A stretch of DNA of 64,000 bases from Anaerolineales bacterium (GTDB taxonomy: Bacteria > Chloroflexota > Anaerolineae > 4572-78 > NAK82), in assembly GCA_020343875.1 (NCBI GenBank), contig CP070811.1:1369313-1433312 (forward strand). Direction: 5' to 3'. The first letter of the stretch is position 1. Every line of letters starts with the position of its first letter. Both the position numbers and the translations under genes were made by a program. The notes beneath the pieces are model-generated. The model did no database searches. It saw only the letters and a program-made list of their open reading frames with translations, and had not been told where the DNA came from. This document shows, piece by piece, positions 1 to 64,000 of this stretch.

Positions 1-407
1 TTGGTGATCTTGCCCTGGCCGGTAAACGCATTAGCTTCCAGGCGCGGGATCTGGAACGGGCAAAACTCGGCGCAATAGCCACAGCCGTTGCACCGTTCCT
101 GGTCTAATGAGATGAAGCCCATGTCGTGGTGTTGAAGCGCCTGGGTGGGGCATACCTCCACACAGACAGCCTGGGTGCACTGCATGCAACCCTGTTTCAG
201 GAAGAGCCATTTCACACCGCTGTCGCCTTCCACCTCATGAAAGGCGATCCGGGTCCAGGTCGAGGCCGACAGATCAGGTGGATTTTCGTAGCTGCCCCAG
301 TTGGTGGTGTCGGTGGCGGCCAAGTCGTTCCACTCCTTACAGGCCACCTGACAGCCACGACAGCCCGTACATTTGGACGTATCGATCAGCAGACTTACCT
401 TGCCCAT
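1..407 (-). CDS. fdnH: Formate dehydrogenase iron-sulfur (beta) subunit, FdnH-like; C-terminal part lies outside the window
   Basis: Not in the ORF track because it runs off the window. Minus-strand translation from ATG 407-405 gives MGKVSLLIDTSKCTGCRGCQVACKEWN...GCMQCTQAVCVEVCP...CNGCGYCAEFCPF, i.e. repeated CxxCxxCxxxCP 4Fe-4S ferredoxin motifs. The ATG lies 1 nt after the fdnG stop (409-411). Confidence 0.8.
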   Translation of the reverse strand, partial: MGKVSLLIDTSKCTGCRGCQVACKEWNDLAATDTTNWGSYENPPDLSASTWTRIAFHEVEGDSGVKWLFLKQGCMQCTQAVCVEVCPTQALQHHDMGFISLDQERCNGCGYCAEFCPFQIPRLEANAFTGQGKIT

Positions 408-408
408 G

Positions 409-3400
409 TCACACCACCTTTCTCACATCGCACAAGAAAGCCTTGTACTCGGGTATCATGGTGTTGGCATCACCCACATGGGGCGTGAGGGTGTTGGCGC
501 TGTCGCCAGTGGAGGCACCACTATAGCCCCAGTGCCAAGGCACGCCAACCTGATGTACCACCTGACCATTTACCTGGAAGGGGCGGAAGCGTGACGTCAC
601 CAGTGCCACAGCCTTCACCGCCCCACGCGCAGACTCAACCGTTACCTGGTCGCCATTCTTGATCCCCTTCTGGGCAGCCAGCTCCCGGCTCATCTCAACG
701 AAGAGTTCCGGCATGGCCTCTACCAGCCAGGGCAGGTTACGCGTCATGGCTCCCGCCTGCATGTGCTCGGTAACACGATAGGTAGTCGCCACGACGGGGT
801 ACTGGCCTGCCTCTCCCTTGTGATCCATCTCCGAAGCCCAAATCTTGAAGACAGGGTTGTTCTGGGTGCCTGACAGCAGGTTGGCTACCGGGCTCTCCCA
901 CGGTTCGTAGTGCTCGGGGAAGGGCCCATCCGTCCTGCCAAAGCCGAAGATGCGCCCATGGCCTTCGGGCTTCATGATGAAGGGGTGGATTGTGTTAGGG
1001 GGAGTGCCACCGTCGGGCACGTCGCCGACCCATTTGTTGGCGGCGGCGTCCCAGCGGATGACGGGATGCTCTTGATCCCAAGGCTCGCCGGTGACCGGAT
1101 GGACTGAGGCTCGGTTATAAATGATACGCCGGTTAACTGGCCAGTCCCAGGCCCAGTTGGAGTACAGGCCGATGCCTGATTTATCCACTGAGTCACGTCG
1201 CTTGGCCAGGTTACCCGCATCTGTGTAGTAACCATATAGCCAGTTGCCAGCGGCTGTGGACCCGTCGTCGCGCAGTTGCGTGAAATTCTTGACCTGCGTC
1301 CCGGCCGGCACGAGCACGTTACCATCGGCATCCAGCAAGTCTACCAGGGCCGAACCACTGATCTCCCTGGCCACTTGCTCGGCATCAGGCACACCATCCC
1401 CGTAATCCCAGGTCAGGTTCACGATGGGCTCCGGGAAGATACCTCCATCGGTGGCGTACAGGCCCTGCACACGCTGCATGATCTGGTTGATGATCCACAG
1501 ATCCTCTTTGGAGTCTCCAAGGGGATCGATGGCCTTGTAGCGCCATTGGACCCAGCGTCCCGAGTTGGTCACACTCCCATCGCGCTCGACGTAAGAGGCT
1601 GCAGGTAGCAAGAAAACCTCGGTCTTGATATCGTCCGGGTTGGCACCCGGTCGCTTCCAGAAGCTGGCGGTCTCTGTCTCCCACAGGTCAACCACCACCA
1701 ACCAATCGAGGTTCTCCATCGCCTTCCGCTCCATGTTGGCGTTAGGGCCACTCACGGCGGGGTTCTGCCCCAACACCAAGAAGCCCTTGGTGTCGCCCTG
1801 ATACATGGCCTCGAAGAGAGAGATCCATGAGTAGTCGGCACCGTTTTTGGGCAGATATTGGTAGGCGAACTCGTTTTCGGTGGTGGCAGCCTCCCCCCAC
1901 CAGGCTTTGAGCAAACTGACCATGTACTTAGGGTAGTTTTTCCACCAGTTGACGCTGTTAGGATCGCTGGTCTGGGGCGTAGACCGCGCCAGGTAAGCTT
2001 CCAGCGTCTGGTCGGCCTCAATGGGGGTATTGAGATAGCCCGGCAGAATATGGAACAGCAAGCACATGTCGGTCGAGCCCTGCACGTTGTGCAAACCACG
2101 CAGAGCATTAATGCCCCCTCCAGCCACACCGATGTTACCCAGCAATAACTGGAGCAACGCATACGAGCGCACATTCTGGGTGCCATAAGTGTGCTGGGTG
2201 GCACCCATAGCGTACATGATTGTCCCTGACTTGCCCGGCTGGCCGGTGGCGGCATAGGCGCTGTACACCTTTTCCAAGGCGTCTTTGGGAGTTCCGGTGA
2301 TCGAAGACACCGTTTCCAGGTCGTAGCGGGCATAGTGTCGCTTCAGATGCTGGAAGGCAGTGTTGAAATCCTGGAGGGTTTTGTCTTCGAGAGGCAGCCC
2401 CTGAGCATCGGTCTGGTAAGACCAGGCCGACTTGTCATAGCCGCGCTTGTCGGGATTGTAGCCCACAAAGAGCCCATCGTCGAAGCCAAAGTCGGGATTG
2501 ACAAGAAAGGAAGCGTTGGTGTACTCGGCGACGTATTCCTTGTGGTAAAGCTCGTTTTCCAAAATGTAGTTGATCAGGCCGCCGATGAAAGCGATGTCGG
2601 TGCCTGAGCGCAGCGGGGCATAGATGTCGGCCAGGGACGAGGTACGGGTGAAACGAGGATCTACACTGATCAGGGTGCCGCCGTTTCGACGTGACTCTTC
2701 CACCCACTTCATAGAGATGGGGTGGTTTTCGGCGGCGTTAGAGCCGATGATCATGATCACATCGGCATTCTTAATGTCAATCCAGTGGTTGGTCATTGCT
2801 CCTCTACCAAACGACTCTGCCAGAGCCGCTACAGTAGCGGAGTGTCATATGCGTGCCTGGTGTTCGATGTACACCAGGCCCATGGCGCGCAGCGCCTTAA
2901 CCCACAGGTAGCACTCTTCGTTGGTGTTCTGCGAGCCCCCCACAAAGGCGATGCCCTCAGTCCGGTTGACTGTCTTGCCCTCTGCCGTCTTCTCGATCCA
3001 ATTGGCGTCACGAGTGGCTTTGATGTTTTGGGCGATGCGATCCAGGGCCCAGTCCCAATCCTTTTCCTCCCAATCACTGGCACCAGGTGCCCGGTACAGG
3101 ACCTTAGTCAGCCGTTTGGGGTTGTTGATGATCTGAAGGGAAGCCGCGCCCTTGCTACACAGAGCACCTTGATTGATGGGGTGATCCGGGTCACCCTCTA
3201 TGTTCACCACTTCGCCTGCCAGGGTGCCCACCACCTGTCCGCAGCCCACGGCACAGTAGGTGCAAATAGTGGTCACCTCGCCCACTTTCTTGCGTAGCGG
3301 AAACCTGGGCACTTCGCCAGCTGCCAGCGCTGCGCTGGTGGGCAGAAGCAGACTCCCTGTCGCAATTCCCGACGCTTTCAGGAAATCGCGACGCGATACC

Positions 3401-3414
3401 CTCATCGCGCACAT
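409..3414 (-). CDS. fdnG: Tat-exported molybdopterin formate dehydrogenase catalytic subunit (FdnG/FdhA type), selenocysteine-containing (UGA at 2845-2847 = Sec, residue ~190)
   Basis: ORFs 2845..3453 and 409..2796 share one frame and are separated only by TGA plus 16 sense codons. The joined protein reads ...YIEHQARI-U-HSATVAALAESFGRGAMTNHWIDI, the canonical Sec active-site context of FdnG. It has a twin-arginine signal (MRVSRRDFLKASG) and a CTYCAVGCG Fe-S motif. Start ATG 3414 was chosen because GAGGAGG lies upstream; ATG 3405 is also possible. Confidence 0.9.
2826..2840 (-). promoter_or_regulatory. Candidate SECIS hairpin for the fdnG UGA
   Basis: The RNA reads UGA CAC UCC GCU ACU GUA GCG G. 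CCGCU/AGCGG (extendable to CCGCUA/UAGCGG) forms a stem-loop starting 5 nt after the UGA. Confidence 0.45.
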
Positions 3415-3661
3415 GATCTGACTCACCTCCTCTCGTACCATCAGTCCGAACAAACCCTAGGCCCTGCGCCTTTGAGCAGTGGACTACCGTAGACACACAC
3501 GGCGAGCAGGACAAAGAACCATCTTGCGTGGACGTTTGGCACACTTGGCAATCATTAGTTTTCTGCAACTATTAAACGCGGATGTGGGCTTTTGTACTCC
3601 AGTGTATGTTCTGCGGCTTCACCTCCTTCAAGCTATGAAATTTCCAGGATAGCATCCCGTT

Positions 3662-4144
3662 CTAGGGTCTGCGTTCAAGCGAATGTTCCCAGTTCCTCAC
3701 CTCCTTCAAGACCATGTCTACGATTGAGGGCATCTGCCCACTGATCGTAGGCGATAGCTCCAAACCTGTCTCCAGTGAGTCGGGTTGCACCCCTATCAGC
3801 ACTACATGCTGGGGGGTCAGGTCGCGCAACTCCGCCACGCTTAACAGGTCGGCCAGCCCAATCTGATGCGGAGATAGCCTGCGTCCCAGCAGGGCCGGGA
3901 TTTCACCATCGACCAGCCGAACAATTGTTCCTGGCGAACGGTGAGCATCGACCGCGTCAATCACCAGCAGCCGATCGATCCCCTCCAGATAAAAGAGAAG
4001 GTCCAAACCCATAGTCCCCCCGTCCAGTACCTGGACTTCCTCAGGGAAGGTGTAGTGCTCCTTGAGATGCTCGACCACCCGGACTCCGATGCCCTCATCT
4101 TGTAGCAATATGTTGCCGACACCCAGTATCAATGTTCGAAGCAT
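3662..4144 (-). CDS. [NiFe] hydrogenase maturation endopeptidase (HyaD/HupD/HoxM family)
   Basis: 160 aa, MLRTLILGVGNILLQDEGIGVRVVEHL...LLVIDAVD, the typical GxGNxLxxDDG-type N-terminus. It sits directly after the cytochrome b subunit. Confidence 0.85.
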   Translation of the reverse strand: MLRTLILGVGNILLQDEGIGVRVVEHLKEHYTFPEEVQVLDGGTMGLDLLFYLEGIDRLLVIDAVDAHRSPGTIVRLVDGEIPALLGRRLSPHQIGLADLLSVAELRDLTPQHVVLIGVQPDSLETGLELSPTISGQMPSIVDMVLKEVRNWEHSLERRP

Positions 4145-4149
4145 AATGG

Positions 4150-4872
4150 CTACTCGCCACCTTGCTCCGACGCTGTTGGCGGCAATTCCTCCTTCGACTC
4201 AGGCACAATGAACTTCCAGCCGCTGAAGATGCTACTCACCAAGCCATTGGCCTCCTCCACATCCACCAGAAAAGCGCTATAGACGTGATGGATGGCAAAG
4301 GCGATCAGGAGCCACATGATCATGTGGTGAGCCAGGCGCACGCTTTGATTATCCACGATGCGAAACACCCAGCCGGTGAGAGTCCACCAGAAGCCGCCCG
4401 GGTTGACCTGGGCATGCAGGGCAAAGCCAGTCAAGGTCTGCGTGAAGTAGAGGAAGATGATGACGGCGTAGGTAAAACCAGCCAGCGCATTGTGCCCTAG
4501 CACGGTGGGCGGTTCACGCCGCAGGAAGAAGTAATACCGGAAGGCCTGGCTGAGTTTGCCGCGCCCCTCGGGCGTGGCGAAGGGGATGAGCGCCCGCCAG
4601 CTTGCCCACTGGTTTCCGGCGAAAATCGCCCAGTAGACGCGTATCAGCAGACTGGCAATGAAGACATAGGCGAAGAGGAGATGAATGAAACGCATGTTCC
4701 CCATAAAGAACGGGCCATAGGCTTCGCGGTGGCTGACCTGGACGTAAGGGTTGCCGATGTAATAGCCAGTGAAAGATAGAACGATGATACATGCGACGTT
4801 GACCCAGTGGGTGAGCCGGACCGGGATCTCCCACACGTAGACACGGCCTGCGTTGTTGAATCGTGTTGCCAT
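4150..4872 (-). CDS. Ni/Fe-hydrogenase b-type cytochrome subunit (HyaC/HupC family)
   Basis: MATRFNNAGRVYVWEIPVRLTHWVNV..., 4 TM segments with conserved His. ATG 4872 is preceded by GGGAGG. The ORF-track start at 4905 would overlap the large-subunit end. Confidence 0.85.
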   Translation of the reverse strand: MATRFNNAGRVYVWEIPVRLTHWVNVACIIVLSFTGYYIGNPYVQVSHREAYGPFFMGNMRFIHLLFAYVFIASLLIRVYWAIFAGNQWASWRALIPFATPEGRGKLSQAFRYYFFLRREPPTVLGHNALAGFTYAVIIFLYFTQTLTGFALHAQVNPGGFWWTLTGWVFRIVDNQSVRLAHHMIMWLLIAFAIHHVYSAFLVDVEEANGLVSSIFSGWKFIVPESKEELPPTASEQGGE

Positions 4873-4882
4873 CAGAACCTCC

Positions 4883-6619
4883 CTACTGGATCTTGATAGA
4901 GACAATCTCCTGACCCTCTGCGTCCAGAATGTGGGCAGCGCAAGCCATGCAAGGGTCGAAGGAGTGAACCGTGCGCAAGATCTCCAGCGGCTGCTCGGGG
5001 TCCGCTATTGGCGTACCGACCAAAGCTGCTTCGTAGGGGCCGCGCTGCCCATTGCCGTCGCGTGGGCCCGCGTTCCAGGTGCTGGGCACTACGCACTGAT
5101 AGTGCTTAATGCGGCCGTCCTCGATCTGGACCCAATGTCCCAGAGCCCCACGCGGGGCTTCGGTCATGCCAAATCCCTGTGCCTGTGCCGGCCACGTCGA
5201 GGGCTCCCAGCTTTCGCCATTGTGCACCCGCACGTCCCCAGTCTTCATATTGGCCGTCAGTTGGTCCAGCCAGCCCATGGCTACTTCGGCAATGACCCAG
5301 GTCTCAATTCCACGGGCCGCAGTGCGGCCTAACGTGGAGAAGAGCGCTTCTGGCCCTACCCCCAGGTGCGCCAGTACTGCATCTACCTTCTCTTTCACCG
5401 AAGCGTGACTGGGCGCATCGGGCGAGGCATAGGCCATCAACATACGAGCCAGAGGCCCTACTTCCATGGGGTTGTCTTCGTAGCGAGGGGACTTCAGCCA
5501 GCTATATTTATCTCCTTCCCCTGTATTGAGAAACTCATACGGGGGCTGAGGCCCAGTGTAGTTGGGCTGCGTTTCGCCTTCCCACGGATGCAGAGAGGTT
5601 CCATTGCCACGTGAGTATTCGTACCAAGAATGGGCAGCGTATTCAGCAATTTTACTCTGATCTACAGGGTGGACCGTGCTCAGGTCTTTGTTCAGAATGG
5701 CGCCTCGGGGCAGGAAGAGCAATTCAGGATGCAGACTGGGATCTCCCACGCCAAGTGGGAAGTCTCCGTAAGTCATATAATTGCCATGCCCGGTCCCCAG
5801 AGACGCCCACTCCTTGTAGAAGCTGGCCACAGCCAACAAGTCGGGGATGTAGACCTGCTCTACAAACTCCAACCCCATAGCGAAGAGTTTCTTAAGGAGG
5901 GCAATACGCTCGGCATTAAGGACGGATGGGCTGTCGCGATCAATTGCCAGGGCCATGCCCCCAACCAGGTAGGTTTGCAGATGAGGGTTCTTGCTGCCCA
6001 GTACTGCGTGGATGCGAATTACCTCTCGCTGCCAGTCGAGGGCTTCCAGGTAGTGAGCCACCGCCATCAGGTTAGCCTCGGGGGGCAACTTGTAAGCAGG
6101 ATGCCCCCAATAGGCATTGGCAAAGGGCCCCAGCTGGCCGGTTTCTACAAATGCTTTAACCTTGGCCTGGACGGCGCTGAAGTAATTGGTGCTGCTTTTG
6201 GGCCAGTCGGAGATGGATTGGGCCAGCTCTGAGGTAGCGGCTGGGTCAGCACTGAGAGCGCTGACGATGTCTACCCAATCCAGGGCATGGAGGTGATAGA
6301 AGTGAACCGGATGATCTTGAATGTACTGCGCCGCTTCGATCAGGTTCCGGATGATGACAGCATTAAGAGGGACCTCAATGCCTAAAGCGTTCTCTACTGC
6401 TCGCACGGAGCAGACGGCATGCACCGTCGTTCAGACACCTCATATGCGTTGCGTGAAATACCAGGCATCGCGCGGGTCGCGGCCTTGCAGGATAGTCTCG
6501 ATGCCGCGCCACATAGTGGCCGAACTCCAGGCATCAGTTACCTGGCCATCATCCACCTGGGCCTCGACTCGGAGATGTCCTTCGATACGGGTTACCGGAT
6601 CTATGGCAATCTTGGCCAT
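4883..6619 (-). CDS. Group-1 [NiFe] hydrogenase large subunit with two in-frame UGA codons (6440-6442 and 6431-6433) replacing both Cys of the N-terminal RxCGxC motif (putative Sec60/Sec63)
   Basis: Translation from ATG 6619 (GGAGGAGGAG SD, 3 nt after the small-subunit stop) gives [83 protein letters not shown]... This continues in frame into ORF 4883..6424. The C-terminus is ...[12 protein letters not shown] followed by a 15-aa extension that is the protease substrate. Confidence 0.8.
6397..6428 (-). promoter_or_regulatory. Two adjacent hairpins just downstream of the double UGA (candidate SECIS)
   Basis: RNA: UGA GGU GUC UGA AC GACGG-UGCAUG-CCGUC (6428-6413), followed by CUGCUC-CGUGC-GAGCAG (6413-6397). 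Confidence 0.3.
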
Positions 6620-6622
6620 CGT

Positions 6623-7726
6623 TTACTCCTCCTCCACTTCTACTTTGCTTCTGTTCACAGGCTGGGCTTTAGCTCGAATAGCGCTGGCCACGCCATGCAA
6701 AGCGAATACGCCCGTGACCCCCGCCACAATGCCCAGACCCACCTTGTCGGCAGTGGCCTCCACGCCGAAGCCGGGCACATTGGGCAATCGCTCGTAGAAG
6801 GGGCTCATGGTATCCCAGAAATTTGGCTCGGAGCATCCCACACAACCATGTCCTGCCCCGATGGGCCAACTGGTGCCATCGTTCCAGCGCACGATCGGGC
6901 AATTGTGGAAAGTCTCTGGGCCTTTGCAGCCCATCTTGTACAGGCACCAGCCTTTGCGGTGGCCGTGGTCACCCCAATCCTCCACAAACTGACCGGCGTC
7001 GAAGTGCGCCCGCCGTTCACAATCGTCATGAATCCGAGACCCGTAAGCAAACATGGGACGCCCCCTTTGGTCGGTGGCCGGCCAGGCGCCAACGGTACGA
7101 TAATGGACGACCACAGCCGTCAGGTTTTGGACATTCATAGGGCATCCAGGTAAATTGATGACAGGCACCCCATTTACCAAGTCCTTTACCCCGACAGCGC
7201 CAGTGGGGTTGGGCGCTGCAGCCGGGATGCCACCATAGGCAGCACAAGTTCCTGCGGCGATGATAGCAGCCGCGTTTCCGCCGATCTCCTGGACCAGATC
7301 CAGTGCCGTGCGCCCGCCAACGGTGCAGTAGATACCGCCATCCTTGGTAGGGATTGAGCCTTCGACCACTACCAGGTATTGGCCCTTGTAGGCCTCCACC
7401 GTGTCCATCAACGACTTTTCGGCCTGGTGACCGGCAGCCGCCATGACCGTTTCGTGATAGTCGAGCGACAGCACATCCAGCACCAATTCAGCCACCGTCG
7501 GCTTGCTGGCCCGCAGCACCGATTCGGTATTACCGGCGCAGTCCTGGTATTCAAGCCAGAGCAACGGCGGCCGAGCAGCCCCTTCTAACGCTGCGGCCAC
7601 CCGAGGTACATAGCGAGACGGTAAAGCCAGCACCGCTGTCATCGCTGCACAAAACTTCAGGAAGTCACGACGCGCCATTCCTCGTCGGATGAGAGCACTC
7701 TTCAATCCTCCAATTTCGGTTGGCAT
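6623..7726 (-). CDS. [NiFe] hydrogenase small subunit, Tat-exported, C-terminal membrane anchor
   Basis: Twin-arginine signal (RRGMARRDFLKFCAAMTAV), the LWLEYQDCAGNTES proximal-cluster motif, multiple Cys clusters, and a C-terminal hydrophobic helix (VGLGIVAGVTGVFALHGVASAI). Confidence 0.9.
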   Translation of the reverse strand: MPTEIGGLKSALIRRGMARRDFLKFCAAMTAVLALPSRYVPRVAAALEGAARPPLLWLEYQDCAGNTESVLRASKPTVAELVLDVLSLDYHETVMAAAGHQAEKSLMDTVEAYKGQYLVVVEGSIPTKDGGIYCTVGGRTALDLVQEIGGNAAAIIAAGTCAAYGGIPAAAPNPTGAVGVKDLVNGVPVINLPGCPMNVQNLTAVVVHYRTVGAWPATDQRGRPMFAYGSRIHDDCERRAHFDAGQFVEDWGDHGHRKGWCLYKMGCKGPETFHNCPIVRWNDGTSWPIGAGHGCVGCSEPNFWDTMSPFYERLPNVPGFGVEATADKVGLGIVAGVTGVFALHGVASAIRAKAQPVNRSKVEVEEE

Positions 7727-7806
7727 AAGTCTTCCCCCTCCTCACTAAGGTCATCCAAAGCGCGAAACAAGCCTGCCGCGTCAACGGTTCTTCATCAAAT
7801 GTGGCT

Positions 7807-8238
7807 TCACCCCCCTTCAATATATCTCGCGAGATGCTCTATCAGGAATTCTTGGTGAGAGATAACGGCCTTGACCACATCCCCAATGGAAACGACACCT
7901 ATTACCCGGTCCCCCTCGAGTACTGGTAAATGCCGGCACCGCCTATCGGTCATCATCGTCATACATTCCTGAATGGTCTGTTCGGGGCCTACAGTGATCA
8001 CGTCTTTGGTCATTACCTCGCGAGTCGGGGTATCCATGGATGATCTCCCTCTCAAGATCACCTTCCGGGCATAATCGCGCTCTGAGATGATGCCCACCAA
8101 TTTCTCTCCCTCAAGCACCAGCAAGGCCCCCACTTCCTTATCAGCCATCAGCTTAAGCGCGTCATACACCGAGACCTCCAGCCCAATCGACCAGACATCG
8201 GATCCCTTCGCCTGCAAGAGTTGTCTAACGGTTATCAC
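7807..8238 (-). CDS. CBS-pair domain protein
   Basis: 143 aa. It has two CBS repeats (...VGALLVLEGEKLVGIISERDYARKV... and ...RHLPVLEGDRVIGVVSIGDVVKAV...). GTG start is preceded by GGGAGG. Same strand as, and immediately upstream of, the hydrogenase operon. Confidence 0.8.
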   Translation of the reverse strand: MITVRQLLQAKGSDVWSIGLEVSVYDALKLMADKEVGALLVLEGEKLVGIISERDYARKVILRGRSSMDTPTREVMTKDVITVGPEQTIQECMTMMTDRRCRHLPVLEGDRVIGVVSIGDVVKAVISHQEFLIEHLARYIEGG

Positions 8239-8622
8239 AAACTTAACCTCCCACTATTCAAAACAGTAAATAGATAAACACATGGCTATAAACGCCATGA
8301 TCACCGCCTACTCTGCCCAAGCTCGCTCAGCCAAAGCTGGTTAGAACTCAGATCGGTTTCACGCCAGTCGCCTGATAGAAACTAGATTTTCGGGACTCGC
8401 ACGGATCATACCCGAGCATGAGGCTTCGCATAGTAAGTTGGATTACACATAAACGGGGAAGCCCCAACCAAACGAAACAACTACACTTTCTGCAAGGGTG
8501 CAGTGAATGGAAGGGGTAAACCCCGTCGCCCCCCTCGACGGTTGGAAGTAGTTGGTCTGCCATTAAAAGTCTTGCACCCCCCAGCGCAAGACATAAAGCC
8601 AGACACAGATAGGGGAAATTTG
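8239..8622 (-). other. Long (~380 nt) hairpin-rich 5' leader or unidentified ncRNA between the predicted promoter and the CBS gene
   Basis: Several GC-rich stem-loops on the minus strand: GUCUUGC-N10-GCAAGAC followed by UUUU (8592-8569), CCGUCG-AGGGGGG-CGACGG (8542-8523), GGGG-UUUA-CCCC, GGGG-CUU-CCCC and CAUGGC-N7-GCCAUG. There is no convincing ORF. Confidence 0.3.
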
Positions 8623-8628
8623 CCTATC

Positions 8629-8657
8629 ATTTTAGCACGAGGAAGATCATTTGTCAA
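8629..8657 (-). promoter_or_regulatory. Sigma70-like promoter on the minus strand (TTGACA-17-TAAAAT)
   Basis: Reverse complement of 8652-8657 is TTGACA and of 8629-8634 is TAAAAT, with a 17-nt spacer. It fires toward the CBS/hydrogenase/FDH genes. Confidence 0.45.
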
Positions 8658-8785
8658 GACCTTATGAAATATGCTATAAAATAGGTAATATTAGTATTAA
8701 TTAAAGAGATAATTGGCTTCACCGCACACGTCTTATTTGCGACCAGCGTGTTCAGATAGGTAGCACGCTGCTTGTAGCGAGCAAT

Positions 8786-8814
8786 TTGCCAACCCCAAAA
8801 ACATTCCATATAAT
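8786..8814 (+). promoter_or_regulatory. Sigma70-like promoter for ychF (TTGCCA-17-TATAAT)
   Basis: TTGCCA at 8786-8791 and TATAAT at 8809-8814, with a 17-nt spacer. Confidence 0.5.
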
Positions 8815-8866
8815 GACGTTAGCCCAGTCCCCCTGTCTCACCCAGCACAGAAAGAGGAGGTGAGGT

Positions 8867-9991
8867 TTGCCCCTCCGAATCGGCATCGTCGGGCTGCCCA
8901 ACGCCGGCAAGAGCACCCTCTTCAACGCGCTCACGCAAGCCAATGCGGCTGTAGCCAGTTACCCCTTCACCACTATCGAGCCCCATGTGGGAGTGGCCGA
9001 AGTGCCCGATCCGCGGCTGGAGGCTATCGCCAGCCTGATCAAACCTGATAAAGTGGTCCCTACCACCATACAGTTTGTGGACATTGCTGGGCTGGTGAAA
9101 GGAGCGCACCGGGGGGAGGGATTGGGCAACCAGTTTCTGGCCCACATCCGCGAGGTGGACGCCATCGCCCTGGTGCTGCGCTGTTTCGAGAATCCGGACG
9201 TGGCTCATATGTCGACCCGACTGGATCCGACCGAGGATCTGGAAGTGCTCGACCTGGAGCTATCGCTGGCCGACCTGGGCACAGTGGAGCGCCGGATTGA
9301 ACGCACACAGGCCGCATCCAAAGCACACCCCAAAGACTTCGAGCACGAACTGGCGGCCTTGGATCTACTCAGAGAGCATCTAGCCCAGGGCCGTCCAGCT
9401 CGCGCTTTTCCCGCAGCCGGGGCTAAGGTTGATACCAGTGGCCGGGCCCAGCCCCTGGTGGCCGAACTCTTTTTGTTGACTAACAAGCCTCGCCTGTTGG
9501 TGGCCAACGTTGGTGAAGAAGCTCTGCCCGATGGTGGCCCGATGGCAGCGCAAGTAATCGAGACAGCGGCCAGAGAGGGCAGCCAGGCTGTGGTGTTGTG
9601 TGCCGACTGCGAATCGGCCCTGGTTGAGTGGCCACCGGACGAGGCAGCTGCTTACCGGGCCGAGTTGGGATTAAGTGCTCCTGGCTTAGAGCGGCTTGTG
9701 CAGGCCAGCTACCAATTGCTGAACCTGATCACCTTTTTCACGATCACTGGCGGCGAGGTAGTTCGCGCCTGGACCCTGCACCGAGGTGAGTCTGCCTGGC
9801 ACGCCGCCGGCCAGGTTCACACTGACATGCAGCAGGGTTTCATCCGTGCTGATGTGGTGCGGCACGCTGATCTGTTAGCCGCTGGTTCGATGGCTGCCAC
9901 TCGTGAAGCAGGCAGACTGCGCTCAGAGGGTCGAGACTACTTAGTCCAAGATGGGGATGTGATTCACATTCACTTCTCAGCTAGAGCATAA
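8867..9991 (+). CDS. ychF: Ribosome-binding ATPase YchF (Obg-like GTPase family)
   Basis: [24 protein letters not shown]-loop, with the C-terminal TGS-like end ...[22 protein letters not shown] start is preceded by GAGGAGGTGAGG. Confidence 0.9.
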
Positions 9992-10008
9992 AACTCCGCA
10001 CCGCCAGT

Positions 10009-10037
10009 TTGCAGAAACAGCAGCTTTGTGATATAGT
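10009..10037 (+). promoter_or_regulatory. Sigma70-like promoter for rpsF-ssb-rpsR (TTGCAG-17-TATAGT)
   Basis: TTGCAG at 10009-10014 and TATAGT at 10032-10037, with a 17-nt spacer. Confidence 0.4.
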
Positions 10038-10050
10038 ACTTCTCTGCCAG

Positions 10051-10106
10051 ACGAGGGCCAACCACAATGGAGACCCTCGTTCTTTCTGCTCCCGGCTTTG
10101 GCCGGG
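10051..10106 (+). promoter_or_regulatory. Structured rpsF 5' leader (two hairpins), possible S6:S18 autoregulatory element
   Basis: ACGAGGG-N16-CCCUCGU (10051-10080) and CCCGGC-UUUG-GCCGGG (10091-10106) lie immediately before the rpsF SD. Confidence 0.3.
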
Positions 10107-10135
10107 GGTAATCCCGTGGAAAGGAGGTGTTTGGC

Positions 10136-10423
10136 ATGAGGAACTACGAGCTTGGATTCATCCTCCACCCCCAAGTGGAGCAACCAGACGTCACCCAAGT
10201 TGTCGACAGAGTAGGCCAGTATGTAACGGCCGGCGGCGGCGAAGTGGCGTCTGTTGACGTTTGGGGACGACGCGAACTCGCTTATCCCATTCGCAAGCAG
10301 CAAGAAGGCACCTACGTATTCCTCCAGGCGCAGCTTGACCCCCAGGCCGTTGACGAGTTGGAGCGGAACCTCAAGCTGGATGAGCAAGTCCTTCGTTATC
10401 TCCTGCTCCGTCTAGATGAGTAG
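10136..10423 (+). CDS. rpsF: 30S ribosomal protein S6
   Basis: MRNYELGFILHPQVEQ...WGRRELAYPIRKQQEGTYVFLQ. ATG 10136 is preceded by GGAGG. Confidence 0.9.
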   Translation: MRNYELGFILHPQVEQPDVTQVVDRVGQYVTAGGGEVASVDVWGRRELAYPIRKQQEGTYVFLQAQLDPQAVDELERNLKLDEQVLRYLLLRLDE

Positions 10424-10539
10424 TCATACCCACATAAAGCAGTGAAAAACGGGCTTTGGCTGAAGTCGGTGTAAGCCGATGTCAAAGGGAGTCATTCGGT
10501 AGCGCCCCCAGAGTGACAACAGATGGAGGATTAGAAGAG

Positions 10540-10920
10540 ATGGGACGAGGATTGAACAAAGTAATGATCATTGGTAACCTCGGTCGCAATCCAGAAATGC
10601 GATACACTCCTAGCGGCAAACCGGTCACATCGTTTAGTATAGCTTCTAGCCGCAGTTGGATTGCCTCAGATGGCGAGCGACGCGAAGAAACGGAATGGTT
10701 CAATGTGGTTGCGTGGGGAAATCTGGCCGAGATTTGCAACCAGCATTTATCTAAGGGACAGCAAATATACATTGAGGGCCGACTCCAGACCCGGAGTTGG
10801 GAAGACGACAACGGCCAACGACATTTTCGAACTGAGGTTGTAGCCAACGAGATGATTATCCTCGGCAACCGTGCTGGCTACGACCAAAACTACATTTCAA
10901 CTGAAGAAAACCATTTTTGA
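10540..10920 (+). CDS. ssb: Single-stranded DNA-binding protein
   Basis: MGRGLNKVMIIGNLGRNPEMRYTPSGKPVTSFSIA...TEWFNVVAWGNLAE OB-fold, with an acidic/aromatic C-terminal tip (EENHF). ATG 10540 is preceded by GGAGG. Confidence 0.9.
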   Translation: MGRGLNKVMIIGNLGRNPEMRYTPSGKPVTSFSIASSRSWIASDGERREETEWFNVVAWGNLAEICNQHLSKGQQIYIEGRLQTRSWEDDNGQRHFRTEVVANEMIILGNRAGYDQNYISTEENHF

Positions 10921-10985
10921 GGCCGACGATTTACCAGTTGACCTTGGTCAGGTGAGTCAGGTCTTGTGAAAAATTGGAGGTATCT

Positions 10986-11357
10986 ATGCCAAGCAAAGCA
11001 ACTCGCTCTGAAGATTACGTAGAGGAAGAAGACGCTCAAGAGGAAGAAGAGGAAGAAGAATCGTTTTCACGTCCTCGACAAGATAGGAGGCCTGCTGGCA
11101 GGTCTTTCCAGCGCCCCAGCGGTAGGCGCTTCCGGCCCCGGCGCAAAGTATGTTCTTTTTGCGTGGACAAGGTGAAAGAGATCAGCTATAAAGAAACGGA
11201 TGGACTCCGTCGCTTTCTTGATGGTCACGGGAAGATCATACCACGACGCAAGACGGGAACGTGCGCTAAACACCAGCGAAGGCTAGCATTAGCTGTAAAG
11301 CGAGCACGCCATCTGGCATTGCTGCCTTTTACTGCTCGCCGGACCCCTTACAGATGA
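10986..11357 (+). CDS. rpsR: 30S ribosomal protein S18 with long charged N-terminal extension
   Basis: Core is [65 protein letters not shown] 10986 is preceded by GGAGG. Confidence 0.9.
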
Positions 11358-11529
11358 CAATGGTTCCCACTTCAAGGCCTGGCCCAGATGGCCAGACAGA
11401 TGAATGCTGTTCTATGGGGCTGGTTGGAGCACGAGATGGGAGATTACTTATGTGCCGGGCGACTAATAATCACTGAGCAGAAGTGGCGGCCAGGGCTGGT
11501 CGCCTATCTGCTGTAGTACAGGAGTAACC

Positions 11530-12864
11530 ATGGCCAAAGGCAAACGACAACACAAGGAACCAACCAAGAAACAAATCGCAGTCTCGCGCCGCGAAAAAAA
11601 ACAGCAAAAGAGAGTCTTGATCGCCCTGGGGGTGGTGGCAATCCTAGTTCTGGGCGTCGCGCTGGCGGGGCTGTTCGACCAACTTGTTGCCAAGCCTAGC
11701 CGTCCGGTTGCGGTCGTTAACGATGTACGGATTAGAACCGATGAGTACCAGAGCCGGGTTCTTTACGAGCGCTTCATGCTGGACACAGTCATGCGAAACC
11801 TGCAAACCCAGCTTTCCTTGCTCGATCCGGAGGATCCAGCCAACGAGTTCGTGGCAAACTACTATCAGCAGATTGCCAGTCAAACCAACCAGCAGAGGCT
11901 AGGAGTTGACCGGCAGACTCTGGATGACATGGTAGATGAGCAACTGGTAAGTCAAAAAGCTGCTGAGCTGGGGTTAAACGTAAGTGAAGATGAACTTGAC
12001 GACGCAATACGGGCCCGCATAGCTTCCTTGTCGGGCTTCTTGACCGAGGCCCAGGCGACGGCAGTGGCCAGCACAGCCGTGGCGGTGACGGCCACGGCCG
12101 AAACCTTCACCCCTACGCCCGAACCGACCCCAACCAGCACCCTAACGGCCACCCTTGTCACTACAGACACACCGGACCTCGCTTCCGAAATACCTACTCC
12201 AGCCCCCACTCCAACTCGGCATATCATGACTGAAGACGAATTCAATCAGAATTACGCCGACTATCTAAGCCTCTTGAAAGAGCAGGCCGACCTTACCGAG
12301 GCTGAATATCGACATATCATAGAGGCCCAGCTGCTGTTCGACAAAGTCTACCAGCATTTCGCCGATCAGGAGCCGACCGAAGCAGACCAAGTCAACATCA
12401 GCCACATTCAGCTAGATACGCAAGAAGAAGCTGAAGCAGTTCTGGAACGGTTGAACGCTGGGGAGGATTTTGCTCTTGTCGCCTCTGAGGTCTCCACCGA
12501 CACTTTCACGGCAGCGGACGGCGGTGAACTTGGCTGGTTCCTTGAAGGCGAGTTGGTGTCGCGATTTGGCGGGGAATTCGAAAGTGCCGCTTTCTCACTC
12601 AGTCCGGGCAAGTATAGCGATCCAGTTCCATCGCCAGCCGGCTGGCACATTCTAAAAGTAAACGAACATAGTCTGCACCCGTTGAGCAGCTACCAACTGC
12701 GAACTCAACAGCAACAAGCCTTTTCCAACTGGCTACAGGAAGCACAAAGCGGGGAGGGAGTTGAGATCCTTTGGGATCCAGGCATGGCTCCCCCCGATCC
12801 ACTGCTCGAACGATCAGCCAATCCAGCAGGGGGAAGCATCCCTGTTAATAGCAGTAACCAATAA
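11530..12864 (+). CDS. Membrane-anchored parvulin-type peptidyl-prolyl isomerase (SurA/PrsA-like)
   Basis: N-terminal TM helix and a Pro/Thr linker. The C-terminal PPIC domain reads ISHIQL...EEAEAVLERLNAGEDFALVASEVSTD...GGELGWF...GWHILKV. Confidence 0.8.
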   Translation: MAKGKRQHKEPTKKQIAVSRREKKQQKRVLIALGVVAILVLGVALAGLFDQLVAKPSRPVAVVNDVRIRTDEYQSRVLYERFMLDTVMRNLQTQLSLLDPEDPANEFVANYYQQIASQTNQQRLGVDRQTLDDMVDEQLVSQKAAELGLNVSEDELDDAIRARIASLSGFLTEAQATAVASTAVAVTATAETFTPTPEPTPTSTLTATLVTTDTPDLASEIPTPAPTPTRHIMTEDEFNQNYADYLSLLKEQADLTEAEYRHIIEAQLLFDKVYQHFADQEPTEADQVNISHIQLDTQEEAEAVLERLNAGEDFALVASEVSTDTFTAADGGELGWFLEGELVSRFGGEFESAAFSLSPGKYSDPVPSPAGWHILKVNEHSLHPLSSYQLRTQQQQAFSNWLQEAQSGEGVEILWDPGMAPPDPLLERSANPAGGSIPVNSSNQ

Positions 12865-12871
12865 AATAAAT

Positions 12872-12916
12872 GGACGGTAGCCGGCAGAGTCACTATCCCT
12901 CTGCCGGCTACCGTCC
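12872..12916. terminator. Bidirectional intrinsic terminator between the convergent PPIase and relA genes
   Basis: Perfect 18-bp stem GGACGGTAGCCGGCAGAG / CTCTGCCGGCTACCGTCC with a 9-nt loop, flanked by A/T-rich runs on both sides. Confidence 0.7.
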
Positions 12917-12921
12917 AAATT

Positions 12922-15096
12922 TTAACTCGTTTGGCGGCGAGCTTCAACTACATTGGGTAGCCGTTCAATGCGAGCCAGTACACGGCTAAGCTGGTCTATA
13001 TCAGCGATTTCCAACGTGACCAGCATGGTGGCCATGTGATCTTTCTTGCGGGTTACCACGTTGGCAGCGCTCAAGTTGATGGCCTCGTCAGCGACAACCG
13101 AAGCAATGTCGCGCAGCAGCCCCTGCCGGTCGTAGGCTTCAACTCGCACATTAACCGGATGGGTTTCAGTCACCTCAACTCCCCAATCCACCTCAATCAA
13201 GCGTTCCCGGTCGTTCATACGCAGAACGTTTTGGCAATCCTGACGATGAATAGTTACACCACGACCCCGAGTGATGTATCCCACAATACCATCGCCAGGC
13301 AAGGGGTTGCAGCAGCGAGCCAGGTTGGTGAGTAGGTCACCTACACCACGAACCCGGATGCCGGTGGGTGGGGCGGCAGGTGCGACGCGGGCGATGGGGA
13401 ATTCAAAAGCCTCCTCCTCAGGCTTCATCAATTCAAGGGCACGCCCGGCAATTTGGTGGGCGTTGATGTCGCCGCCCCCGATTGCTGCCAAAAAATCATC
13501 CACCTTTTCAAAACTGAATCTTTTGGCAATATGGTCAAATGGCGTTTCATCCAGGCCTAGTCGCTTAAGCTCCCGCTCCAGCACTTCACGACCCTGAACG
13601 ACATTCTCATCCCGGTTCTGTCGCTTAAACCATTGGCGGATTTTACTGCGTGCACGCGAAGTCTTTACGTAGCCCAAGTGCGGATTCAGCCAGTCCCGGC
13701 TGGGGCCGCCCCGTTTGGCAGTCAGAATCTCCAACTGGTCGCCGCTCCGCAGTTGATAGTCCAGTGCGACCAGCTTGCCATTCACCTTGGCTCCTCGGCA
13801 GCGATTTCCCACTTCGGTGTGAATGTGGTAAGCAAAGTCAATAGGCGTAGAGCCAGCAGGCAAATCAATGATGTCGCCCCGGGGTGTGAACGTATAGACG
13901 CGATCCTGGAAGACATCAGTCTTGAGGGAGTCGATGAATTCGTGGGCATCGGTCACCTCCTGCCGCCACTCCATCAACTGGCGCAGCCAGGCGATCTTGT
14001 TATCGAAGATTGGATCTTGCTTGTGGCCTTCTTTGTAGCGCCAGTGAGCAGCGATGCCTAATTCTGCTGTGTAATCCATCTCGTAGGTACGAATTTGCAC
14101 TTCGAGCGGCTTCCCCTCCGGCCCAACAACGGCAGTGTGCAAAGATCGATACATATTGTCCTTGGGGGTAGCGATATAGTCATCAAACTCACCCGGGATG
14201 GGACGCCAAAGGCTATGGATGATACCCAATGCGGTGTAGCAATCAGGAACAGACTCTGCAGTAACTCTCACACCACGCACATCGTAAATCTGGTCGAAAT
14301 CCACCTCTTTGCGACTCATCTTGCGGTAAATGCTGTAAATGTGCTTGGGGCGTCCTGAAACCTCGGCCCGGACGCCAGATTTTTTGAGCTCCTCCCGCAC
14401 CCGGTTGACGACCTTGGCAATGTAAACTTCACGGTCAGGGCGACGCTCGTCAATGAGAGTGACGATTTCTTTGTAGGTCTCAGGCTCCAGGTAACGCAGC
14501 GAAAGATCTTCCAGTTCCCATTTGATCTGCCAAATGCCCAACCGGTTAGCCAATGGCGCGAATATCTCCAGTGTTTCTCTAGCAATTCGCTTGCGCTTGT
14601 GTTCTGGTAACGAGCCGAGAGTGCGCATGTTGTGAAGCCGGTCTGCCAACTTGATGAGCACCACGCGCACATCGTCTACCATAGCCAAGAACATCTTACG
14701 CAGACTTTCAGCCTTGGTATCCTCCCTGATATTGCGCTCACTCATACCGCTTAACTGGTCAATTTGGCCCAGCTTGGTGACCCCATCAACCAATTTGGCG
14801 ATTTCTTCTCCGAATTCGGCTTCCAGGTGTTCGTAGGTAATGTCGGTATCTTCTAGCGTGTCATGCATCAAGGCAGCTGCCAATGTAGCAGAATCTAAGT
14901 GCAACTCTGCCAGCATTTGGGCGACTGCCAGACAATGCTGCATATAAGGCTCGCCAGAAGCACGTGTCTGATCGGCGTGGGCCAGGCTGGCCAGCGCAAA
15001 TGCACGGCCAAGCAACTCTCGCTCAGCCTCGGAACGCCCATTTCCCAGGCTCGCCATCCAAGGCTCAAACTCCATAACTTCACGAGATTTCTTCAT
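12922..15096 (-). CDS. relA: Bifunctional (p)ppGpp synthetase/hydrolase RelA/SpoT homologue
   Basis: HD hydrolase region (HDTLEDT), synthetase region (YRSLHTAV...EVQIRT), TGS and ACT domains at the C-terminus. ATG 15096 (MKKSREV...) is preferred over the ORF-track start. Confidence 0.9.
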   Translation of the reverse strand: MKKSREVMEFEPWMASLGNGRSEAERELLGRAFALASLAHADQTRASGEPYMQHCLAVAQMLAELHLDSATLAAALMHDTLEDTDITYEHLEAEFGEEIAKLVDGVTKLGQIDQLSGMSERNIREDTKAESLRKMFLAMVDDVRVVLIKLADRLHNMRTLGSLPEHKRKRIARETLEIFAPLANRLGIWQIKWELEDLSLRYLEPETYKEIVTLIDERRPDREVYIAKVVNRVREELKKSGVRAEVSGRPKHIYSIYRKMSRKEVDFDQIYDVRGVRVTAESVPDCYTALGIIHSLWRPIPGEFDDYIATPKDNMYRSLHTAVVGPEGKPLEVQIRTYEMDYTAELGIAAHWRYKEGHKQDPIFDNKIAWLRQLMEWRQEVTDAHEFIDSLKTDVFQDRVYTFTPRGDIIDLPAGSTPIDFAYHIHTEVGNRCRGAKVNGKLVALDYQLRSGDQLEILTAKRGGPSRDWLNPHLGYVKTSRARSKIRQWFKRQNRDENVVQGREVLERELKRLGLDETPFDHIAKRFSFEKVDDFLAAIGGGDINAHQIAGRALELMKPEEEAFEFPIARVAPAAPPTGIRVRGVGDLLTNLARCCNPLPGDGIVGYITRGRGVTIHRQDCQNVLRMNDRERLIEVDWGVEVTETHPVNVRVEAYDRQGLLRDIASVVADEAINLSAANVVTRKKDHMATMLVTLEIADIDQLSRVLARIERLPNVVEARRQTS

Positions 15097-15261
15097 AGCA
15101 TCCACACATAGCCAGAAATAAGGCACAAGACCAGTATGAGTATAATCCTGTTGTTCAATTTTAGCAACGAGAATCTGCCCAGGCAACACTCTTGAACGAA
15201 TACACAACCCGGTGTCAGAAGACCACGAAGCTAATACGCTCTAGGAAAATGTGGTGGGAGC

Positions 15262-16116
15262 TTATGTATGCTGTAAATCTTCCCAATGAGGCATTTCGGG
15301 AAGCCGGCCAGCACCAGGGATATCGCCTTGTACCTGGTCGCCAGACACGTAAGTTAGACTGACGGAGATATTGTCCTCTCCACCGCGCTCGTTGGCTAGG
15401 GCCACCAATTGCCGAACAGCTTCAGCATGGGGGTAGGCGCGCCCGATGTCAACCAACTCGCGATTACTCACGAGGCGAGTCAATCCATCACTGCATAAGA
15501 TAATTATGTCATCCGGAGCAAGCTGGCGGACGAAGAGGTCTACTTGTACAGTCTCGTAAGCGCCAACGCTACGCAAAATAACGTTCCGGTAAGGGTGGGT
15601 AGCCGCCTGTTCAGCGGTGATAGCGCCGTCACTGATCATCTCGGCCACCAGGCTGTGATCCTCGGTGACCTGTTCAATGCCTTCGCCTCGGATCAGGTAG
15701 GCTCGGCTATCACCCACGTTGGCCACAATCAAATCATCGCCCCGAATTAGCGCGGCTACCACCGTGGTGGCCATTTCTCGATTATCGGGGCGATCAAGAT
15801 TCCGGGCATAGATCTCAGCATTGGCCTCCTCTATAGCCAGACGCAATCGGGTGCCTAGGTCATCTCCAGCACTGTGATAGTAAGCGTGGAGAATCCTGCT
15901 GACGGCATATTGGCTAGCAACATCGCCCGCCGCGGCCCCACCTACTCCGTCAGCCAGTACGTACAAGCGCCCGTGGGCTTCCAGATCAGCAATGCGATGT
16001 GGCTCGTAAAGTCCAACGTAGTCTTCGTTATGCCGTCGTTTTTGACCCACATCGGATAACTGGCTGGACTCGACCACCCATTCCGGCATCATCCGCTCCT
16101 TCAACTGGTGCGGCAT
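15262..16116 (-). CDS. PP2C-family Ser/Thr protein phosphatase
   Basis: SDVGQKRRHNEDY..., LADGVGG..., CSDGLT... and GGEDNISV motifs. The true start may be the internal ATG-ATG at ~16092/16089, which is preceded by AAGGAG. Confidence 0.85.
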   Translation of the reverse strand: MPHQLKERMMPEWVVESSQLSDVGQKRRHNEDYVGLYEPHRIADLEAHGRLYVLADGVGGAAAGDVASQYAVSRILHAYYHSAGDDLGTRLRLAIEEANAEIYARNLDRPDNREMATTVVAALIRGDDLIVANVGDSRAYLIRGEGIEQVTEDHSLVAEMISDGAITAEQAATHPYRNVILRSVGAYETVQVDLFVRQLAPDDIIILCSDGLTRLVSNRELVDIGRAYPHAEAVRQLVALANERGGEDNISVSLTYVSGDQVQGDIPGAGRLPEMPHWEDLQHT

Positions 16117-16266
16117 AGACCTCTACAAAGCTGAATATAAGAATAGCACAATTTGTGCAGAATTTCAACCAGAGCATCAACTCAACAGCGACGGCCCGCT
16201 TTGCCTCATCCAGCTGACGTGGTATAATTACATGTTGTTGTACTCATATCTCTATGGAGTTGCTTT

Positions 16267-16551
16267 ATGTCCCGCCGAAAACCAAGCAGGTCATCATCAA
16301 AAAAACGTCGCCCTTCAATATCTCAGATCATCTTTTATGTACTCAGTCTGGTCATTGTGCTGAGTATGACAATCGGCTTTGTCATCAGCATGCTTCCCAC
16401 GCCGACTGACCAGCCCTCAGTCGTCACGCCTACTCCGGTGATCTTCGCCACCATTACGCCAACACCCACGCAAGAGCCAACCACCACTCTCACACCGGCC
16501 ATTGAGGAGCCATCGGCTGACGGCGAAGCGTCTCCCCAACCCGACCAGTGA
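16267..16551 (+). CDS. Small membrane protein with Pro/Thr-rich tail (hypothetical)
   Basis: Basic N-terminus, one TM helix (IIFYVLSLVIVLSMTIGFVISML), then a PT-rich region. A TGgTATAAT-like -10 lies at ~16221-16228. Confidence 0.4.
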   Translation: MSRRKPSRSSSKKRRPSISQIIFYVLSLVIVLSMTIGFVISMLPTPTDQPSVVTPTPVIFATITPTPTQEPTTTLTPAIEEPSADGEASPQPDQ

Positions 16552-16557
16552 CCCAGC

Positions 16558-16797
16558 TTACCCTTCCTTTAGAGCCATAGGCAACCCAGCCACCAGCAGA
16601 AGCGCCGCCGCCGGCAAGTCCGGCAACAGTTGAGTGAGGAGAAAATCGAAGCCGGCCAGCATCGCGCCCAAGATGAGTCCAATCAGAGGGAACCAGGCCA
16701 GCGAACGGACTGGTCGCTGGGCAGCTAGACCGCGCCGACCAACGGGGATAGCAGTGAGCAATTGCCAAGCGACCAGAAAACTCATAACCAAATACAA
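16558..16797 (-). CDS. 79-aa membrane protein resembling only the N-terminal segment of CobS (cobalamin synthase); possible gene remnant
   Basis: WQLLTAIPVGRR...AWFPLIGLILGAMLAGF resembles the CobS N-terminus, but the ORF ends with TAA after 79 aa (CobS is ~250 aa). Confidence 0.25.
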   Translation of the reverse strand: MYLVMSFLVAWQLLTAIPVGRRGLAAQRPVRSLAWFPLIGLILGAMLAGFDFLLTQLLPDLPAAALLLVAGLPMALKEG

Positions 16798-16846
16798 GAA
16801 ACGCCACAGACGAACTGAATCCCTCGCCTATGACCAAGATAGGGCG

Positions 16847-17965
16847 CTACACGTAACGTGGCAAAGACAGTCCAGTCCCAGCCAGCGCCAGGCCAACAGC
16901 AACCAGCACCAATTCCCCAACCGAGAGGTGACGACTCGGCGCGTCCTGCTCACCGCCGGTGACAGGCAACTCGACTGGGGCAGCCACCTCGCCTACGTCC
17001 ACCGAACCCGTCACGTCGAGAAAGGCTTTGCCTGCCAGAGCCGGGACTGCCTGCACCGTGGCCAGGAAATTGTCGCCAGGCACAGCAGCCTGCCAGGCAA
17101 AGGCACCATTTTCCAGCTGTAGAGCGATAAGCGCAGCCGTAGGCGTAATTTCTCCCAGCGCCCAGTCGTCGCCGGCCGGATCATTTCCAGTGGCAATCAG
17201 CGCCTGAATGACGTATGCCGTGGAGTTGGCGTCAGTGTCAGAGCCAAAGTCAGAGGGTTTTTGGTAAGGGAAGCCGCCATCTTCGTTTTGAATGCCACGC
17301 AGATACTCCAACGCCTGGCTCACGGCGGCATCTTGACCACCGGCTGCCACCAGTGCCTGAACGGCCAAGGCTGTGCTATTGCTGTCGCTGCTGCCAGGCA
17401 TAGTGTCGCCGTTCCAACTCCAGCTTCCGTCTGCAAGCTGAACGTCGACCAGCCAGTCTGCCGCCGGGGCCGGGACGGGGCGTCCCGTGGCTTTTAGGGC
17501 AAGAATCGCCAGCGACTGCTCAAATACATTACCAGCCTCCAGACCACCGTGCGGGCCACTGTCGTCCAGCTCGGCTTCCAGCGCAGCTACCAAATCCACC
17601 CCGCCGAAGTCACGCGGATTTTGATCGGCAGCCACGCTCGCCAGGATCAACTTAGCAGTATCGCCTGGTTTGGCCAGAGCGCCGCGTACCTGGCTCTCCA
17701 GGAAAGTGATGGGGGTATTTCCGCCTTGATCCCATTGCATAGGATCTTCGCCGCCGCCCACAATGGCAAAGATCGCTTCTATGGTTGCTCCCAGGCTGCT
17801 GGTGCTATCGAAATCTCCGGCAAAACCGCCATCTGGGTTCTGGTGAGCACGTAACCAGTCCAGCGCCTCTGGCGACCCGGCCACCACTGGCATTACGCTC
17901 CACAACACCAAGATCCCCACACTGCACAGTAAGATCAAGTGTCTCATAGGTCGTTTCTCCTTCAT
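16847..17965 (-). CDS. Secreted, sortase-anchored protein with prenyltransferase/squalene-cyclase-like (alpha/alpha toroid) repeats
   Basis: Signal peptide and repeated QNPDGGF / QNEDGGFPY / LADGSWSW / LENGAFAW motifs. The C-terminal LPVTG is followed by a hydrophobic helix and a short basic tail. Confidence 0.65.
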   Translation of the reverse strand: MKEKRPMRHLILLCSVGILVLWSVMPVVAGSPEALDWLRAHQNPDGGFAGDFDSTSSLGATIEAIFAIVGGGEDPMQWDQGGNTPITFLESQVRGALAKPGDTAKLILASVAADQNPRDFGGVDLVAALEAELDDSGPHGGLEAGNVFEQSLAILALKATGRPVPAPAADWLVDVQLADGSWSWNGDTMPGSSDSNSTALAVQALVAAGGQDAAVSQALEYLRGIQNEDGGFPYQKPSDFGSDTDANSTAYVIQALIATGNDPAGDDWALGEITPTAALIALQLENGAFAWQAAVPGDNFLATVQAVPALAGKAFLDVTGSVDVGEVAAPVELPVTGGEQDAPSRHLSVGELVLVAVGLALAGTGLSLPRYV

Positions 17966-18049
17966 GGCATCAAATAGCCGGATGCCCCCCTGATCTGCTT
18001 TTACCAGATCTCATTCGCGGAAAAGGTATAGTGAAATAGCTCATCACAC

Positions 18050-18076
18050 AAAAAACCCTTGCCGTTTTGACAAGGG
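18050..18076 (-). terminator. Intrinsic terminator downstream of the response-regulator gene
   Basis: Minus strand reads CCCUUG-N9-CAAGGG followed by UUUUUUG. Confidence 0.5.
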
Positions 18077-18209
18077 AACCCATTCACTCTTTCCGCCTTA
18101 AGCTCCAGCATCCAAGCATTGAGCCAATCACGCCTGATAGAAACTACCATCCGCCAGAACCTTAGGAGGCTCGAAATCACTCAGAAATGTAGTGTACAAT
18201 AGGCACGTA

Positions 18210-18611
18210 CTACTCGGCCAACCCCTCTTTCCTTTTCAACACCCGATCCACACTCTCCGCAAGATCGCCTGGACCAAATGGCTTGGTCACGTAGTCGTCC
18301 ACCTTGGCGATGTGCAGGCCTAAGACTTTGTCAATGCTTTGCGCCTTGGCCGTGACGACCACCACCGGCGTGTTCTGCAGCTCTTCGTCTGCTTTCATCT
18401 GGCGGTAGACCTCCCAACCATCCACATCGGGCATCATCAAATCGAGCAAAACCAAATCAGGCTTTTCGCGACGAATGGCATCCAGTCCCTCCTGTCCTCC
18501 CACTGCGCCCAACACCTCAAATCCCTTCCGCTCCAGAATAAGGCGGATGAGGTCGATCATCTCCGGCTCGTCTTCAATGCAAAGGATTCGTCGCTTATCG
18601 GCCATGGCCAT
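18210..18611 (-). CDS. Single-domain CheY-like response regulator
   Basis: RILCIEDEPEM...DLVLLDLMMPDVDGWEV...VVVVTAK...KPF receiver motifs. There is no output domain. Confidence 0.85.
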   Translation of the reverse strand: MAMADKRRILCIEDEPEMIDLIRLILERKGFEVLGAVGGQEGLDAIRREKPDLVLLDLMMPDVDGWEVYRQMKADEELQNTPVVVVTAKAQSIDKVLGLHIAKVDDYVTKPFGPGDLAESVDRVLKRKEGLAE

Positions 18612-18862
18612 GCTCCTCTTGGATCAAGCACACTTGTCAAGGATGATTTGAAGTGGCAACAACGGGGCCACACAGAGCAACGCTGCTCGTCGTTTTGGGT
18701 TTGCCAAAGCGCTCGGGCTAATGACTACAAGTCCAAAATTATCCCTGCTGCCACCCTAGTTTAGCACAACAATCAAAAGATGTCTAGCCGACCTACGATC
18801 GAATTAGCCGCAACCTGGGCGCCGTGCTATAATCAGTCAGACTGGCCATCGGAGCGATCACC

Positions 18863-19546
18863 TTGTTCACGCCGCTCAGCCTAAATGATCCTTTCACCCT
18901 CTTTCTTTTCGTCACAGCCACAGTGATGATGCTGGGATTCGGGGTCGGGCGTTTGACCAACCAGCGACGAGCTCGGCAAATCAGTGATTGGCTCGAACCG
19001 GGGCTGCGTTCACTGGGTGGCACGCCCACCGTTCAGCGGGTCAGTCGCAGTGCATTCCGGGTGCAGATGTTGAATGCACGCAAACCATTTCAAACTATCA
19101 CCACCAGCGTGGTGCTCATCTCGCGGGAAGTGCTGCCTACGTGGCTGTGGGAGAGGCTGAACGGTCGACACGACCTGCTGATTGTGCACATTACCTTTCG
19201 ACTTCCCCCTGACCTGGAAGCAGAAATCATTGACCCCGGCAACGAGCTGGGACGGCGGGGGGAATCTCAGGCTCAGGAGTATAATTGGCTGAGGGTGGAC
19301 CTTTCCTCCCACTGGCGGCTGTACTACGGCCCCGGGACATCCCCCTCTAGCCTGAAGGCGGCTGCGGACTACCTCGCGGTAAGCCCTTTCAGGCCCTGGC
19401 GGGTGGCGCTACGGCGCAACGCCCCGCATATGCTGCTGAGCATGCCAATGCCCATTCTAGGCCAAATTCATTCCAAGCAATTGGCGAGCATGCTTGTCAA
19501 ATTGTCCAAACTGGCTCACACTACTTCCGGAGAACGCCAATTGTGA
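18863..19546 (+). CDS. Hypothetical membrane-anchored protein
   Basis: N-terminal TM helix and no recognisable motif. Its stop overlaps the trmI GTG start (GTGA). Confidence 0.45.
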   Translation: MFTPLSLNDPFTLFLFVTATVMMLGFGVGRLTNQRRARQISDWLEPGLRSLGGTPTVQRVSRSAFRVQMLNARKPFQTITTSVVLISREVLPTWLWERLNGRHDLLIVHITFRLPPDLEAEIIDPGNELGRRGESQAQEYNWLRVDLSSHWRLYYGPGTSPSSLKAAADYLAVSPFRPWRVALRRNAPHMLLSMPMPILGQIHSKQLASMLVKLSKLAHTTSGERQL

Positions 19547-20394
19547 GCGTCGCTCAAGAAAACGACCTGGTTTTACTTATCGGCCCGCGCGGCAAAAGGT
19601 TCATGATCCGCCTCAGAGCGGGCGCCAGCCAGCACACGCACAAGGGTGTGATTCAGCACGACGCGCTCATCGGTCAGCCACTGGGCCGCCAGGTGAGATC
19701 GCACCTGGGCGAACCCTTCCTGGCTCTCGAACCCTCCACTCATGATCTGATGATGAACGTTCGCCGTCATACACAGATCATTTATCCCAAAGAGGCAGGC
19801 TACATCTTACTCAAGATGAACCTCTACAACGGCAGACAAGTCATTGAGGCTGGCAGCGGCAGCGGGGCGTTGGCGCTGGCACTCGCCCGGGCTGTTATGC
19901 CCGAAGGCCGGATATATTCTTACGAAAGCCGCCCCGACATGCAGCGCAACGCCATTCGAAACTTGCAGCGGGTAGGCCTCAGCGAGTATGTAGAATTCAA
20001 AAGCCGAGACATTGGCGAGGGCTTTGACGAAACCGACGTAGACGCCCTCTTCCTTGACGTACGCTCGCCATGGGATTATCTTGAGCAAAGCCGCCGGGCA
20101 TTGAGGGGGGGTGGATTCTTTGGGGCTCTGGTGCCAACCACCAATCAGGTCAGCAATCTGGTTGCCGGGCTGGAACGCCATCGCTTTGGCTACATCGAAG
20201 TAGAGGAGTTGCTGCTACGGCCCTACAAACCGGTCCCAGAGCGACTGCGCCCCGCCGACACCATGGTAGGACACACCGGCTATCTTATCTTTGCCCGTAA
20301 GATAGAGTTGGAAGAAATTGCAGATGAGGCAAGTCCGCCCCAAAGCGATGAAGCGAGCCCCGACGACGCCCCGACCGAGGGAATAACACCCTAA
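19543..20394 (+). CDS. trmI: tRNA (adenine58-N1)-methyltransferase TrmI (GCD14 family)
   Basis: ...KRFMIRLRAG...HTHKGVIQHDALIGQPLG...IIYPKEAGYIL...VIEAGSGSGALALALARAV SAM-binding motif. Confidence 0.8.
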   Translation: MSVAQENDLVLLIGPRGKRFMIRLRAGASQHTHKGVIQHDALIGQPLGRQVRSHLGEPFLALEPSTHDLMMNVRRHTQIIYPKEAGYILLKMNLYNGRQVIEAGSGSGALALALARAVMPEGRIYSYESRPDMQRNAIRNLQRVGLSEYVEFKSRDIGEGFDETDVDALFLDVRSPWDYLEQSRRALRGGGFFGALVPTTNQVSNLVAGLERHRFGYIEVEELLLRPYKPVPERLRPADTMVGHTGYLIFARKIELEEIADEASPPQSDEASPDDAPTEGITP

Positions 20395-20453
20395 AACAGA
20401 GCCTTTTCACATTAATGGCCTCTCCTACCCAGCACTGGGAGAAGCTTTCTGAG

Positions 20454-20493
20454 CCACCAAAGACGTCCACGCTAGGATGCCTTTGGTGGTTTT
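20454..20493 (+). terminator. Intrinsic terminator after trmI
   Basis: CCACCAAAG-N18-CTTTGGTGG followed by TTTT. Confidence 0.55.
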
Positions 20494-20508
20494 CTACGTA
20501 AATATGTA

Positions 20509-20537
20509 TTGACGTGGTCCGTTTTTGGTGATATAAT
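20509..20537 (+). promoter_or_regulatory. Sigma70-like promoter (TTGACG-17-TATAAT) of the first tetR operon
   Basis: TTGACG at 20509-20514 and TATAAT at 20532-20537. Confidence 0.6.
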
Positions 20538-20539
20538 TT

Positions 20540-20572
20540 GACTGACCGGTCAGTCTAGACCGACTAGTCAGT
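20540..20572. promoter_or_regulatory. Putative TetR operators overlapping the transcription start
   Basis: Perfect 16-bp palindrome GACTGACCGGTCAGTC (20540-20555), followed by a related half-palindromic site containing GACTAGTC (20557-20572). Confidence 0.5.
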
Positions 20573-20594
20573 TTATAAATAGGGAGGCGTTCAA

Positions 20595-21236
20595 TTGGTG
20601 GAACTAAAGGATTCCCAGACAACCCCCCAGCCCGATCGGGCTGAAGAACGGCGCCAACAGATTATGCAGGCCGCTCTGGCCTGCTTTGCCCGCAAGGGCT
20701 ACCACAAAACCACCATGGACGACATCGTGGCTGAAAGTGGCCTGAGCAAAGGAACGCTCTACTGGTATTTCAAGAACAAAGATGATCTGTTCATCTCATT
20801 AGTTAAGTCGTATTTTCTTAGCATTGGGCAAGACATTTCCGCCACCCTCGGACAGGATACAACTGCCTCTCACAAATTGCGCGTCATCACCCAAGAGACC
20901 GTGCAGTTCTTTCTGGAAACCAAAGAGTTTTTCAACGTTTTCCTTGAGTTCTGGATGCTAAGCGCCCTGAATGAAGATCTCAATCAGTTGTTCTCCAACA
21001 TGCTAATTCAATACAGAGAAGTCCTGGCCAGAGTTATCAGCCAAGGCATTGAAGCTGGCGAGTTCAAACCAGTGGACGCCCACCAACTCGCGTTCCCAGT
21101 AATGGCTGTGTACGATGGCCTGGCATTCTACGCTATGTTAATGCCTGGCGAGGTAGACATAGAGCAGGCCAGCCAGACCTTCATCGAAACGCTATTGGCT
21201 GGTCTAGCCACAGACAAGCAGGAGGGAGATCAATAA
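20595..21236 (+). CDS. TetR/AcrR family transcriptional regulator
   Basis: N-terminal HTH: AALACFARKGYHKTTMDDIVAESGLSKGTLYWYFKNKDDLF. Confidence 0.9.
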   Translation: MVELKDSQTTPQPDRAEERRQQIMQAALACFARKGYHKTTMDDIVAESGLSKGTLYWYFKNKDDLFISLVKSYFLSIGQDISATLGQDTTASHKLRVITQETVQFFLETKEFFNVFLEFWMLSALNEDLNQLFSNMLIQYREVLARVISQGIEAGEFKPVDAHQLAFPVMAVYDGLAFYAMLMPGEVDIEQASQTFIETLLAGLATDKQEGDQ

Positions 21237-21239
21237 ACC

Positions 21240-21614
21240 ATGGCGGAAATTCTGTTTTGGGTGTACCTGACCAATTCCGTGTTGTTGATCAACCATGAAA
21301 TCGACTCGGCTTATTGGCAAGAGTGGGAGCTATTCAAATTACCAGGCGGGATTACAGGTTTTCTAATCGTCCATTTTCCCGCACTCTTTCTGGTATTCTA
21401 CGGGTTAGTCCTGGTCTTCCAACGCGCTGCGGCTGGCTTGATGTTCTCGCTGGGTTTGAGCTTCGGCGGCTTGTTTGCCTTCACAATCCACACTTACTTC
21501 ATCCAAAGAGGTCGGCACGAGTTTAAGGCGCCGATTTCGCAATTCATCCTGATAGGGACACTGATTGTATCACTGATCCAGGCCGGAATCACCATCTATA
21601 TTCTGGCAGCCTAA
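21240..21614 (+). CDS. Small integral membrane protein (hypothetical, ~4 TM)
   Basis: Hydrophobic profile only. It starts 4 nt after the tetR stop. Confidence 0.5.
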   Translation: MAEILFWVYLTNSVLLINHEIDSAYWQEWELFKLPGGITGFLIVHFPALFLVFYGLVLVFQRAAAGLMFSLGLSFGGLFAFTIHTYFIQRGRHEFKAPISQFILIGTLIVSLIQAGITIYILAA

Positions 21615-21672
21615 ATGGTCACCCACACGCTCAGCTTTTCCTCTATTCAGAGGATGGGGAAGGAGAAAGGCC

Positions 21673-21987
21673 ATGATCCGGAAACGACTTTCTTCCAAGC
21701 CAGATAAAGTAATTGTAACTTTCGAGATCCCGGGCTCCGTCTGGGCCGAGCGTATCAACCTGGTAGGGGACTTCAACCACTGGAATGTCCAGAGCTTGCC
21801 ATTCCAGCAAGACCGAGCAGGAACCTGGATAATTGAGCTGGAATTGGAAGCGGGATGCGCGTATCGCTTCCGGTATCTGTTCGATGGAGAGCATTGGCGT
21901 GACGACTGGCACGCTGACAATTACATACCCAACCCCTACGGCGGTTATGACTCGATCGTGGTGGCCGTAGTCCCGCCAGAGGCCTGA
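21673..21987 (+). CDS. Stand-alone glycogen/starch-binding CBM48 (AMPK beta/isoamylase N-terminal-like) domain protein
   Basis: VTFEIPGSVWAERINLVGDFNHWNVQSLPFQQDRAGTWIIELELEAGCAYRFRYLFDGEHWRDD. Confidence 0.65.
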   Translation: MIRKRLSSKPDKVIVTFEIPGSVWAERINLVGDFNHWNVQSLPFQQDRAGTWIIELELEAGCAYRFRYLFDGEHWRDDWHADNYIPNPYGGYDSIVVAVVPPEA

Positions 21988-22054
21988 TGACCAAGCGCCG
22001 GATGGTATGCCCATCCTGGCGCGTAAACTGCGGTAGAGATTACGGAGGAATACA

Positions 22055-22330
22055 ATGGACATTGCAATGCTGATCTTGTTCGTCATTGCCGGACTGCTGA
22101 TCGGCTGGCTGGTGCCGGCGGCCTTCAAGAGCAAGCGCCCGTATGGCATGGCCTGGGACTTGCTAGCCAGTGTCGCAGCCATGCTGGTCTTTGGAGGCGC
22201 GGAGTGGTTCTGGGCACTGAGTGCCATCGGTCTTGATCACCCCGTTTGGCTCAAAATCCTCATCGCGCTGAGCGATCCGGCCTTCGGCGCAGCCATCGTG
22301 CTGTGGGTCATGCGCAGGGTGAAGGGCTAA
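22055..22330 (+). CDS. GlsB/YeaQ/YmgE-family (transglycosylase-associated) small membrane protein
   Basis: 91 aa, 3 TM, starting MDIAMLILFVIAGLLIGWLV... Confidence 0.6.
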   Translation: MDIAMLILFVIAGLLIGWLVPAAFKSKRPYGMAWDLLASVAAMLVFGGAEWFWALSAIGLDHPVWLKILIALSDPAFGAAIVLWVMRRVKG

Positions 22331-22403
22331 TACACACGGATCGATGCAACTTGCCAAGCTGGCAAAGTAAGATGGGCTTTTTTAATCGTCAGAATGCCTG
22401 CCC

Positions 22404-23561
22404 TTGAGGCACTTGCCAATGAATCTGTCCAAAACTCGCGCTGTTATGACCAAAGAGACGCGCCACATCCTGCGAGACCGGGCGACCTTCTTGATGCTAC
22501 TCTTGATCCCGGTCTTCTTGATGATCGCTTTTTCCTATTCGCTGGCTGTTGATGTCAATGAAGTGCCTATCACCCTGCTTGATGCGGATCGAAGCCCTCT
22601 CTCGCGAGAGTTCGTGGCCGTGCTGTCAAACAGCAAGGATCTGGTTGTGGGCAAAGAGGCAGAGAATTATGCCCAAGCTGAAACGTGGTTCGACCGAGGT
22701 TCGATCAAAGCGGTAGTCATCATACCGCCCAGCTTCTCCGAAAAGCTGAACGCGGGCCAAGCAGTGGAAGTCCAGGTGTTAGTTGACGGCACTGACCCCA
22801 CCACTGCACAGTTCGCCATCAACCACATTTTGAGTCGCAGCCAGTCCTTTGGGTACGAGATGGCCTTGAGGGTTTTAAGCAAGCAGGCCAGCAGCAGAGC
22901 CTTGGTTTCTATGAAGGAGCCTATCGATCTGCGAGTGCAAACCTGGTATAACCCGACGCTGAATAACGAGAAAGGGATTTTGCCAGCCATGTTGGCCCTG
23001 GCATTAAGCCTGCCTGCCGTGGCTGTGATGGGGGCCATTGTGCGTGAAAAAGAATTAGGTACCCTGGAGACCATCTTCGCCACGCCACTCAGCCGCGGCG
23101 AGTTGTTAGTAGGCAAAATCATCCCTTACATCATTAGCAGCCTGATCAGTGCTCTTTTATGTGCGGCGGCTGCCGTCTATATCTTCGAAGCGCCATTTCG
23201 GGGGAGCTTGGCCCTCTTTTTGCTGCTGGCGATGGACTTTTTCCTGCATGCTTTCAGCATGGCTTTGCTGATGTCTATTTTCCTGCCATCTCAGGCGGCG
23301 GCTTCGCTGGTAGGGTTGCTGTTCTTTCTCTTCCCAGGGTTCTTCCTGAGCGGAATCTTCTACCCCATCTCAGCCTTTCCGCCGGTCGTGCAGCACGAAG
23401 CCTCCTTTTTGCCCAGCACACCCTTTGTGGCGGTTGTGCGGGGCTTGATGATCAAGGGCCAGGGACTGGAGACGCTTTGGCGGCAGGCGGCCCTGATGTT
23501 CGGCATGGGCGTGACAATCACCTTCTTGTCAATCCTTTTGTTCAAAAAGAAGCTCAGATGA
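22404..23561 (+). CDS. ABC-2 type transporter permease
   Basis: KETRHILRDRATFLMLLLIPV N-terminus, a large extracytoplasmic loop, and a C-terminal 5-TM bundle. Exact start is uncertain (ATG 22419/22446 are possible). Confidence 0.8.
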   Translation: MRHLPMNLSKTRAVMTKETRHILRDRATFLMLLLIPVFLMIAFSYSLAVDVNEVPITLLDADRSPLSREFVAVLSNSKDLVVGKEAENYAQAETWFDRGSIKAVVIIPPSFSEKLNAGQAVEVQVLVDGTDPTTAQFAINHILSRSQSFGYEMALRVLSKQASSRALVSMKEPIDLRVQTWYNPTLNNEKGILPAMLALALSLPAVAVMGAIVREKELGTLETIFATPLSRGELLVGKIIPYIISSLISALLCAAAAVYIFEAPFRGSLALFLLLAMDFFLHAFSMALLMSIFLPSQAAASLVGLLFFLFPGFFLSGIFYPISAFPPVVQHEASFLPSTPFVAVVRGLMIKGQGLETLWRQAALMFGMGVTITFLSILLFKKKLR

Positions 23562-23622
23562 ACCAGTAGAGCGATGAAATGGAGAATGGAACGTTAGAAG
23601 AATAGGCGCATGGAAGTGAGGC

Positions 23623-24795
23623 ATGCATCTTCCGGCCTTTCAGCTATGGCTTGGACAATCACCCATGATGTACAGAATGTGGACCCTGATCCTCAAAGAG
23701 CTTATTCACCTGGCCCGCAATCCCGCCCTGGTATTTCTGGTGACGCTGGGGCCTTTGAGCGAGATGTCGATGGTTGCCTGGTCAACCGCAGCGCCTATCG
23801 AGCACTTACCGACGGCGGTCGTTGACCTAGATCGCAGCCAGGAAAGCCGGGCGTTGTTGGCTGCATTGCACAACACCGAAACCTTTGATTTTCGGCATTA
23901 CCTGGATAGCGTGGACGAGACGAAGCCTCTGGTAGAACAGGGTAGGGTTGTGGGTGCCTTGATCATCCCGGCTGGCTATGGAGATAAAGTAAGCACCCCT
24001 CTGGGCGAGACGCCGGCTCTGAGCTTCACCCTGGATGGCTCCGACCCGGTGGCAGCGCAAGCGGCGCTGGCCGCAGTAGAGGGCACGGTGCTAAGCCAGA
24101 GCCAGAAAATATTAGCCGAGTGGGTGGGAGGGCATCCCCTGGCAATGTCGCTGATACAACCCCGCTTGCGCGTTCGCTTCAACGAAGAATTGAAAAAGTC
24201 GGTCTACACCGTTCCCTCGGAGTTGGGATTGATTCTCTTCGCCATTGGGTTGATGCTGGCTTCCATGAGTATCGCCCGGGAGCGAGAACTGGGGACACTC
24301 GAGCAGTTGGCGGTAACGCCCATCCGGCGCTTTGAACTGATTGTGGCGAAAGCCATACCGGCCGTGTTACTAAGCTACGTCTCCTTTATCATGATGCTCC
24401 TGGTGGCCATGATTGCCTTTGATGTTCCCATGCGTGGCTCATGGCTGTTACTGCTGGGCTCTTCTACCATCTTTCTCTTCGTCGAGTTGAGCATTGGGCT
24501 GATGATCTCGGCTGTATCCAGCAACCAATTGCAGGCCCTGCTGGCCGCATTTATGTGGGTGATGGTCGAATTCCTTTTCTCCGGCTACGGTGTGCCGGTA
24601 GAGAATATGCCCTTGATCCTACAAAAGACAGCTAACATCTTTCCCATCTATCATTATATGATCATCTTCCGCGCCATCCTATTAAAAGGCGTCGGCTTTG
24701 ACACCGTCTGGCCACAAATGCTGGCTGGCCTGGTTATTGGCGCTGTAGTCATCCCAACCGCTGTCTGGTTCCTGGGTCGGCAGAAATGGGAGTAA
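23623..24795 (+). CDS. ABC-2 type transporter permease
   Basis: Same architecture (LILKELIHLARNPALVFLVTLGP...). Exact start is uncertain. Confidence 0.8.
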   Translation: MHLPAFQLWLGQSPMMYRMWTLILKELIHLARNPALVFLVTLGPLSEMSMVAWSTAAPIEHLPTAVVDLDRSQESRALLAALHNTETFDFRHYLDSVDETKPLVEQGRVVGALIIPAGYGDKVSTPLGETPALSFTLDGSDPVAAQAALAAVEGTVLSQSQKILAEWVGGHPLAMSLIQPRLRVRFNEELKKSVYTVPSELGLILFAIGLMLASMSIARERELGTLEQLAVTPIRRFELIVAKAIPAVLLSYVSFIMMLLVAMIAFDVPMRGSWLLLLGSSTIFLFVELSIGLMISAVSSNQLQALLAAFMWVMVEFLFSGYGVPVENMPLILQKTANIFPIYHYMIIFRAILLKGVGFDTVWPQMLAGLVIGAVVIPTAVWFLGRQKWE

Positions 24796-24977
24796 GGCTT
24801 TCATCTAGCACCAGCAGTTGCTTAAGGACTGGCTTTAGAACCGAAGGCAAGCCAACCAGTCAGTCAGCTGTCCTGCTCGCCGCCAGGGTTTTCAAAGGCT
24901 AGACGAGATACGAAGCCAACCAAGATATTGTCAACTGGCTTGAACCTTAAGAATCGCATACAGTTGGAGCTACCCTC

Positions 24978-25006
24978 TTGACAGTGTCATCTCTCAGCTA
25001 TATAAT
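24978..25006 (+). promoter_or_regulatory. Sigma70-like promoter (TTGACA-17-TATAAT) of the second tetR operon
   Basis: TTGACA at 24978-24983 and TATAAT at 25001-25006. Confidence 0.6.
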
Positions 25007-25010
25007 ATAT

Positions 25011-25046
25011 GTGAGTGGGTGCTCACTAAAATGAGCCAATGCTCAT
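25011..25046. promoter_or_regulatory. Putative TetR operators (two inverted repeats)
   Basis: GTGAG-TGGGTG-CTCAC (25011-25026) and ATGAGC-CAAT-GCTCAT (25031-25046), immediately downstream of the -10. Confidence 0.45.
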
Positions 25047-25083
25047 ATCAGCCAGTAAACGCTCAATTCTCAAGGAGTGCTGA

Positions 25084-25707
25084 ATGTCCACTGCTCAAGA
25101 CCCTATCCGCGAGCAACTGATCGGAGCCCGGCGTGTACAGATTCTCGACGCTGCCACTAGCGTCTTCGCTGAGAAGGGCTTCCACCGTGCTACCACCAAG
25201 GAGATTGCCAACGCAGCCGGTGTGTCAGAGGGAACCATCTACAACTACTTTGCCAACAAGGCCGACCTTCTGATCGGCATTATGGTCCGTCTGGCTGACT
25301 TACAGCAGTTGGGCCCAGAGCTGACGGATGGTTTGCATACCGACGTCCGGGATTTCTTTGCGGCCATCTTCCGGCATCGAATGAGCCGCGTTGAGGCAAG
25401 CCGAGAAATGATTCAAGCCATATTACCAGAAGTGCTGGTAAATACAGAGCTGCGTCAGCGTTTCTACCAACAGTTTGTACTCCAAATCGTGACACTTCTG
25501 GAGCAGTATCTGGAGGCCGAAATCGAGCTGGGGCATATACGCCCGGTGAACGTGCCGCTGACGGTACGCGCTGTGCAGAGCCTATTCGTCGGTCTGCTCA
25601 TTCTGCAAATCCTCGGCGACGAACCCCTCCGCTCAGGATGGGATGACATGCCAGAGACGCTGAGCACCCTCCTATTCGACGGTTTGAAACCTGAACAGGG
25701 AGCGTAG
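25084..25707 (+). CDS. TetR/AcrR family transcriptional regulator
   Basis: HTH: ATSVFAEKGFHRATTKEIANAAGVSEGTIYNYFANKADLL. Confidence 0.9.
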   Translation: MSTAQDPIREQLIGARRVQILDAATSVFAEKGFHRATTKEIANAAGVSEGTIYNYFANKADLLIGIMVRLADLQQLGPELTDGLHTDVRDFFAAIFRHRMSRVEASREMIQAILPEVLVNTELRQRFYQQFVLQIVTLLEQYLEAEIELGHIRPVNVPLTVRAVQSLFVGLLILQILGDEPLRSGWDDMPETLSTLLFDGLKPEQGA

Positions 25708-25711
25708 GGCG

Positions 25712-26833
25712 ATGTTTCTGCGCACCGTAGCACTCATTCGCAAAGAGTTCTTGCACATCCTGCGTGACCCGCGTACGCTATTCGTCATGTTTATGATGCC
25801 CATCATCCAGCTTACGCTACTGGGCTATGCGGCCACCACCGATATCGAACATTTGCGCACTGCCGTAGCTGACGGTGACAAGTCAGAGGCCAGCCGCGAG
25901 TTGATTGACGCTTACCGCTCTTCTAACTACTTCGACATCGCCCTCTACGTCGAATCGGAACGCCAGCTGGAATACATGGTAGATCGTGGTCTGGTAAAGG
26001 CCGGTTTGATCATCCCAGCCGGCTATGGCAATGCGGTAGCCAATGGAGACCAGGCACAAATTGCTTTCGTGATTGATGGGTCCGATCCCAGCGTCGCTAA
26101 CACGGTCTTCGCTGCTTCTCAATCTGTGGGACAGGCCCAATCTATGCGCATTTTGGAGCGAACACTGGGAATTGACCCCGACGACCTGCCCGGGGTGCAG
26201 GTACGCCCACGTGTGTGGTACAACCCGCAGATGAAAAGCGCCAACTTTATGATCCCAGGCCTTATGGGAATGGTACTCTACTTACTGACCGCGCTCTTCA
26301 CCGCGATGTCCATCGTACGTGAACGAGAGCAGGGAACCATCGAGCAGCTGATAGTGACCCCGGTGCGCCCGCTGGAGCTGATCATCGGCAAGGTTGCTCC
26401 TTACGTAGTCATCGCCTTCTTGAACGTGCTGGAAGTGCTTGCTCTGGGTGTCTTCTGGTTCGGTGTGCCCATCAAGGGTAATCTGGGACTACTGCTAGGC
26501 CTGTCGGCCTTGTTCCTGCTCACGTCGCTAGGTATCGGTATCTTCATTTCCAGCGTCTCCAACACACAACAGGAAGCCATGCTGCTCACATTTCTGACCA
26601 TGTTTCCATCCATATTCCTGGCGGGCTTCTTCTTCCCGATAGAGGCCATGCCCGGCTGGCTTCAGATCGTCACCTACATAATTCCACTGCGCTATATGCT
26701 GGTTATCATCCGTGGCATTATTCTCAAAGGAGTAGGGCTGGAGATCCTTCGCCAGCAGGTGCTCGCATTGACCATTTTCGGCGTGGTTATTATGCTGCTG
26801 GCCGCCGCCCGTTTCCGTAAAAAGCTAGAGTAA
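25712..26833 (+). CDS. ABC-2 type transporter permease
   Basis: [31 protein letters not shown]..., the same fold as the two permeases above. Confidence 0.85.
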
Positions 26834-26834
26834 C

Positions 26835-27764
26835 ATGAGGGATCAAATCGAACGCTACCGCGGTTGTCTGCTAGGCCTAGCAGCAGGCGATGCCGTAGGA
26901 ACAACCCTAGAATTCAGTCCACCGGGGTCATTCGCGCCGGTTGAAGTTATGCTAGGAGGCGGGCCGTTCCACCTGGCCCCCGGCCAATGGACCGATGACA
27001 CCTCGATGGCCCTGTGTCTGGCCAAGAGCTTGGTCGAGTGCCAAGGCTTTGACCCGGTGGACCAACTGGAACGGTATCTTCGCTGGTACCGAGAAGGCTA
27101 CCTGAGTAGTACGGGCCGCTGCTTCGACATCGGGAACACCGTACGCGAAGCGCTGTTAAGATTCGAGAGCACACGCCAACCGTATCCCGGCTCCACAGAT
27201 CCTAGGTCTGCCGGCAATGGCTCTCTTATGCGTCTGGCACCCGTGCCCTTGTTTTATGCCCGAAACCCTCAAGAAGCCGTTGCAAAATCTGGCGAGAGCT
27301 CGCGCACCACACATGGAGCAATGGCCTCGGTGGACGCCTGCCGATACCTGGGGGCGCTGCTGGTGGGAGCTGTAACCGGCCTGCCTAAAGAGGAACTGCT
27401 ATCAGATCACTTCAGCCCCATCCCTGGCTACTGGACGTTGAAACCACTGGCACCCGAAATTGACGAAATTGCGGGGGGCTCTTTCAAGCGCCGCCAACCG
27501 CCAGAAATCCAAGGTACTGGCTACGTCGTCAAATCGCTGGAGGCAGCCCTTTGGGCCTTCCACCATAGCCATTCATTTCGAGAGGGTTGTCTATTGGCTG
27601 CCAACCTGGGGAACGACGCAGACACCACGAGCGCTGTTTATGGCCAGCTAGCAGGAGCCTTCTACGGCGAGCAGGGGATACCCGAATCCTGGCGATCCAA
27701 GCTTACTCATGGTGATTTGATCGAAACTCTCGCGGAACGACTTTTCAGCTTTACAAAGGTTTAG
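26835..27764 (+). CDS. ADP-ribosylglycohydrolase family protein (DraG/ARH-like)
   Basis: [21 protein letters not shown]...[12 protein letters not shown]...[11 protein letters not shown]...[20 protein letters not shown]. It starts 2 nt after the permease stop and ends 4 nt before the ATPase start. Confidence 0.85.
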
Positions 27765-27768
27765 CCCA

Positions 27769-28761
27769 GTGAGCGATAACTATATCATCAAAACCGAGAA
27801 TCTAACCCGAAAATTTGGCGATCTGGTTGCAGTGGACGGCTTGAACCTGGAGATCGGGCAAGGCGAAATCTTCGGTTTGGTTGGTCCGGATGGAGCCGGC
27901 AAAACCACCACCATCCGCATGCTGGCAGCCATCATGGATCCTACCGAAGGTCAAGCCACCGTGGCTGGATACGACACGATGAAACAGGCCGAGGCTATCA
28001 AGCATCGCATCGGCTACATGGCACAACAATTCAATCTGTATGCCGATCTAAGCGTTCAAGAGAACCTGGATTTCTTTGCTGACATCTTTGGCGTACGTGG
28101 ACGGGAACGCAAAGAACGCATAACCCAGCTCTTAAACTTCGCCCGCCTGGCGGAGTTCACCAACCGACGTGCGGCACACCTTTCGGGCGGGATGAAGAAA
28201 AAGCTAGCCCTGGCCTGCTCTCTCATTCACCGGCCCGAAATACTGTATCTGGACGAGCCTACCACCGGCGTAGATCCCGTCTCCCGGCGCGAGTTCTGGG
28301 ACATCCTATCAGATCTGCATATCGAAGGGGTTACCATCCTGGTCAGCACACCCTATATGGACGAAGCGGAACGTTGCTCCCGCATCGGATTGATCTACCG
28401 GGGGCAGATCATCGTGTGCGACACCCCTGATCGGGTGAAAGGCTTGGTTGAGGGGGAGCTTATCGAGGTGCGCCCTGTAGCCGAAGATCGAGGGGTAGGC
28501 TTAATCCGCAGAGCTGAGGCAACGATTACCTCTTTGCCTGGCGTGCTGGAGGTGCAAACCTACGGCGACTTGCTCCACATTTTCGTAGACAACGCAGCGC
28601 AACGCGCTCCCCAGTTAAGAGCAGCCCTGGCAGCTCAATCTATCCAAGCCGAGGATCTGCGCCAGACTCACGCGCGCATGGAAGAGGCTTTCATCTCGTT
28701 GATCCGCCGCCAGCAAGAGGAGCAAGCCAGGACGGAGAAGAGCCCGGGCGGGGAGTCCTGA
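27769..28761 (+). CDS. ABC transporter ATP-binding protein
   Basis: Walker A GPDGAGKTT, signature LSGGMKKKL, Walker B ILYLDEPT. Confidence 0.9.
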   Translation: MSDNYIIKTENLTRKFGDLVAVDGLNLEIGQGEIFGLVGPDGAGKTTTIRMLAAIMDPTEGQATVAGYDTMKQAEAIKHRIGYMAQQFNLYADLSVQENLDFFADIFGVRGRERKERITQLLNFARLAEFTNRRAAHLSGGMKKKLALACSLIHRPEILYLDEPTTGVDPVSRREFWDILSDLHIEGVTILVSTPYMDEAERCSRIGLIYRGQIIVCDTPDRVKGLVEGELIEVRPVAEDRGVGLIRRAEATITSLPGVLEVQTYGDLLHIFVDNAAQRAPQLRAALAAQSIQAEDLRQTHARMEEAFISLIRRQQEEQARTEKSPGGES

Positions 28762-28794
28762 AACAGGCACAGATCGAAAGCGCGAGAAAGCCAA

Positions 28795-29751
28795 ATGAAC
28801 GAACGCCTAAACAACCAGGCCGTCGAGGCCCAAAGACTGACCAAGCAATTCGACAGCTTCACCGCTGTGGATCACATCTCTTTCAGCATTCCCCGCGGAC
28901 AGATCTTTGGCTTTCTGGGGCCCAACGGCGCCGGCAAAACCACCACCATTCGCATGTTGCTGGGGCTACTACGGCCCAGTTCAGGCACAGCCTCCGTGCT
29001 GGGCTTCGACATCGTGAAGAGTTCCGAGGAGATCCGCAAACGCATCGGATACATGAGCCAAAAGTTTAGCCTGTACAACGATCTGACCGTAGAAGAGAAC
29101 CTGAACTTCTACGGAGGCACCTACGGTGTGCGCGGTGAACGACTACGTACGCGGAAGCAATATATCTTGAGAATGGCCGGCTTGGAAGGCCGAGAACGCG
29201 AACTAACCAAAAACCTGTCCGGCGGGTGGAAGCAGCGGCTGGCCCTGGGCACTGCCATCATTCACGAGCCCGAGATGCTCTTTCTGGATGAGCCGACGGC
29301 AGGCGTGGACCCTATCTCGCGGCGAGCCTTTTGGAACCTGCTATACGAACTGGCCGAAGGGGGCACCACCATCATGGTCACCACTCACTACATGGATGAG
29401 GCCGAGCATTGCCAAAGCCTGGCCTTCATCCAGCGTGGCCGGCTGGTGGAAATGGGCTCGCCGCAAGAGATCAAAGCCCAAGAGATGCATGGTCAGGTGC
29501 TCGAAATTGCTTGTGATCAGCCCAACCTGGCCATCCCAGCCTTGCGCCAGTTAGGACTCTTTGAAGAAGTGGCCCTGTACGGCGCGTTGATCCACGTTGT
29601 CACCCAATACCCGGCCGCACATCGCCCGCTCATTGAGCGTGCCTTGGGCGATCGGGGCATAGACATTTCCACCATCGACAGCATCGCTCCATCACTGGAG
29701 GACGTGTTCATTGCCAGCGCCCGCCGTCAGGAGAAAGATCATAACCCATGA
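28795..29751 (+). CDS. ABC transporter ATP-binding protein
   Basis: Walker A GPNGAGKTT, signature LSGGWKQRL, Walker B MLFLDEPT. Confidence 0.9.
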   Translation: MNERLNNQAVEAQRLTKQFDSFTAVDHISFSIPRGQIFGFLGPNGAGKTTTIRMLLGLLRPSSGTASVLGFDIVKSSEEIRKRIGYMSQKFSLYNDLTVEENLNFYGGTYGVRGERLRTRKQYILRMAGLEGRERELTKNLSGGWKQRLALGTAIIHEPEMLFLDEPTAGVDPISRRAFWNLLYELAEGGTTIMVTTHYMDEAEHCQSLAFIQRGRLVEMGSPQEIKAQEMHGQVLEIACDQPNLAIPALRQLGLFEEVALYGALIHVVTQYPAAHRPLIERALGDRGIDISTIDSIAPSLEDVFIASARRQEKDHNP

Positions 29752-29781
29752 AGTGTATCACTCAGCAATAGGAGCAATCGA

Positions 29782-31194
29782 ATGAGACAGCGAATCATCG
29801 AAGCAGCGATCATTATCGTGCTGCTGCTGGCCTTGGTCGGTGGAGTCTATTGGTATTTCGCCAATAACCCCCAGGCTTGGGGATGGGTGTTGGGTGCTTG
29901 GGAAAGAGTGCTGGTTGAATTAGAACTGACGACGCCCGAGGCCGAAAGGGCAGGTATCACCGCCTCAGGTTTTATCGAGGTTCGCCAGGTGACAATAGCG
30001 CCCGAGGTGAGCGGACGTCTTGCTCACCTACTTGTAGATGAAGGCGATCAGGTGAAAGCGAGCCAGGTTTTAGCTGAAATTGACACTGACCTTATTGACT
30101 CCGAAATCGCCATTGCAGAGGCGGGTGTAGCCATGGCCGAAGCGCAATTGGCTCGGGTCAAGGTTGGCGCTCGAGATGAAGAGATTGCCGTGGCCGAGGC
30201 CGGCGTAGGGCTGGCCGAAGCCCAGCGGGACGCCGCCTATCAGGCCTGGCAAGATGCTATCTTGCTACGTGACAACCCACAAGAGTTAGACTTGCAAATC
30301 GCCGCCGTGCGCAGCCAGATCACCATCCTGGAACATCGCATTCAACAGATGGCTGCTCTCAAAGATGCCACCAATCTGATAAGCAATCTGCGCGAGCGGC
30401 AGGTCACCATTATTGAAGAGGGAATTGATTATAATTTCAGCATTCCTGGCCAGGGTACCTTCTCCGGCCATTTCAACTTCCCCGAAGGCGAAAAACGCCA
30501 GGCATGGGCAGGCTGGAACTTGGCCACCACCGACGTTTGGAGTGCATGGGCTAACTTGAACCAAGCTACTGCAGCTCGTGATGCTGCCCGACAGAAGCTG
30601 AGCGATTTGCTGGCCATACGTGAAAACCCACAACAAGCTAAAGTCCAGGCTGCTCAGACTGAAGCTGCCTATCAACAGGCCGTAGCCGGCGTGGAGGTAA
30701 GCCAGGCCAATCTGGACATCGCTCGTGCGGGTGCAACCCAAGAACAGATAGAAGTAGCCCGCACTGGCCTTAGTCAAGCCCAGGCTACCCTGAAAACACT
30801 AGAAGTCCAACGCCAGAAGTACGTTCTGCGAGCCCCCCTGGCAGGGTTGGTGGTCGAACGAATCGCCCACGAAGGCGAGATGGCCCTACCAGGAATGGCC
30901 ATGCTCACTATAGCCAGCCTCGACTCGGTGGAACTGACAATCTACATCCCCGAGCCTGATGTAGGAAAAGTGTTTCTGTCGCAGCCAGTAGAAGTGTCGG
31001 TTGACTCCTTCTCAGGCGAGATCTTCGCCGGTCAGGTCGTCTGGATTTCTGACGAAGCCGAATTCACACCCAAGAATATCCAGACCAAAGAGGAGCGGGT
31101 GAACACAGTCTTTGCCGTCAAAGCTAATATCCCGAATCCGGGCCATAAATTGAAGCCAGGCATGCCCGCCGACGCGGTACTGGCGCTGCAATAG
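29782..31194 (+). CDS. HlyD-family membrane fusion (periplasmic adaptor) protein
   Basis: N-terminal TM helix, a long Ala/Gln/Glu coiled-coil, and a C-terminal beta-barrel ending FTPKNIQTKEERVNTVFAVKANIPNPGHKLKPGMPADA. Confidence 0.85.
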   Translation: MRQRIIEAAIIIVLLLALVGGVYWYFANNPQAWGWVLGAWERVLVELELTTPEAERAGITASGFIEVRQVTIAPEVSGRLAHLLVDEGDQVKASQVLAEIDTDLIDSEIAIAEAGVAMAEAQLARVKVGARDEEIAVAEAGVGLAEAQRDAAYQAWQDAILLRDNPQELDLQIAAVRSQITILEHRIQQMAALKDATNLISNLRERQVTIIEEGIDYNFSIPGQGTFSGHFNFPEGEKRQAWAGWNLATTDVWSAWANLNQATAARDAARQKLSDLLAIRENPQQAKVQAAQTEAAYQQAVAGVEVSQANLDIARAGATQEQIEVARTGLSQAQATLKTLEVQRQKYVLRAPLAGLVVERIAHEGEMALPGMAMLTIASLDSVELTIYIPEPDVGKVFLSQPVEVSVDSFSGEIFAGQVVWISDEAEFTPKNIQTKEERVNTVFAVKANIPNPGHKLKPGMPADAVLALQ

Positions 31195-31203
31195 GAGAGG
31201 CAA

Positions 31204-32502
31204 ATGAAGCGAGTAATCCCCATTTTAATCCTGCTAGGCCTTATCGGCGCTGGTTATTACTGGTGGACGACCCAGAGCAGTGGCGATGTGGTGAGCTTGG
31301 CTGCCCAGGGGGGTCCACTCTGGCGAAAAGAGTCCAACGACCGTATCCTCGGGTCAGGCACCATTGAAGCCGAAATCATTGCCATCACCAGCGAGACCGG
31401 CGGGCGCATAGTAGCCATCTATGCAGATGAGGGTGACGAGGTACACTTGGGTGACTTGTTGGTGGAGCTCGACACGTCGTTGCTGCAAGCGGAGCAAGGC
31501 CGATTACAGGCCGCCCTGGCGACCGCCCAGGCCAATCTAGCTGAGGTCAGTGCACCACCTCGCCCAGAGGATGTGCTGGCAGCCGAGGCCGAATTACAGC
31601 AGGCCCAGGCTGCTCGCGCCGGTGCTTACACCGTGTGGCAGGAAGTGAAATCCGCCGCCGACAACCCGCTAGAATTAAAAGCCGAGGTAGAGGCAACACG
31701 GCGCCAAATTGTCATGCTCGAACAACAGGTTGAAGCTGCACAAGCCGGGCTAAAAACCGCCCAGATTCAGCGTGACGAGGCAGCCCGCAACCAATCAAAC
31801 GACGAGGCAATAACCCTCTCCCAGGCGGCTGTTAAGCAAGCCGAGGCAGCTCAGGCTAACCTGGCCGCCACCGAGGCCGAGCTGGCAGGAGCATGGCGCC
31901 AATTGGAGCTTTTGATTGCTATGCGAGATAATCCACTAATCCTCATCACTCAAGCCAACACCGCCCAAACTGCTTATGGGCAAACACAGGCCGGGGTATT
32001 GGTGGCGGAGGCCAAACTGGCCTCGGTGAAGGCTGGCCCAATACCAGAGGAGGTGGCTATCGCCAAGGCGCAGGTACAACAGGCCGAAGCCGTCCTGGCT
32101 CACCTTGAAGTGCAACTTGGCAAACTAAAGCTCCCCACACCCCGTGACGGGATTATTACCAGCAGACCGGCCCATCCAGGCGAATTAGCTATGCCAGGTA
32201 CTACGCTGATCAACCTGGGTGACCTGGATGAAGTAACCTTGACCGTCTTCATTCCGGAAACCCAAATCGGGCGGATAAAGATAGGGCAGACCGGCCGGGT
32301 CAACGTGGACGCTTATCCAGGCGAAACCTTTGAGGGCAGCGTGACCTTCATCGCGCCAGAGGCTGAATTCACGCCAAAAAACGTCCAAACCGAGGAAGAG
32401 AGGGTAAATCTGGTCTTCGCCGTCAAAATCAGGCTGGACAACCCAGGGCATCGGCTGAAGCCAGGCATGCCTGCCGACGCAGAGATCATAACCGACTTGT
32501 AG
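31204..32502 (+). CDS. HlyD-family membrane fusion protein (paralogue of the preceding gene)
   Basis: Same architecture. The C-terminus FTPKNVQTEEERVNLVFAVKIRLDNPGHRLKPGMPADA is near-identical in pattern. Confidence 0.85.
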   Translation: MKRVIPILILLGLIGAGYYWWTTQSSGDVVSLAAQGGPLWRKESNDRILGSGTIEAEIIAITSETGGRIVAIYADEGDEVHLGDLLVELDTSLLQAEQGRLQAALATAQANLAEVSAPPRPEDVLAAEAELQQAQAARAGAYTVWQEVKSAADNPLELKAEVEATRRQIVMLEQQVEAAQAGLKTAQIQRDEAARNQSNDEAITLSQAAVKQAEAAQANLAATEAELAGAWRQLELLIAMRDNPLILITQANTAQTAYGQTQAGVLVAEAKLASVKAGPIPEEVAIAKAQVQQAEAVLAHLEVQLGKLKLPTPRDGIITSRPAHPGELAMPGTTLINLGDLDEVTLTVFIPETQIGRIKIGQTGRVNVDAYPGETFEGSVTFIAPEAEFTPKNVQTEEERVNLVFAVKIRLDNPGHRLKPGMPADAEIITDL

Positions 32503-32581
32503 GAAAAAGGACAAAGCGAAATCCTGACCCTCGCCCGCCAAGACCTCGCTTTGTACATCACGATACAAAGTGTATTTACAA

Positions 32582-33265
32582 TCAGTCCTTCTTGATCACA
32601 TATCCCTGCCGCCCCAACGTTAAAATGAATTCGGGCTGGCTGGGATTCTCCTCCAGTTTCTCACGCAGGTTGCGAATGTGCATCCGGACCAGAGCCGGGT
32701 CTCCCACGCCGGGAGGATAATCCCATACCTCCTCCAGCAGGCGGTAGGTAGGTAATATCTCGCCCGGTCGGCGCATCATATAGTCCAGCAGGGAGAATTC
32801 AGTCGGGGTCAGAATACAGGTGTTCTTGTCACTTGACGCCTCGCGAGATCGCACGTCCAGCGTGAGCCCTCCCACCTGCAAAGTCTCTGCAGATGCATAA
32901 GGCTGAGCACGACGTAATACCGCATGCACCCGCACCTCCAGCTCGCGCATGTCAAAGGGCTTAGGCACATAATCATCAGCTCCCGCATCGAAACCTTCCA
33001 ACTTGTCATCCAGTGTGCCCCGCGCGGTCAAAAAGATGACTGGTATGGTCATTAACGAGGGCGTAGCGCGTAATTGCCGGCAGACCTCATATCCCGTCAT
33101 CTTCGGCATCGTCACGTCGAGCAAGATCAGGTCCGGGGCAAAGCGATGGGCCTCTGCCAACCCTGCCGGGCCATCCGGAGCCGTAGTTACTTCATGCCCT
33201 AACAAGCCCCGCTTGATCAGGTCCCGTATGTTCTCCTCATCGTCTATCGCCAGGATACGAGCCAT
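32582..33265 (-). CDS. OmpR/PhoB-family response regulator
   Basis: Receiver domain (ILAIDDEENI...LILLDVTMPKMTGYEV...KPF) plus a winged-helix output domain (LTPTEFSLLDYMMRRPGEILPTYRLLEEVW). Confidence 0.9.
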   Translation of the reverse strand: MARILAIDDEENIRDLIKRGLLGHEVTTAPDGPAGLAEAHRFAPDLILLDVTMPKMTGYEVCRQLRATPSLMTIPVIFLTARGTLDDKLEGFDAGADDYVPKPFDMRELEVRVHAVLRRAQPYASAETLQVGGLTLDVRSREASSDKNTCILTPTEFSLLDYMMRRPGEILPTYRLLEEVWDYPPGVGDPALVRMHIRNLREKLEENPSQPEFILTLGRQGYVIKKD

Positions 33266-33476
33266 AATGCCTCCGAATGTCTCTGGACCTGCCAGGCCCC
33301 TCGCTTACCACAGAACACAGTGCCAGAGCCGAGCGCATATGTTCCATATGACTAGGGCAATTATAGCAGGGAGTTCCACTCTGTGCAATGGCAGCACTTG
33401 GCAGCATCAGATTTCGGCATTCCAGCCTGCCAGGGTATAATCAAAACCAACATCTGTTCATCGTGGAGAGGATTCT

Positions 33477-35003
33477 ATGCCATCAGGTATCAATATTGTA
33501 GGGTTGGGGCCGGGTGGATCCAATCTGTGGACAGAAGACGCCCGTAGAGTTTTGACCTCAGCTCAGGAGCTGTGGTTACGCACCGCACGGCACCCGGGTC
33601 TTGAAACGTTACGTGATTGCGGGAAAACCCAGATCCATTCCTTTGACTCCTGGTACGAGGAGGCGTCTGATTTCGCCTCTCTTTACGACCGCATCGCTGA
33701 CCACATCGTAACCCTAGGAGCACGCGAAGAAGGGATAGTCTATGCAGTACCGGGCAGCCCCATGATCGGTGAAGCCACCGTGCCCCGTATCCGTTCGCGG
33801 GCAGCCACAGCTGGCCTGCCTGTCACCATCGTCCCCGGCCTTAGTTTCATCGAGCCTACCCTTGCTGCCCTGGGCATTGACGCTCTTGACGGACTGCAAA
33901 TAGCCGACGCCGCCCAATTGGCCACCATGCACCATCCTCCTCTTGACCCGGATCACCCCGCGTTGATCGCACAACTCTATAGTCGGCGTCAAGCAGCCCA
34001 AGTAAAGCTGACCTTGATGAACGCCTATCCGGACGACCACCTCATAGCTCTGGTTCGCGCAGCCGGAACCGATAAGGAACAGGTGCTCAAGTGCCCTCTT
34101 TTTAAGCTGGATCGGCAACCAAGCATTGACCATCTGGTCACGCTATACCTGCCAGCTATACCCCATGCGTCAGGTCTGCCTGCCTTCCAGGAGAGCATTG
34201 CCCACTTGCGCGCCCCAGACGGCTGTCCGTGGGACCGGGAGCAGACCCACCAGAGCCTGCGACCCTACTTGCTGGAAGAGTGCCACGAAGTATTGGCTGC
34301 CCTGGACGCCGAAGACCTTGACGCGCTGCGCGAAGAGTTAGGGGATCTACTGCTCCAAGTTATCTTGCACGCCCAAATCGCCACCGAGATGGGAGAATTT
34401 CAAATGGCCGACGTCATCGGCAAAGTAGACGCCAAGATCCGACGTCGCCATCCTCACGTCTTCGGAGATGTGACCGTCAACGGGATAGAAGACGTGCTCA
34501 GCAATTGGGATGCCATCAAGAGAGCAGAGCGTGCAGCGCACACGCATAGCCTGCCAGAAGTGGAGGATAGCGCTCAAGGGAGAAAGCCTGCCCATGAGTC
34601 AATCTTGGATGGCGTGCCGCTAGCCATGCCTGCCCTGGCCCGGGCCCAGCTCATCTCGCAAAAGGCAGTCCGGGTGGGATTTGAATGGCCGAACCTGGAT
34701 GGTGTGCTGGAAAAGCTAGCTGAAGAGGCGCGTGAGGTCGCAGACGCTCAAACCCCCGAAGAACGCGAAGCAGAGATCGGTGACCTGCTGTTCGTAACAG
34801 TTAACCTGGCGCGCTGGCTAGGTGTAGACGCCGAAAGTGCCCTGCGCGCTACCAATGAACGCTTTACTCGCCGCTTCCGTACCCTGGAACAACTGGCTCG
34901 CGAGCGCGATCAGGCTCTCACCGACCTTGACATCACTGCCCTGGATCTGCTATGGGAAGAAGCGAAACGCATACAACTACAGCCTAGGAAAAAAACATCA
35001 TGA
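33477..35003 (+). CDS. YabN-like fusion: tetrapyrrole (SAM-dependent) methylase domain + MazG nucleotide pyrophosphohydrolase domain
   Basis: N-terminus [10 protein letters not shown]...[12 protein letters not shown]. The C-terminal MazG repeats read [28 protein letters not shown]...ELGDLLLQV and ...EEAREV...EIGDLLF. Confidence 0.8.
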
Positions 35004-35133
35004 GCTCACTTCTTGCCATACGACATGGGCGCTACTTCTCATTCTAGACAAATTCGACAGACTGAGTAGAATAATTCGCATAGTCGGTTACTACCACACC
35101 CAACCAATCCCCAAAAAGGAGGTGTTTTACCAT

Positions 35134-35532
35134 ATGTCAAAGAAGGTTTTAAAGACCGACCAAGAATGGAAAGAACAACTCACGCCGGAACAATATCGGA
35201 TTACCAGGCAAAAGGGTACCGAAAGGCCATTTTCCGGAGAATACTACGATAGTAAAGAGAAGGGCATTTACCAATGTGTATGTTGCGGTGCCGAGCTGTT
35301 TAACTCGGAGACAAAATTCGAATCCGGCACAGGCTGGCCGAGTTTTTGGGCCCCCGTCGACGAAGAGAGCGTAAGCTCCGAGGCAGACTATAGTCTTTTC
35401 ATGAATAGAACGGAGATATTATGCGCGGCCTGCGATGCACACCTCGGGCACCTATTCGACGACGGACCGGCGCCGACAGGCCAACGTTATTGCATCAACT
35501 CTGCCGCCCTCAAGTTAGTTAAGAAAGAGTGA
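35134..35532 (+). CDS. msrB: Peptide-methionine (R)-S-oxide reductase MsrB
   Basis: CxxC zinc motifs (CVCCG, CAAC), GTGWPSF, and the catalytic RYCINS. ATG 35134 is preceded by AAGGAGGTG. The longer ORF-track start overlaps the upstream gene. Confidence 0.9.
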
Positions 35533-35593
35533 TTCAAATACAAGAGATTGTATGCAATCGCCATTCTCCAATTCAACAGGAGGCTTGCCTAAG

Positions 35594-36067
35594 ATGTATT
35601 CAATCTTACTTACCCTACATTCACTTTTGCGTTGGATCGTCGTAATCCTGGCCGTGGTGACAGTCATGCGAGCACTCGCTGGCTGGTTTGGCAAGAAACA
35701 ATGGACAGCAATGGATGGTCGATTGGGGATGTTCTCATCCGTCAGCGTCGATCTGCAATTTCTGCTGGGGCTTGCCCTTTACATTTTTCTGAGTCCGCTA
35801 ACCAAGCAAGCGTTTCAAGACTTTGGAGCAGCTATGTCCAATGGCCTGCTGCGCTATTGGGCGGTGGAACATATCTTCTGGATGGTCCTAGCGCTGATTC
35901 TGATGCATGTCGGGCGGGCTTCCTCGAAGCGAGCGGAAGGATCCACCAGCAAACACCGAAGGGTAGCCATTTTCTTTGGCCTGGCCACGCTGGCCATTCT
36001 GTTTGCAATCCCTTGGCCCTTCCTTTCCTACGGACGCCCACTGATCCGGTTGGCTGGGTTGGTCTAG
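35594..36067 (+). CDS. Integral membrane protein (hypothetical, 4 TM)
   Basis: MYSILLTLHSLLRWIVVILAV... ATG 35594 is preceded by AGGAGG. Confidence 0.5.
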   Translation: MYSILLTLHSLLRWIVVILAVVTVMRALAGWFGKKQWTAMDGRLGMFSSVSVDLQFLLGLALYIFLSPLTKQAFQDFGAAMSNGLLRYWAVEHIFWMVLALILMHVGRASSKRAEGSTSKHRRVAIFFGLATLAILFAIPWPFLSYGRPLIRLAGLV

Positions 36068-36230
36068 CCATAAATAGCTCTAATCGAAAACTTCTGGACG
36101 TACCCACCCGAAAGGGTGCGCCCCCCAAAATGGGGAAGCGCAAGGGATAGCAGAGGGAATCTCCCCCTATCTCTCCCAGGCCTGTCCTGATGTCCTAGAA
36201 TCTGGCACAGACCCGACCCGAAAACAACGT

Positions 36231-36259
36231 TTGACGACAGGAGAGGCCGCAAGTATAAT
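36231..36259 (+). promoter_or_regulatory. Sigma70-like promoter (TTGACG-17-TATAAT)
   Basis: TTGACG at 36231-36236 and TATAAT at 36254-36259, ~155 nt upstream of the M50 protease start. Confidence 0.55.
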
Positions 36260-36413
36260 CCACAGTATCAACCTTGATGTGCCCCCAGCAGAGCCGCCCT
36301 GAGGGGAATAGCGCGATTCTGAGTCACAGGCGAGAAAATGGATTTCTTACGGGATCAGGGGGCCACCGGTGCAGTGCGCGGGTGGCCCTTTGCGTCTGCG
36401 GACGGATAGCCAG

Positions 36414-37535
36414 ATGAGATGGTCATTCAAGATTGGGGAAATCAGCGGGATTGCAATCAAGATTCACTTCACTTTTGTCTTCGTGGTCATCTGGGCAGTA
36501 GCGGAGGGAGCGAGCGGCTGGGGTGGGATACGGGGAGCCCTCTTTGCGGCTGCCACAATTCTCTTGCTATTTGCCTGTGTCACCCTACACGAATTGGGAC
36601 ACGGCCTGGTTGCCCGCCGGTTAGGTATAGGGGTGAAAGGCATCACCCTGCTGCCGATTGGTGGCATTGCGCAATTAGAATCTCTTCCCAAAAAGCCAGC
36701 TGATGAGTTGCTGATCGCCCTGGCCGGACCTGCGGTCAACTTTGTACTCGCGATCGGGCTGGGGCTCACCCTGGCTTTAGGAGAGGGTGCTGACTTATTC
36801 CTCAGCCTTGGCTACTTATCCCAGAGTTATGGGCTACTGACAGGAACCAGGAGCGTCCTGTCACTAATCATCTATCTACTGGGCGCTAATCTAATTCTAG
36901 GTCTCTTCAATCTGATCCCCGCTTTCCCAATGGACGGGGGACGTGCGCTACGGGCGCTCCTGGCCACATGGACTAGCTTTCCACGTGCCACTCGTATCGC
37001 AGCCCGGCTGGGGCAGGTGATAGCCGTGGGATTAATCCTATTGGCGCTGTCGCCGGTAGGCAGTGTCTCCTTGGTGCTGGTGGCAGTATTCGTCTTTACT
37101 GGGGCTAGCTTCGAGGATCAAGCGGTGCAGGCACAAGCCATATTGCACGGATTGCGCGTTCGCAACGCTTTACCTATGCGGACGGTCCGCGCCGTAGCCC
37201 CAGACGATTCGCTTTCCAAGGTGATGGAATTGAACTTCCACAATCACCCGTACGGTTTCCCGGTTGTTCGAGGAGGCGTTTTGGTAGGATTGCTCTCACG
37301 CAATGATTTGCTGGCAACGATTCGCCAAGCAGGGGGGCAGGTGCGTGTGGAACAGGCAATGCGGCGCGACTACCCGATTGTTGCGCCCGACGACCACTTA
37401 TTGCACGCACAACAGCTTATTGCACGGACCGGCTTCAGCATGTTACCTGTGTTTGATAAGGGCTACTTTATGGGCCTCATTTCTCTGGAAGACATTAATC
37501 GCGCCTACGCCAATTTTTCTTGGCGTCGCCAATGA
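36414..37535 (+). CDS. Site-2 protease family (peptidase M50) with C-terminal CBS pair
   Basis: [13 protein letters not shown] (HExxH), [12 protein letters not shown], and two C-terminal CBS repeats. Confidence 0.85.
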
Positions 37536-37631
37536 GACGACACTGCCAAGTAGGGAGTTGTTTCCGAGCAAACACTTAGCAGATAGCGGCCGGTGATCAC
37601 ACCTGGGCCGCCTAAGGTGATAGGGTGAGGT

Positions 37632-39425
37632 ATGTCCTGGCACGCCCGACGGTTGGTTGACCTGGCTGACAGGCTGGCAAGCTGGTTTAACAGGCGCCGT
37701 TACGATACTTTGGCCAGGCACCTGGGACGTTCGCCTGAACTGAGTAATGCAAACCGGCGAGGCTTCGTCATTGTTCAGATTGATGGGTTGGCCTATGATT
37801 ACCTGGTGGAAGCCATAGCCCGAGGTGCAGCACCACGTCTACGCCGTCTTCTGAGCAGCAGCCAGTATCGTCTGGCCCGCTGGCGATGTGGTCTGCCCAG
37901 CACCACTCCCGCGGTGCAGGCTGGCCTGATGTTCGGTAACGCCTTCGACATCCCTGGCTTCCGCTGGTACGAAAAAGACAAGGGTTGGTCGGTGGAGTGC
38001 AAGTTACCGAGGTCTGCGCGTATGCTGCAGGCACGTGTGACCGCCGCCAATCCAGGTATCCTGCGCGGGGGCTCAAGTTACGTCAGCCTCCTTGATGGCG
38101 ACGCAGGCCTGAGTCTGCTTACCCTTGGCTCTCTGGCAGATGGCCGCTTCTTGGAGAACGTAAAAGGAGTCGGCTTCTTGCTGCTTTTTCTCCTCAGCCC
38201 GTTGCGTGTAGCGCGGGTAGCTGCCTTGTCGGTATGGGAATACCTGCGGGACTTCTTCAAGCGGTTGGTGGCCCTCCTCGTCCCAGGCTATTACAGGTCG
38301 CCGCACAACCTCTCGCCCTTCCTAAACGTCATCGTGAACGTCCTGTTTCGAGAATTGCAGACATTTTCGGCCTACCTAGACATCCATCGCGGCACCCCGG
38401 CAATTTTCACTAACTACTACGGCTACGACGAGGCGGCGCATCACTCCGGCCCCAATAGCTCGGAGGCATGGCGTACCTTGCGTGGCATTGACCTTGACAT
38501 CGGGCGCTTGGAGCGTCTAGCGCGCCGGGCACAACGCCGCCAATACGACTTTTACGTCATATCAGACCACGGCCAGACGCTATCCAAGCCCTTTCGCCAG
38601 CTGTATGGCAAAACTCTCGGACAACTCATCGTCGAGAATATCGAGAGCACAGCCTCTATTGACGAGCAGTGGAACACGGGAGAGCAGATGTCCGAGGCAA
38701 AGGCACAGATTTTGCTGGCAGAACTACGCGACATTGAGAAACGTCTGCGCCCGACAGGTGCCCGCCTCCTGCGGGCCGCCCGCCGCTTCATAGATGAACG
38801 GGTGCCATTTCACGAGCAAGCAGAATGGAACCTGGCCCGCCGAAACGACGTGGTGGTGCGAAACTCTGGTTCGCTGGCCCACGTCTATTTCAACGTCAAC
38901 CGTCGGGCACTGAACCTGAGTGACATTGCTCTACTTTATCCACGCCTTCTCACCAGCCTGCTTGAACATCCGGGCATCGGATGGATAGTGGGCCGCCAAG
39001 GGGATCCGGTGGTGGTCATGAACCATGGAGGGACGTTGACGCTGGGAAACTCGGCGCATGTGGAGGGGCATGATCCATTGGCAGGCCTACCGGAGCCCAG
39101 CTATGCTGCGCGCCAATTGCTGCAACTGGCGCACTATCCGCACAGCGGCGACCTGATATTGCTGGGGGCCTGGCACGATGGGCAGGTGGTTGGTTTCGAA
39201 GACCAGGTAGCCAGTCACGGAGGGCTGGGTGGGCCGCAGGACTATCCTTTCATCATTTACCCGTCCAATGCTCCCCCCTCTATTTACGGGCAGGATGGTG
39301 CGGCCTCCCTGTACAAGCATTTCATGCGCTATCATTCCGCGGGAGACGGAGATGCTTCCGATAGTACGTCCGATATCACTTGCCAGGAGTCTCCCTCTCG
39401 ACGCAAGGTGAGTTTGCGGCCCTGA
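37632..39425 (+). CDS. Alkaline-phosphatase-superfamily protein (type I phosphodiesterase/nucleotide pyrophosphatase-like), membrane associated
   Basis: GFVIVQIDGLAYDYL...PSTTPAVQAGLMFG metal/nucleophile region, ...YVISDHGQT..., and internal hydrophobic segments. Confidence 0.6.
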   Translation: MSWHARRLVDLADRLASWFNRRRYDTLARHLGRSPELSNANRRGFVIVQIDGLAYDYLVEAIARGAAPRLRRLLSSSQYRLARWRCGLPSTTPAVQAGLMFGNAFDIPGFRWYEKDKGWSVECKLPRSARMLQARVTAANPGILRGGSSYVSLLDGDAGLSLLTLGSLADGRFLENVKGVGFLLLFLLSPLRVARVAALSVWEYLRDFFKRLVALLVPGYYRSPHNLSPFLNVIVNVLFRELQTFSAYLDIHRGTPAIFTNYYGYDEAAHHSGPNSSEAWRTLRGIDLDIGRLERLARRAQRRQYDFYVISDHGQTLSKPFRQLYGKTLGQLIVENIESTASIDEQWNTGEQMSEAKAQILLAELRDIEKRLRPTGARLLRAARRFIDERVPFHEQAEWNLARRNDVVVRNSGSLAHVYFNVNRRALNLSDIALLYPRLLTSLLEHPGIGWIVGRQGDPVVVMNHGGTLTLGNSAHVEGHDPLAGLPEPSYAARQLLQLAHYPHSGDLILLGAWHDGQVVGFEDQVASHGGLGGPQDYPFIIYPSNAPPSIYGQDGAASLYKHFMRYHSAGDGDASDSTSDITCQESPSRRKVSLRP

Positions 39426-39775
39426 ATGCCAGCAGCATCGCCCCGATCAATCAGGAGTGTGGCAGTGCCGTCGTCATAGTTCAAGTCATGCAAAAACAGA
39501 TACGTCTGGCTTTTGTTTCGCTGTCGCAAATACTCAGATTGGGCGAACCGGTCGAGCCAGATAGTATTACCGCCCTCAAAGCCCAGGTTATCGCGTACTT
39601 CGGTGAGGCCGAAGGCGACCAGTACCTCGTCTACCGGGCCGCGTGCCGATAGTTCGTAGGCCAGGGCCGCACGCCGAATGTCATTGTTGCGCCGGGCACC
39701 CAATCCACCGGTCCCGCAGGCCAGGGCGCTCAGCAGAAATGTGAACAGGATCATAAAAAGGGCTCTGCGTTTCAT
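39332..39775 (-). CDS. Lipoprotein (hypothetical)
   Basis: Signal peptide with lipobox: MKRRALFMILFTFLLSALAC. Confidence 0.55.
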   Translation of the reverse strand: MKRRALFMILFTFLLSALACGTGGLGARRNNDIRRAALAYELSARGPVDEVLVAFGLTEVRDNLGFEGGNTIWLDRFAQSEYLRQRNKSQTYLFLHDLNYDDGTATLLIDRGDAAGIQGRKLTLRREGDSWQVISDVLSEASPSPAE

Positions 39776-39952
39776 CTCGTACCTGTGAATAGTATTTAGT
39801 TCGGAGTTCGCTTAAGTATACTACGCCAACAGCTTCTTTGACAATAACTCGTTGCACGCCGCAGCAATTTATGAAGCTATACAAGTCTGTGTAATAATAT
39901 CTCACCCATGGACCGCAAGGCTAACAGAACTCACCAGGAGGACGCTAACATT

Positions 39953-40588
39953 ATGTCTACTTCAACCCATATGAATATCAGCCATGATCCGAAATCAGCT
40001 CGCCTGTTCAAATCTGACTTCCTTGAATTCTTCACCCACATTCACCCGGCGGTGGTTGTCCTTATCTGGGTTCCAATCGCGCTCTATTTCATAATCGTCG
40101 GGGGCGGGGCCGCCCGGTGGGCGGGCGATGTTCCCTTGGGCCTCCTGATTGGTGTCTTCCTGTGGAGCTTAGCCGAGTATGTGCTGCACCGCTTTGTGTT
40201 TCACTTCCGGCCGCGCACGCCTGCGCAAGAGAAGGCCATCTTCCTCTTTCACGGTGTACACCACTACCAACCACAAGACAAAACCCGCCTGGTGATGCCA
40301 CCGGTGGTCAGTATTCCCCTCGCAATTCTCTTCTACCTCCTCTTTCACCTGACCTTCGGGATCTTGCTCAGGTCATCGCACTGGGTCGCGCCCGCCTTCG
40401 CTGGCTTTATTGTGGGTTACCTTTTCTACGACATCACCCACTATGCAACGCACCACTTCCCAATGCGTCGAGGTATCTGGAAGTTCCTGAAACGTTACCA
40501 TATGCAGCATCATTACAAGACACCTGACCAACGCTTTGGAGTCAGCTCGCCGGTTTGGGATTACGTGTTTGGCACTAGACCAACTTGA
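39953..40588 (+). CDS. Fatty acid hydroxylase / sterol desaturase superfamily membrane protein
   Basis: His boxes HRFVFH, HGVHH and HHFPM...HMQHHY. ATG 39953 is preceded by AGGAGG. Confidence 0.75.
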   Translation: MSTSTHMNISHDPKSARLFKSDFLEFFTHIHPAVVVLIWVPIALYFIIVGGGAARWAGDVPLGLLIGVFLWSLAEYVLHRFVFHFRPRTPAQEKAIFLFHGVHHYQPQDKTRLVMPPVVSIPLAILFYLLFHLTFGILLRSSHWVAPAFAGFIVGYLFYDITHYATHHFPMRRGIWKFLKRYHMQHHYKTPDQRFGVSSPVWDYVFGTRPT

Positions 40589-40606
40589 GCAGGGAGAGAG
40601 AAAAGC

Positions 40607-41023
40607 ATGGTAATTACAAGGGAGTTACTACTGCGTACCCAAGGCAACTGCGACATTCAAGACATCACACCCCAGGTCGAGAAGGCCTTACAAGGCTCGG
40701 GGTTAGAGACAGGGATTGTGACTGTTTTCTGTCCGGGCTCGACGGGAGGCCTGACCACCATTGAGTACGAGAGCGGTGTGGTGGCCGATCTACAAGGAAT
40801 CCTGGACGAGATCGCACCACCCGACCGAGATTACCGCCACCACTTGCGTTGGAAGGACGACAACGGGCATTCCCACCTGCGCTCGGCGCTAATCGGCCCA
40901 TCACTGACAGTGCCTTTTGTAGAAGGCCGGCTCACCCTCGGCAACTGGCAACAAATTGTCTTTCTCGACTTCGACACAAGCGCCAGATCCCGACGGCTGG
41001 TGCTACAAATTCTAGGTGAATAG
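40607..41023 (+). CDS. YjbQ/UPF0047 family protein (secondary thiamine-phosphate synthase-like)
   Basis: DITPQVEKAL...GIVTVFCPGSTGGLTTIEYESG...HSHLRSALIGPSLTVPF..GRLTLGNWQQIVFLDFD. Confidence 0.8.
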   Translation: MVITRELLLRTQGNCDIQDITPQVEKALQGSGLETGIVTVFCPGSTGGLTTIEYESGVVADLQGILDEIAPPDRDYRHHLRWKDDNGHSHLRSALIGPSLTVPFVEGRLTLGNWQQIVFLDFDTSARSRRLVLQILGE

Positions 41024-41116
41024 GAAGCGGGCTTTGAAAGCCCTGGCACCGGCGTCGTGCCAGCCGCCTACCAGGTCCTTCAAGCAGTGGCCAATTGGGC
41101 AACGAAATGATCGGGG

Positions 41117-41929
41117 CTATTCCAAATTCAGCTGCCGACTCACCGACAATCGGATGTCCTGGAAAGCTTCTTCAAGGTAGGGTAAGGCCAGCCAGGCCGA
41201 CCCAATCCCAAAGAGTGCCCCTGTGATGGTACGCAGCTGCCAGTTGCTGGAGCGCAAGCCAACAAGTTGGGTTATACCATCAATCGCCATGGGGACGATG
41301 AAGGCCACGTATCCTTGCCATGGCAAAGGCCTGAGCCGGTTACGCACGAAAGCAAAGAGCATAATTGCCAAGAAGAGCGAGGTATATATCGCCGTGTCAC
41401 GATGGCAATAGGCTATCTGCTGCCCAAATATGAAATAGGAACGCGAAGGCAGTTGATGGCAGGCAAAGCGATAAGCTGAGTAAATCAGATTAGCCGCTCC
41501 AGTGTAACCATTGGCCATCAGAATGGGAGCCAGCAGAGGTAATCCCGCATAAACCCCTATGAAGAAGCCGATGACCGCGATCCAATGCTTGGCAAAGCGA
41601 TAGATCAGCCGGTCTGCCAAAATCACCAGGTCTCTGGCGCGTCCGCTGACCACAGGGTGTGCAGTTTCTCCTGCCCGCTTGTCTGACTCCACTGGGGCAT
41701 CCAGTGCCTGGAGCACGTCGTCTGGCTCGAATGGCCAATACAGACGGGTGCTTTCCCCAACCTCCACCACCGGAATGTGTTCAACAAACAACTTATGCAA
41801 AACTGGATTCTCTTCAATGTCTACAACCTGAACCTCGAACGGCGAGCGCACCGCAGCAGCAGCCAGAATGATCTTTGCCTCTTCGCACAAGTGACAATCT
41901 TCTTTGCTATATAATCGAATGGTCTTCAC
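41117..41929 (-). CDS. Fusion of a glutaredoxin-like (CxxC, DUF836-type) domain with a DUF2085 membrane domain
   Basis: VKTIRLYSKEDCHLCEEAKIIL..., then 4-5 TM segments with FACHQLPSRSY...AYCHRDTAIY. GTG 41929 (GGGAG SD) is preferred so that the gene does not overlap the upstream one. Confidence 0.7.
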   Translation of the reverse strand: MKTIRLYSKEDCHLCEEAKIILAAAAVRSPFEVQVVDIEENPVLHKLFVEHIPVVEVGESTRLYWPFEPDDVLQALDAPVESDKRAGETAHPVVSGRARDLVILADRLIYRFAKHWIAVIGFFIGVYAGLPLLAPILMANGYTGAANLIYSAYRFACHQLPSRSYFIFGQQIAYCHRDTAIYTSLFLAIMLFAFVRNRLRPLPWQGYVAFIVPMAIDGITQLVGLRSSNWQLRTITGALFGIGSAWLALPYLEEAFQDIRLSVSRQLNLE

Positions 41930-41957
41930 AACGATTGACTCCCAACTAACCAGCCCA

Positions 41958-42557
41958 CTATCTGATCCTATCCAATCCCTGCTCAAGCCTGTGGGGCGGC
42001 ATCGGCCCTACGTAACGCGCCACAATCTCACCATCTCGGCTGATGAAGAACGTGGTAGGAATACCTTTCACCTGATAATCGGATGCTACCCTACCTCTTT
42101 CGTCAAGCAGGATGGTGAAAGACATCCCATTTCCCGTGGCGAAACGGCGAACAATGTCCCTAGGTTCCTCAACCGAGATGGCCAGGAAAATGACTTCACC
42201 TCGCTCTCGCTCATGTGCTTCAATCAAGTGAGGTATCTCTGCCTTGCATGGACCACACCAGGTAGCCCAGAAGTTGACCACTACCGGCTGTCCCGAAAAA
42301 TGGCTAAGGGAGACCTGGTTGCCATCCAGGTCGGTCAGAGTAAAGTCAGGGGCAAGACGATCCGCAGCCGCTGCAGCCTGCGGCTTGTCACCAGAGGCCT
42401 GAGCCTCTTCGGATTGGGCATTTGGGTCGGAGGCCACCACTCCAGCCTCTGCGTAGAGAGCCCATGTCACTCCTAAACAGGCCATTAGCACCGCTGCCAG
42501 CATCAGAGTTGCATAAAGGAAGCAGCCTCCGCCAATTCTTTCGCTCAACCATCTCAT
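41958..42557 (-). CDS. TlpA/ResA-like membrane-anchored thioredoxin (thiol:disulfide oxidoreductase)
   Basis: N-terminal TM helix and [20 protein letters not shown] 42557 is preceded by GGAGGTG. Confidence 0.85.
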
Positions 42558-42754
42558 GGTGGTCACCTCCCCCCCCACATAGTCCCCGATTGACCGTGAC
42601 CAAGCCACCGAAAACGCCGACGAGATCCACCCACTGCCCATCACCCGCCCCTACTCAGGAGACAAGATAGAAAGGCACCAGACGCCAGGCCGAGTATAGC
42701 ATACCCATCAGCTTGGCACAATTGATACTTTGTTCGGCACTTGCCGAAGCTCGG

Positions 42755-43588
42755 TCACCCGGCTCTCGCGGGGCTACGGTCCGGGCTACTCACCACCGAC
42801 GTACCGGTCAAATAGCCCAGGTAAATCGGTACCAGGGGTAGTACGCAGGGGGACAGGAACGAAAGCAAGCCTGCTAAGAAAGCCAGCGGGACTGAAACCG
42901 TGGTCCCAACTGCAAACCCGCTCTCTACGTTGGAAAGCCATTCGGGCGTAGCGCTGAAGAGGATGTTGAGGCGAGAAAAGGCGCCGCTGACCAGGAACAA
43001 GCCTACGACAATCAGGAGAACACCACTTATCAACTCAATGGCATGCAAGTAACGGTTGATGCGCTTCAGGAAGCCAACGGCTGTGCTAAGCAGGGCGGCC
43101 GTGATCAGAAAAGGCAAGGCCAACCCCATCGAATAGACGAACAACAAAGGAACGGCGCGTCCCGGCTCGGTGTAGGCTAGCGATAAGACCAACCCCAACA
43201 GCGGCCCCACACAAGGTGTCCAGCCAGCGGCAAAGGTAATCCCTACCACCACCGACCGGGCGTAGCTGGGTGAATGATCTTGGTTGATCTGGAGACGGCG
43301 CTCGGGCAATATGATTGAATCAAGCGTGTAATCAACTTTGCCCACCACGTCCTTGAATGGTTTGGCTGCCTCTCCACCCTGTTGGGCCAAACGCACCAGC
43401 GCCTTAAAGAAGCCAGTCATATGCAATCCCAACACAAGCAACAAGATGCCCCCAATGCGGGCCATCGTGTCAGCATATTCATTTAGCAAACTTCCTAGCA
43501 CCGTCGTGGGAATACCAAACAGCAGGACAAAAACAAGCATGAACCCTGCTACAAAGAGCAGTGCATGACTAAAAACATAGACTCTCAC
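42755..43588 (-). CDS. ccdA: CcdA/DsbD-family transmembrane thiol-reductant transporter, apparently circularly permuted (TM1 with the first Cys motif located at the C-terminus)
   Basis: The FAAGWTPCVGPLLG motif (Cys126) precedes LAFLAGLLSFLSPCVLPLVPIYLGYLTG (Cys248). In canonical CcdA the SPCxLP motif is in TM1 and WTPCxGP is in TM4. GTG start follows AGGAG. Confidence 0.7.
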   Translation of the reverse strand: MRVYVFSHALLFVAGFMLVFVLLFGIPTTVLGSLLNEYADTMARIGGILLLVLGLHMTGFFKALVRLAQQGGEAAKPFKDVVGKVDYTLDSIILPERRLQINQDHSPSYARSVVVGITFAAGWTPCVGPLLGLVLSLAYTEPGRAVPLLFVYSMGLALPFLITAALLSTAVGFLKRINRYLHAIELISGVLLIVVGLFLVSGAFSRLNILFSATPEWLSNVESGFAVGTTVSVPLAFLAGLLSFLSPCVLPLVPIYLGYLTGTSVVSSPDRSPARAG

Positions 43589-43603
43589 CGTATCGACTCT
43601 CCT

Positions 43604-43753
43604 CTAGCCTTGGTCTCTCTTCTCCTGACTCTCCAGCAACTGCTCCATCAGTTCCAGATCTCGCCGCAAGCTTTGCTGGCGGCTGAAAATGCTAAAGGCA
43701 AACACAAAAGTTGCAATCCAAAACACGGCGTAGGCTGCTATCATAAAAGTCAT
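43604..43753 (-). CDS. ccmD: CcmD-like haem exporter small membrane protein (49 aa, below ORF-track cutoff)
   Basis: MTFMIAAYAVFWIATFVFAFSIFSRQQSLRRDLELMEQLLESQEKRDQG. The ATG is preceded by AGGAGG, and the ORF sits between ccmC and ccdA. Confidence 0.6.
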   Translation of the reverse strand: MTFMIAAYAVFWIATFVFAFSIFSRQQSLRRDLELMEQLLESQEKRDQG

Positions 43754-43766
43754 AGGTCAATTCCTC

Positions 43767-44483
43767 CTATCGGAAGATTACTTGCTGCTTGAGGTGCTCC
43801 ACCCGGCGTGTCAGCCACTCGGTGCGCGCGCGCAGGGACATCAAGGCGAAGTAAAAGACGGTAAAGGTAAATAAGCAATAGAAGAAGACCATGCGGATGG
43901 TAGGCCCGAGGGTGAAGTCTCCCTGTGCGTCCGCTGAGCCAGCGCCGATCACCACCGGGTGAATTGTTCGCCACCAGCGGATAGCCATAAAGTTGATGGG
44001 CACCGAGAGGAAAGCGACAATGGCAAACACGGCGGCGAAGCGAGCACGCCGCTCTGGATTGTCGATCGCGCCCCGCAACATCAGGTAGCCGATGTACATC
44101 AACCAGCCGATGGCGGCGGTGGTCAGGCGTGGATCCCATGTCCACCAGGTATTCCAGGTCGGTTTGGCCCAGATCGAACCGGTAATCAGGCCCATGGTGG
44201 TGAAAGCAACTCCGATTTCCACCGACGAAAGGCTGATCACATCCCAGCGTTCGTGCCTGGTGATCAGGTATAGCACGCCTGCCCCAGCCGAAACGATGAA
44301 GGCCAGAAAGCCCACCCACCAGGTGGGGACGTGGAAATAGAAAATGCGTTGTGAATACCGTTCCACCGGCGTTTGCAAATTGGCGGGGTCAGGGGCAACG
44401 CCAAAAACCAACACCACAGCCCCCAGCATCAATAAGCCGGCCAAGGCCAGTAGAATGGCCGTCAAAAGATCACTTTTGGTCAT
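43767..44483 (-). CDS. ccmC: Haem exporter/haem-handling protein CcmC
   Basis: WWD motif region: GSIWAKPTWNTWWTWDPRLTT. Confidence 0.9.
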   Translation of the reverse strand: MTKSDLLTAILLALAGLLMLGAVVLVFGVAPDPANLQTPVERYSQRIFYFHVPTWWVGFLAFIVSAGAGVLYLITRHERWDVISLSSVEIGVAFTTMGLITGSIWAKPTWNTWWTWDPRLTTAAIGWLMYIGYLMLRGAIDNPERRARFAAVFAIVAFLSVPINFMAIRWWRTIHPVVIGAGSADAQGDFTLGPTIRMVFFYCLFTFTVFYFALMSLRARTEWLTRRVEHLKQQVIFR

Positions 44484-44489
44484 GCTCCA

Positions 44490-45164
44490 TTACTCCTCCA
44501 TCACGTAATCGAACAGTATAAAGGCCAAAGCCATGAAGATCAAGTCGAAAGCAACCAGCAGGCTGAACCAGTTCTGCACCTCATCAAAAGCCAGACGATC
44601 AAGAATGGCTGCCGTTAGCTTGACGGCAGCCAACATCACGGGGATGACTACCGGGAAGAGTAAAACAGGCAGCAGCACTTCCCGCGCTCGGGTGTGAATC
44701 GCCATGGCTGAGAACAGAGTACCCACGCCAGCAAAGCCGATCGTCCCCAAAAGCATCACCCCTAGCAGCCAGGGTATGTCTGCGGCCGATAGATTGAACA
44801 GCACCACAAAGATGGGCAGGATGATGATTTCGACCACAGTAATGAAGAGCACGTTGCCCAGCATTTTACCCAGGTAGATAGCACTCCGATCCACTGGCGT
44901 CAGCAAAAGACCTTCCATCGAGCCCCGATCCTTCTCCATAATGAACGAGCGTGACAGGCCGAGCATCCCAGCAAAGGCGATAGCCACCCACAAAACACCT
45001 GGCGCCAGTGTCCTCTGATTCTCGGCGCGTAGATCGAAGGCGAAGTTAAAGATCAAGATGACCAGCAGCGAGAACACAAACATCGAACTGAGCATCTCGC
45101 GTGTACGCAGTTCAGCGACCACGTCTTTGGCTATGACGGCGAAGATTTTGTGAAGATAGCGCAT
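44490..45164 (-). CDS. ccmB: Haem exporter permease CcmB
   Basis: 224 aa, 6 TM. It sits between ccmA and ccmC. Confidence 0.8.
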   Translation of the reverse strand: MRYLHKIFAVIAKDVVAELRTREMLSSMFVFSLLVILIFNFAFDLRAENQRTLAPGVLWVAIAFAGMLGLSRSFIMEKDRGSMEGLLLTPVDRSAIYLGKMLGNVLFITVVEIIILPIFVVLFNLSAADIPWLLGVMLLGTIGFAGVGTLFSAMAIHTRAREVLLPVLLFPVVIPVMLAAVKLTAAILDRLAFDEVQNWFSLLVAFDLIFMALAFILFDYVMEE

Positions 45165-45213
45165 GGGGGCTACCAGTTATGAGTAAGGCACACCACTCGT
45201 GGCTCGCTACTCG

Positions 45214-45912
45214 TTACCCTTCCACAGATTGGTAGTACACTTCCCGAAACTGCCTCGCGTCCAGCTCTGACTTATCAGCCTGATAAGCGATGCGACCACC
45301 AGCCAAGATGGCTACCCGATCTCCTAATTCCAGGCCCCGTTCCAGGTTGTGGGTCGTCATCAAGACTGTTCGATGCGTGGCCCCAACCTCGTGGAGCAAG
45401 TTGCTCAGCATGGCAGCTGCGTGCTGGTCCAGGCCGGTGTCCGGCTCATCCAGGAGCAGGATAGGGGGGTCGTGGAGCATCGCGCGGGCAATCGCCAGGC
45501 GTTGCTGCATACCCCGCGAGTAAGTGCGCACCGGGTCGCGCTGGCGCCCCCATAGCCCGACACGGCGCAGCACCGTTTCAATTCGGGTGTTCACGTTGGG
45601 TACGTCATACATACGCGCATAAAAATGCAAATTCTGCTCGGCGCTCAGGTCATCGTACAGCAGCGTTTTGTGCGACACCAATCCAATCTGCCGCCGCACC
45701 TCAACGGCACCGTCAGCCAAGTTGTAGCCACTCACCCGCACCTGCCCGGCCGTCGGCTTGCTAAGCGTTGAAATTACACTCATCAGCGTAGTCTTGCCCG
45801 CGCCGTTAGGTCCCACTAGGGTCAAAAACTCCCCCTCGGCCACCGTCAGATCCACGCCCTTAAGAACGGCTCGATTGCCGAACGCCTTAACCAGTTTGCG
45901 AATTTCTATCAT
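45214..45912 (-). CDS. ccmA: Haem exporter ATP-binding protein CcmA
   Basis: Walker A GPNGAGKTT, signature SRGMQQRLAIA, Walker B ILLLDEPDTGLD. Confidence 0.85.
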   Translation of the reverse strand: MIEIRKLVKAFGNRAVLKGVDLTVAEGEFLTLVGPNGAGKTTLMSVISTLSKPTAGQVRVSGYNLADGAVEVRRQIGLVSHKTLLYDDLSAEQNLHFYARMYDVPNVNTRIETVLRRVGLWGRQRDPVRTYSRGMQQRLAIARAMLHDPPILLLDEPDTGLDQHAAAMLSNLLHEVGATHRTVLMTTHNLERGLELGDRVAILAGGRIAYQADKSELDARQFREVYYQSVEG

Positions 45913-45915
45913 AAC

Positions 45916-47790
45916 TCAAATTGATCCGAGATCTTGCTCTTGCATCCGCCGCAGCACGTCCGCCAACTCTGCTTTGCGGCGCGCACGGGCGCGGCGGTAC
46001 ACAGCCTCATTTAGCTCGCCGGTCTCGTGAGCCTGGTCCAGGCGAGCTAGGATAAGCAAAAGCCGCTGGCGGTCCCGGGTCGGATTATCCTCACCAGAGT
46101 AATCGTCTGCCCTCAAACGAGGTTGAAGCGCAGGATAGGTCACGCCCAGAACAACGGCTGCCGCCCCTAAAACCAGTATCATCCCTAGCAAAAACGTCTG
46201 TTTGAGCCCCGTTGAGGGCATCACCGTCGAACCAGAGCCAACGCTGGCGTCAGGTGTAGCGGTGAACTGGATCTTATCCAGATCGACCAGCTGGATGGAG
46301 AGTTTCTCACCGCCCTTCAGATCCTGGGCGGTGTACTGCACAAAGTTCTGGCCCTGAGCCGTCCGTTCGCCGCTGAAGAGCAGGGCCTCACTCTTCAATT
46401 CGGCCCCCACATCCAACAGAAGGCCGTTTACGGAAGCCGTATCATAATATAAGGAACGATCCAGGTTAAGGATCGAACCGCTGTAGGGAATGAGGTAAAC
46501 AAAGGCAGCATCGAAGGTTTCCACACCAGGGGCAACAATCGAGGTGGCCACCAACCCATCATCGGTCTCCATAAAGTCAATGCCCATCGTCCCCATTTGC
46601 AGAAATACGTCCTGCGCCCCGGCCGGCAAAGCAATACGCACTGTCTCTCGCAGACCAGCCTCGTTCACCGTCCCCACGTAGGCCCGGTCGCCGGCGTTAC
46701 TGAACTGATACAGCTCAAGAATAGAGAAGAAACCAGGTTGGTCGCCGAAGGCAATAAAATGGAAACGCTCGACACTGATGGCTTCATCACTGGTGGTCGT
46801 CTCGTAGACATTAACAGGCAATGACAGCTGGGCATTGCCCGGTTCAAAACCAACAAAATCACCAGGGAAGGATACGCCATCGTATGTGGCTTCAGAACGG
46901 TAGAAGGTGTGGCTCCGCGTATCCAGGCCCGTAAAGAGGAAGTTACCATCAGCATCAGCTTGGGTTGTAAGCGGTTCCAACTCGGTCTCTTCCTGCCAGC
47001 GTTGCAGCCTCACCTCTACCGAGCCCACTGGCTGGCCAGTGGTGGCATTTTTCACCTGCCCAAGGATAACCCCCTCAGAAATGATGGGCTCGAAGCTGAA
47101 GGTACGCACATAGTCCACCACCTGCCAGCGCTCCTCCTCCGACAAGGCCCTTCCGGTGTTTCCCCGTTCGGCAAAGGCGTGCATCTCGTTCTCACCCTGG
47201 CTGATGATGTCGAAGAGAGCCTGAGGCGATTGGGTGGCTAGAATTGCCGCGTCCGTAAAGTCAGGGACGCCAACGTTACTGCCGGTCCCATCCGCAGCGT
47301 GGCAAGACATGCACTCAGCTTGGTAGATGGCTTCTCCAGCTGCAATGTCGCTGGCCGACGTAGCCAAAGTCTGGGCGTAGGCTACCACGTCCCAAATCTC
47401 GTCCGCCTCAAGGCGCCCCCCCCAGGGTGGCATCATACGGTCCATGCGCCCCTCCTGGGTGACGACGAATAAGTCAGTCAAAGTGCGCTGACGGGCGGTA
47501 GCACGCTCGGCCAAATCGGTAGGCGGGTTATTGGCCATCTCAGGCGACTGTGCGGTAGGGCCATCCCCGCGCCCCGAAATGCCGTGGCAAGGGGCGCAAT
47601 TCTCGGCCCACAACGCCTCGCCGCGCGCCGCCGACGGCCTTCCAGAGGGCGATTGCTGCGGAGGCGCGGCTTGGGCAGTGTTAATGAGCAAGCCTACCAA
47701 CAAGAGGGCTGCTCCCAAAGATGGGATCAGCCCTGTCTTATCCCGGAAAAGGGCATAGAAAGGTTGCAAGTTCAATTTGAATACAGTCAA
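45916..47790 (-). CDS. Membrane-anchored dihaem c-type cytochrome with CarboxypepD_reg-like beta domain and cytoplasmic CcmI-like tail
   Basis: Signal/anchor sequence and two CxxCH motifs (CAPCHG, CMSCHA), each followed by a Met ligand region. It also has GQVKNATTGQPVGSVEVRL...DADGNFLFTGL, a C-terminal TM helix, and RDRQRLLLILARLDQAHETGELNEAVYRRARARRKAEL. Confidence 0.7.
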   Translation of the reverse strand: MTVFKLNLQPFYALFRDKTGLIPSLGAALLLVGLLINTAQAAPPQQSPSGRPSAARGEALWAENCAPCHGISGRGDGPTAQSPEMANNPPTDLAERATARQRTLTDLFVVTQEGRMDRMMPPWGGRLEADEIWDVVAYAQTLATSASDIAAGEAIYQAECMSCHAADGTGSNVGVPDFTDAAILATQSPQALFDIISQGENEMHAFAERGNTGRALSEEERWQVVDYVRTFSFEPIISEGVILGQVKNATTGQPVGSVEVRLQRWQEETELEPLTTQADADGNFLFTGLDTRSHTFYRSEATYDGVSFPGDFVGFEPGNAQLSLPVNVYETTTSDEAISVERFHFIAFGDQPGFFSILELYQFSNAGDRAYVGTVNEAGLRETVRIALPAGAQDVFLQMGTMGIDFMETDDGLVATSIVAPGVETFDAAFVYLIPYSGSILNLDRSLYYDTASVNGLLLDVGAELKSEALLFSGERTAQGQNFVQYTAQDLKGGEKLSIQLVDLDKIQFTATPDASVGSGSTVMPSTGLKQTFLLGMILVLGAAAVVLGVTYPALQPRLRADDYSGEDNPTRDRQRLLLILARLDQAHETGELNEAVYRRARARRKAELADVLRRMQEQDLGSI

Positions 47791-47811
47791 TCTTCTTCCT
47801 CACACCTATGG

Positions 47812-48432
47812 CTACTTCGTACTCCCCATTTCTTCAGCCAGGGACGTGCCACAATGGGCACAAAAGGCATCCCCGGGCTGGTGGGGCATTCCACACTGAG
47901 GACAGGTATCGGCCAGCGAAGCGCCACAAGCAGCACAAAAGACATCACCCCGGTGGTAGGGCTGCCCGCAATCAGGACAGGCTAATGTGACCTTATCCGA
48001 CGCCGCCGCATGTTTAATCAGCGAGGCAATCTCGGCCTCCACAGACTCTATCAAGTCAGTGGGGTACCCCTCCTTACCATCCGAGCGCAACTCGGCAATG
48101 GCATTCTCGATTTCGGCGTCGAGAGCAGCCTCGGCCTCAGGTGTTAGACGATCAAGCCGGTGTAGAATCTGGGCAGCCTCGGCCATATAGCGAGTGCGAA
48201 CAATTTGATAGTCTTCGCTAGCAAGTTTACCTTGCTCCCGATCGAACTCTGCGTCTTTGAGCGCCGCATAGATGGCATCACGACGGGCAACGAGCTCGTC
48301 AGCAGTCAAAACAGTCTGATCTATACTCGACTGCGACCAACGCCCGCCCTTTGTGTCAAAAAAGGGACGAAATACGAAAGCAAAGGTCCCAGCAATCAAC
48401 AAGGCGATGAGAATCATAGGAATAACAGTCAC
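47812..48432 (-). CDS. CcmI-like (N-terminal module) membrane protein with C-terminal double zinc-ribbon
   Basis: TM helix (MTVIPMILIALLIAGTFAFVFRPFF), then ARRDAIYAALKDAEFDREQGKLASEDYQ..., and a C-terminus reading CPDCGQPYHRGDVFCAACG...CPQCGMPHQPGDAFCAHCG. Confidence 0.55.
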   Translation of the reverse strand: MTVIPMILIALLIAGTFAFVFRPFFDTKGGRWSQSSIDQTVLTADELVARRDAIYAALKDAEFDREQGKLASEDYQIVRTRYMAEAAQILHRLDRLTPEAEAALDAEIENAIAELRSDGKEGYPTDLIESVEAEIASLIKHAAASDKVTLACPDCGQPYHRGDVFCAACGASLADTCPQCGMPHQPGDAFCAHCGTSLAEEMGSTK

Positions 48433-48449
48433 GGGGCGTTCCTTCCTCC

Positions 48450-49031
48450 TTAACCCTCTGTCTCCGCGGCCAATAAACGGTCGAGCAATCCATAGAGCTG
48501 CGGTTGAGTCAAGGGGCCGATCTGGACATGCTGAATCATTCCCTCTCTATCAATAAAGAAAGTTTCAGGCACACCGGTACATTGATAATCTTGAAAGATC
48601 CGAGAGCCGATGTCAGGGCCATTGGGATACGTAGTGCCGAAACGGTCCAGGTAAGCAAGCCCCTCGCTATCAATGTCCAGGTAATCGACGCCGATCAACC
48701 ACACACCCTGGTCCCGGTAGTCATTCCAGGCCTGTTCCAGCAAGGGCATCTCCTTGTCACACTCTACGCACCATGAAGCCCAAAAGTTGAGCACGACTAT
48801 CTGACCACGCATGTCCTGCAACGAGAACCGTTGTCCATTGAACTCACCGTTGAAGGCTGTCAGCTCGAAATCGGGGGCTGGCCGTCCTTGCAAGACAGTC
48901 GATGTTTTGGGGCGTAGTCCAAAGGCCAGCACAGCCACAAATGCCAGGACCAACCCCAGCGCCACTAGCAACCATACCGTCCGGCGCCGGGGCGACGTCG
49001 TCTCGGTCTGTACTTGCTCTGTCAAATTCAC
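48450..49031 (-). CDS. ccmG: Thiol:disulfide interchange protein CcmG/DsbE/ResA-like
   Basis: TM anchor and VLNFWASWCVECDKEMP...GVPETFFID. The GTG start overlaps the ccmH stop (GTGA). Confidence 0.8.
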   Translation of the reverse strand: MNLTEQVQTETTSPRRRTVWLLVALGLVLAFVAVLAFGLRPKTSTVLQGRPAPDFELTAFNGEFNGQRFSLQDMRGQIVVLNFWASWCVECDKEMPLLEQAWNDYRDQGVWLIGVDYLDIDSEGLAYLDRFGTTYPNGPDIGSRIFQDYQCTGVPETFFIDREGMIQHVQIGPLTQPQLYGLLDRLLAAETEG

Positions 49032-49555
49032 GATAGCTTCTCCAAATCCTGTTGCACGCGTTTGAGGTAACCATCCTCCAGGCTGGCATCATCGCTTAGC
49101 TGGCCTGAAACACCACGCGGGGCCTGATCCCCGTGCACACTCTCCACTGTAACAGGGGCTCGTCGTATTGCCCAACCACGCATCAGATAAGCCAGCCAGG
49201 CCAAGCCAAACAGGAGGGCTATCACCGGCAGAGCCCACACCAATACAAAGAACCCGCGCTTGGGTGGCACCTGCAACACGTGATCGCCGTAGCGGGCCGC
49301 GAAGTAATCCAAAATCTCTTGCTCGCTCTTGCCCTCAGCCAGCAACTCACCGATCTTAGCCCGCCATTGAGCACAGGTCTCAGTAGGGCAGTCGGCTACA
49401 TTAATGCCGGTGCAGGTAGGACAACTTAGATTCTTCGCCACAGCGTTGATTTCATCGGCAGTGGGTTGCTGGGCAAACACAGGTGATGCTGCCACCGTGA
49501 CTGTAAGTATGATGCAGGGCACAAGCCACCCAAAATATCTGCGCTTCTTGTTCAT
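49028..49555 (-). CDS. ccmH: Cytochrome c-type biogenesis protein CcmH/NrfF-like
   Basis: LSCPTCTGINVADCPTETCAQWRAKIGELLAEGKSEQEILDYFAARYGDHVLQVPP plus a TM helix. This aligns with E. coli CcmH LRCPKCQNNSIADSN...KEIVDYMVARYG. ATG 49555 is preceded by AAGGAG. Confidence 0.8.
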   Translation of the reverse strand: MNKKRRYFGWLVPCIILTVTVAASPVFAQQPTADEINAVAKNLSCPTCTGINVADCPTETCAQWRAKIGELLAEGKSEQEILDYFAARYGDHVLQVPPKRGFFVLVWALPVIALLFGLAWLAYLMRGWAIRRAPVTVESVHGDQAPRGVSGQLSDDASLEDGYLKRVQQDLEKLS

Positions 49556-49580
49556 AGCACTCCTTGCTCTTGGGCAACCA

Positions 49581-51695
49581 TCATGCGGGGACGGTACGCC
49601 GGGGTGCACTGGCTAACGCCAGACGGCGGTCTTCGGCCGGGTCAGGCCAGGCGGCGACGGCAGTACCCAGGATGAAGATAAAACCACCAATCCACAGCCA
49701 GTTGACGAGTGGGTTAACAAAGGCCTTGAAAGTAGCGGTCGCACCGCCATCCTCCCAACCAGCCACAATGACATACAGATCCTCGATCAGCGAATAGCGC
49801 ATGGCCGGGATGGTCATTGGCTGCTCTTGGGGGATAAAGAAATCATGGGTGGGATGCAGCTCACCGATGTTACGCCCATTCCGGCTGACACTCAGAGTTG
49901 CGCCGGTACGACTTACATCGTCGGGAGCAGGCAACGAACGTAAGCCCTCATAAGTTAAGGTGTAATCACCAGTCAAAGTTGAAGTAATGGTAAAGGACTC
50001 GCCCACCGCCAAGTTACGTTGTGTCTCACTCTGGAAGAAGTTGGTCCCGATGACACCCAAGGCCATCATGATCACCCCAATATGAATGAGATAACCTCCA
50101 TAACGTCGCCGGTTACGACCAAGCAGAGTCCATAGGGCACGCAGATAGCCTTCACCGGTACTGCGATGGCGAGCACGCGTGCCACGCCAGTATTCGAGCA
50201 AAGTAACGACGGCCGTGAAGGCAGCAAACCCGTAGAAGAGAGAAACCGGCAACACCCGCAGCTGAGTGCCAGGTAGGATGGCAAAGTTGCGCAACCCTAG
50301 AGCAAACAGGGCAGCCGTCACCCCCAAGCCGACCACCACCGGCCACAGCAACAAGCGGACCAACTTCTGTACAGAAGCCCGCCGCCAGGGCATCAGGGGG
50401 GCAATTCCCATCAGCACCACCAACGCCGCCAGCAGTGGCCCGTTCACCTGATTAAAGAACGGGGGGCCCACAATGGCCTTCTGCCTGGCCACCAATTCGG
50501 ACACCACAGGAAAGATAGTCCCCCAAAATGTAACAAAGAAGACGGCCAAGAACAGCAGATTTTGCAGCAAGAAGATCGACTCACGTGAGAGCAGCGAGTC
50601 TAGCTCGTTTTCACTCTTGAGGCTATCCAGCCGCTCAAAGAGCAAGATGACCGAATAGATAAACATTAACCCAATGAAGATCAAAAAGAGAGGCCCAATA
50701 CCTGACTGGGCAAAGGTGTGCACTGAGGAGATGACACCGCTGCGGGTGAGGAAAGTTCCAAAAATGACCAAGCTGTAGGTCATGATAATGAGCGCCATGT
50801 TCCAGACTTTGAACATGCCCCGTTTTTCTTGGATCATCACCGAGTGCAAGAAGGCAGTGCCGGTCAGCCAGGGCATCAAGGCCGCGTTTTCCACTGGATC
50901 CCAGGCCCAATAGCCACCCCAACCCAGCACCCCATAGGCCCACCAGCCGCCCAGCAGCAGCCCCATTGAGAGAAACAACCATGCGACCAGTGTCCAGCGG
51001 CGGGTGGCGCGAATCCACAGATCTCCTGTCTGACGAGTGACCAGCGCAGCAATGGCAAAGGCATACGGAATAACGAAGCTCACAAACCCCAGATAAAGCA
51101 TGGGAGGGTGGATAATCATACCCCAGTGCCGCAGCAACGGATTCAATCCATTGCCGTCGGCTGGCGTAAAGCCCAACTGATGAAAGGGGTTGATATTCAC
51201 CATATCAGCCAGCAATTGGGCTCCGCTGGTCAAGCCCAAAGCTTCGAGAGGCACGGCAAGTAGCGTCCAAATGCCCGAAATCAAGCTGATGAAAAAGAAC
51301 AGCGTGATCTGTGTTACGGCGATAACGTAGGGCATAAGGGTACGCATCTTACCCCATTTACGCAGCAAAACAGCCCCCCCGAAAAGAGACATCAACCATG
51401 ACCAGAAGAGCAACGACCCAGCCTGACTGCCCCACAAAGCGGTCATTTTGAAAAAGACGGGCATGGCCCGATTGCTCACCTCGGCTACATACAAGGTGCG
51501 GAAGTCGCCAAGGATGAGCAGGTACTCCAGGATGACCACGCTCAAAGTCAACAGGCCAGTCACGGTCAAAGCCGCGTTGCGCGCGCTCATCACCAATTCG
51601 GGCATCCGCCGACGCGCGCCAACCAGGGCTGCCACCGTGGCATACAAAGCTAAGACTAATGCTAACAATAACGCAACATAGCCAATATTCGCCAT
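49581..51695 (-). CDS. ccmF: Cytochrome c haem lyase subunit CcmF
   Basis: 704 aa, polytopic, with WWD region GWGGYWAWDPVENAALMPWL. Confidence 0.9.
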   Translation of the reverse strand: MANIGYVALLLALVLALYATVAALVGARRRMPELVMSARNAALTVTGLLTLSVVILEYLLILGDFRTLYVAEVSNRAMPVFFKMTALWGSQAGSLLFWSWLMSLFGGAVLLRKWGKMRTLMPYVIAVTQITLFFFISLISGIWTLLAVPLEALGLTSGAQLLADMVNINPFHQLGFTPADGNGLNPLLRHWGMIIHPPMLYLGFVSFVIPYAFAIAALVTRQTGDLWIRATRRWTLVAWLFLSMGLLLGGWWAYGVLGWGGYWAWDPVENAALMPWLTGTAFLHSVMIQEKRGMFKVWNMALIIMTYSLVIFGTFLTRSGVISSVHTFAQSGIGPLFLIFIGLMFIYSVILLFERLDSLKSENELDSLLSRESIFLLQNLLFLAVFFVTFWGTIFPVVSELVARQKAIVGPPFFNQVNGPLLAALVVLMGIAPLMPWRRASVQKLVRLLLWPVVVGLGVTAALFALGLRNFAILPGTQLRVLPVSLFYGFAAFTAVVTLLEYWRGTRARHRSTGEGYLRALWTLLGRNRRRYGGYLIHIGVIMMALGVIGTNFFQSETQRNLAVGESFTITSTLTGDYTLTYEGLRSLPAPDDVSRTGATLSVSRNGRNIGELHPTHDFFIPQEQPMTIPAMRYSLIEDLYVIVAGWEDGGATATFKAFVNPLVNWLWIGGFIFILGTAVAAWPDPAEDRRLALASAPRRTVPA

Positions 51696-51804
51696 TATTA
51701 TCGTCCCTCAAACAAACATCTGTCTATGGGTAATTTATCAGCTTACGAACAGAACAACAAACACGTTGTCCCTCAATCTTGCCCGCAACACGCAGTCTTG
51801 CAAG

Positions 51805-52272
51805 CTATCGAACAGCTTCTACCTTCTCTTCAGTGAAGCCACCCTCCTCATATCGGGAAGGGCATTTGAGCAGAAGGGTTTGAGCGATGAACTCGTTTCC
51901 GTCGTATTTGCCCTCAATGATGGCTTCAGCATCATGGCGCATTTGGTCCGGCTTGGGGCCATTAAAGACAACCGGGAGAGTTCCACCTTCTTCGCCAACT
52001 ATTTCGAAACTTAGGTTCAGATCACGCGAATTGAAATCGATACTGTCGCCAATCACTTTGCCTGATACGCGCACGTTGCGATCGTAAATGACGGATCCCT
52101 TGTCATTCAATTCTTCTACAGTGAGAAAATAGGCAGCCGTGCTCTGAGTAGCAGTGAAAATAAGGTAGATGATCGCCAGCGCAATCACCGCGCCACCAAT
52201 AATGAACTTGACGCGTTTGTTGGCGGCGCTACTACCAGTGTGCGGTTGTGCCTGAGTTACCACTTCACTCAT
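51805..52272 (-). CDS. ccmE: Haem chaperone CcmE, variant with CxxxY (CPSRY) instead of HxxxY
   Basis: TM anchor plus OB-fold (RVSGKV...DLNLSFEI...LPVVFNGPKPD...). The terminal motif LLLKCPSRYEE aligns with E. coli VLAKHDENYTP. ATG 52272 was chosen as start. Confidence 0.85.
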   Translation of the reverse strand: MSEVVTQAQPHTGSSAANKRVKFIIGGAVIALAIIYLIFTATQSTAAYFLTVEELNDKGSVIYDRNVRVSGKVIGDSIDFNSRDLNLSFEIVGEEGGTLPVVFNGPKPDQMRHDAEAIIEGKYDGNEFIAQTLLLKCPSRYEEGGFTEEKVEAVR

Positions 52273-52317
52273 TATCCAATACCCCCATTTCAATGTTTTC
52301 GGCTTTTTGATGTGTTT

Positions 52318-54036
52318 TTAAGGTCGGACCGGCGCCCACCACAACCGTGCGTCCGCAGACGGAGGCACGCCCTTGAGGGCAATCAAGAATGGATAATCAC
52401 CGACCTCGAGCATGCGATCATAAGTAAAGTAACGATCCAATTTGGCCTGGGCATACACCTCTTGCATAGCTACGTACCAGGGCAAGCCATCTGTCTTTTG
52501 ATAATGCCAATACTCAAAAGCCTTAAAATGCCAGGTCCAACTGAAGTCGCCGTCATTCCAGGATGAAATGCGAGACCAGCCATATTCACGGGCCAAGGCA
52601 GCAAAGTCCACGTAGTAGCCATGTAGCACCGGCTTTTCAATGCCCCCCTGTTCGGGAGCAATCTCAGCCCTCGCCCGATAGCTATAATCCCAGGTGTTAA
52701 CGGTGATAGGTCGCCCGCAGGTACCGCTTTGGTCCGCACAGCGCAAGAAGACCCGCCAATAGGTCTCCCCGCCCATATCATCACGGGCTATCTCCATCAC
52801 CTGTCCAGCATCGGTATGATACTCAAACAGAGTGTCCACAGCGCGCCCGCTTTTGTGCCAACTCGCGTATTCCGACGTTTCGCTGAAGAAATCGTAAGGG
52901 CGGGCAGCCTCTGACACTTGCCCCAGGAAATCGTAGCCCACTTCATCCGCCAAGCGGCGGCGTAAGGCATCGTATGAGTCATCCACCCGGTCGCTGAAAT
53001 AGGGTGTCAGCGCCGGAGTAGGCAAGTCCAGGCCGATCACCGGCACCAAGTCCCACGGCTCGCCATCGCCACTCTGGCTAGGTGTCAAGTCTTCAACGTA
53101 CAAAGGCGAGGGCATTGCATCGGCCCAAGTTAGCAACGGTGTACCGTAATTGATAGCATTACCACTCCAGGTAGGCCGTCCATCCAGCCACGTGACGTCC
53201 GTCAGATGCAGCGGCAGCTGATGCTGCTCGCCAAGTGTCAGCCACAAGAGCTGCTCCCCGTCGAAACGCCGGTGCAGCACAGCCAAGCGCTCCCCCTCCG
53301 GTGACCAGGCTGGACCGTCGTCCCGACCTAGCCAGGTAACGCGCGTTACCATCCCACCCTCGACGGGGGGAGCCAAGGCATCTAGGGTGTATACCTCGCG
53401 TTCACCAAGCCAGTTGCGAACAAAGGCCAGCCTTGTCCCATCCGGGCTCCAGGCAGGCCACTCCTCAGCAGCTTGGTTATCTGTGATCTGGGTCAGGGCG
53501 CCAGTCTCCACATCCAGTACGAATAGATCCTTATCACCTAACCGCCAAGATGTGAAGGCAATATGTCTCCCATCCGGGCTCCAAGCCGGGGCAAAATCGC
53601 CAGCCTCCGACTCAGCGGTCAGATTCTGGAGCGCACCGCTCTCCACGTCTACCAGCCAGATATCCAGATCACCAGCACGGAATGATTCAAACGCGATTTG
53701 CGCTCCGTCTGCACTCCACGCGGGCGCCCCATCATAGTCTGGGTGATCGGTCAGACGCGTCTCCTGGCCTGTCGCCAAGTCCAAGACATAAAGGTCCCAG
53801 TTTCGTTCCCGACGCGAGGCAAAAGCCAGCTTCGTCCCATCAGACGAGTAGGCTGGATCTCGGTCTTCATTAGAATCGTTAGTTAATTGCCGCAGGTCGG
53901 CGCCGACCTCGTCCAAGCTGTAGAGATCCCACTGTCCATGTCGGTACCCAGAAAAGGCAAGGCGCGACATACCAGAAAAGGCCAGGGCTACCGGACGAAC
54001 GGTCGCTGGCAATCCGAGTACGATCATCAAACCCAT
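52318..54036 (-). CDS. Secreted fusion of TolB-like PD40 beta-propeller repeats with a C-terminal LAS/M15-type (VanY-like) zinc peptidase domain
   Basis: Repeats of the form DPAYSSDGTKLAFAS, APAWSADGAQIAFES, APAWSPDGRHIAFTS, WPAWSPDGTRLAFV. The C-terminus has SWHKSGRAVD (SxHxxGxAxD) and ...WHF/EYWHY. Confidence 0.65.
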   Translation of the reverse strand: MGLMIVLGLPATVRPVALAFSGMSRLAFSGYRHGQWDLYSLDEVGADLRQLTNDSNEDRDPAYSSDGTKLAFASRRERNWDLYVLDLATGQETRLTDHPDYDGAPAWSADGAQIAFESFRAGDLDIWLVDVESGALQNLTAESEAGDFAPAWSPDGRHIAFTSWRLGDKDLFVLDVETGALTQITDNQAAEEWPAWSPDGTRLAFVRNWLGEREVYTLDALAPPVEGGMVTRVTWLGRDDGPAWSPEGERLAVLHRRFDGEQLLWLTLGEQHQLPLHLTDVTWLDGRPTWSGNAINYGTPLLTWADAMPSPLYVEDLTPSQSGDGEPWDLVPVIGLDLPTPALTPYFSDRVDDSYDALRRRLADEVGYDFLGQVSEAARPYDFFSETSEYASWHKSGRAVDTLFEYHTDAGQVMEIARDDMGGETYWRVFLRCADQSGTCGRPITVNTWDYSYRARAEIAPEQGGIEKPVLHGYYVDFAALAREYGWSRISSWNDGDFSWTWHFKAFEYWHYQKTDGLPWYVAMQEVYAQAKLDRYFTYDRMLEVGDYPFLIALKGVPPSADARLWWAPVRP

Positions 54037-54231
54037 GATTGTCCCGACACGGACATACCGAAGCCAGATGGGTTAACCTCCCCCTCGAAACAACATCCCT
54101 TTAGCGCCCCACACCGGGGTGTGGAACCGTAGGGATGCTTTTGGACAGGCCAATACACTATTTAGCCACAGGATATATTTAACCACAAGTGCATTAACCT
54201 AAGATTAAAGGCGATAACGAATTAAGACTGA

Positions 54232-54260
54232 TTGACAAAGGCCATGGGACGTGCTAAACT
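54232..54260 (+). promoter_or_regulatory. Sigma70-like promoter (TTGACA-17-TAAACT) upstream of the glpQ-like gene
   Basis: TTGACA at 54232-54237 and TAAACT at 54255-54260. Confidence 0.35.
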
Positions 54261-54438
54261 TGGCTGACATCTCCCCGCCCCCGCCGTGGAAGTCACGAGG
54301 CGCGCCATTGGAAACCGAAGCATCTATAGGCGCCGATAGATGAGGGCTGTCGGGATCCAGTGCCCAGTTTTCCTCATTGATCTCAGCCCTTTCGCAGCAT
54401 TTGCCAGGCCACAACGCCTCGGTCGAGGTGAACCAGCT

Positions 54439-55227
54439 ATGGACGCCCAATACAACCGTAATTTCCGTCGACCACTGATTCTGGCCCACCGCGGGGCTAG
54501 CCAGCAAGCACCCGAGAACACAATGACTGCCTTTCGCCTGGCAGCTAAAATGGGCGCTGACGGTATCGAATTGGACGTCCAGCTGTGCAAAGACGGCGAA
54601 GCCGTTGTTATCCATAACTTCACCGTAGACGAAACCACAAGCGGCAGCGGGCGGGTCAAAGATTTCACTCTGGCGGAGATACAGTCCTTGGACGCAGGCA
54701 GTTGGTATGGGCCTGAATTTGCTGGAGAACGAATCCCCACTCTGGCCCAGGTATTGCACGAACTTGGACCCCGCTTAATGCTCAACATCGAGCTAAAGGC
54801 ACCAACCCTCCGGTCCGATGGGCTGGAAGCAGAAGCCGTCAGGTTGGTGGAAGACGCCAACATGGTCCACCGGGTGACTATCTCTTCGTTCAATCTAGCG
54901 ACGCTGTGGCGCATTCATCGTCTGAATCGCCACCTTTCCACCGGGCTGCTCTATGCACCAGACCAGCCTCGCCATCTGCGTGATCGTTGGCTGCAGCCTC
55001 TCGTCCGGCCCAACGCCCTCCATCCTCGCTGGGATATGATCGACAAACAGGCCATAGCCGCTGCCCACCGCCAGGGGTTGGCGGTCAATCCCTGGACCTG
55101 CAACGAGCCAGAGGCTATGCTTCGCCTGATAAGTTGGGGAGTAGACGCCATCATCACAGACCACCCCGACCTGCTGTATAACCTTTTACATATCACTGAG
55201 TCTGGAGAAAAAAGAGACAAGCATTGA
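54439..55227 (+). CDS. Glycerophosphodiester phosphodiesterase (GlpQ/UgpQ family)
   Basis: ILAHRGASQQAPENTMTAFRLAAKMGADGIELDVQLCKDGEAVVIHN...NPWT. ATG 54439 is preceded by GAGGTG. Confidence 0.85.
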   Translation: MDAQYNRNFRRPLILAHRGASQQAPENTMTAFRLAAKMGADGIELDVQLCKDGEAVVIHNFTVDETTSGSGRVKDFTLAEIQSLDAGSWYGPEFAGERIPTLAQVLHELGPRLMLNIELKAPTLRSDGLEAEAVRLVEDANMVHRVTISSFNLATLWRIHRLNRHLSTGLLYAPDQPRHLRDRWLQPLVRPNALHPRWDMIDKQAIAAAHRQGLAVNPWTCNEPEAMLRLISWGVDAIITDHPDLLYNLLHITESGEKRDKH

Positions 55228-55868
55228 GCACCCCACGGCACTTGCCTGCGCGGTTCTTAAAGATCGCCTTTCACCTACTTTATTACCAATTGGCGTGGAC
55301 CTACGACGTAGTAGCCTGGCTCGTCTCGTTCGGCCAGTGGACAGCCTGGCGGCGCACCGCCACGCTATTCTTGCAAGAAGGTCCCGTCCTGGAACTGGCC
55401 TACGGCACCGGCGGCCTAATGGCCGATATGGCAGCAGGCGGCCTGGCGCCGGTGGGGCTGGATCTCTCACCGTACATGGCACGCATAACACAGCGACGCT
55501 TGGTACGGCAGGGGATCATTCCCCGGTTAGTTCATGGTCAGGCGCAACACCTTCCCTTCCCCGACGCCTCATTTGCCAACGTGATATCTACCTTCCCGAC
55601 TGAATTCATCCTAGATCCCCAGACATTGGGTTCAATCGCCCGGATTTTGCAGCCTGGAGGCTGCCTGGTAGTAGTCGCAATCGGCTACTTGAAGGGGCCC
55701 GAACCTTTGCGTGGTTTGGTTGAGTGGCTGTATCAGATCACCGGTCAGCGTGAGTTCCCCAAACCCAAACCTCTGGCCCGCCTCGAGGCGTTCGGCTTCA
55801 ATGCCCAGTGGCAATATGCAACGCTGGGCAATGCCACGGCTCGCCTACTGGTGGCCACCCGCCGTTGA
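55224..55868 (+). CDS. Class I SAM-dependent methyltransferase
   Basis: VLELAYGTGG motif I and LQPGGCLVV. The TTG start overlaps the upstream stop. Confidence 0.65.
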   Translation: MSTPRHLPARFLKIAFHLLYYQLAWTYDVVAWLVSFGQWTAWRRTATLFLQEGPVLELAYGTGGLMADMAAGGLAPVGLDLSPYMARITQRRLVRQGIIPRLVHGQAQHLPFPDASFANVISTFPTEFILDPQTLGSIARILQPGGCLVVVAIGYLKGPEPLRGLVEWLYQITGQREFPKPKPLARLEAFGFNAQWQYATLGNATARLLVATRR

Positions 55869-56004
55869 GAATGATTCCACTTCCTTCATATCCCATCCAT
55901 AAAGAAAACAGCCTTCTTTTCCCCACGGGCTGCCTCATGGTATAATCAGCCCAAGTTGTGGGGGGAGTTGCAGCCCTACCAACACCCGAGACGGAGCTTA
56001 GATA

Positions 56005-58320
56005 TTGAGCGACTTTGTGAATCCCTACCTTGCCGGTCGGCCTATTGAGAGCCCTGGGATGTTTTATGGACGCGATGACGCTTTGATCTGGGTAGAGCAA
56101 CAACTCACTCTCGACCGTCGTTTCCTCATCGCATATGGCCCGGACTTGATCGGCAAAACTTCGCTGATCCGCCGCCTGCCCGCTGTTTTGCCAAAGCATA
56201 TTTATTGCCTGTATTTTGAGTGCAAGCCCCATGAAGACAGGGCTTTGCCCCAGGTATGGGCGGCGCTGGCAGGCGAGCTGGCTGATCAGTTGATGGCCCA
56301 AGGCCTTGTGTCACCTCACCAGGTGGATACAGCTGTCGACTCTGCAGCAGCCGTTGAGGCTCTCCTAAGACACGCGGGGCCTGATCAGAACGCAGATCCC
56401 TCTCAAGGAAAGGGAACCTACAGGTTGCTGCTTGTTCTCGATGATGCACATCGGGTGGCAGGCACCGCTCCATCCTCCACAGCCAGCTTCTTCGACTTCC
56501 TGACCAACTTGCTGACCGAAGTGCCCGCACTGCATGTGTTGTTGACGCTATCCGACCTGAGTTATGACCAGCTCACTCACTCCCTGCCTATCAACGCTAT
56601 GGCCTTTCGCCTGGGGCCGCTCCGTAGCGATGCAGCCCAGCAACTCATCACCCGACCTGCGCAAGGAGCGTTGCGGTTCGACGCTGGAGTAGTCAAGCGC
56701 ATTGCTGAGATCACATCAAACCACCCTTACTATTTACATCTCTTCTGTTACACCCTGTACAACTATTGCGCACACAAGAGATGGATCAACCAGAGCGATA
56801 TTGACCAGGTGCTCAAGGCGTTGCTGAATCTCCCTAATGAGCCGTTTCAGGCCATTTGGGAGCAGTCTAATAGGGCTGAGCAAGCGGCACTGACGGCCCT
56901 GGCTGGGCTAAAAGGCGCGCACGGGCCAATTACCCGGCAAGAGGTAACCAACTATCTACGACGATTCGACACGGGGACTGCGCCTGATGTTATCTTCAGC
57001 GCCCTCGAGTCGCTGGCCGACCGGGGTGTGCTGGTGCGCATGGGAGCTTTGAGCTATCGCTTTAGCGTGAACCTCTTCCGCTACTGGCTCGACTATCACA
57101 CCGATCCGGCCCAGGTACTACACGGCGCCAATTGGACCCGACTCAGCGCCCAATTTGCCCAGCGCCCTGCCTCCGAGGAAGTGGAACCTGTGGAGTCTCC
57201 GGGCAGTAGCCGTGAGACACAGGAGGAAAGAACCCATAAGCGTGGTTCGACGGTAGGTCGGCTGGTCATTGGGGGGTTGACCGCAACAGCCTTACTCGGT
57301 GTGGTCCTTCTGGCACTGGCCTCTCGCGGCATGTTGCCTGTGGAAATCGTCAGCCCAATCCCAACAGAGATGCCAACCCAGCAGTCGCTTGGCGGCTTCG
57401 CATCACCGGTCCCCACCCCTACCTCCACATCGGTTCCCACGCCGACGCCCACCCGTCCGTTGGTTGTCGCCCGTTCCTTGCCGGCCATTGTCTATATGGC
57501 GCGAGGCGGCACTGACAGCGTAGCTCCCGCCACGTGGGATCTCTTCGTAATGGACGCCGACGGCACCAATCGCCGGCAACGGACGGATAGCAACGCGGAT
57601 GACATCACACCGATCTGGTCGCCCGATGGACAGCGCATTGCTTTTGTCTCGCAGCGCGACGGTAACCGAGACATATACATGATCTCCGCAGATACCCTCA
57701 CAGACACGCAGCCAGTGAATATCACCCGGCATCCGTCCGAGGACTGGACACCAGCTTGGTCCCCCGACGGGCAGAAAATTGCCTTCTCGTCAAATCGCCA
57801 GGGGAACTGGGAAATCTTCATCGTGAATCCCGACGGCACCGACTTGAGACAAATTACCAACGACGGAGAGGGGAATCTGTCCCCAGTCTGGTCGCCCGAC
57901 GGACAGACAATGGCGTACGCCAGCAAGCGCGACGGGGATTGGGAGATCTACACTATGCCAGCCCCAGATGTCCAGGGCCAGTTGACAGGTGAGCGGCGTC
58001 GCCTGACGTTTTCCACGGGGAATGATCTGTCGCCCCTCTTTTCTCCCACAGGGAGCCGCATTGCCTTTGAGAGCAACCGAGAAGGAGACGTTGAGATTTA
58101 CGTGATGAATGCTGACGGGTCAAACCAGCAGAACCTCAGCAATCTACCTTCCGCAGATGACCACGGCCCGGTCTGGTCGCCTGATGAGCAACGACTGGTA
58201 TTCTATTCCAACCGTGAGGGAAACTGGGATCTATTTGTGATGAACGATACGGGAGAGGGGGTGATCAATCTTACCAGCACTCTTGACAGCGATGAGCAGG
58301 CGCCTGCCTGGCGACCTTAG
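56005..58320 (+). CDS. AAA/STAND-like ATPase domain + TM helix + Pro/Thr linker + extracytoplasmic TolB-like PD40 repeats
   Basis: Walker [10 protein letters not shown], Walker [10 protein letters not shown], a TM helix at ~residue 420, then six or more repeats of xPxWSPDGQxIAFxSxRDGNxxIY. Confidence 0.65.
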
Positions 58321-58976
58321 CGCCCCTCCAACTTCATGTGATCCTTCAGGTTGTGTTCCACCGCATAAGCGGCCGCCTCGGCGCGATTGGAAACCCCCAA
58401 CTTGCCTAGAATATTGCTGACGTAGTTGCGTACGGTCCCTTCACCCAAGTACAGTGATTCGGCTATCTCTCGATTTGTTTTACCTTCAGATATGAGGGCA
58501 AGCACTCGCAATTCCTGCTCGGTCAGATCGGCAAAGGCAGCAAAGGCTTCTTTACGGGCCGCTTCCCGGACTCTGGCAAGTACGCGCCGAGTCAGGCTGG
58601 GATCGATCAGTGCCTCACCGCGGCCAACTGTCTCAATAGCCCGCACCAGTTCGTCACTCCCGATTTGCTTGAGGACGTAACCCGCCGCACCGGCAGCAAT
58701 GGCATCGAATAGCAATTCATCTTCCGCATACGAAGTCAGCATGATGACTCTAGTTTCGGGGACTTGACTGATGATCTGCTGACAGGCGTCAATCCCGCTG
58801 CTTCCTGTCAGACGAATGTCCATCACCACTACGTCCGGTTGGTGTTCAAGCGCGCGACTGACAGCCTCCTCAGCCGTGGCAGCTTCGGCCACCACTTGCC
58901 AGCCCGACTGGCGCTCCAAGAGCCCCCTCAAACCCAGGCGCACGACTTCATGATCGTCAACCACCATTATTCTCAC
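58317..58976 (-). CDS. NarL/LuxR-family response regulator
   Basis: Receiver domain ([11 protein letters not shown]...VVVMDIRL) plus a C-terminal HTH ([45 protein letters not shown]). Confidence 0.9.
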
Positions 58977-58988
58977 AGTGTTACCCCC

Positions 58989-60440
58989 TCATAAAACAGG
59001 CGTCACATCCCGTTTGAGGGCCTTATGCTCATAAGGCACCTCCAGGTCTATGACTACACCACGCCCAGGCTGGCCACTAATGCTTAGTTCACCGCCAAGC
59101 AACATCGTTCGCTCACGCATATTTCGCACTCCCTGCCCCCTCCCATCGCTAGGCAAGTCGGTCATCCCAACGCCGTCATCGGCAATCCGAAGCCGCATTG
59201 AGCCTGCTCCCCAGTGCAAACGCACCACAACCCGCTTGGCATGAGCGTGGCGAGATATGTTGGTCAATGTCTCTCGCACAATACTCAAAACGTGTCTTCG
59301 CTGCTCGGTGGTGAGCAGGAAAGGATCATCACCGTCTACACTCAGGTCAACAGACAGCAAGGTATTTACCTGCAAGTCACGCAGCATTTTGGAGAGTCCC
59401 CTCCCCAATTCTGCGGCCTCAGTTGTGGGTTCAGCGCGCAAGTCAAAGATGTAACGTCGGATCTCTTGAATAGTGCTATTAAGTGATCGCATCACCTCAG
59501 CTAGCTTCCCTTTTGCTTCGCCGGGCGAGTCGTCCATCAAATAGGTTACACTTTCCAGCATCAGGCCAGCCGCATAGATGGACTGAATCGTCCCGTCATG
59601 CAATTCTCGCCCAATCCGCTCCCGGTCGGCCATCAACACCTGAGCTCGCTCCGCTTCCTCAAGTACCCGAGCTGTCTCAATCTGAAATATCTCCATAGCT
59701 CGGATCACGCTGTAGGCGAGGAGCAAGCCAAAGATGGAAACAAAGACCTGAATAGGTACACCAATGGTACGTTCCAGCAGGCTATAGTTCAACACGTTGG
59801 CCGGTACAAAAGGGGCGTCGGGCACAACCAGGCCGTTGAGCAAGGCCAACGCTGCCAGCGACAAGCTGGCCATCCTCAGAAAGTGCTCGATACGCGGCAA
59901 GTCCAGCAGCTGAATCTCTCGCTGGATATGCTTGTGAAGCCCTAACGCAGCGGTTATCGCCGATGGGCCTGCCAGACAATAGCGACCGAACACCTCCCAG
60001 TAGGTCAAGAGTAGTTCATCTGGGGCCAAATGAAGGAGCCAGCTTCCGATCAAGGTCACTCCCCAGGCTATAAACAGCCCTATGGGAAGCCACGTTGCCC
60101 ATCTCTGTGACACCAGCTCCGGCGCCATCAATTGCAGCCCAAATCGCATCAGAGCAGCGAATGACAGCGCCAGCAGCGATGTCTGGGCAAAGTATAGGGC
60201 CGCGATCAGCCTGACTGGGAGGTACGTAATCTGGATGGGGATAAACACCTGGCCCCATTGAGCCAATCCATTAGCGATGCCGAATATTGCCAGAAATGGA
60301 AGGCTCTTGGTCAGTGCCAAGCGACTATGTTGGCGTGACTGCGAAGCAATGGCCAGTCCAACCACGAAGAAGACCTGGCCATACAGGAAGAAAAAGACGG
60401 TTTTGTTGGTCTCAAAAAAACCGCGCAGTAAATCAGTCAT
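58989..60440 (-). CDS. Membrane sensor histidine kinase (HisKA_3 / NarX-DesK type)
   Basis: Multi-TM N-terminal domain, H-box RIGRELHDGTIQSIYA, and an HATPase region (...ADDGVGM...GQGVRNMRER...GG). Confidence 0.85.
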   Translation of the reverse strand: MTDLLRGFFETNKTVFFFLYGQVFFVVGLAIASQSRQHSRLALTKSLPFLAIFGIANGLAQWGQVFIPIQITYLPVRLIAALYFAQTSLLALSFAALMRFGLQLMAPELVSQRWATWLPIGLFIAWGVTLIGSWLLHLAPDELLLTYWEVFGRYCLAGPSAITAALGLHKHIQREIQLLDLPRIEHFLRMASLSLAALALLNGLVVPDAPFVPANVLNYSLLERTIGVPIQVFVSIFGLLLAYSVIRAMEIFQIETARVLEEAERAQVLMADRERIGRELHDGTIQSIYAAGLMLESVTYLMDDSPGEAKGKLAEVMRSLNSTIQEIRRYIFDLRAEPTTEAAELGRGLSKMLRDLQVNTLLSVDLSVDGDDPFLLTTEQRRHVLSIVRETLTNISRHAHAKRVVVRLHWGAGSMRLRIADDGVGMTDLPSDGRGQGVRNMRERTMLLGGELSISGQPGRGVVIDLEVPYEHKALKRDVTPVL

Positions 60441-61326
60441 ACCTTTCCTGGCATCCCTGAGGCGACACTCGCATTTCGTGTAGTATTTGGTCTACAAAAG
60501 ACACAAAAACCCCAGGCGAGCGACCTAGCAGCCACCTCAACATATTCGAATTACCCCAAAACCCATAGCGCTCATAGTAGCGAAACATCCTGCCCAGAGA
60601 CTCAATTTGATAGTCACCCAAGCCGCCTGCACGTGCTTGCCGTTCCCATACATTAAAGGGTTCCGTTTCAGCACAAACCATGCGCCCGAGGCTACGGCTG
60701 AGGATGGTGGCGACTTCAGTCTGTGCCAGCACTTCAGAACCAGCCAATTCGTAGATGGCCCCTTGATGCATGCCCTGGGTGAGCACTATGGCGGCAGCAG
60801 TAGCTACGTCCTTCAAATCAACCATTCCTAAGCGGGTCTCAACGGCATAAGGCACCCGGTAGACACCATGGTCCACAATTGAGTCCCAGCCAGCCAGAAT
60901 ATTTTGCATATAGGCAGCTGGCTGCAGAATCGTAAAAGGTAGGCCAGATTCGAAGAGATGTTCTTCCACCCGCAACTTCTGCCAGTGGTGTGGCATGGCC
61001 TCTACTTGGGGATGAAGCACCGAATGATAGACGAAATGTGCTACTCCCGCTGAACGGGCTGCGTCAATGACTACTTTCCCAATAGTTAGCTCATCAGGGC
61101 TCATGTTGGGACAAATATGATAGAGGGACCGAACTCCTTGAGCGGCCTGATCCATAGTTGCCCGGACGCGCATGTCCCCAACCATCACTTCCTGGGCACC
61201 CAGTTCTTCCAGCGGCTGCACCTGCTTCGCACGATAGACCAAGGCGCGAATCGCAGCACCTCGCCCGACCAATGCGCGAACAACAGCCCGACCGGTTTTA
61301 CCGGCTGCTCCCGTAATGAGAATCAC
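60433..61326 (-). CDS. NmrA-like NAD(P)-binding (atypical SDR) protein
   Basis: MILITGAAGKTGRAVVRALVGRG Rossmann motif. It overlaps the kinase start by 8 nt. Confidence 0.75.
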   Translation of the reverse strand: MILITGAAGKTGRAVVRALVGRGAAIRALVYRAKQVQPLEELGAQEVMVGDMRVRATMDQAAQGVRSLYHICPNMSPDELTIGKVVIDAARSAGVAHFVYHSVLHPQVEAMPHHWQKLRVEEHLFESGLPFTILQPAAYMQNILAGWDSIVDHGVYRVPYAVETRLGMVDLKDVATAAAIVLTQGMHQGAIYELAGSEVLAQTEVATILSRSLGRMVCAETEPFNVWERQARAGGLGDYQIESLGRMFRYYERYGFWGNSNMLRWLLGRSPGVFVSFVDQILHEMRVSPQGCQERYD

Positions 61327-61444
61327 AGGTCCTACTCCGCCTTAATTCCTGTTTCGGCTTTCCTTGGGATCGATTCCATTTTAACACAACCTCACTTGGC
61401 CGCAAACCGACGGCTCAATTCTCTCTCGGTGCCAGAAAAATTGT

Positions 61445-61473
61445 TTGACAACCCCATCTTCTTGGACTACAAT
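61445..61473 (+). promoter_or_regulatory. Sigma70-like promoter (TTGACA-17-TACAAT) for alaS
   Basis: TTGACA at 61445-61450 and TACAAT at 61468-61473, followed by a small hairpin CTCTCA-ACTGG-TGAGAG in the leader. Confidence 0.55.
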
Positions 61474-61531
61474 CCACACGATTATGGAAGATAGCCTCTC
61501 AACTGGTGAGAGCACAAGAGGTGATATTTTA

Positions 61532-64000
61532 ATGATGACCAGCGCCGAAATTCGACAGGCCTTTCTGAATTATTTTAAGAAGCAGGGCCATGCTATTGTG
61601 TCCAGCTCATCTCTCATTCCAGGCAACGATCCCACGTTGCTTTTCACCAACGCCGGCATGGTACAGTTCAAGGACGCATTCCTGGGCTTGGAAAAGCGGG
61701 AATACACGCGCGCCACCACCTCCCAAAAATGCATGCGAGTTTCGGGCAAACACAACGACTTGGAAAACGTAGGACCTTCGCCGCGTCATCACACCTTCTT
61801 CGAAATGCTAGGCAACTTCTCATTCGGTGACTATTTTAAAAGAGAAGCTATTCGCTACGCCTATGAATGCCTGACACAAATTTACGGACTGGACCCAGAC
61901 CAACTATACTATACTGTGCATACGGACGACGACGAGGCCTTTGGCTACTGGGTGGACGACATGCAGGTGGACCCAGAGCGTGTCTATCGAATGGGCGACA
62001 AGACCAACTTCTGGATGATGGGTGATACCGGGCCGTGCGGCCCCACTAGCGAGCTGCATTACGACTGGGGCCCCGAGTTTTGCACTTGTGGTCAACCCGA
62101 TTGCAGCGTAGCCCTCGACAACGGCTGCGAACGCTGGCTGGAGATCTGGAATCTGGTCTTCATGCAGTTCAACCAAGCGGCCGACGGGTCACGAACGCCC
62201 CTGCCCAAACCAGGCGTGGACACGGGTATGGGCCTGGAGCGCATCGTGTCGGTGGTGCAAAACAAGCGCAGCAATTACGAAACTGACCTATTTACTCCTA
62301 TTATGGACCGCGTGCAGGAATTGTTGGGGCACAGCGACGCAGAACGCGAAAAATACCTGGTATCATACCGCGTCATCGCCGACCACGGGCGGGCCGTTAC
62401 CTTTATGATTGGAGATGGGGTGATGCCTGGCAACGAAGGGCGACGGTACGTGCTACGTCTCATCTTGCGCCGGGCCGCCCGTCACGGACGAATGGCTGGC
62501 TTTAGCAACCCCTTCCTAGCGGAGATAGCCAGAGTTGTCTTCAAAGAGATGGGTGCACACTACGCCGAACTCAAAGCGCGCCAAGAATTCATCCTGAACG
62601 TCATTGCACAGGAAGAGGAACGCTTCTATCAGACTTATGAGTTTGGACTGAAGCTATTGACTGATCTGATGGATAACTTAAAGGGGCGTGACGAATCAGT
62701 CATCTCCGGCCCGGATGCCTTCAAGCTGCACGCCACATATGGCTTCCCCTTTGAGCTAACCCGTGACATCGCCCTGGAACACGGGTTACTGGTGGACGAA
62801 GCCGGCTTCCGACATGAAATGACCGGCCACGAAAAGATCTCCGCCTCGGACCAGTTCAAAGCAGCAGGCGAAGAGAAATTGGCATTCTATGCCAACCTGT
62901 TGGAAAAGATGAAAACTGATGGTCAGGTTGGCGCCGCAGGAGTGAAGCACTCTCCTTATGACCATATGGAAACGGAAAGCCAGCTGGTATCCATCATCCG
63001 TGATGGGCAGGTGGTCCAGTCGGCGCGCGAAGGCGAGTTAGTAGAGCTGGTACTGGCTGCTACCCCCTTCTACGTGGAGGCCGGCGGGCAAATCGGCGAC
63101 ACCGGCCTCATCGTGCATTTTGATGATCCCGACTCCCCACCCGCCTGGGAATTTCAAGTCACTGACAGTCAAAAACCAGTCACCGGACTCATCGTCCATG
63201 TGGGGCAAATGACTACTGGGGTGGCACGCCCAGGCGATGAGGCCCAGGCCATCGTGGACCTTGAACGTCGTTGGGACATCATGCGCAACCATACTGCCAC
63301 TCACCTGCTCCACAGCGAACTGCGGCGTGTCTTGGGTGAGCATGTCCAGCAGGCGGGTTCGTTGGTTGCTGTAGACCGATTGCGCTTTGACTTCACCCAC
63401 CCAGGTATGCTGACCCAGGAAGAGTTGCTAACCATCGAAAGTTCAGTCAACGACGCCATCCTGGTCAATCACCCCATCCGCCCCGAATACCACACTTATA
63501 AAGAGGCGGTCGCGGCCGGCGCGATAGCTCTCTTCGGTGAAAAATACGGCGACGCGGTGCGCGTCGTCAAGATCGGTGACGAGGATGCTCCCTTTAGCCA
63601 GGAGTTGTGCGGTGGCACCCACGTGCACTACACCGGCGACATCGGCTTCTTCCACATTGTTTCGGAAGGAAGCGTGGCAGCAGGCGTGCGCCGTATCGAA
63701 GCCGTGACGGGCCGCTATGCCTATCAATTGGTGCAAAATCGAATGGCCACGCTAGATGCAACGGCGGCTTTTCTGGGCTGCGCTCCCGACGAGGTAGACC
63801 GAAAAGTCCTAAATTTGATGGGGCAACTCCAAAACATGGAGAAGGCAGTTGAGAAGCTGCAACGGCAACTGGCCCGGCAAGATTTCGAGCGATTGCTCAG
63901 CCGGGTGCAAGAGGTTAGCGGCATCAACGTGCTGTCAGCCCAAGTAGAGGCCACCAGCGTTGCGATGCTGCGCGAAATGAGCGATTGGTTTCGCGACCGC
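61532..64000 (+). CDS. alaS: Alanine--tRNA ligase, N-terminal ~823 codons (continues beyond window)
   Basis: Not in the ORF track because there is no stop in the window. MMTSAEIRQAFLNYFKKQGHAIVSSSSLIPGNDPTLLFTNAGMVQFKDAFLG...HHTFFEMLGNFSFGDYFK. ATG 61532 is preceded by AAGAGGTG. Confidence 0.9.
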   Translation, partial: MMTSAEIRQAFLNYFKKQGHAIVSSSSLIPGNDPTLLFTNAGMVQFKDAFLGLEKREYTRATTSQKCMRVSGKHNDLENVGPSPRHHTFFEMLGNFSFGDYFKREAIRYAYECLTQIYGLDPDQLYYTVHTDDDEAFGYWVDDMQVDPERVYRMGDKTNFWMMGDTGPCGPTSELHYDWGPEFCTCGQPDCSVALDNGCERWLEIWNLVFMQFNQAADGSRTPLPKPGVDTGMGLERIVSVVQNKRSNYETDLFTPIMDRVQELLGHSDAEREKYLVSYRVIADHGRAVTFMIGDGVMPGNEGRRYVLRLILRRAARHGRMAGFSNPFLAEIARVVFKEMGAHYAELKARQEFILNVIAQEEERFYQTYEFGLKLLTDLMDNLKGRDESVISGPDAFKLHATYGFPFELTRDIALEHGLLVDEAGFRHEMTGHEKISASDQFKAAGEEKLAFYANLLEKMKTDGQVGAAGVKHSPYDHMETESQLVSIIRDGQVVQSAREGELVELVLAATPFYVEAGGQIGDTGLIVHFDDPDSPPAWEFQVTDSQKPVTGLIVHVGQMTTGVARPGDEAQAIVDLERRWDIMRNHTATHLLHSELRRVLGEHVQQAGSLVAVDRLRFDFTHPGMLTQEELLTIESSVNDAILVNHPIRPEYHTYKEAVAAGAIALFGEKYGDAVRVVKIGDEDAPFSQELCGGTHVHYTGDIGFFHIVSEGSVAAGVRRIEAVTGRYAYQLVQNRMATLDATAAFLGCAPDEVDRKVLNLMGQLQNMEKAVEKLQRQLARQDFERLLSRVQEVSGINVLSAQVEATSVAMLREMSDWFRDR

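Follow-up and report, generated by a model that had tools for sequence, protein, structure and literature searches.

A Group 1 [NiFe] uptake hydrogenase gene with UGA at both N-terminal nickel-ligand codons, most probably read as selenocysteine

In the window, i.e., the whole 64-kb stretch of DNA analyzed here, the large-subunit gene of a [NiFe] hydrogenase carries in-frame UGA at the codons of both cysteines of the N-terminal RxCGxC motif, and comparison with homologues indicates a recoding of the two, with selenocysteine (Sec) as the most probable product. The best reading of the large subunit is a predicted selenoprotein of the N-terminal UXXU type (TGA/TGA, as distinct from CXXU, TGY/TGA, and CXXC, Cys/Cys), and it is likely that SelB, guided by a single SECIS, inserts Sec at the two UGAs of this Group 1 uptake hydrogenase. 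An earlier reading of the DNA, made from the sequence only, had argued for recoding rather than a recent pseudogene, a view that appears to stand, since orthologues are intact, a downstream hairpin covaries, independent assemblies agree, and the organism possesses a Sec-encoding fdnG.

The hydrogenase operon and its interrupted large-subunit gene

The locus encodes an uptake hydrogenase of the [NiFe] type, Group 1, that is periplasmic and anchored in the membrane (Table 1). This placement draws on the match of the large subunit to Pfam PF00374 (E 8e-215), its end-to-end alignment with the nearest solved structure, 3MYR_B (E 1.6e-232, residues 3-563 aligned), the Tat signal of the small subunit (RRGMARRDFLKF), the b-type cytochrome, and the HyaD/HybD-family protease. 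The small subunit, which also has a C-terminal membrane anchor, scores 468.8 against NCBIfam TIGR00391 (cut-off 179.5), the cytochrome b 166 against TIGR02125 (cut-off 121.5), and the maturation endopeptidase 166.7 against TIGR00140 (cut-off 151.8); the cytochrome b gene is also called in the near-identical contig L201. The large subunit scores under the cut-offs of the NCBIfam Hyd-1 and Hyd-2 equivalogs, and a relative with 68% identity, P0097, is labelled 'hydrogenase, group If' by its source. Past His563, the large subunit continues into a 15-residue C-terminal extension, which would be cleaved off by the maturation protease.

Read on the minus strand from ATG 6619-6617 to TAG 4885-4883, the large-subunit frame comprises 578 sense positions and two internal stops only, both UGA; the surrounding sequence is QRI-TGA-GV-TGA-TTVH. 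With RI-UGA-GV-UGA, the N-terminal motif conforms to RxCGxC only if the UGAs are recoded. UGA1 aligns with a terminal Ni ligand (C76 of E. coli Hyd-1, C65 of D. gigas), and UGA2 with the Ni-Fe bridging ligand (C79 and C68, respectively). At the C-terminal end, both Cys codons of DPCMACAAH are kept, which leaves the classical [NiFeSe] position without Sec. Translation and alignment confirm what the sequence-only reading had described: interruptions confined to codons 60 and 63, exactly on the RxCGxC cysteines; a start at ATG 6619 behind the Shine-Dalgarno-like GGAGGAGGAG, 3 nt past the small-subunit TAA; an ORF track that sets in at GTG 6424; retained cysteines in DPCMACAAH; alignment with group-1 large subunits, here with 3MYR_B; and an otherwise intact operon, where Pfam and NCBIfam show the genes for cytochrome b, the HyaD-type protease, and the small subunit to be whole.

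Table 1. Features of the hydrogenase locus and of fdnG, in window positions
Feature	Position	Strand	Remarks
[NiFe] hydrogenase large subunit CDS, full	4883..6619	-	578 residues, U (predicted) at 60 and 63; translation
UGA1, residue 60	6440..6442	-	Aligns with first Cys of RxCGxC
UGA2, residue 63	6431..6433	-	Aligns with second Cys of RxCGxC
AUA (Ile59) codon	6443..6445	-	Directly 5' of UGA1; associated with UXXU type
Shine-Dalgarno-like GGAGGAGGAG	6626..6635	-	5' of large-subunit ATG; read from sequence
C-terminal DPCMACAAH motif	4931..4957	-	Both Cys codons kept (DPCMAC, TGC codons)
SECIS-like hairpin CUGCUC-CGUGC-GAGCAG	6397..6413	-	Loop 6407-6403; folding
Extra hairpin GACGG-UGCAUG-CCGUC	6413..6428	-	Between UGA2 and SECIS stem; folding
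Hydrogenase small subunit gene	6623..7726	-	Pfam Oxidored_q6, NiFe_hyd_SSU_C; stop TAA 6625-6623
Hydrogenase b-type cytochrome subunit	4150..4872	-	240 aa from ATG 4872; Pfam Ni_hydr_CYTB
HyaD/HybD-family hydrogenase maturation endopeptidase	3662..4144	-	Pfam HycI
fdnG (formate dehydrogenase-N alpha subunit)	409..3414	-	Tat signal; NCBIfam TIGR01553 1115.6 (cut-off 814)
fdnG Sec-UGA	2845..2847	-	Context HQARI-U-HS
fdnG SECIS hairpin	~2842-2799	-	GGC loop 2821-2819, 23 nt past UGA

UGA usage and Sec machinery in the window

UGA terminates 19 of the 47 Pfam-supported ORFs in the window and is elsewhere in it an ordinary stop. This speaks against a genome-wide reassignment of UGA (e.g., to Trp or Gly), as does the residue aligned with the UGA positions in homologues, which is always Cys. 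A functional large subunit truncated at its N-terminus has in its favor a downstream ORF of 513 aa that opens with GTG; its product would be without two of the Ni ligands and also without RIEGH, a conserved N-terminal segment that is under purifying selection. Reassignment and truncation, taken together, have almost no probability left and are already refuted by these comparisons.

When the window was scanned for other ORFs interrupted by TGA, no case besides the hydrogenase and fdnG was convincing. That fdnG uses UGA for Sec, as had been claimed, is confirmed by translation: the codon lies in the canonical context, is preceded by CGC AUA, and is followed by a SECIS hairpin with a fold of -24.1 kcal/mol (z -3.29). 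A survey of the codon preceding fdnG Sec in the fetched loci gave two fdnG genes only. Neither the 64-kb window nor any fetched locus contained selA, selB, selC, or selD; Pfam annotation of the 47 window ORFs returned no SelA, SelB, SelD, or Hyp genes, and ARAGORN found no tRNA in the window and 19 tRNAs across 200 loci, none of them Sec-like. We infer the Sec machinery of the organism solely from fdnG.

Conservation of the UGA codons among homologues

Four Logan assemblies, independent of one another and each built from a different sequencing run, have 99.7% nucleotide identity to the window and all read ATA TGA GGT GTC TGA across the motif, and a JGI contig with 81% identity does likewise. 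Consensus error had been named as a point to check, and a sequencing or assembly error at both codons is a general possibility, with nothing further in its favor; given that assemblies from four SRA runs and many unrelated metagenomes carry identical bases, its probability is negligible and it is already refuted.

Homologues were collected from two sources. In an unbiased, species-representative sample of 80 genomes, there are 2 further TGA/TGA loci and 5 TGY/TGA loci, the others being Cys/Cys. A pattern scan of metagenomes gave at least 120 stretches, of which 114 of those listed are hydrogenases; this sample was selected for TGA at the second position, so that its type frequencies are biased and UXXC lies outside the reach of the pattern. 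In total, genomes and metagenomes hold at least 53 UXXU and at least 69 CXXU homologues, reaching down to ~60% identity. Among the matches listed, 72 of the 76 Sec-type homologues that reach a stop are full length without other stops, and all 72 full-length ones carry DPCxxC, with UGA there in none. Judging from a neighbor-joining (NJ) tree, the UGA-bearing homologues are not one clonal sequence: CXXC, CXXU, and UXXU form a mosaic with at least 17 state changes, which points to recurrent fixation, and UXXU occurs in about nine separate runs. Sec-type Group 1 enzymes are found at least in Chloroflexota and in a clade whose sole named member belongs to Thermodesulfovibrionia. No protein columns beyond the SECIS-encoded positions separate Sec-type from Cys-type enzymes, and their other differences look phylogenetic.

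Given that the same TGAs recur in at least 53 homologues, and the second alone in at least 69, TGA at both Cys codons goes beyond chance. This agrees with the earlier judgment that random nonsense mutations would hardly strike both ligand codons, and the codon tabulation across orthologues that had been suggested as a check finds TGA kept at the sites. A recently inactivated pseudogene, in which two nonsense mutations fell on the Cys codons by chance, would require just one substitution per codon (TGC/TGT to TGA), and gene callers do split the gene into ORFs of 59 and 513 aa. Against it, besides the breadth of sharing and the intactness of the 72 listed homologues, stand the covarying hairpin downstream of the UGAs, the whole remainder of the operon, and selection: synonymous to nonsynonymous changes in codons 1-59 amount to 22:2, 23:7, and 18:1 (versus L001, L007, and L205, respectively), by which the 59 codons 5' of the UGAs are under purifying selection, and such selection acts on both sides of the UGAs. 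The pseudogene is highly improbable, and the comparative data have already refuted it.

A conserved SECIS-like hairpin downstream of the UGA codons

A SECIS-like stem begins 17 nt past UGA2 and 26 nt past UGA1, which places the loop 23 nt from UGA2 and 32 nt from UGA1; the former spacing equals that of fdnG. A published criterion for SECIS asks for a stem-loop no more than ~50 nt downstream whose first or second loop nucleotide is G (PMC13582414), and the window hairpin, with its CGUGC loop, conforms to it. The hairpin is kept in orthologues, another check proposed from the sequence, and its stem covaries: 85.6% of cells are paired versus 79.8% in shuffles (0/500 reach the observed value), pair 22-36 occurs as UA (42), AU (29), or GC (4), and compensatory changes (UGC..GCA, AGC..GCU, GGC..GCC) leave the position of the hairpin fixed. 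In UXXU sequences, the third positions of codons +5, +9, +10, +12, and +13 have an entropy of just 0-0.25 bit, versus 1.0-1.9 in Cys types and flanks, and this collapse at the hairpin is confined to Sec types. G at the first two loop positions is present in 46/46 UXXU, 58/63 CXXU, and 13/52 CXXC sequences, i.e., 104/109 Sec types versus 13/52 Cys types (Fisher p 1e-20). At +10, the hairpin imposes an amino-acid change, from Ala to Cys, Ser, or Gly.

One caveat is that the folding energy of the SECIS region, single sequence versus shuffles, is not exceptional (z -0.5 to -1.1), so the case for the hairpin rests on comparative evidence, not on thermodynamics. A scan of the whole window at Rfam gathering thresholds gave no match; because even the accepted fdnG SECIS is missed, this null says nothing on the hairpin. 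RNAalifold over all UXXU or CXXU sequences did not return the hairpin either, because clades use two pairing registers, and per-clade folds together with a fixed-register pair count were used for its analysis.

Two further local signals differ between the types. AUA directly precedes the first site in 38/47 UXXU, 6/64 CXXU, and 2/53 CXXC unique sequences (Fisher p 7e-15) and is present in 8 of 9 separate UXXU runs of the NJ tree. An extra hairpin of -3 kcal/mol or stronger is found in 74% of UXXU, 19% of CXXU, and 13% of CXXC sequences, its pairing register differing between clades. As a second SECIS for UGA1 it was rejected, given that neither register nor loop is conserved and that close CXXU relatives have it too.

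Proposed decoding of the two codons

In the proposed mechanism, translation of the large subunit would begin at ATG 6619 and the ribosome would reach UGA at codons 60 and 63, where the single SECIS hairpin within the CDS would bind SelB-GTP-Sec-tRNASec; Sec would be delivered at both codons, and translation would then run on as far as the regular stop, TAG. In the mature active site, one terminal Ni ligand (equivalent to Hyd-1 C76) and one Ni-Fe bridging ligand (equivalent to C79) would carry Se, and both C-terminal Ni ligands would stay Cys. We infer that decoding is by SelB and tRNASec, that both inserted residues are Sec, and that one hairpin serves both codons. The placement of the SECIS is optimal for UGA2; given that its spacing fits UGA2, as in fdnG, and that UGA1 lies 9 nt farther, the CXXU state would seem to have come first, which suggests that UXXU evolved repeatedly from CXXU by a second TGY-to-TGA change under the same hairpin.

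The spacing of UGA1, 9 nt over that of fdnG, counts against this model, which moreover must have the ribosome use the hairpin twice within three codons. Were each event as efficient as in E. coli, where 30-40% has been measured (PMC4513850), two such events would give a low overall yield. Engineered E. coli Hyd-1 variants C76U and C79U are active, at 3% and 13% of native (PMC8020662), and Se at these positions is thus chemically compatible with catalysis.

The main competing explanation likewise invokes SECIS-dependent recoding, with one or both UGAs read as Cys by a SelB-dependent tRNA-ReC (selC*). UGA1 would be the most plausible site, in view of its non-standard SECIS distance (32 nt versus 23 nt), and the product would be CXXU, CXXC, or a selenium-dependent mixture. 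In its favor, tRNA-ReC-like genes occur in ~56% of UXXU Group 4 genomes versus ~2% of other Sec-type genomes, and the ambiguity between Cys and Sec has been flagged by Takano et al. (2026) as an inherent limit of sequence analysis (PMC13582414). On the other hand, recoding to the ancestral amino acid, less efficiently, brings no benefit, and the position-1 change from TGY to TGA was fixed in about nine separate tree runs together with a specific AUA codon, which argues for selection on a different product. Decoding as Cys is accordingly rated unlikely, and Sec at both sites is preferred. It is also conceivable, if doubtful, that decoding of UGA1 needs a second layer of signal beyond the shared SECIS, or that tRNASec and tRNA-ReC compete there; candidates for such a layer may be the extra hairpin and the rare AUA upstream, a codon that also precedes Sec in fdnG. 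Were the two tRNAs to compete, Se/Se or S/Se active sites would form according to selenium supply, which would then tune a Ni-Fe site bridged by a selenolate.

Comparison with known hydrogenases

Classical [NiFeSe] hydrogenases of group 1a, such as 1CC1 of Desulfomicrobium baculatum and HysAB of Desulfovibrio vulgaris, have Sec in place of the first Cys in DPCxxC, a terminal ligand. As proposed for the window gene, a bacterial SECIS there gives rise to a large subunit in which Sec is a ligand of Ni, but Sec lies in the C-terminal motif, where the window gene has DPCMAC. These enzymes are distant from it, with partial alignments at E ~1e-90 to 1e-97 versus 1e-232 for 3MYR, and the HysA model NCBIfam NF045518 gives 411.3 bits, below its cut-off of 780; the predicted N-terminal use of Sec is of independent origin. 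The nearest structures, aligned over residues 3-563, are those of the membrane-bound [NiFe] hydrogenase of Allochromatium vinosum (3MYR), Salmonella Hyd-5 (4C3O), and E. coli Hyd-1 (3UQY). These enzymes have the same motifs, and their operons likewise combine the two subunits, small and large, with cytochrome b and a protease, but they have four Cys Ni ligands, unlike the window gene with its two UGAs.

UXXU and UXXC have been described in silico by Takano et al. (2026, Front Microbiol) in Group 4 only, in a set of 47 sequences of which 16 are UXXU, ~0.2% of the group; in Groups 1 and 3, Sec was C-terminal, save for three CXXU cases (PMC13582414). The Group 4 UXXU genes and the window gene have in common UGA at both N-terminal Ni-ligand Cys codons and a SECIS-like hairpin that follows within ~50 nt and has G as its first or second loop nucleotide. 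In that group, too, a core SECIS is common to CXXU and UXXU relatives, with one hairpin proposed for both codons, and UXXU forms, like the Group 1 set here, a mosaic among Cys-type relatives, mostly from MAGs and including Chloroflexota. The two differ in that Group 4 consists of cytoplasmic-facing energy-converting complexes, whereas the window enzyme, a Group 1 uptake hydrogenase, is Tat-exported and paired with cytochrome b; neither a bias toward the AUA codon nor agreement with fdnG spacing, both seen here, is in the Takano report.

N-terminal CXXU was noted in two Group 1 sequences, and also in Group 3, by Baltazar et al. (2011), as cited in PMC13582414. Like the window gene, these Group 1 sequences have a predicted Sec at the bridging N-terminal ligand; as cited there, the second Cys alone is replaced, which is the state of at least 69 homologues found here, whereas in the window gene both Cys codons have given way to Sec codons. 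The Hyd-1 variants C76U and C79U place Se at the same two Group 1 positions, mature, and oxidize H2; they are single substitutions made via an EF-Tu/UAG system and show hardly any activity at 10% O2 (Evans et al. 2021, PMC8020662).

Novelty and significance

The searchable literature yielded no account of UXXU for Group 1, and the window gene, as a Group 1 member, lies outside the published UXXU data set, which is restricted to Group 4. The sequence-only reading had called the double replacement undescribed, which holds for UXXU in Group 1 and needs amending insofar as Group 1 CXXU (2011) and Group 4 UXXU (2026) are already in print. The CXXU and UXXU enzymes would be natural counterparts of the engineered C76U and C79U variants. 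To our knowledge, all [NiFeSe] biochemistry so far concerns the C-terminal terminal ligand; we know of no natural [NiFe] hydrogenase with bridging-ligand Se, or with two Se ligands, that has been purified, of no bridging-selenolate Ni-Fe site or enzyme of UXXU type characterized from nature, and of no double Hyd-1 Sec variant. UXXU genes would also offer a compact system for the service of two UGAs 9 nt apart by one bacterial SECIS.

Group 1 respiratory uptake hydrogenases with CXXU or UXXU appear to be common in metagenomes from anoxic environments and to have many origins. Their genes are systematically mis-annotated as an ORF of 59 aa and another of roughly 500 aa, and are thus missed by hydrogenase and selenoproteome surveys.

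The large-subunit gene and its two in-frame TGA codons

Translation reproduces the large-subunit frame of the Group 1 [NiFe] hydrogenase as the sequence-only reading had described it, broken only by TGAs at residues 60 and 63 (UGA1 and UGA2; see the table). The ATG lies 3 nt past the small-subunit TAA and is preceded by GGAGGAGGAG, and the residues around both codons read QRI-TGA-GV-TGA-TTVH; a mechanical ORF list starts the subunit at GTG 6424, giving 513 aa. The C-terminal DPCMACAAH motif keeps its cysteines, and the neighbours, namely the small subunit with a Tat signal, the b-type cytochrome, the HyaD/HybD protease and fdnG, are intact, fdnG carrying its own UGA for selenocysteine (Sec). 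All factual statements of that reading held.

Coordinates of the hydrogenase and fdnG features (window positions unless a locus is named)
Feature	Coordinates	Strand	Remark
Large-subunit frame	ATG 6619-6617 to TAG 4885-4883	-	578 codons, two interruptions only
TGA, residue 60 (UGA1)	6442-6440	-	read from sequence
TGA, residue 63 (UGA2)	6433-6431	-	read from sequence
SECIS-like hairpin CUGCUC-CGUGC-GAGCAG	6413-6397	-	position common to every Sec-type clade
fdnG (formate dehydrogenase-N alpha subunit) TGA	2847-2845		canonical HQARI-U-HS position
Split gene calls, L201 (near-identical contig)	1255-1434 + 1450-2991		public annotation
Split gene calls, L205 (related locus)	4563-4742 + 4776-6299		public annotation

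P0001 (513 aa), the nearest protein in the databases at 99% identity, is encoded on contigs assembled independently from four sequencing runs; their DNA matches the window at 99.7% and reads ATA TGA GGT GTC TGA, as does that of a JGI contig of 81% nucleotide identity; a consensus error at the TGA codons is therefore excluded. Public gene calls uniformly split the gene into a 59-aa 'HoxH' ORF and a 498-513-aa ORF, and such truncated large subunits (P0001, P0003, P0008, P0121-P0213) form dozens of 90%-identity clusters across NCBI, JGI, ENA and Logan data.

Recurrence of the TGA codons in intact homologues

When the full-length protein was scanned against one genome per species and both codons were tabulated in the 80 relatives obtained, TGA/TGA (UXXU) was present in two further Chloroflexota MAGs (L001, 91% amino-acid identity; L007, 76%), TGY/TGA (CXXU) in five (L002, L008, L011, L016 and L023; Chloroflexota, Anaerolineales, Caldilineaceae), and Cys/Cys (CXXC) in all the rest, with 7/7 TGA-bearing genes otherwise open. 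A metagenome pattern scan for CARCGNATHTGHGGNGTNTGAAC, which selects for TGA at the second motif position and so biases the type frequencies, returned at least 120 stretches; 114 of the 120 matches listed are hydrogenase genes (50 TGA/TGA and 64 TGY/TGA). Pooled, the two samples hold at least 53 UXXU and 69 CXXU genes; among the matches listed, 72 of the 76 that reach the downstream stop are full length without another stop, all of them keeping DPCxxC.

Synonymous to non-synonymous changes in the 59 codons before the UGAs number 22:2 against L001, 23:7 against L007 and 18:1 against L205, and these codons evolve as the rest of the gene does. UGA is the stop of 19/47 Pfam-supported ORFs in the window, whose code is therefore standard. 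The pseudogene reading, left as an alternative from sequence, is thus rejected, given that homologues with the same TGAs are otherwise open and upstream changes are of the purifying type; a truncated product is rejected because the 59 upstream codons are conserved like the remaining gene, and UGA reassignment because UGA terminates ordinary ORFs. Recurrent TGA in otherwise intact frames bears out recoding, which we regard as almost certain for the UGAs of this gene.

Four of these 76 stop-reaching TGA-bearing genes (L100, L104, L118 and L199) end early, two containing N runs and the other two possibly frameshifts or assembly errors. In L010 (JAJRUC010000017.1, ~4178-4410), a Chloroflexota MAG locus, the Cys/Cys homologue (73% identity) meets a TAA 77 codons past the motif and may be a true pseudogene or frameshifted, and a Gemmatimonadales contig (L069, DASUAL010000108.1, ~200-500) shows the N-terminal motif region twice, in two frames ~300 nt apart, which may reflect a frameshift or duplication.

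A SECIS-like hairpin downstream of UGA2

The stem of the downstream hairpin is kept and covaries across Sec-type (UXXU and CXXU) clades, with compensatory double changes (UGC..GCA, AGC..GCU, GGC..GCC) and the forms UGACCUC-GGY-GAGGUCA or CCGCCUC-GGU-GAGAGCGG elsewhere. Among the matches listed, a fixed six-pair register in 109 distinct sequences has 85.6% of cells paired versus 79.8 +/- 0.7% when shuffled, with 0/500 shuffles attaining the observed share, and 31-59% with the partner slid; stem pair 22-36 is UA in 42, AU in 29 and GC in 4. Third-codon-position entropy in UXXU genes falls to 0-0.25 bit at codons +5, +9, +10, +12 and +13, whereas Cys-type genes and the flanks stay at 1.0-1.9, again among the matches listed. 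In those matches, hairpins having G within the first two loop nucleotides occur in 46/46 UXXU, 58/63 CXXU and 13/52 CXXC genes (p 1e-20); Takano et al. (PMC13582414) applied this criterion, with 100% versus about 26% in their data. The stem also imposes residue changes, +9 Leu to Val/Ile/Thr and +10 Ala to Cys/Ser/Gly, so that residues 69-70 (6397-6415, -) lie in HALASVR in Cys-type and HA[V/I/T][C/S/G]SVR in Sec-type relatives, the +10 NGC codon pairing with the third position of the +14 Ala codon. In fdnG, whose SECIS folds at -24.1 kcal/mol (z -3.3) with a GGC loop, the UGA-to-loop distance is 23 nt, the same as for UGA2; that for UGA1 is 32 nt.

Further signals surround the codons. Among the matches listed, AUA, a rare Ile codon, stands just before UGA1 (6443-6445, -) in 38/47 UXXU, 6/64 CXXU and 2/53 CXXC genes, and in 8/9 separate UXXU tree runs (L001, L007, L081-L205); CGC AUA also stands before the Sec codon of fdnG, both in the window (AUA 2848-2850, -) and in L205. 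GUY precedes UGA2 in 109/111 Sec-type versus 30/53 Cys-type genes, and codon +5 is ACG in 46/47 UXXU genes, in the same matches. The stretch from UGA2 to the SECIS stem holds a small hairpin, GACGG-UGCAUG-CCGUC (6413-6428, -); hairpins of -3 kcal/mol or stronger occur there in 74% of UXXU, 19% of CXXU and 13% of CXXC genes among the matches listed, in a pairing register that varies among clades. One CXXU clade (L129, L155, L157, L175, L179, L189) has a SECIS loop CGGGC ~4 nt further downstream, and its hydrogenase genes have a tRNA-Ser(UGA) and tRNA-Ser(GCU) pair a few kb away.

Identity of the inserted residues and their origin

We infer that SelB and tRNASec are involved, that Sec occupies both sites and that one hairpin serves both codons: a single SECIS would bring SelB-Sec-tRNASec to both UGAs. 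Both the terminal ligand, which corresponds to Hyd-1 C76, and the bridging ligand, which corresponds to C79, would then carry Se. These ligand roles are taken from Takano et al. (PMC13582414) and from established [NiFe] structures. Engineered Hyd-1 variants keep 13% (C79U) and 3% (C76U) of activity (PMC8020662), and Se at either position is therefore compatible with catalysis. The hairpin, the homologues and the spacing match with fdnG support the earlier proposal of Sec at both UGAs, and both recoded residues are probably Sec, judging from sequence. The main caveat is that tRNA-ReC, whose genes are enriched in UXXU genomes (PMC13582414), could put in Cys at UGA plus SECIS; UGA1 has been fixed repeatedly along with a specific codon choice, which counts against Cys insertion, as an unchanged product hardly explains it. 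Neither a tRNA-ReC gene nor selABCD was found within the 64-kb window.

As for the origin of the double-Sec form, the spacing, along with the hairpin that CXXU relatives also carry, suggests that CXXU preceded UXXU, which would have arisen from it when the other TGY codon also turned into TGA. In an NJ tree of the matches listed, CXXC, CXXU and UXXU form a mosaic with at least 17 state changes, in which UXXU makes up about nine separate runs.

Relatives and previous reports

Among solved structures the nearest is 3MYR, the membrane-bound hydrogenase of Allochromatium vinosum (E 1.6e-232), with Hyd-5 and Hyd-1 next, and a 68%-identity relative is labelled group 1f at source. Similarity to classical group 1a [NiFeSe] enzymes is remote and covers them only in part, and the subunit scores far under the NCBIfam HysA cut-off, which points to a putative separate Sec acquisition within Group 1. 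When proteins were searched with a UXXU gene from a different clade, dozens of truncated clusters of 498 aa came up, among them one named Thermodesulfovibrionia; the feature thus occurs in at least two phyla.

Takano et al. (Front Microbiol, 3 Sep 2026, PMC13582414) described N-terminal CXXU (27), UXXC (4) or UXXU (16) motifs in 47 large subunits of Group 4, terming the latter two motifs previously unrecognised, and place Sec C-terminally in Groups 1 and 3, barring two Group 1 and one Group 3 CXXU, which that paper credits to Baltazar et al. 2011. In a 2026 review of prokaryotic selenoproteomes, [NiFeSe] enzymes are still confined to sulfate reducers and methanogens. The feature had been called undescribed from sequence; this stands for Group 1 UXXU, of which no report was found in the literature searched, and falls for the N-terminal Sec type, already known since UXXU is published in Group 4 and CXXU in Group 1. 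The type is known and very recently extended, the window gene adding a different hydrogenase group, and the Group 1 form appears much commoner than the published Group 4 cases.

Other features of the window

Positions 41117-52293 (-) hold a cluster for cytochrome c maturation (CcmA, B, C, E, F, H). Interspersed among its genes are those for three thiol:disulfide oxidoreductases of the thioredoxin fold, a membrane protein resembling DsbD and a dihaem cytochrome c of 624 aa; the redox motifs of this cluster showed no in-frame TGA. An MsrB (SelR)-domain ORF (34837-35532, +) overlaps the end of a TP_methylase/MazG ORF (33477-35003) by 167 nt, and since its initial 114 residues have no domain match, its true start is probably further downstream.
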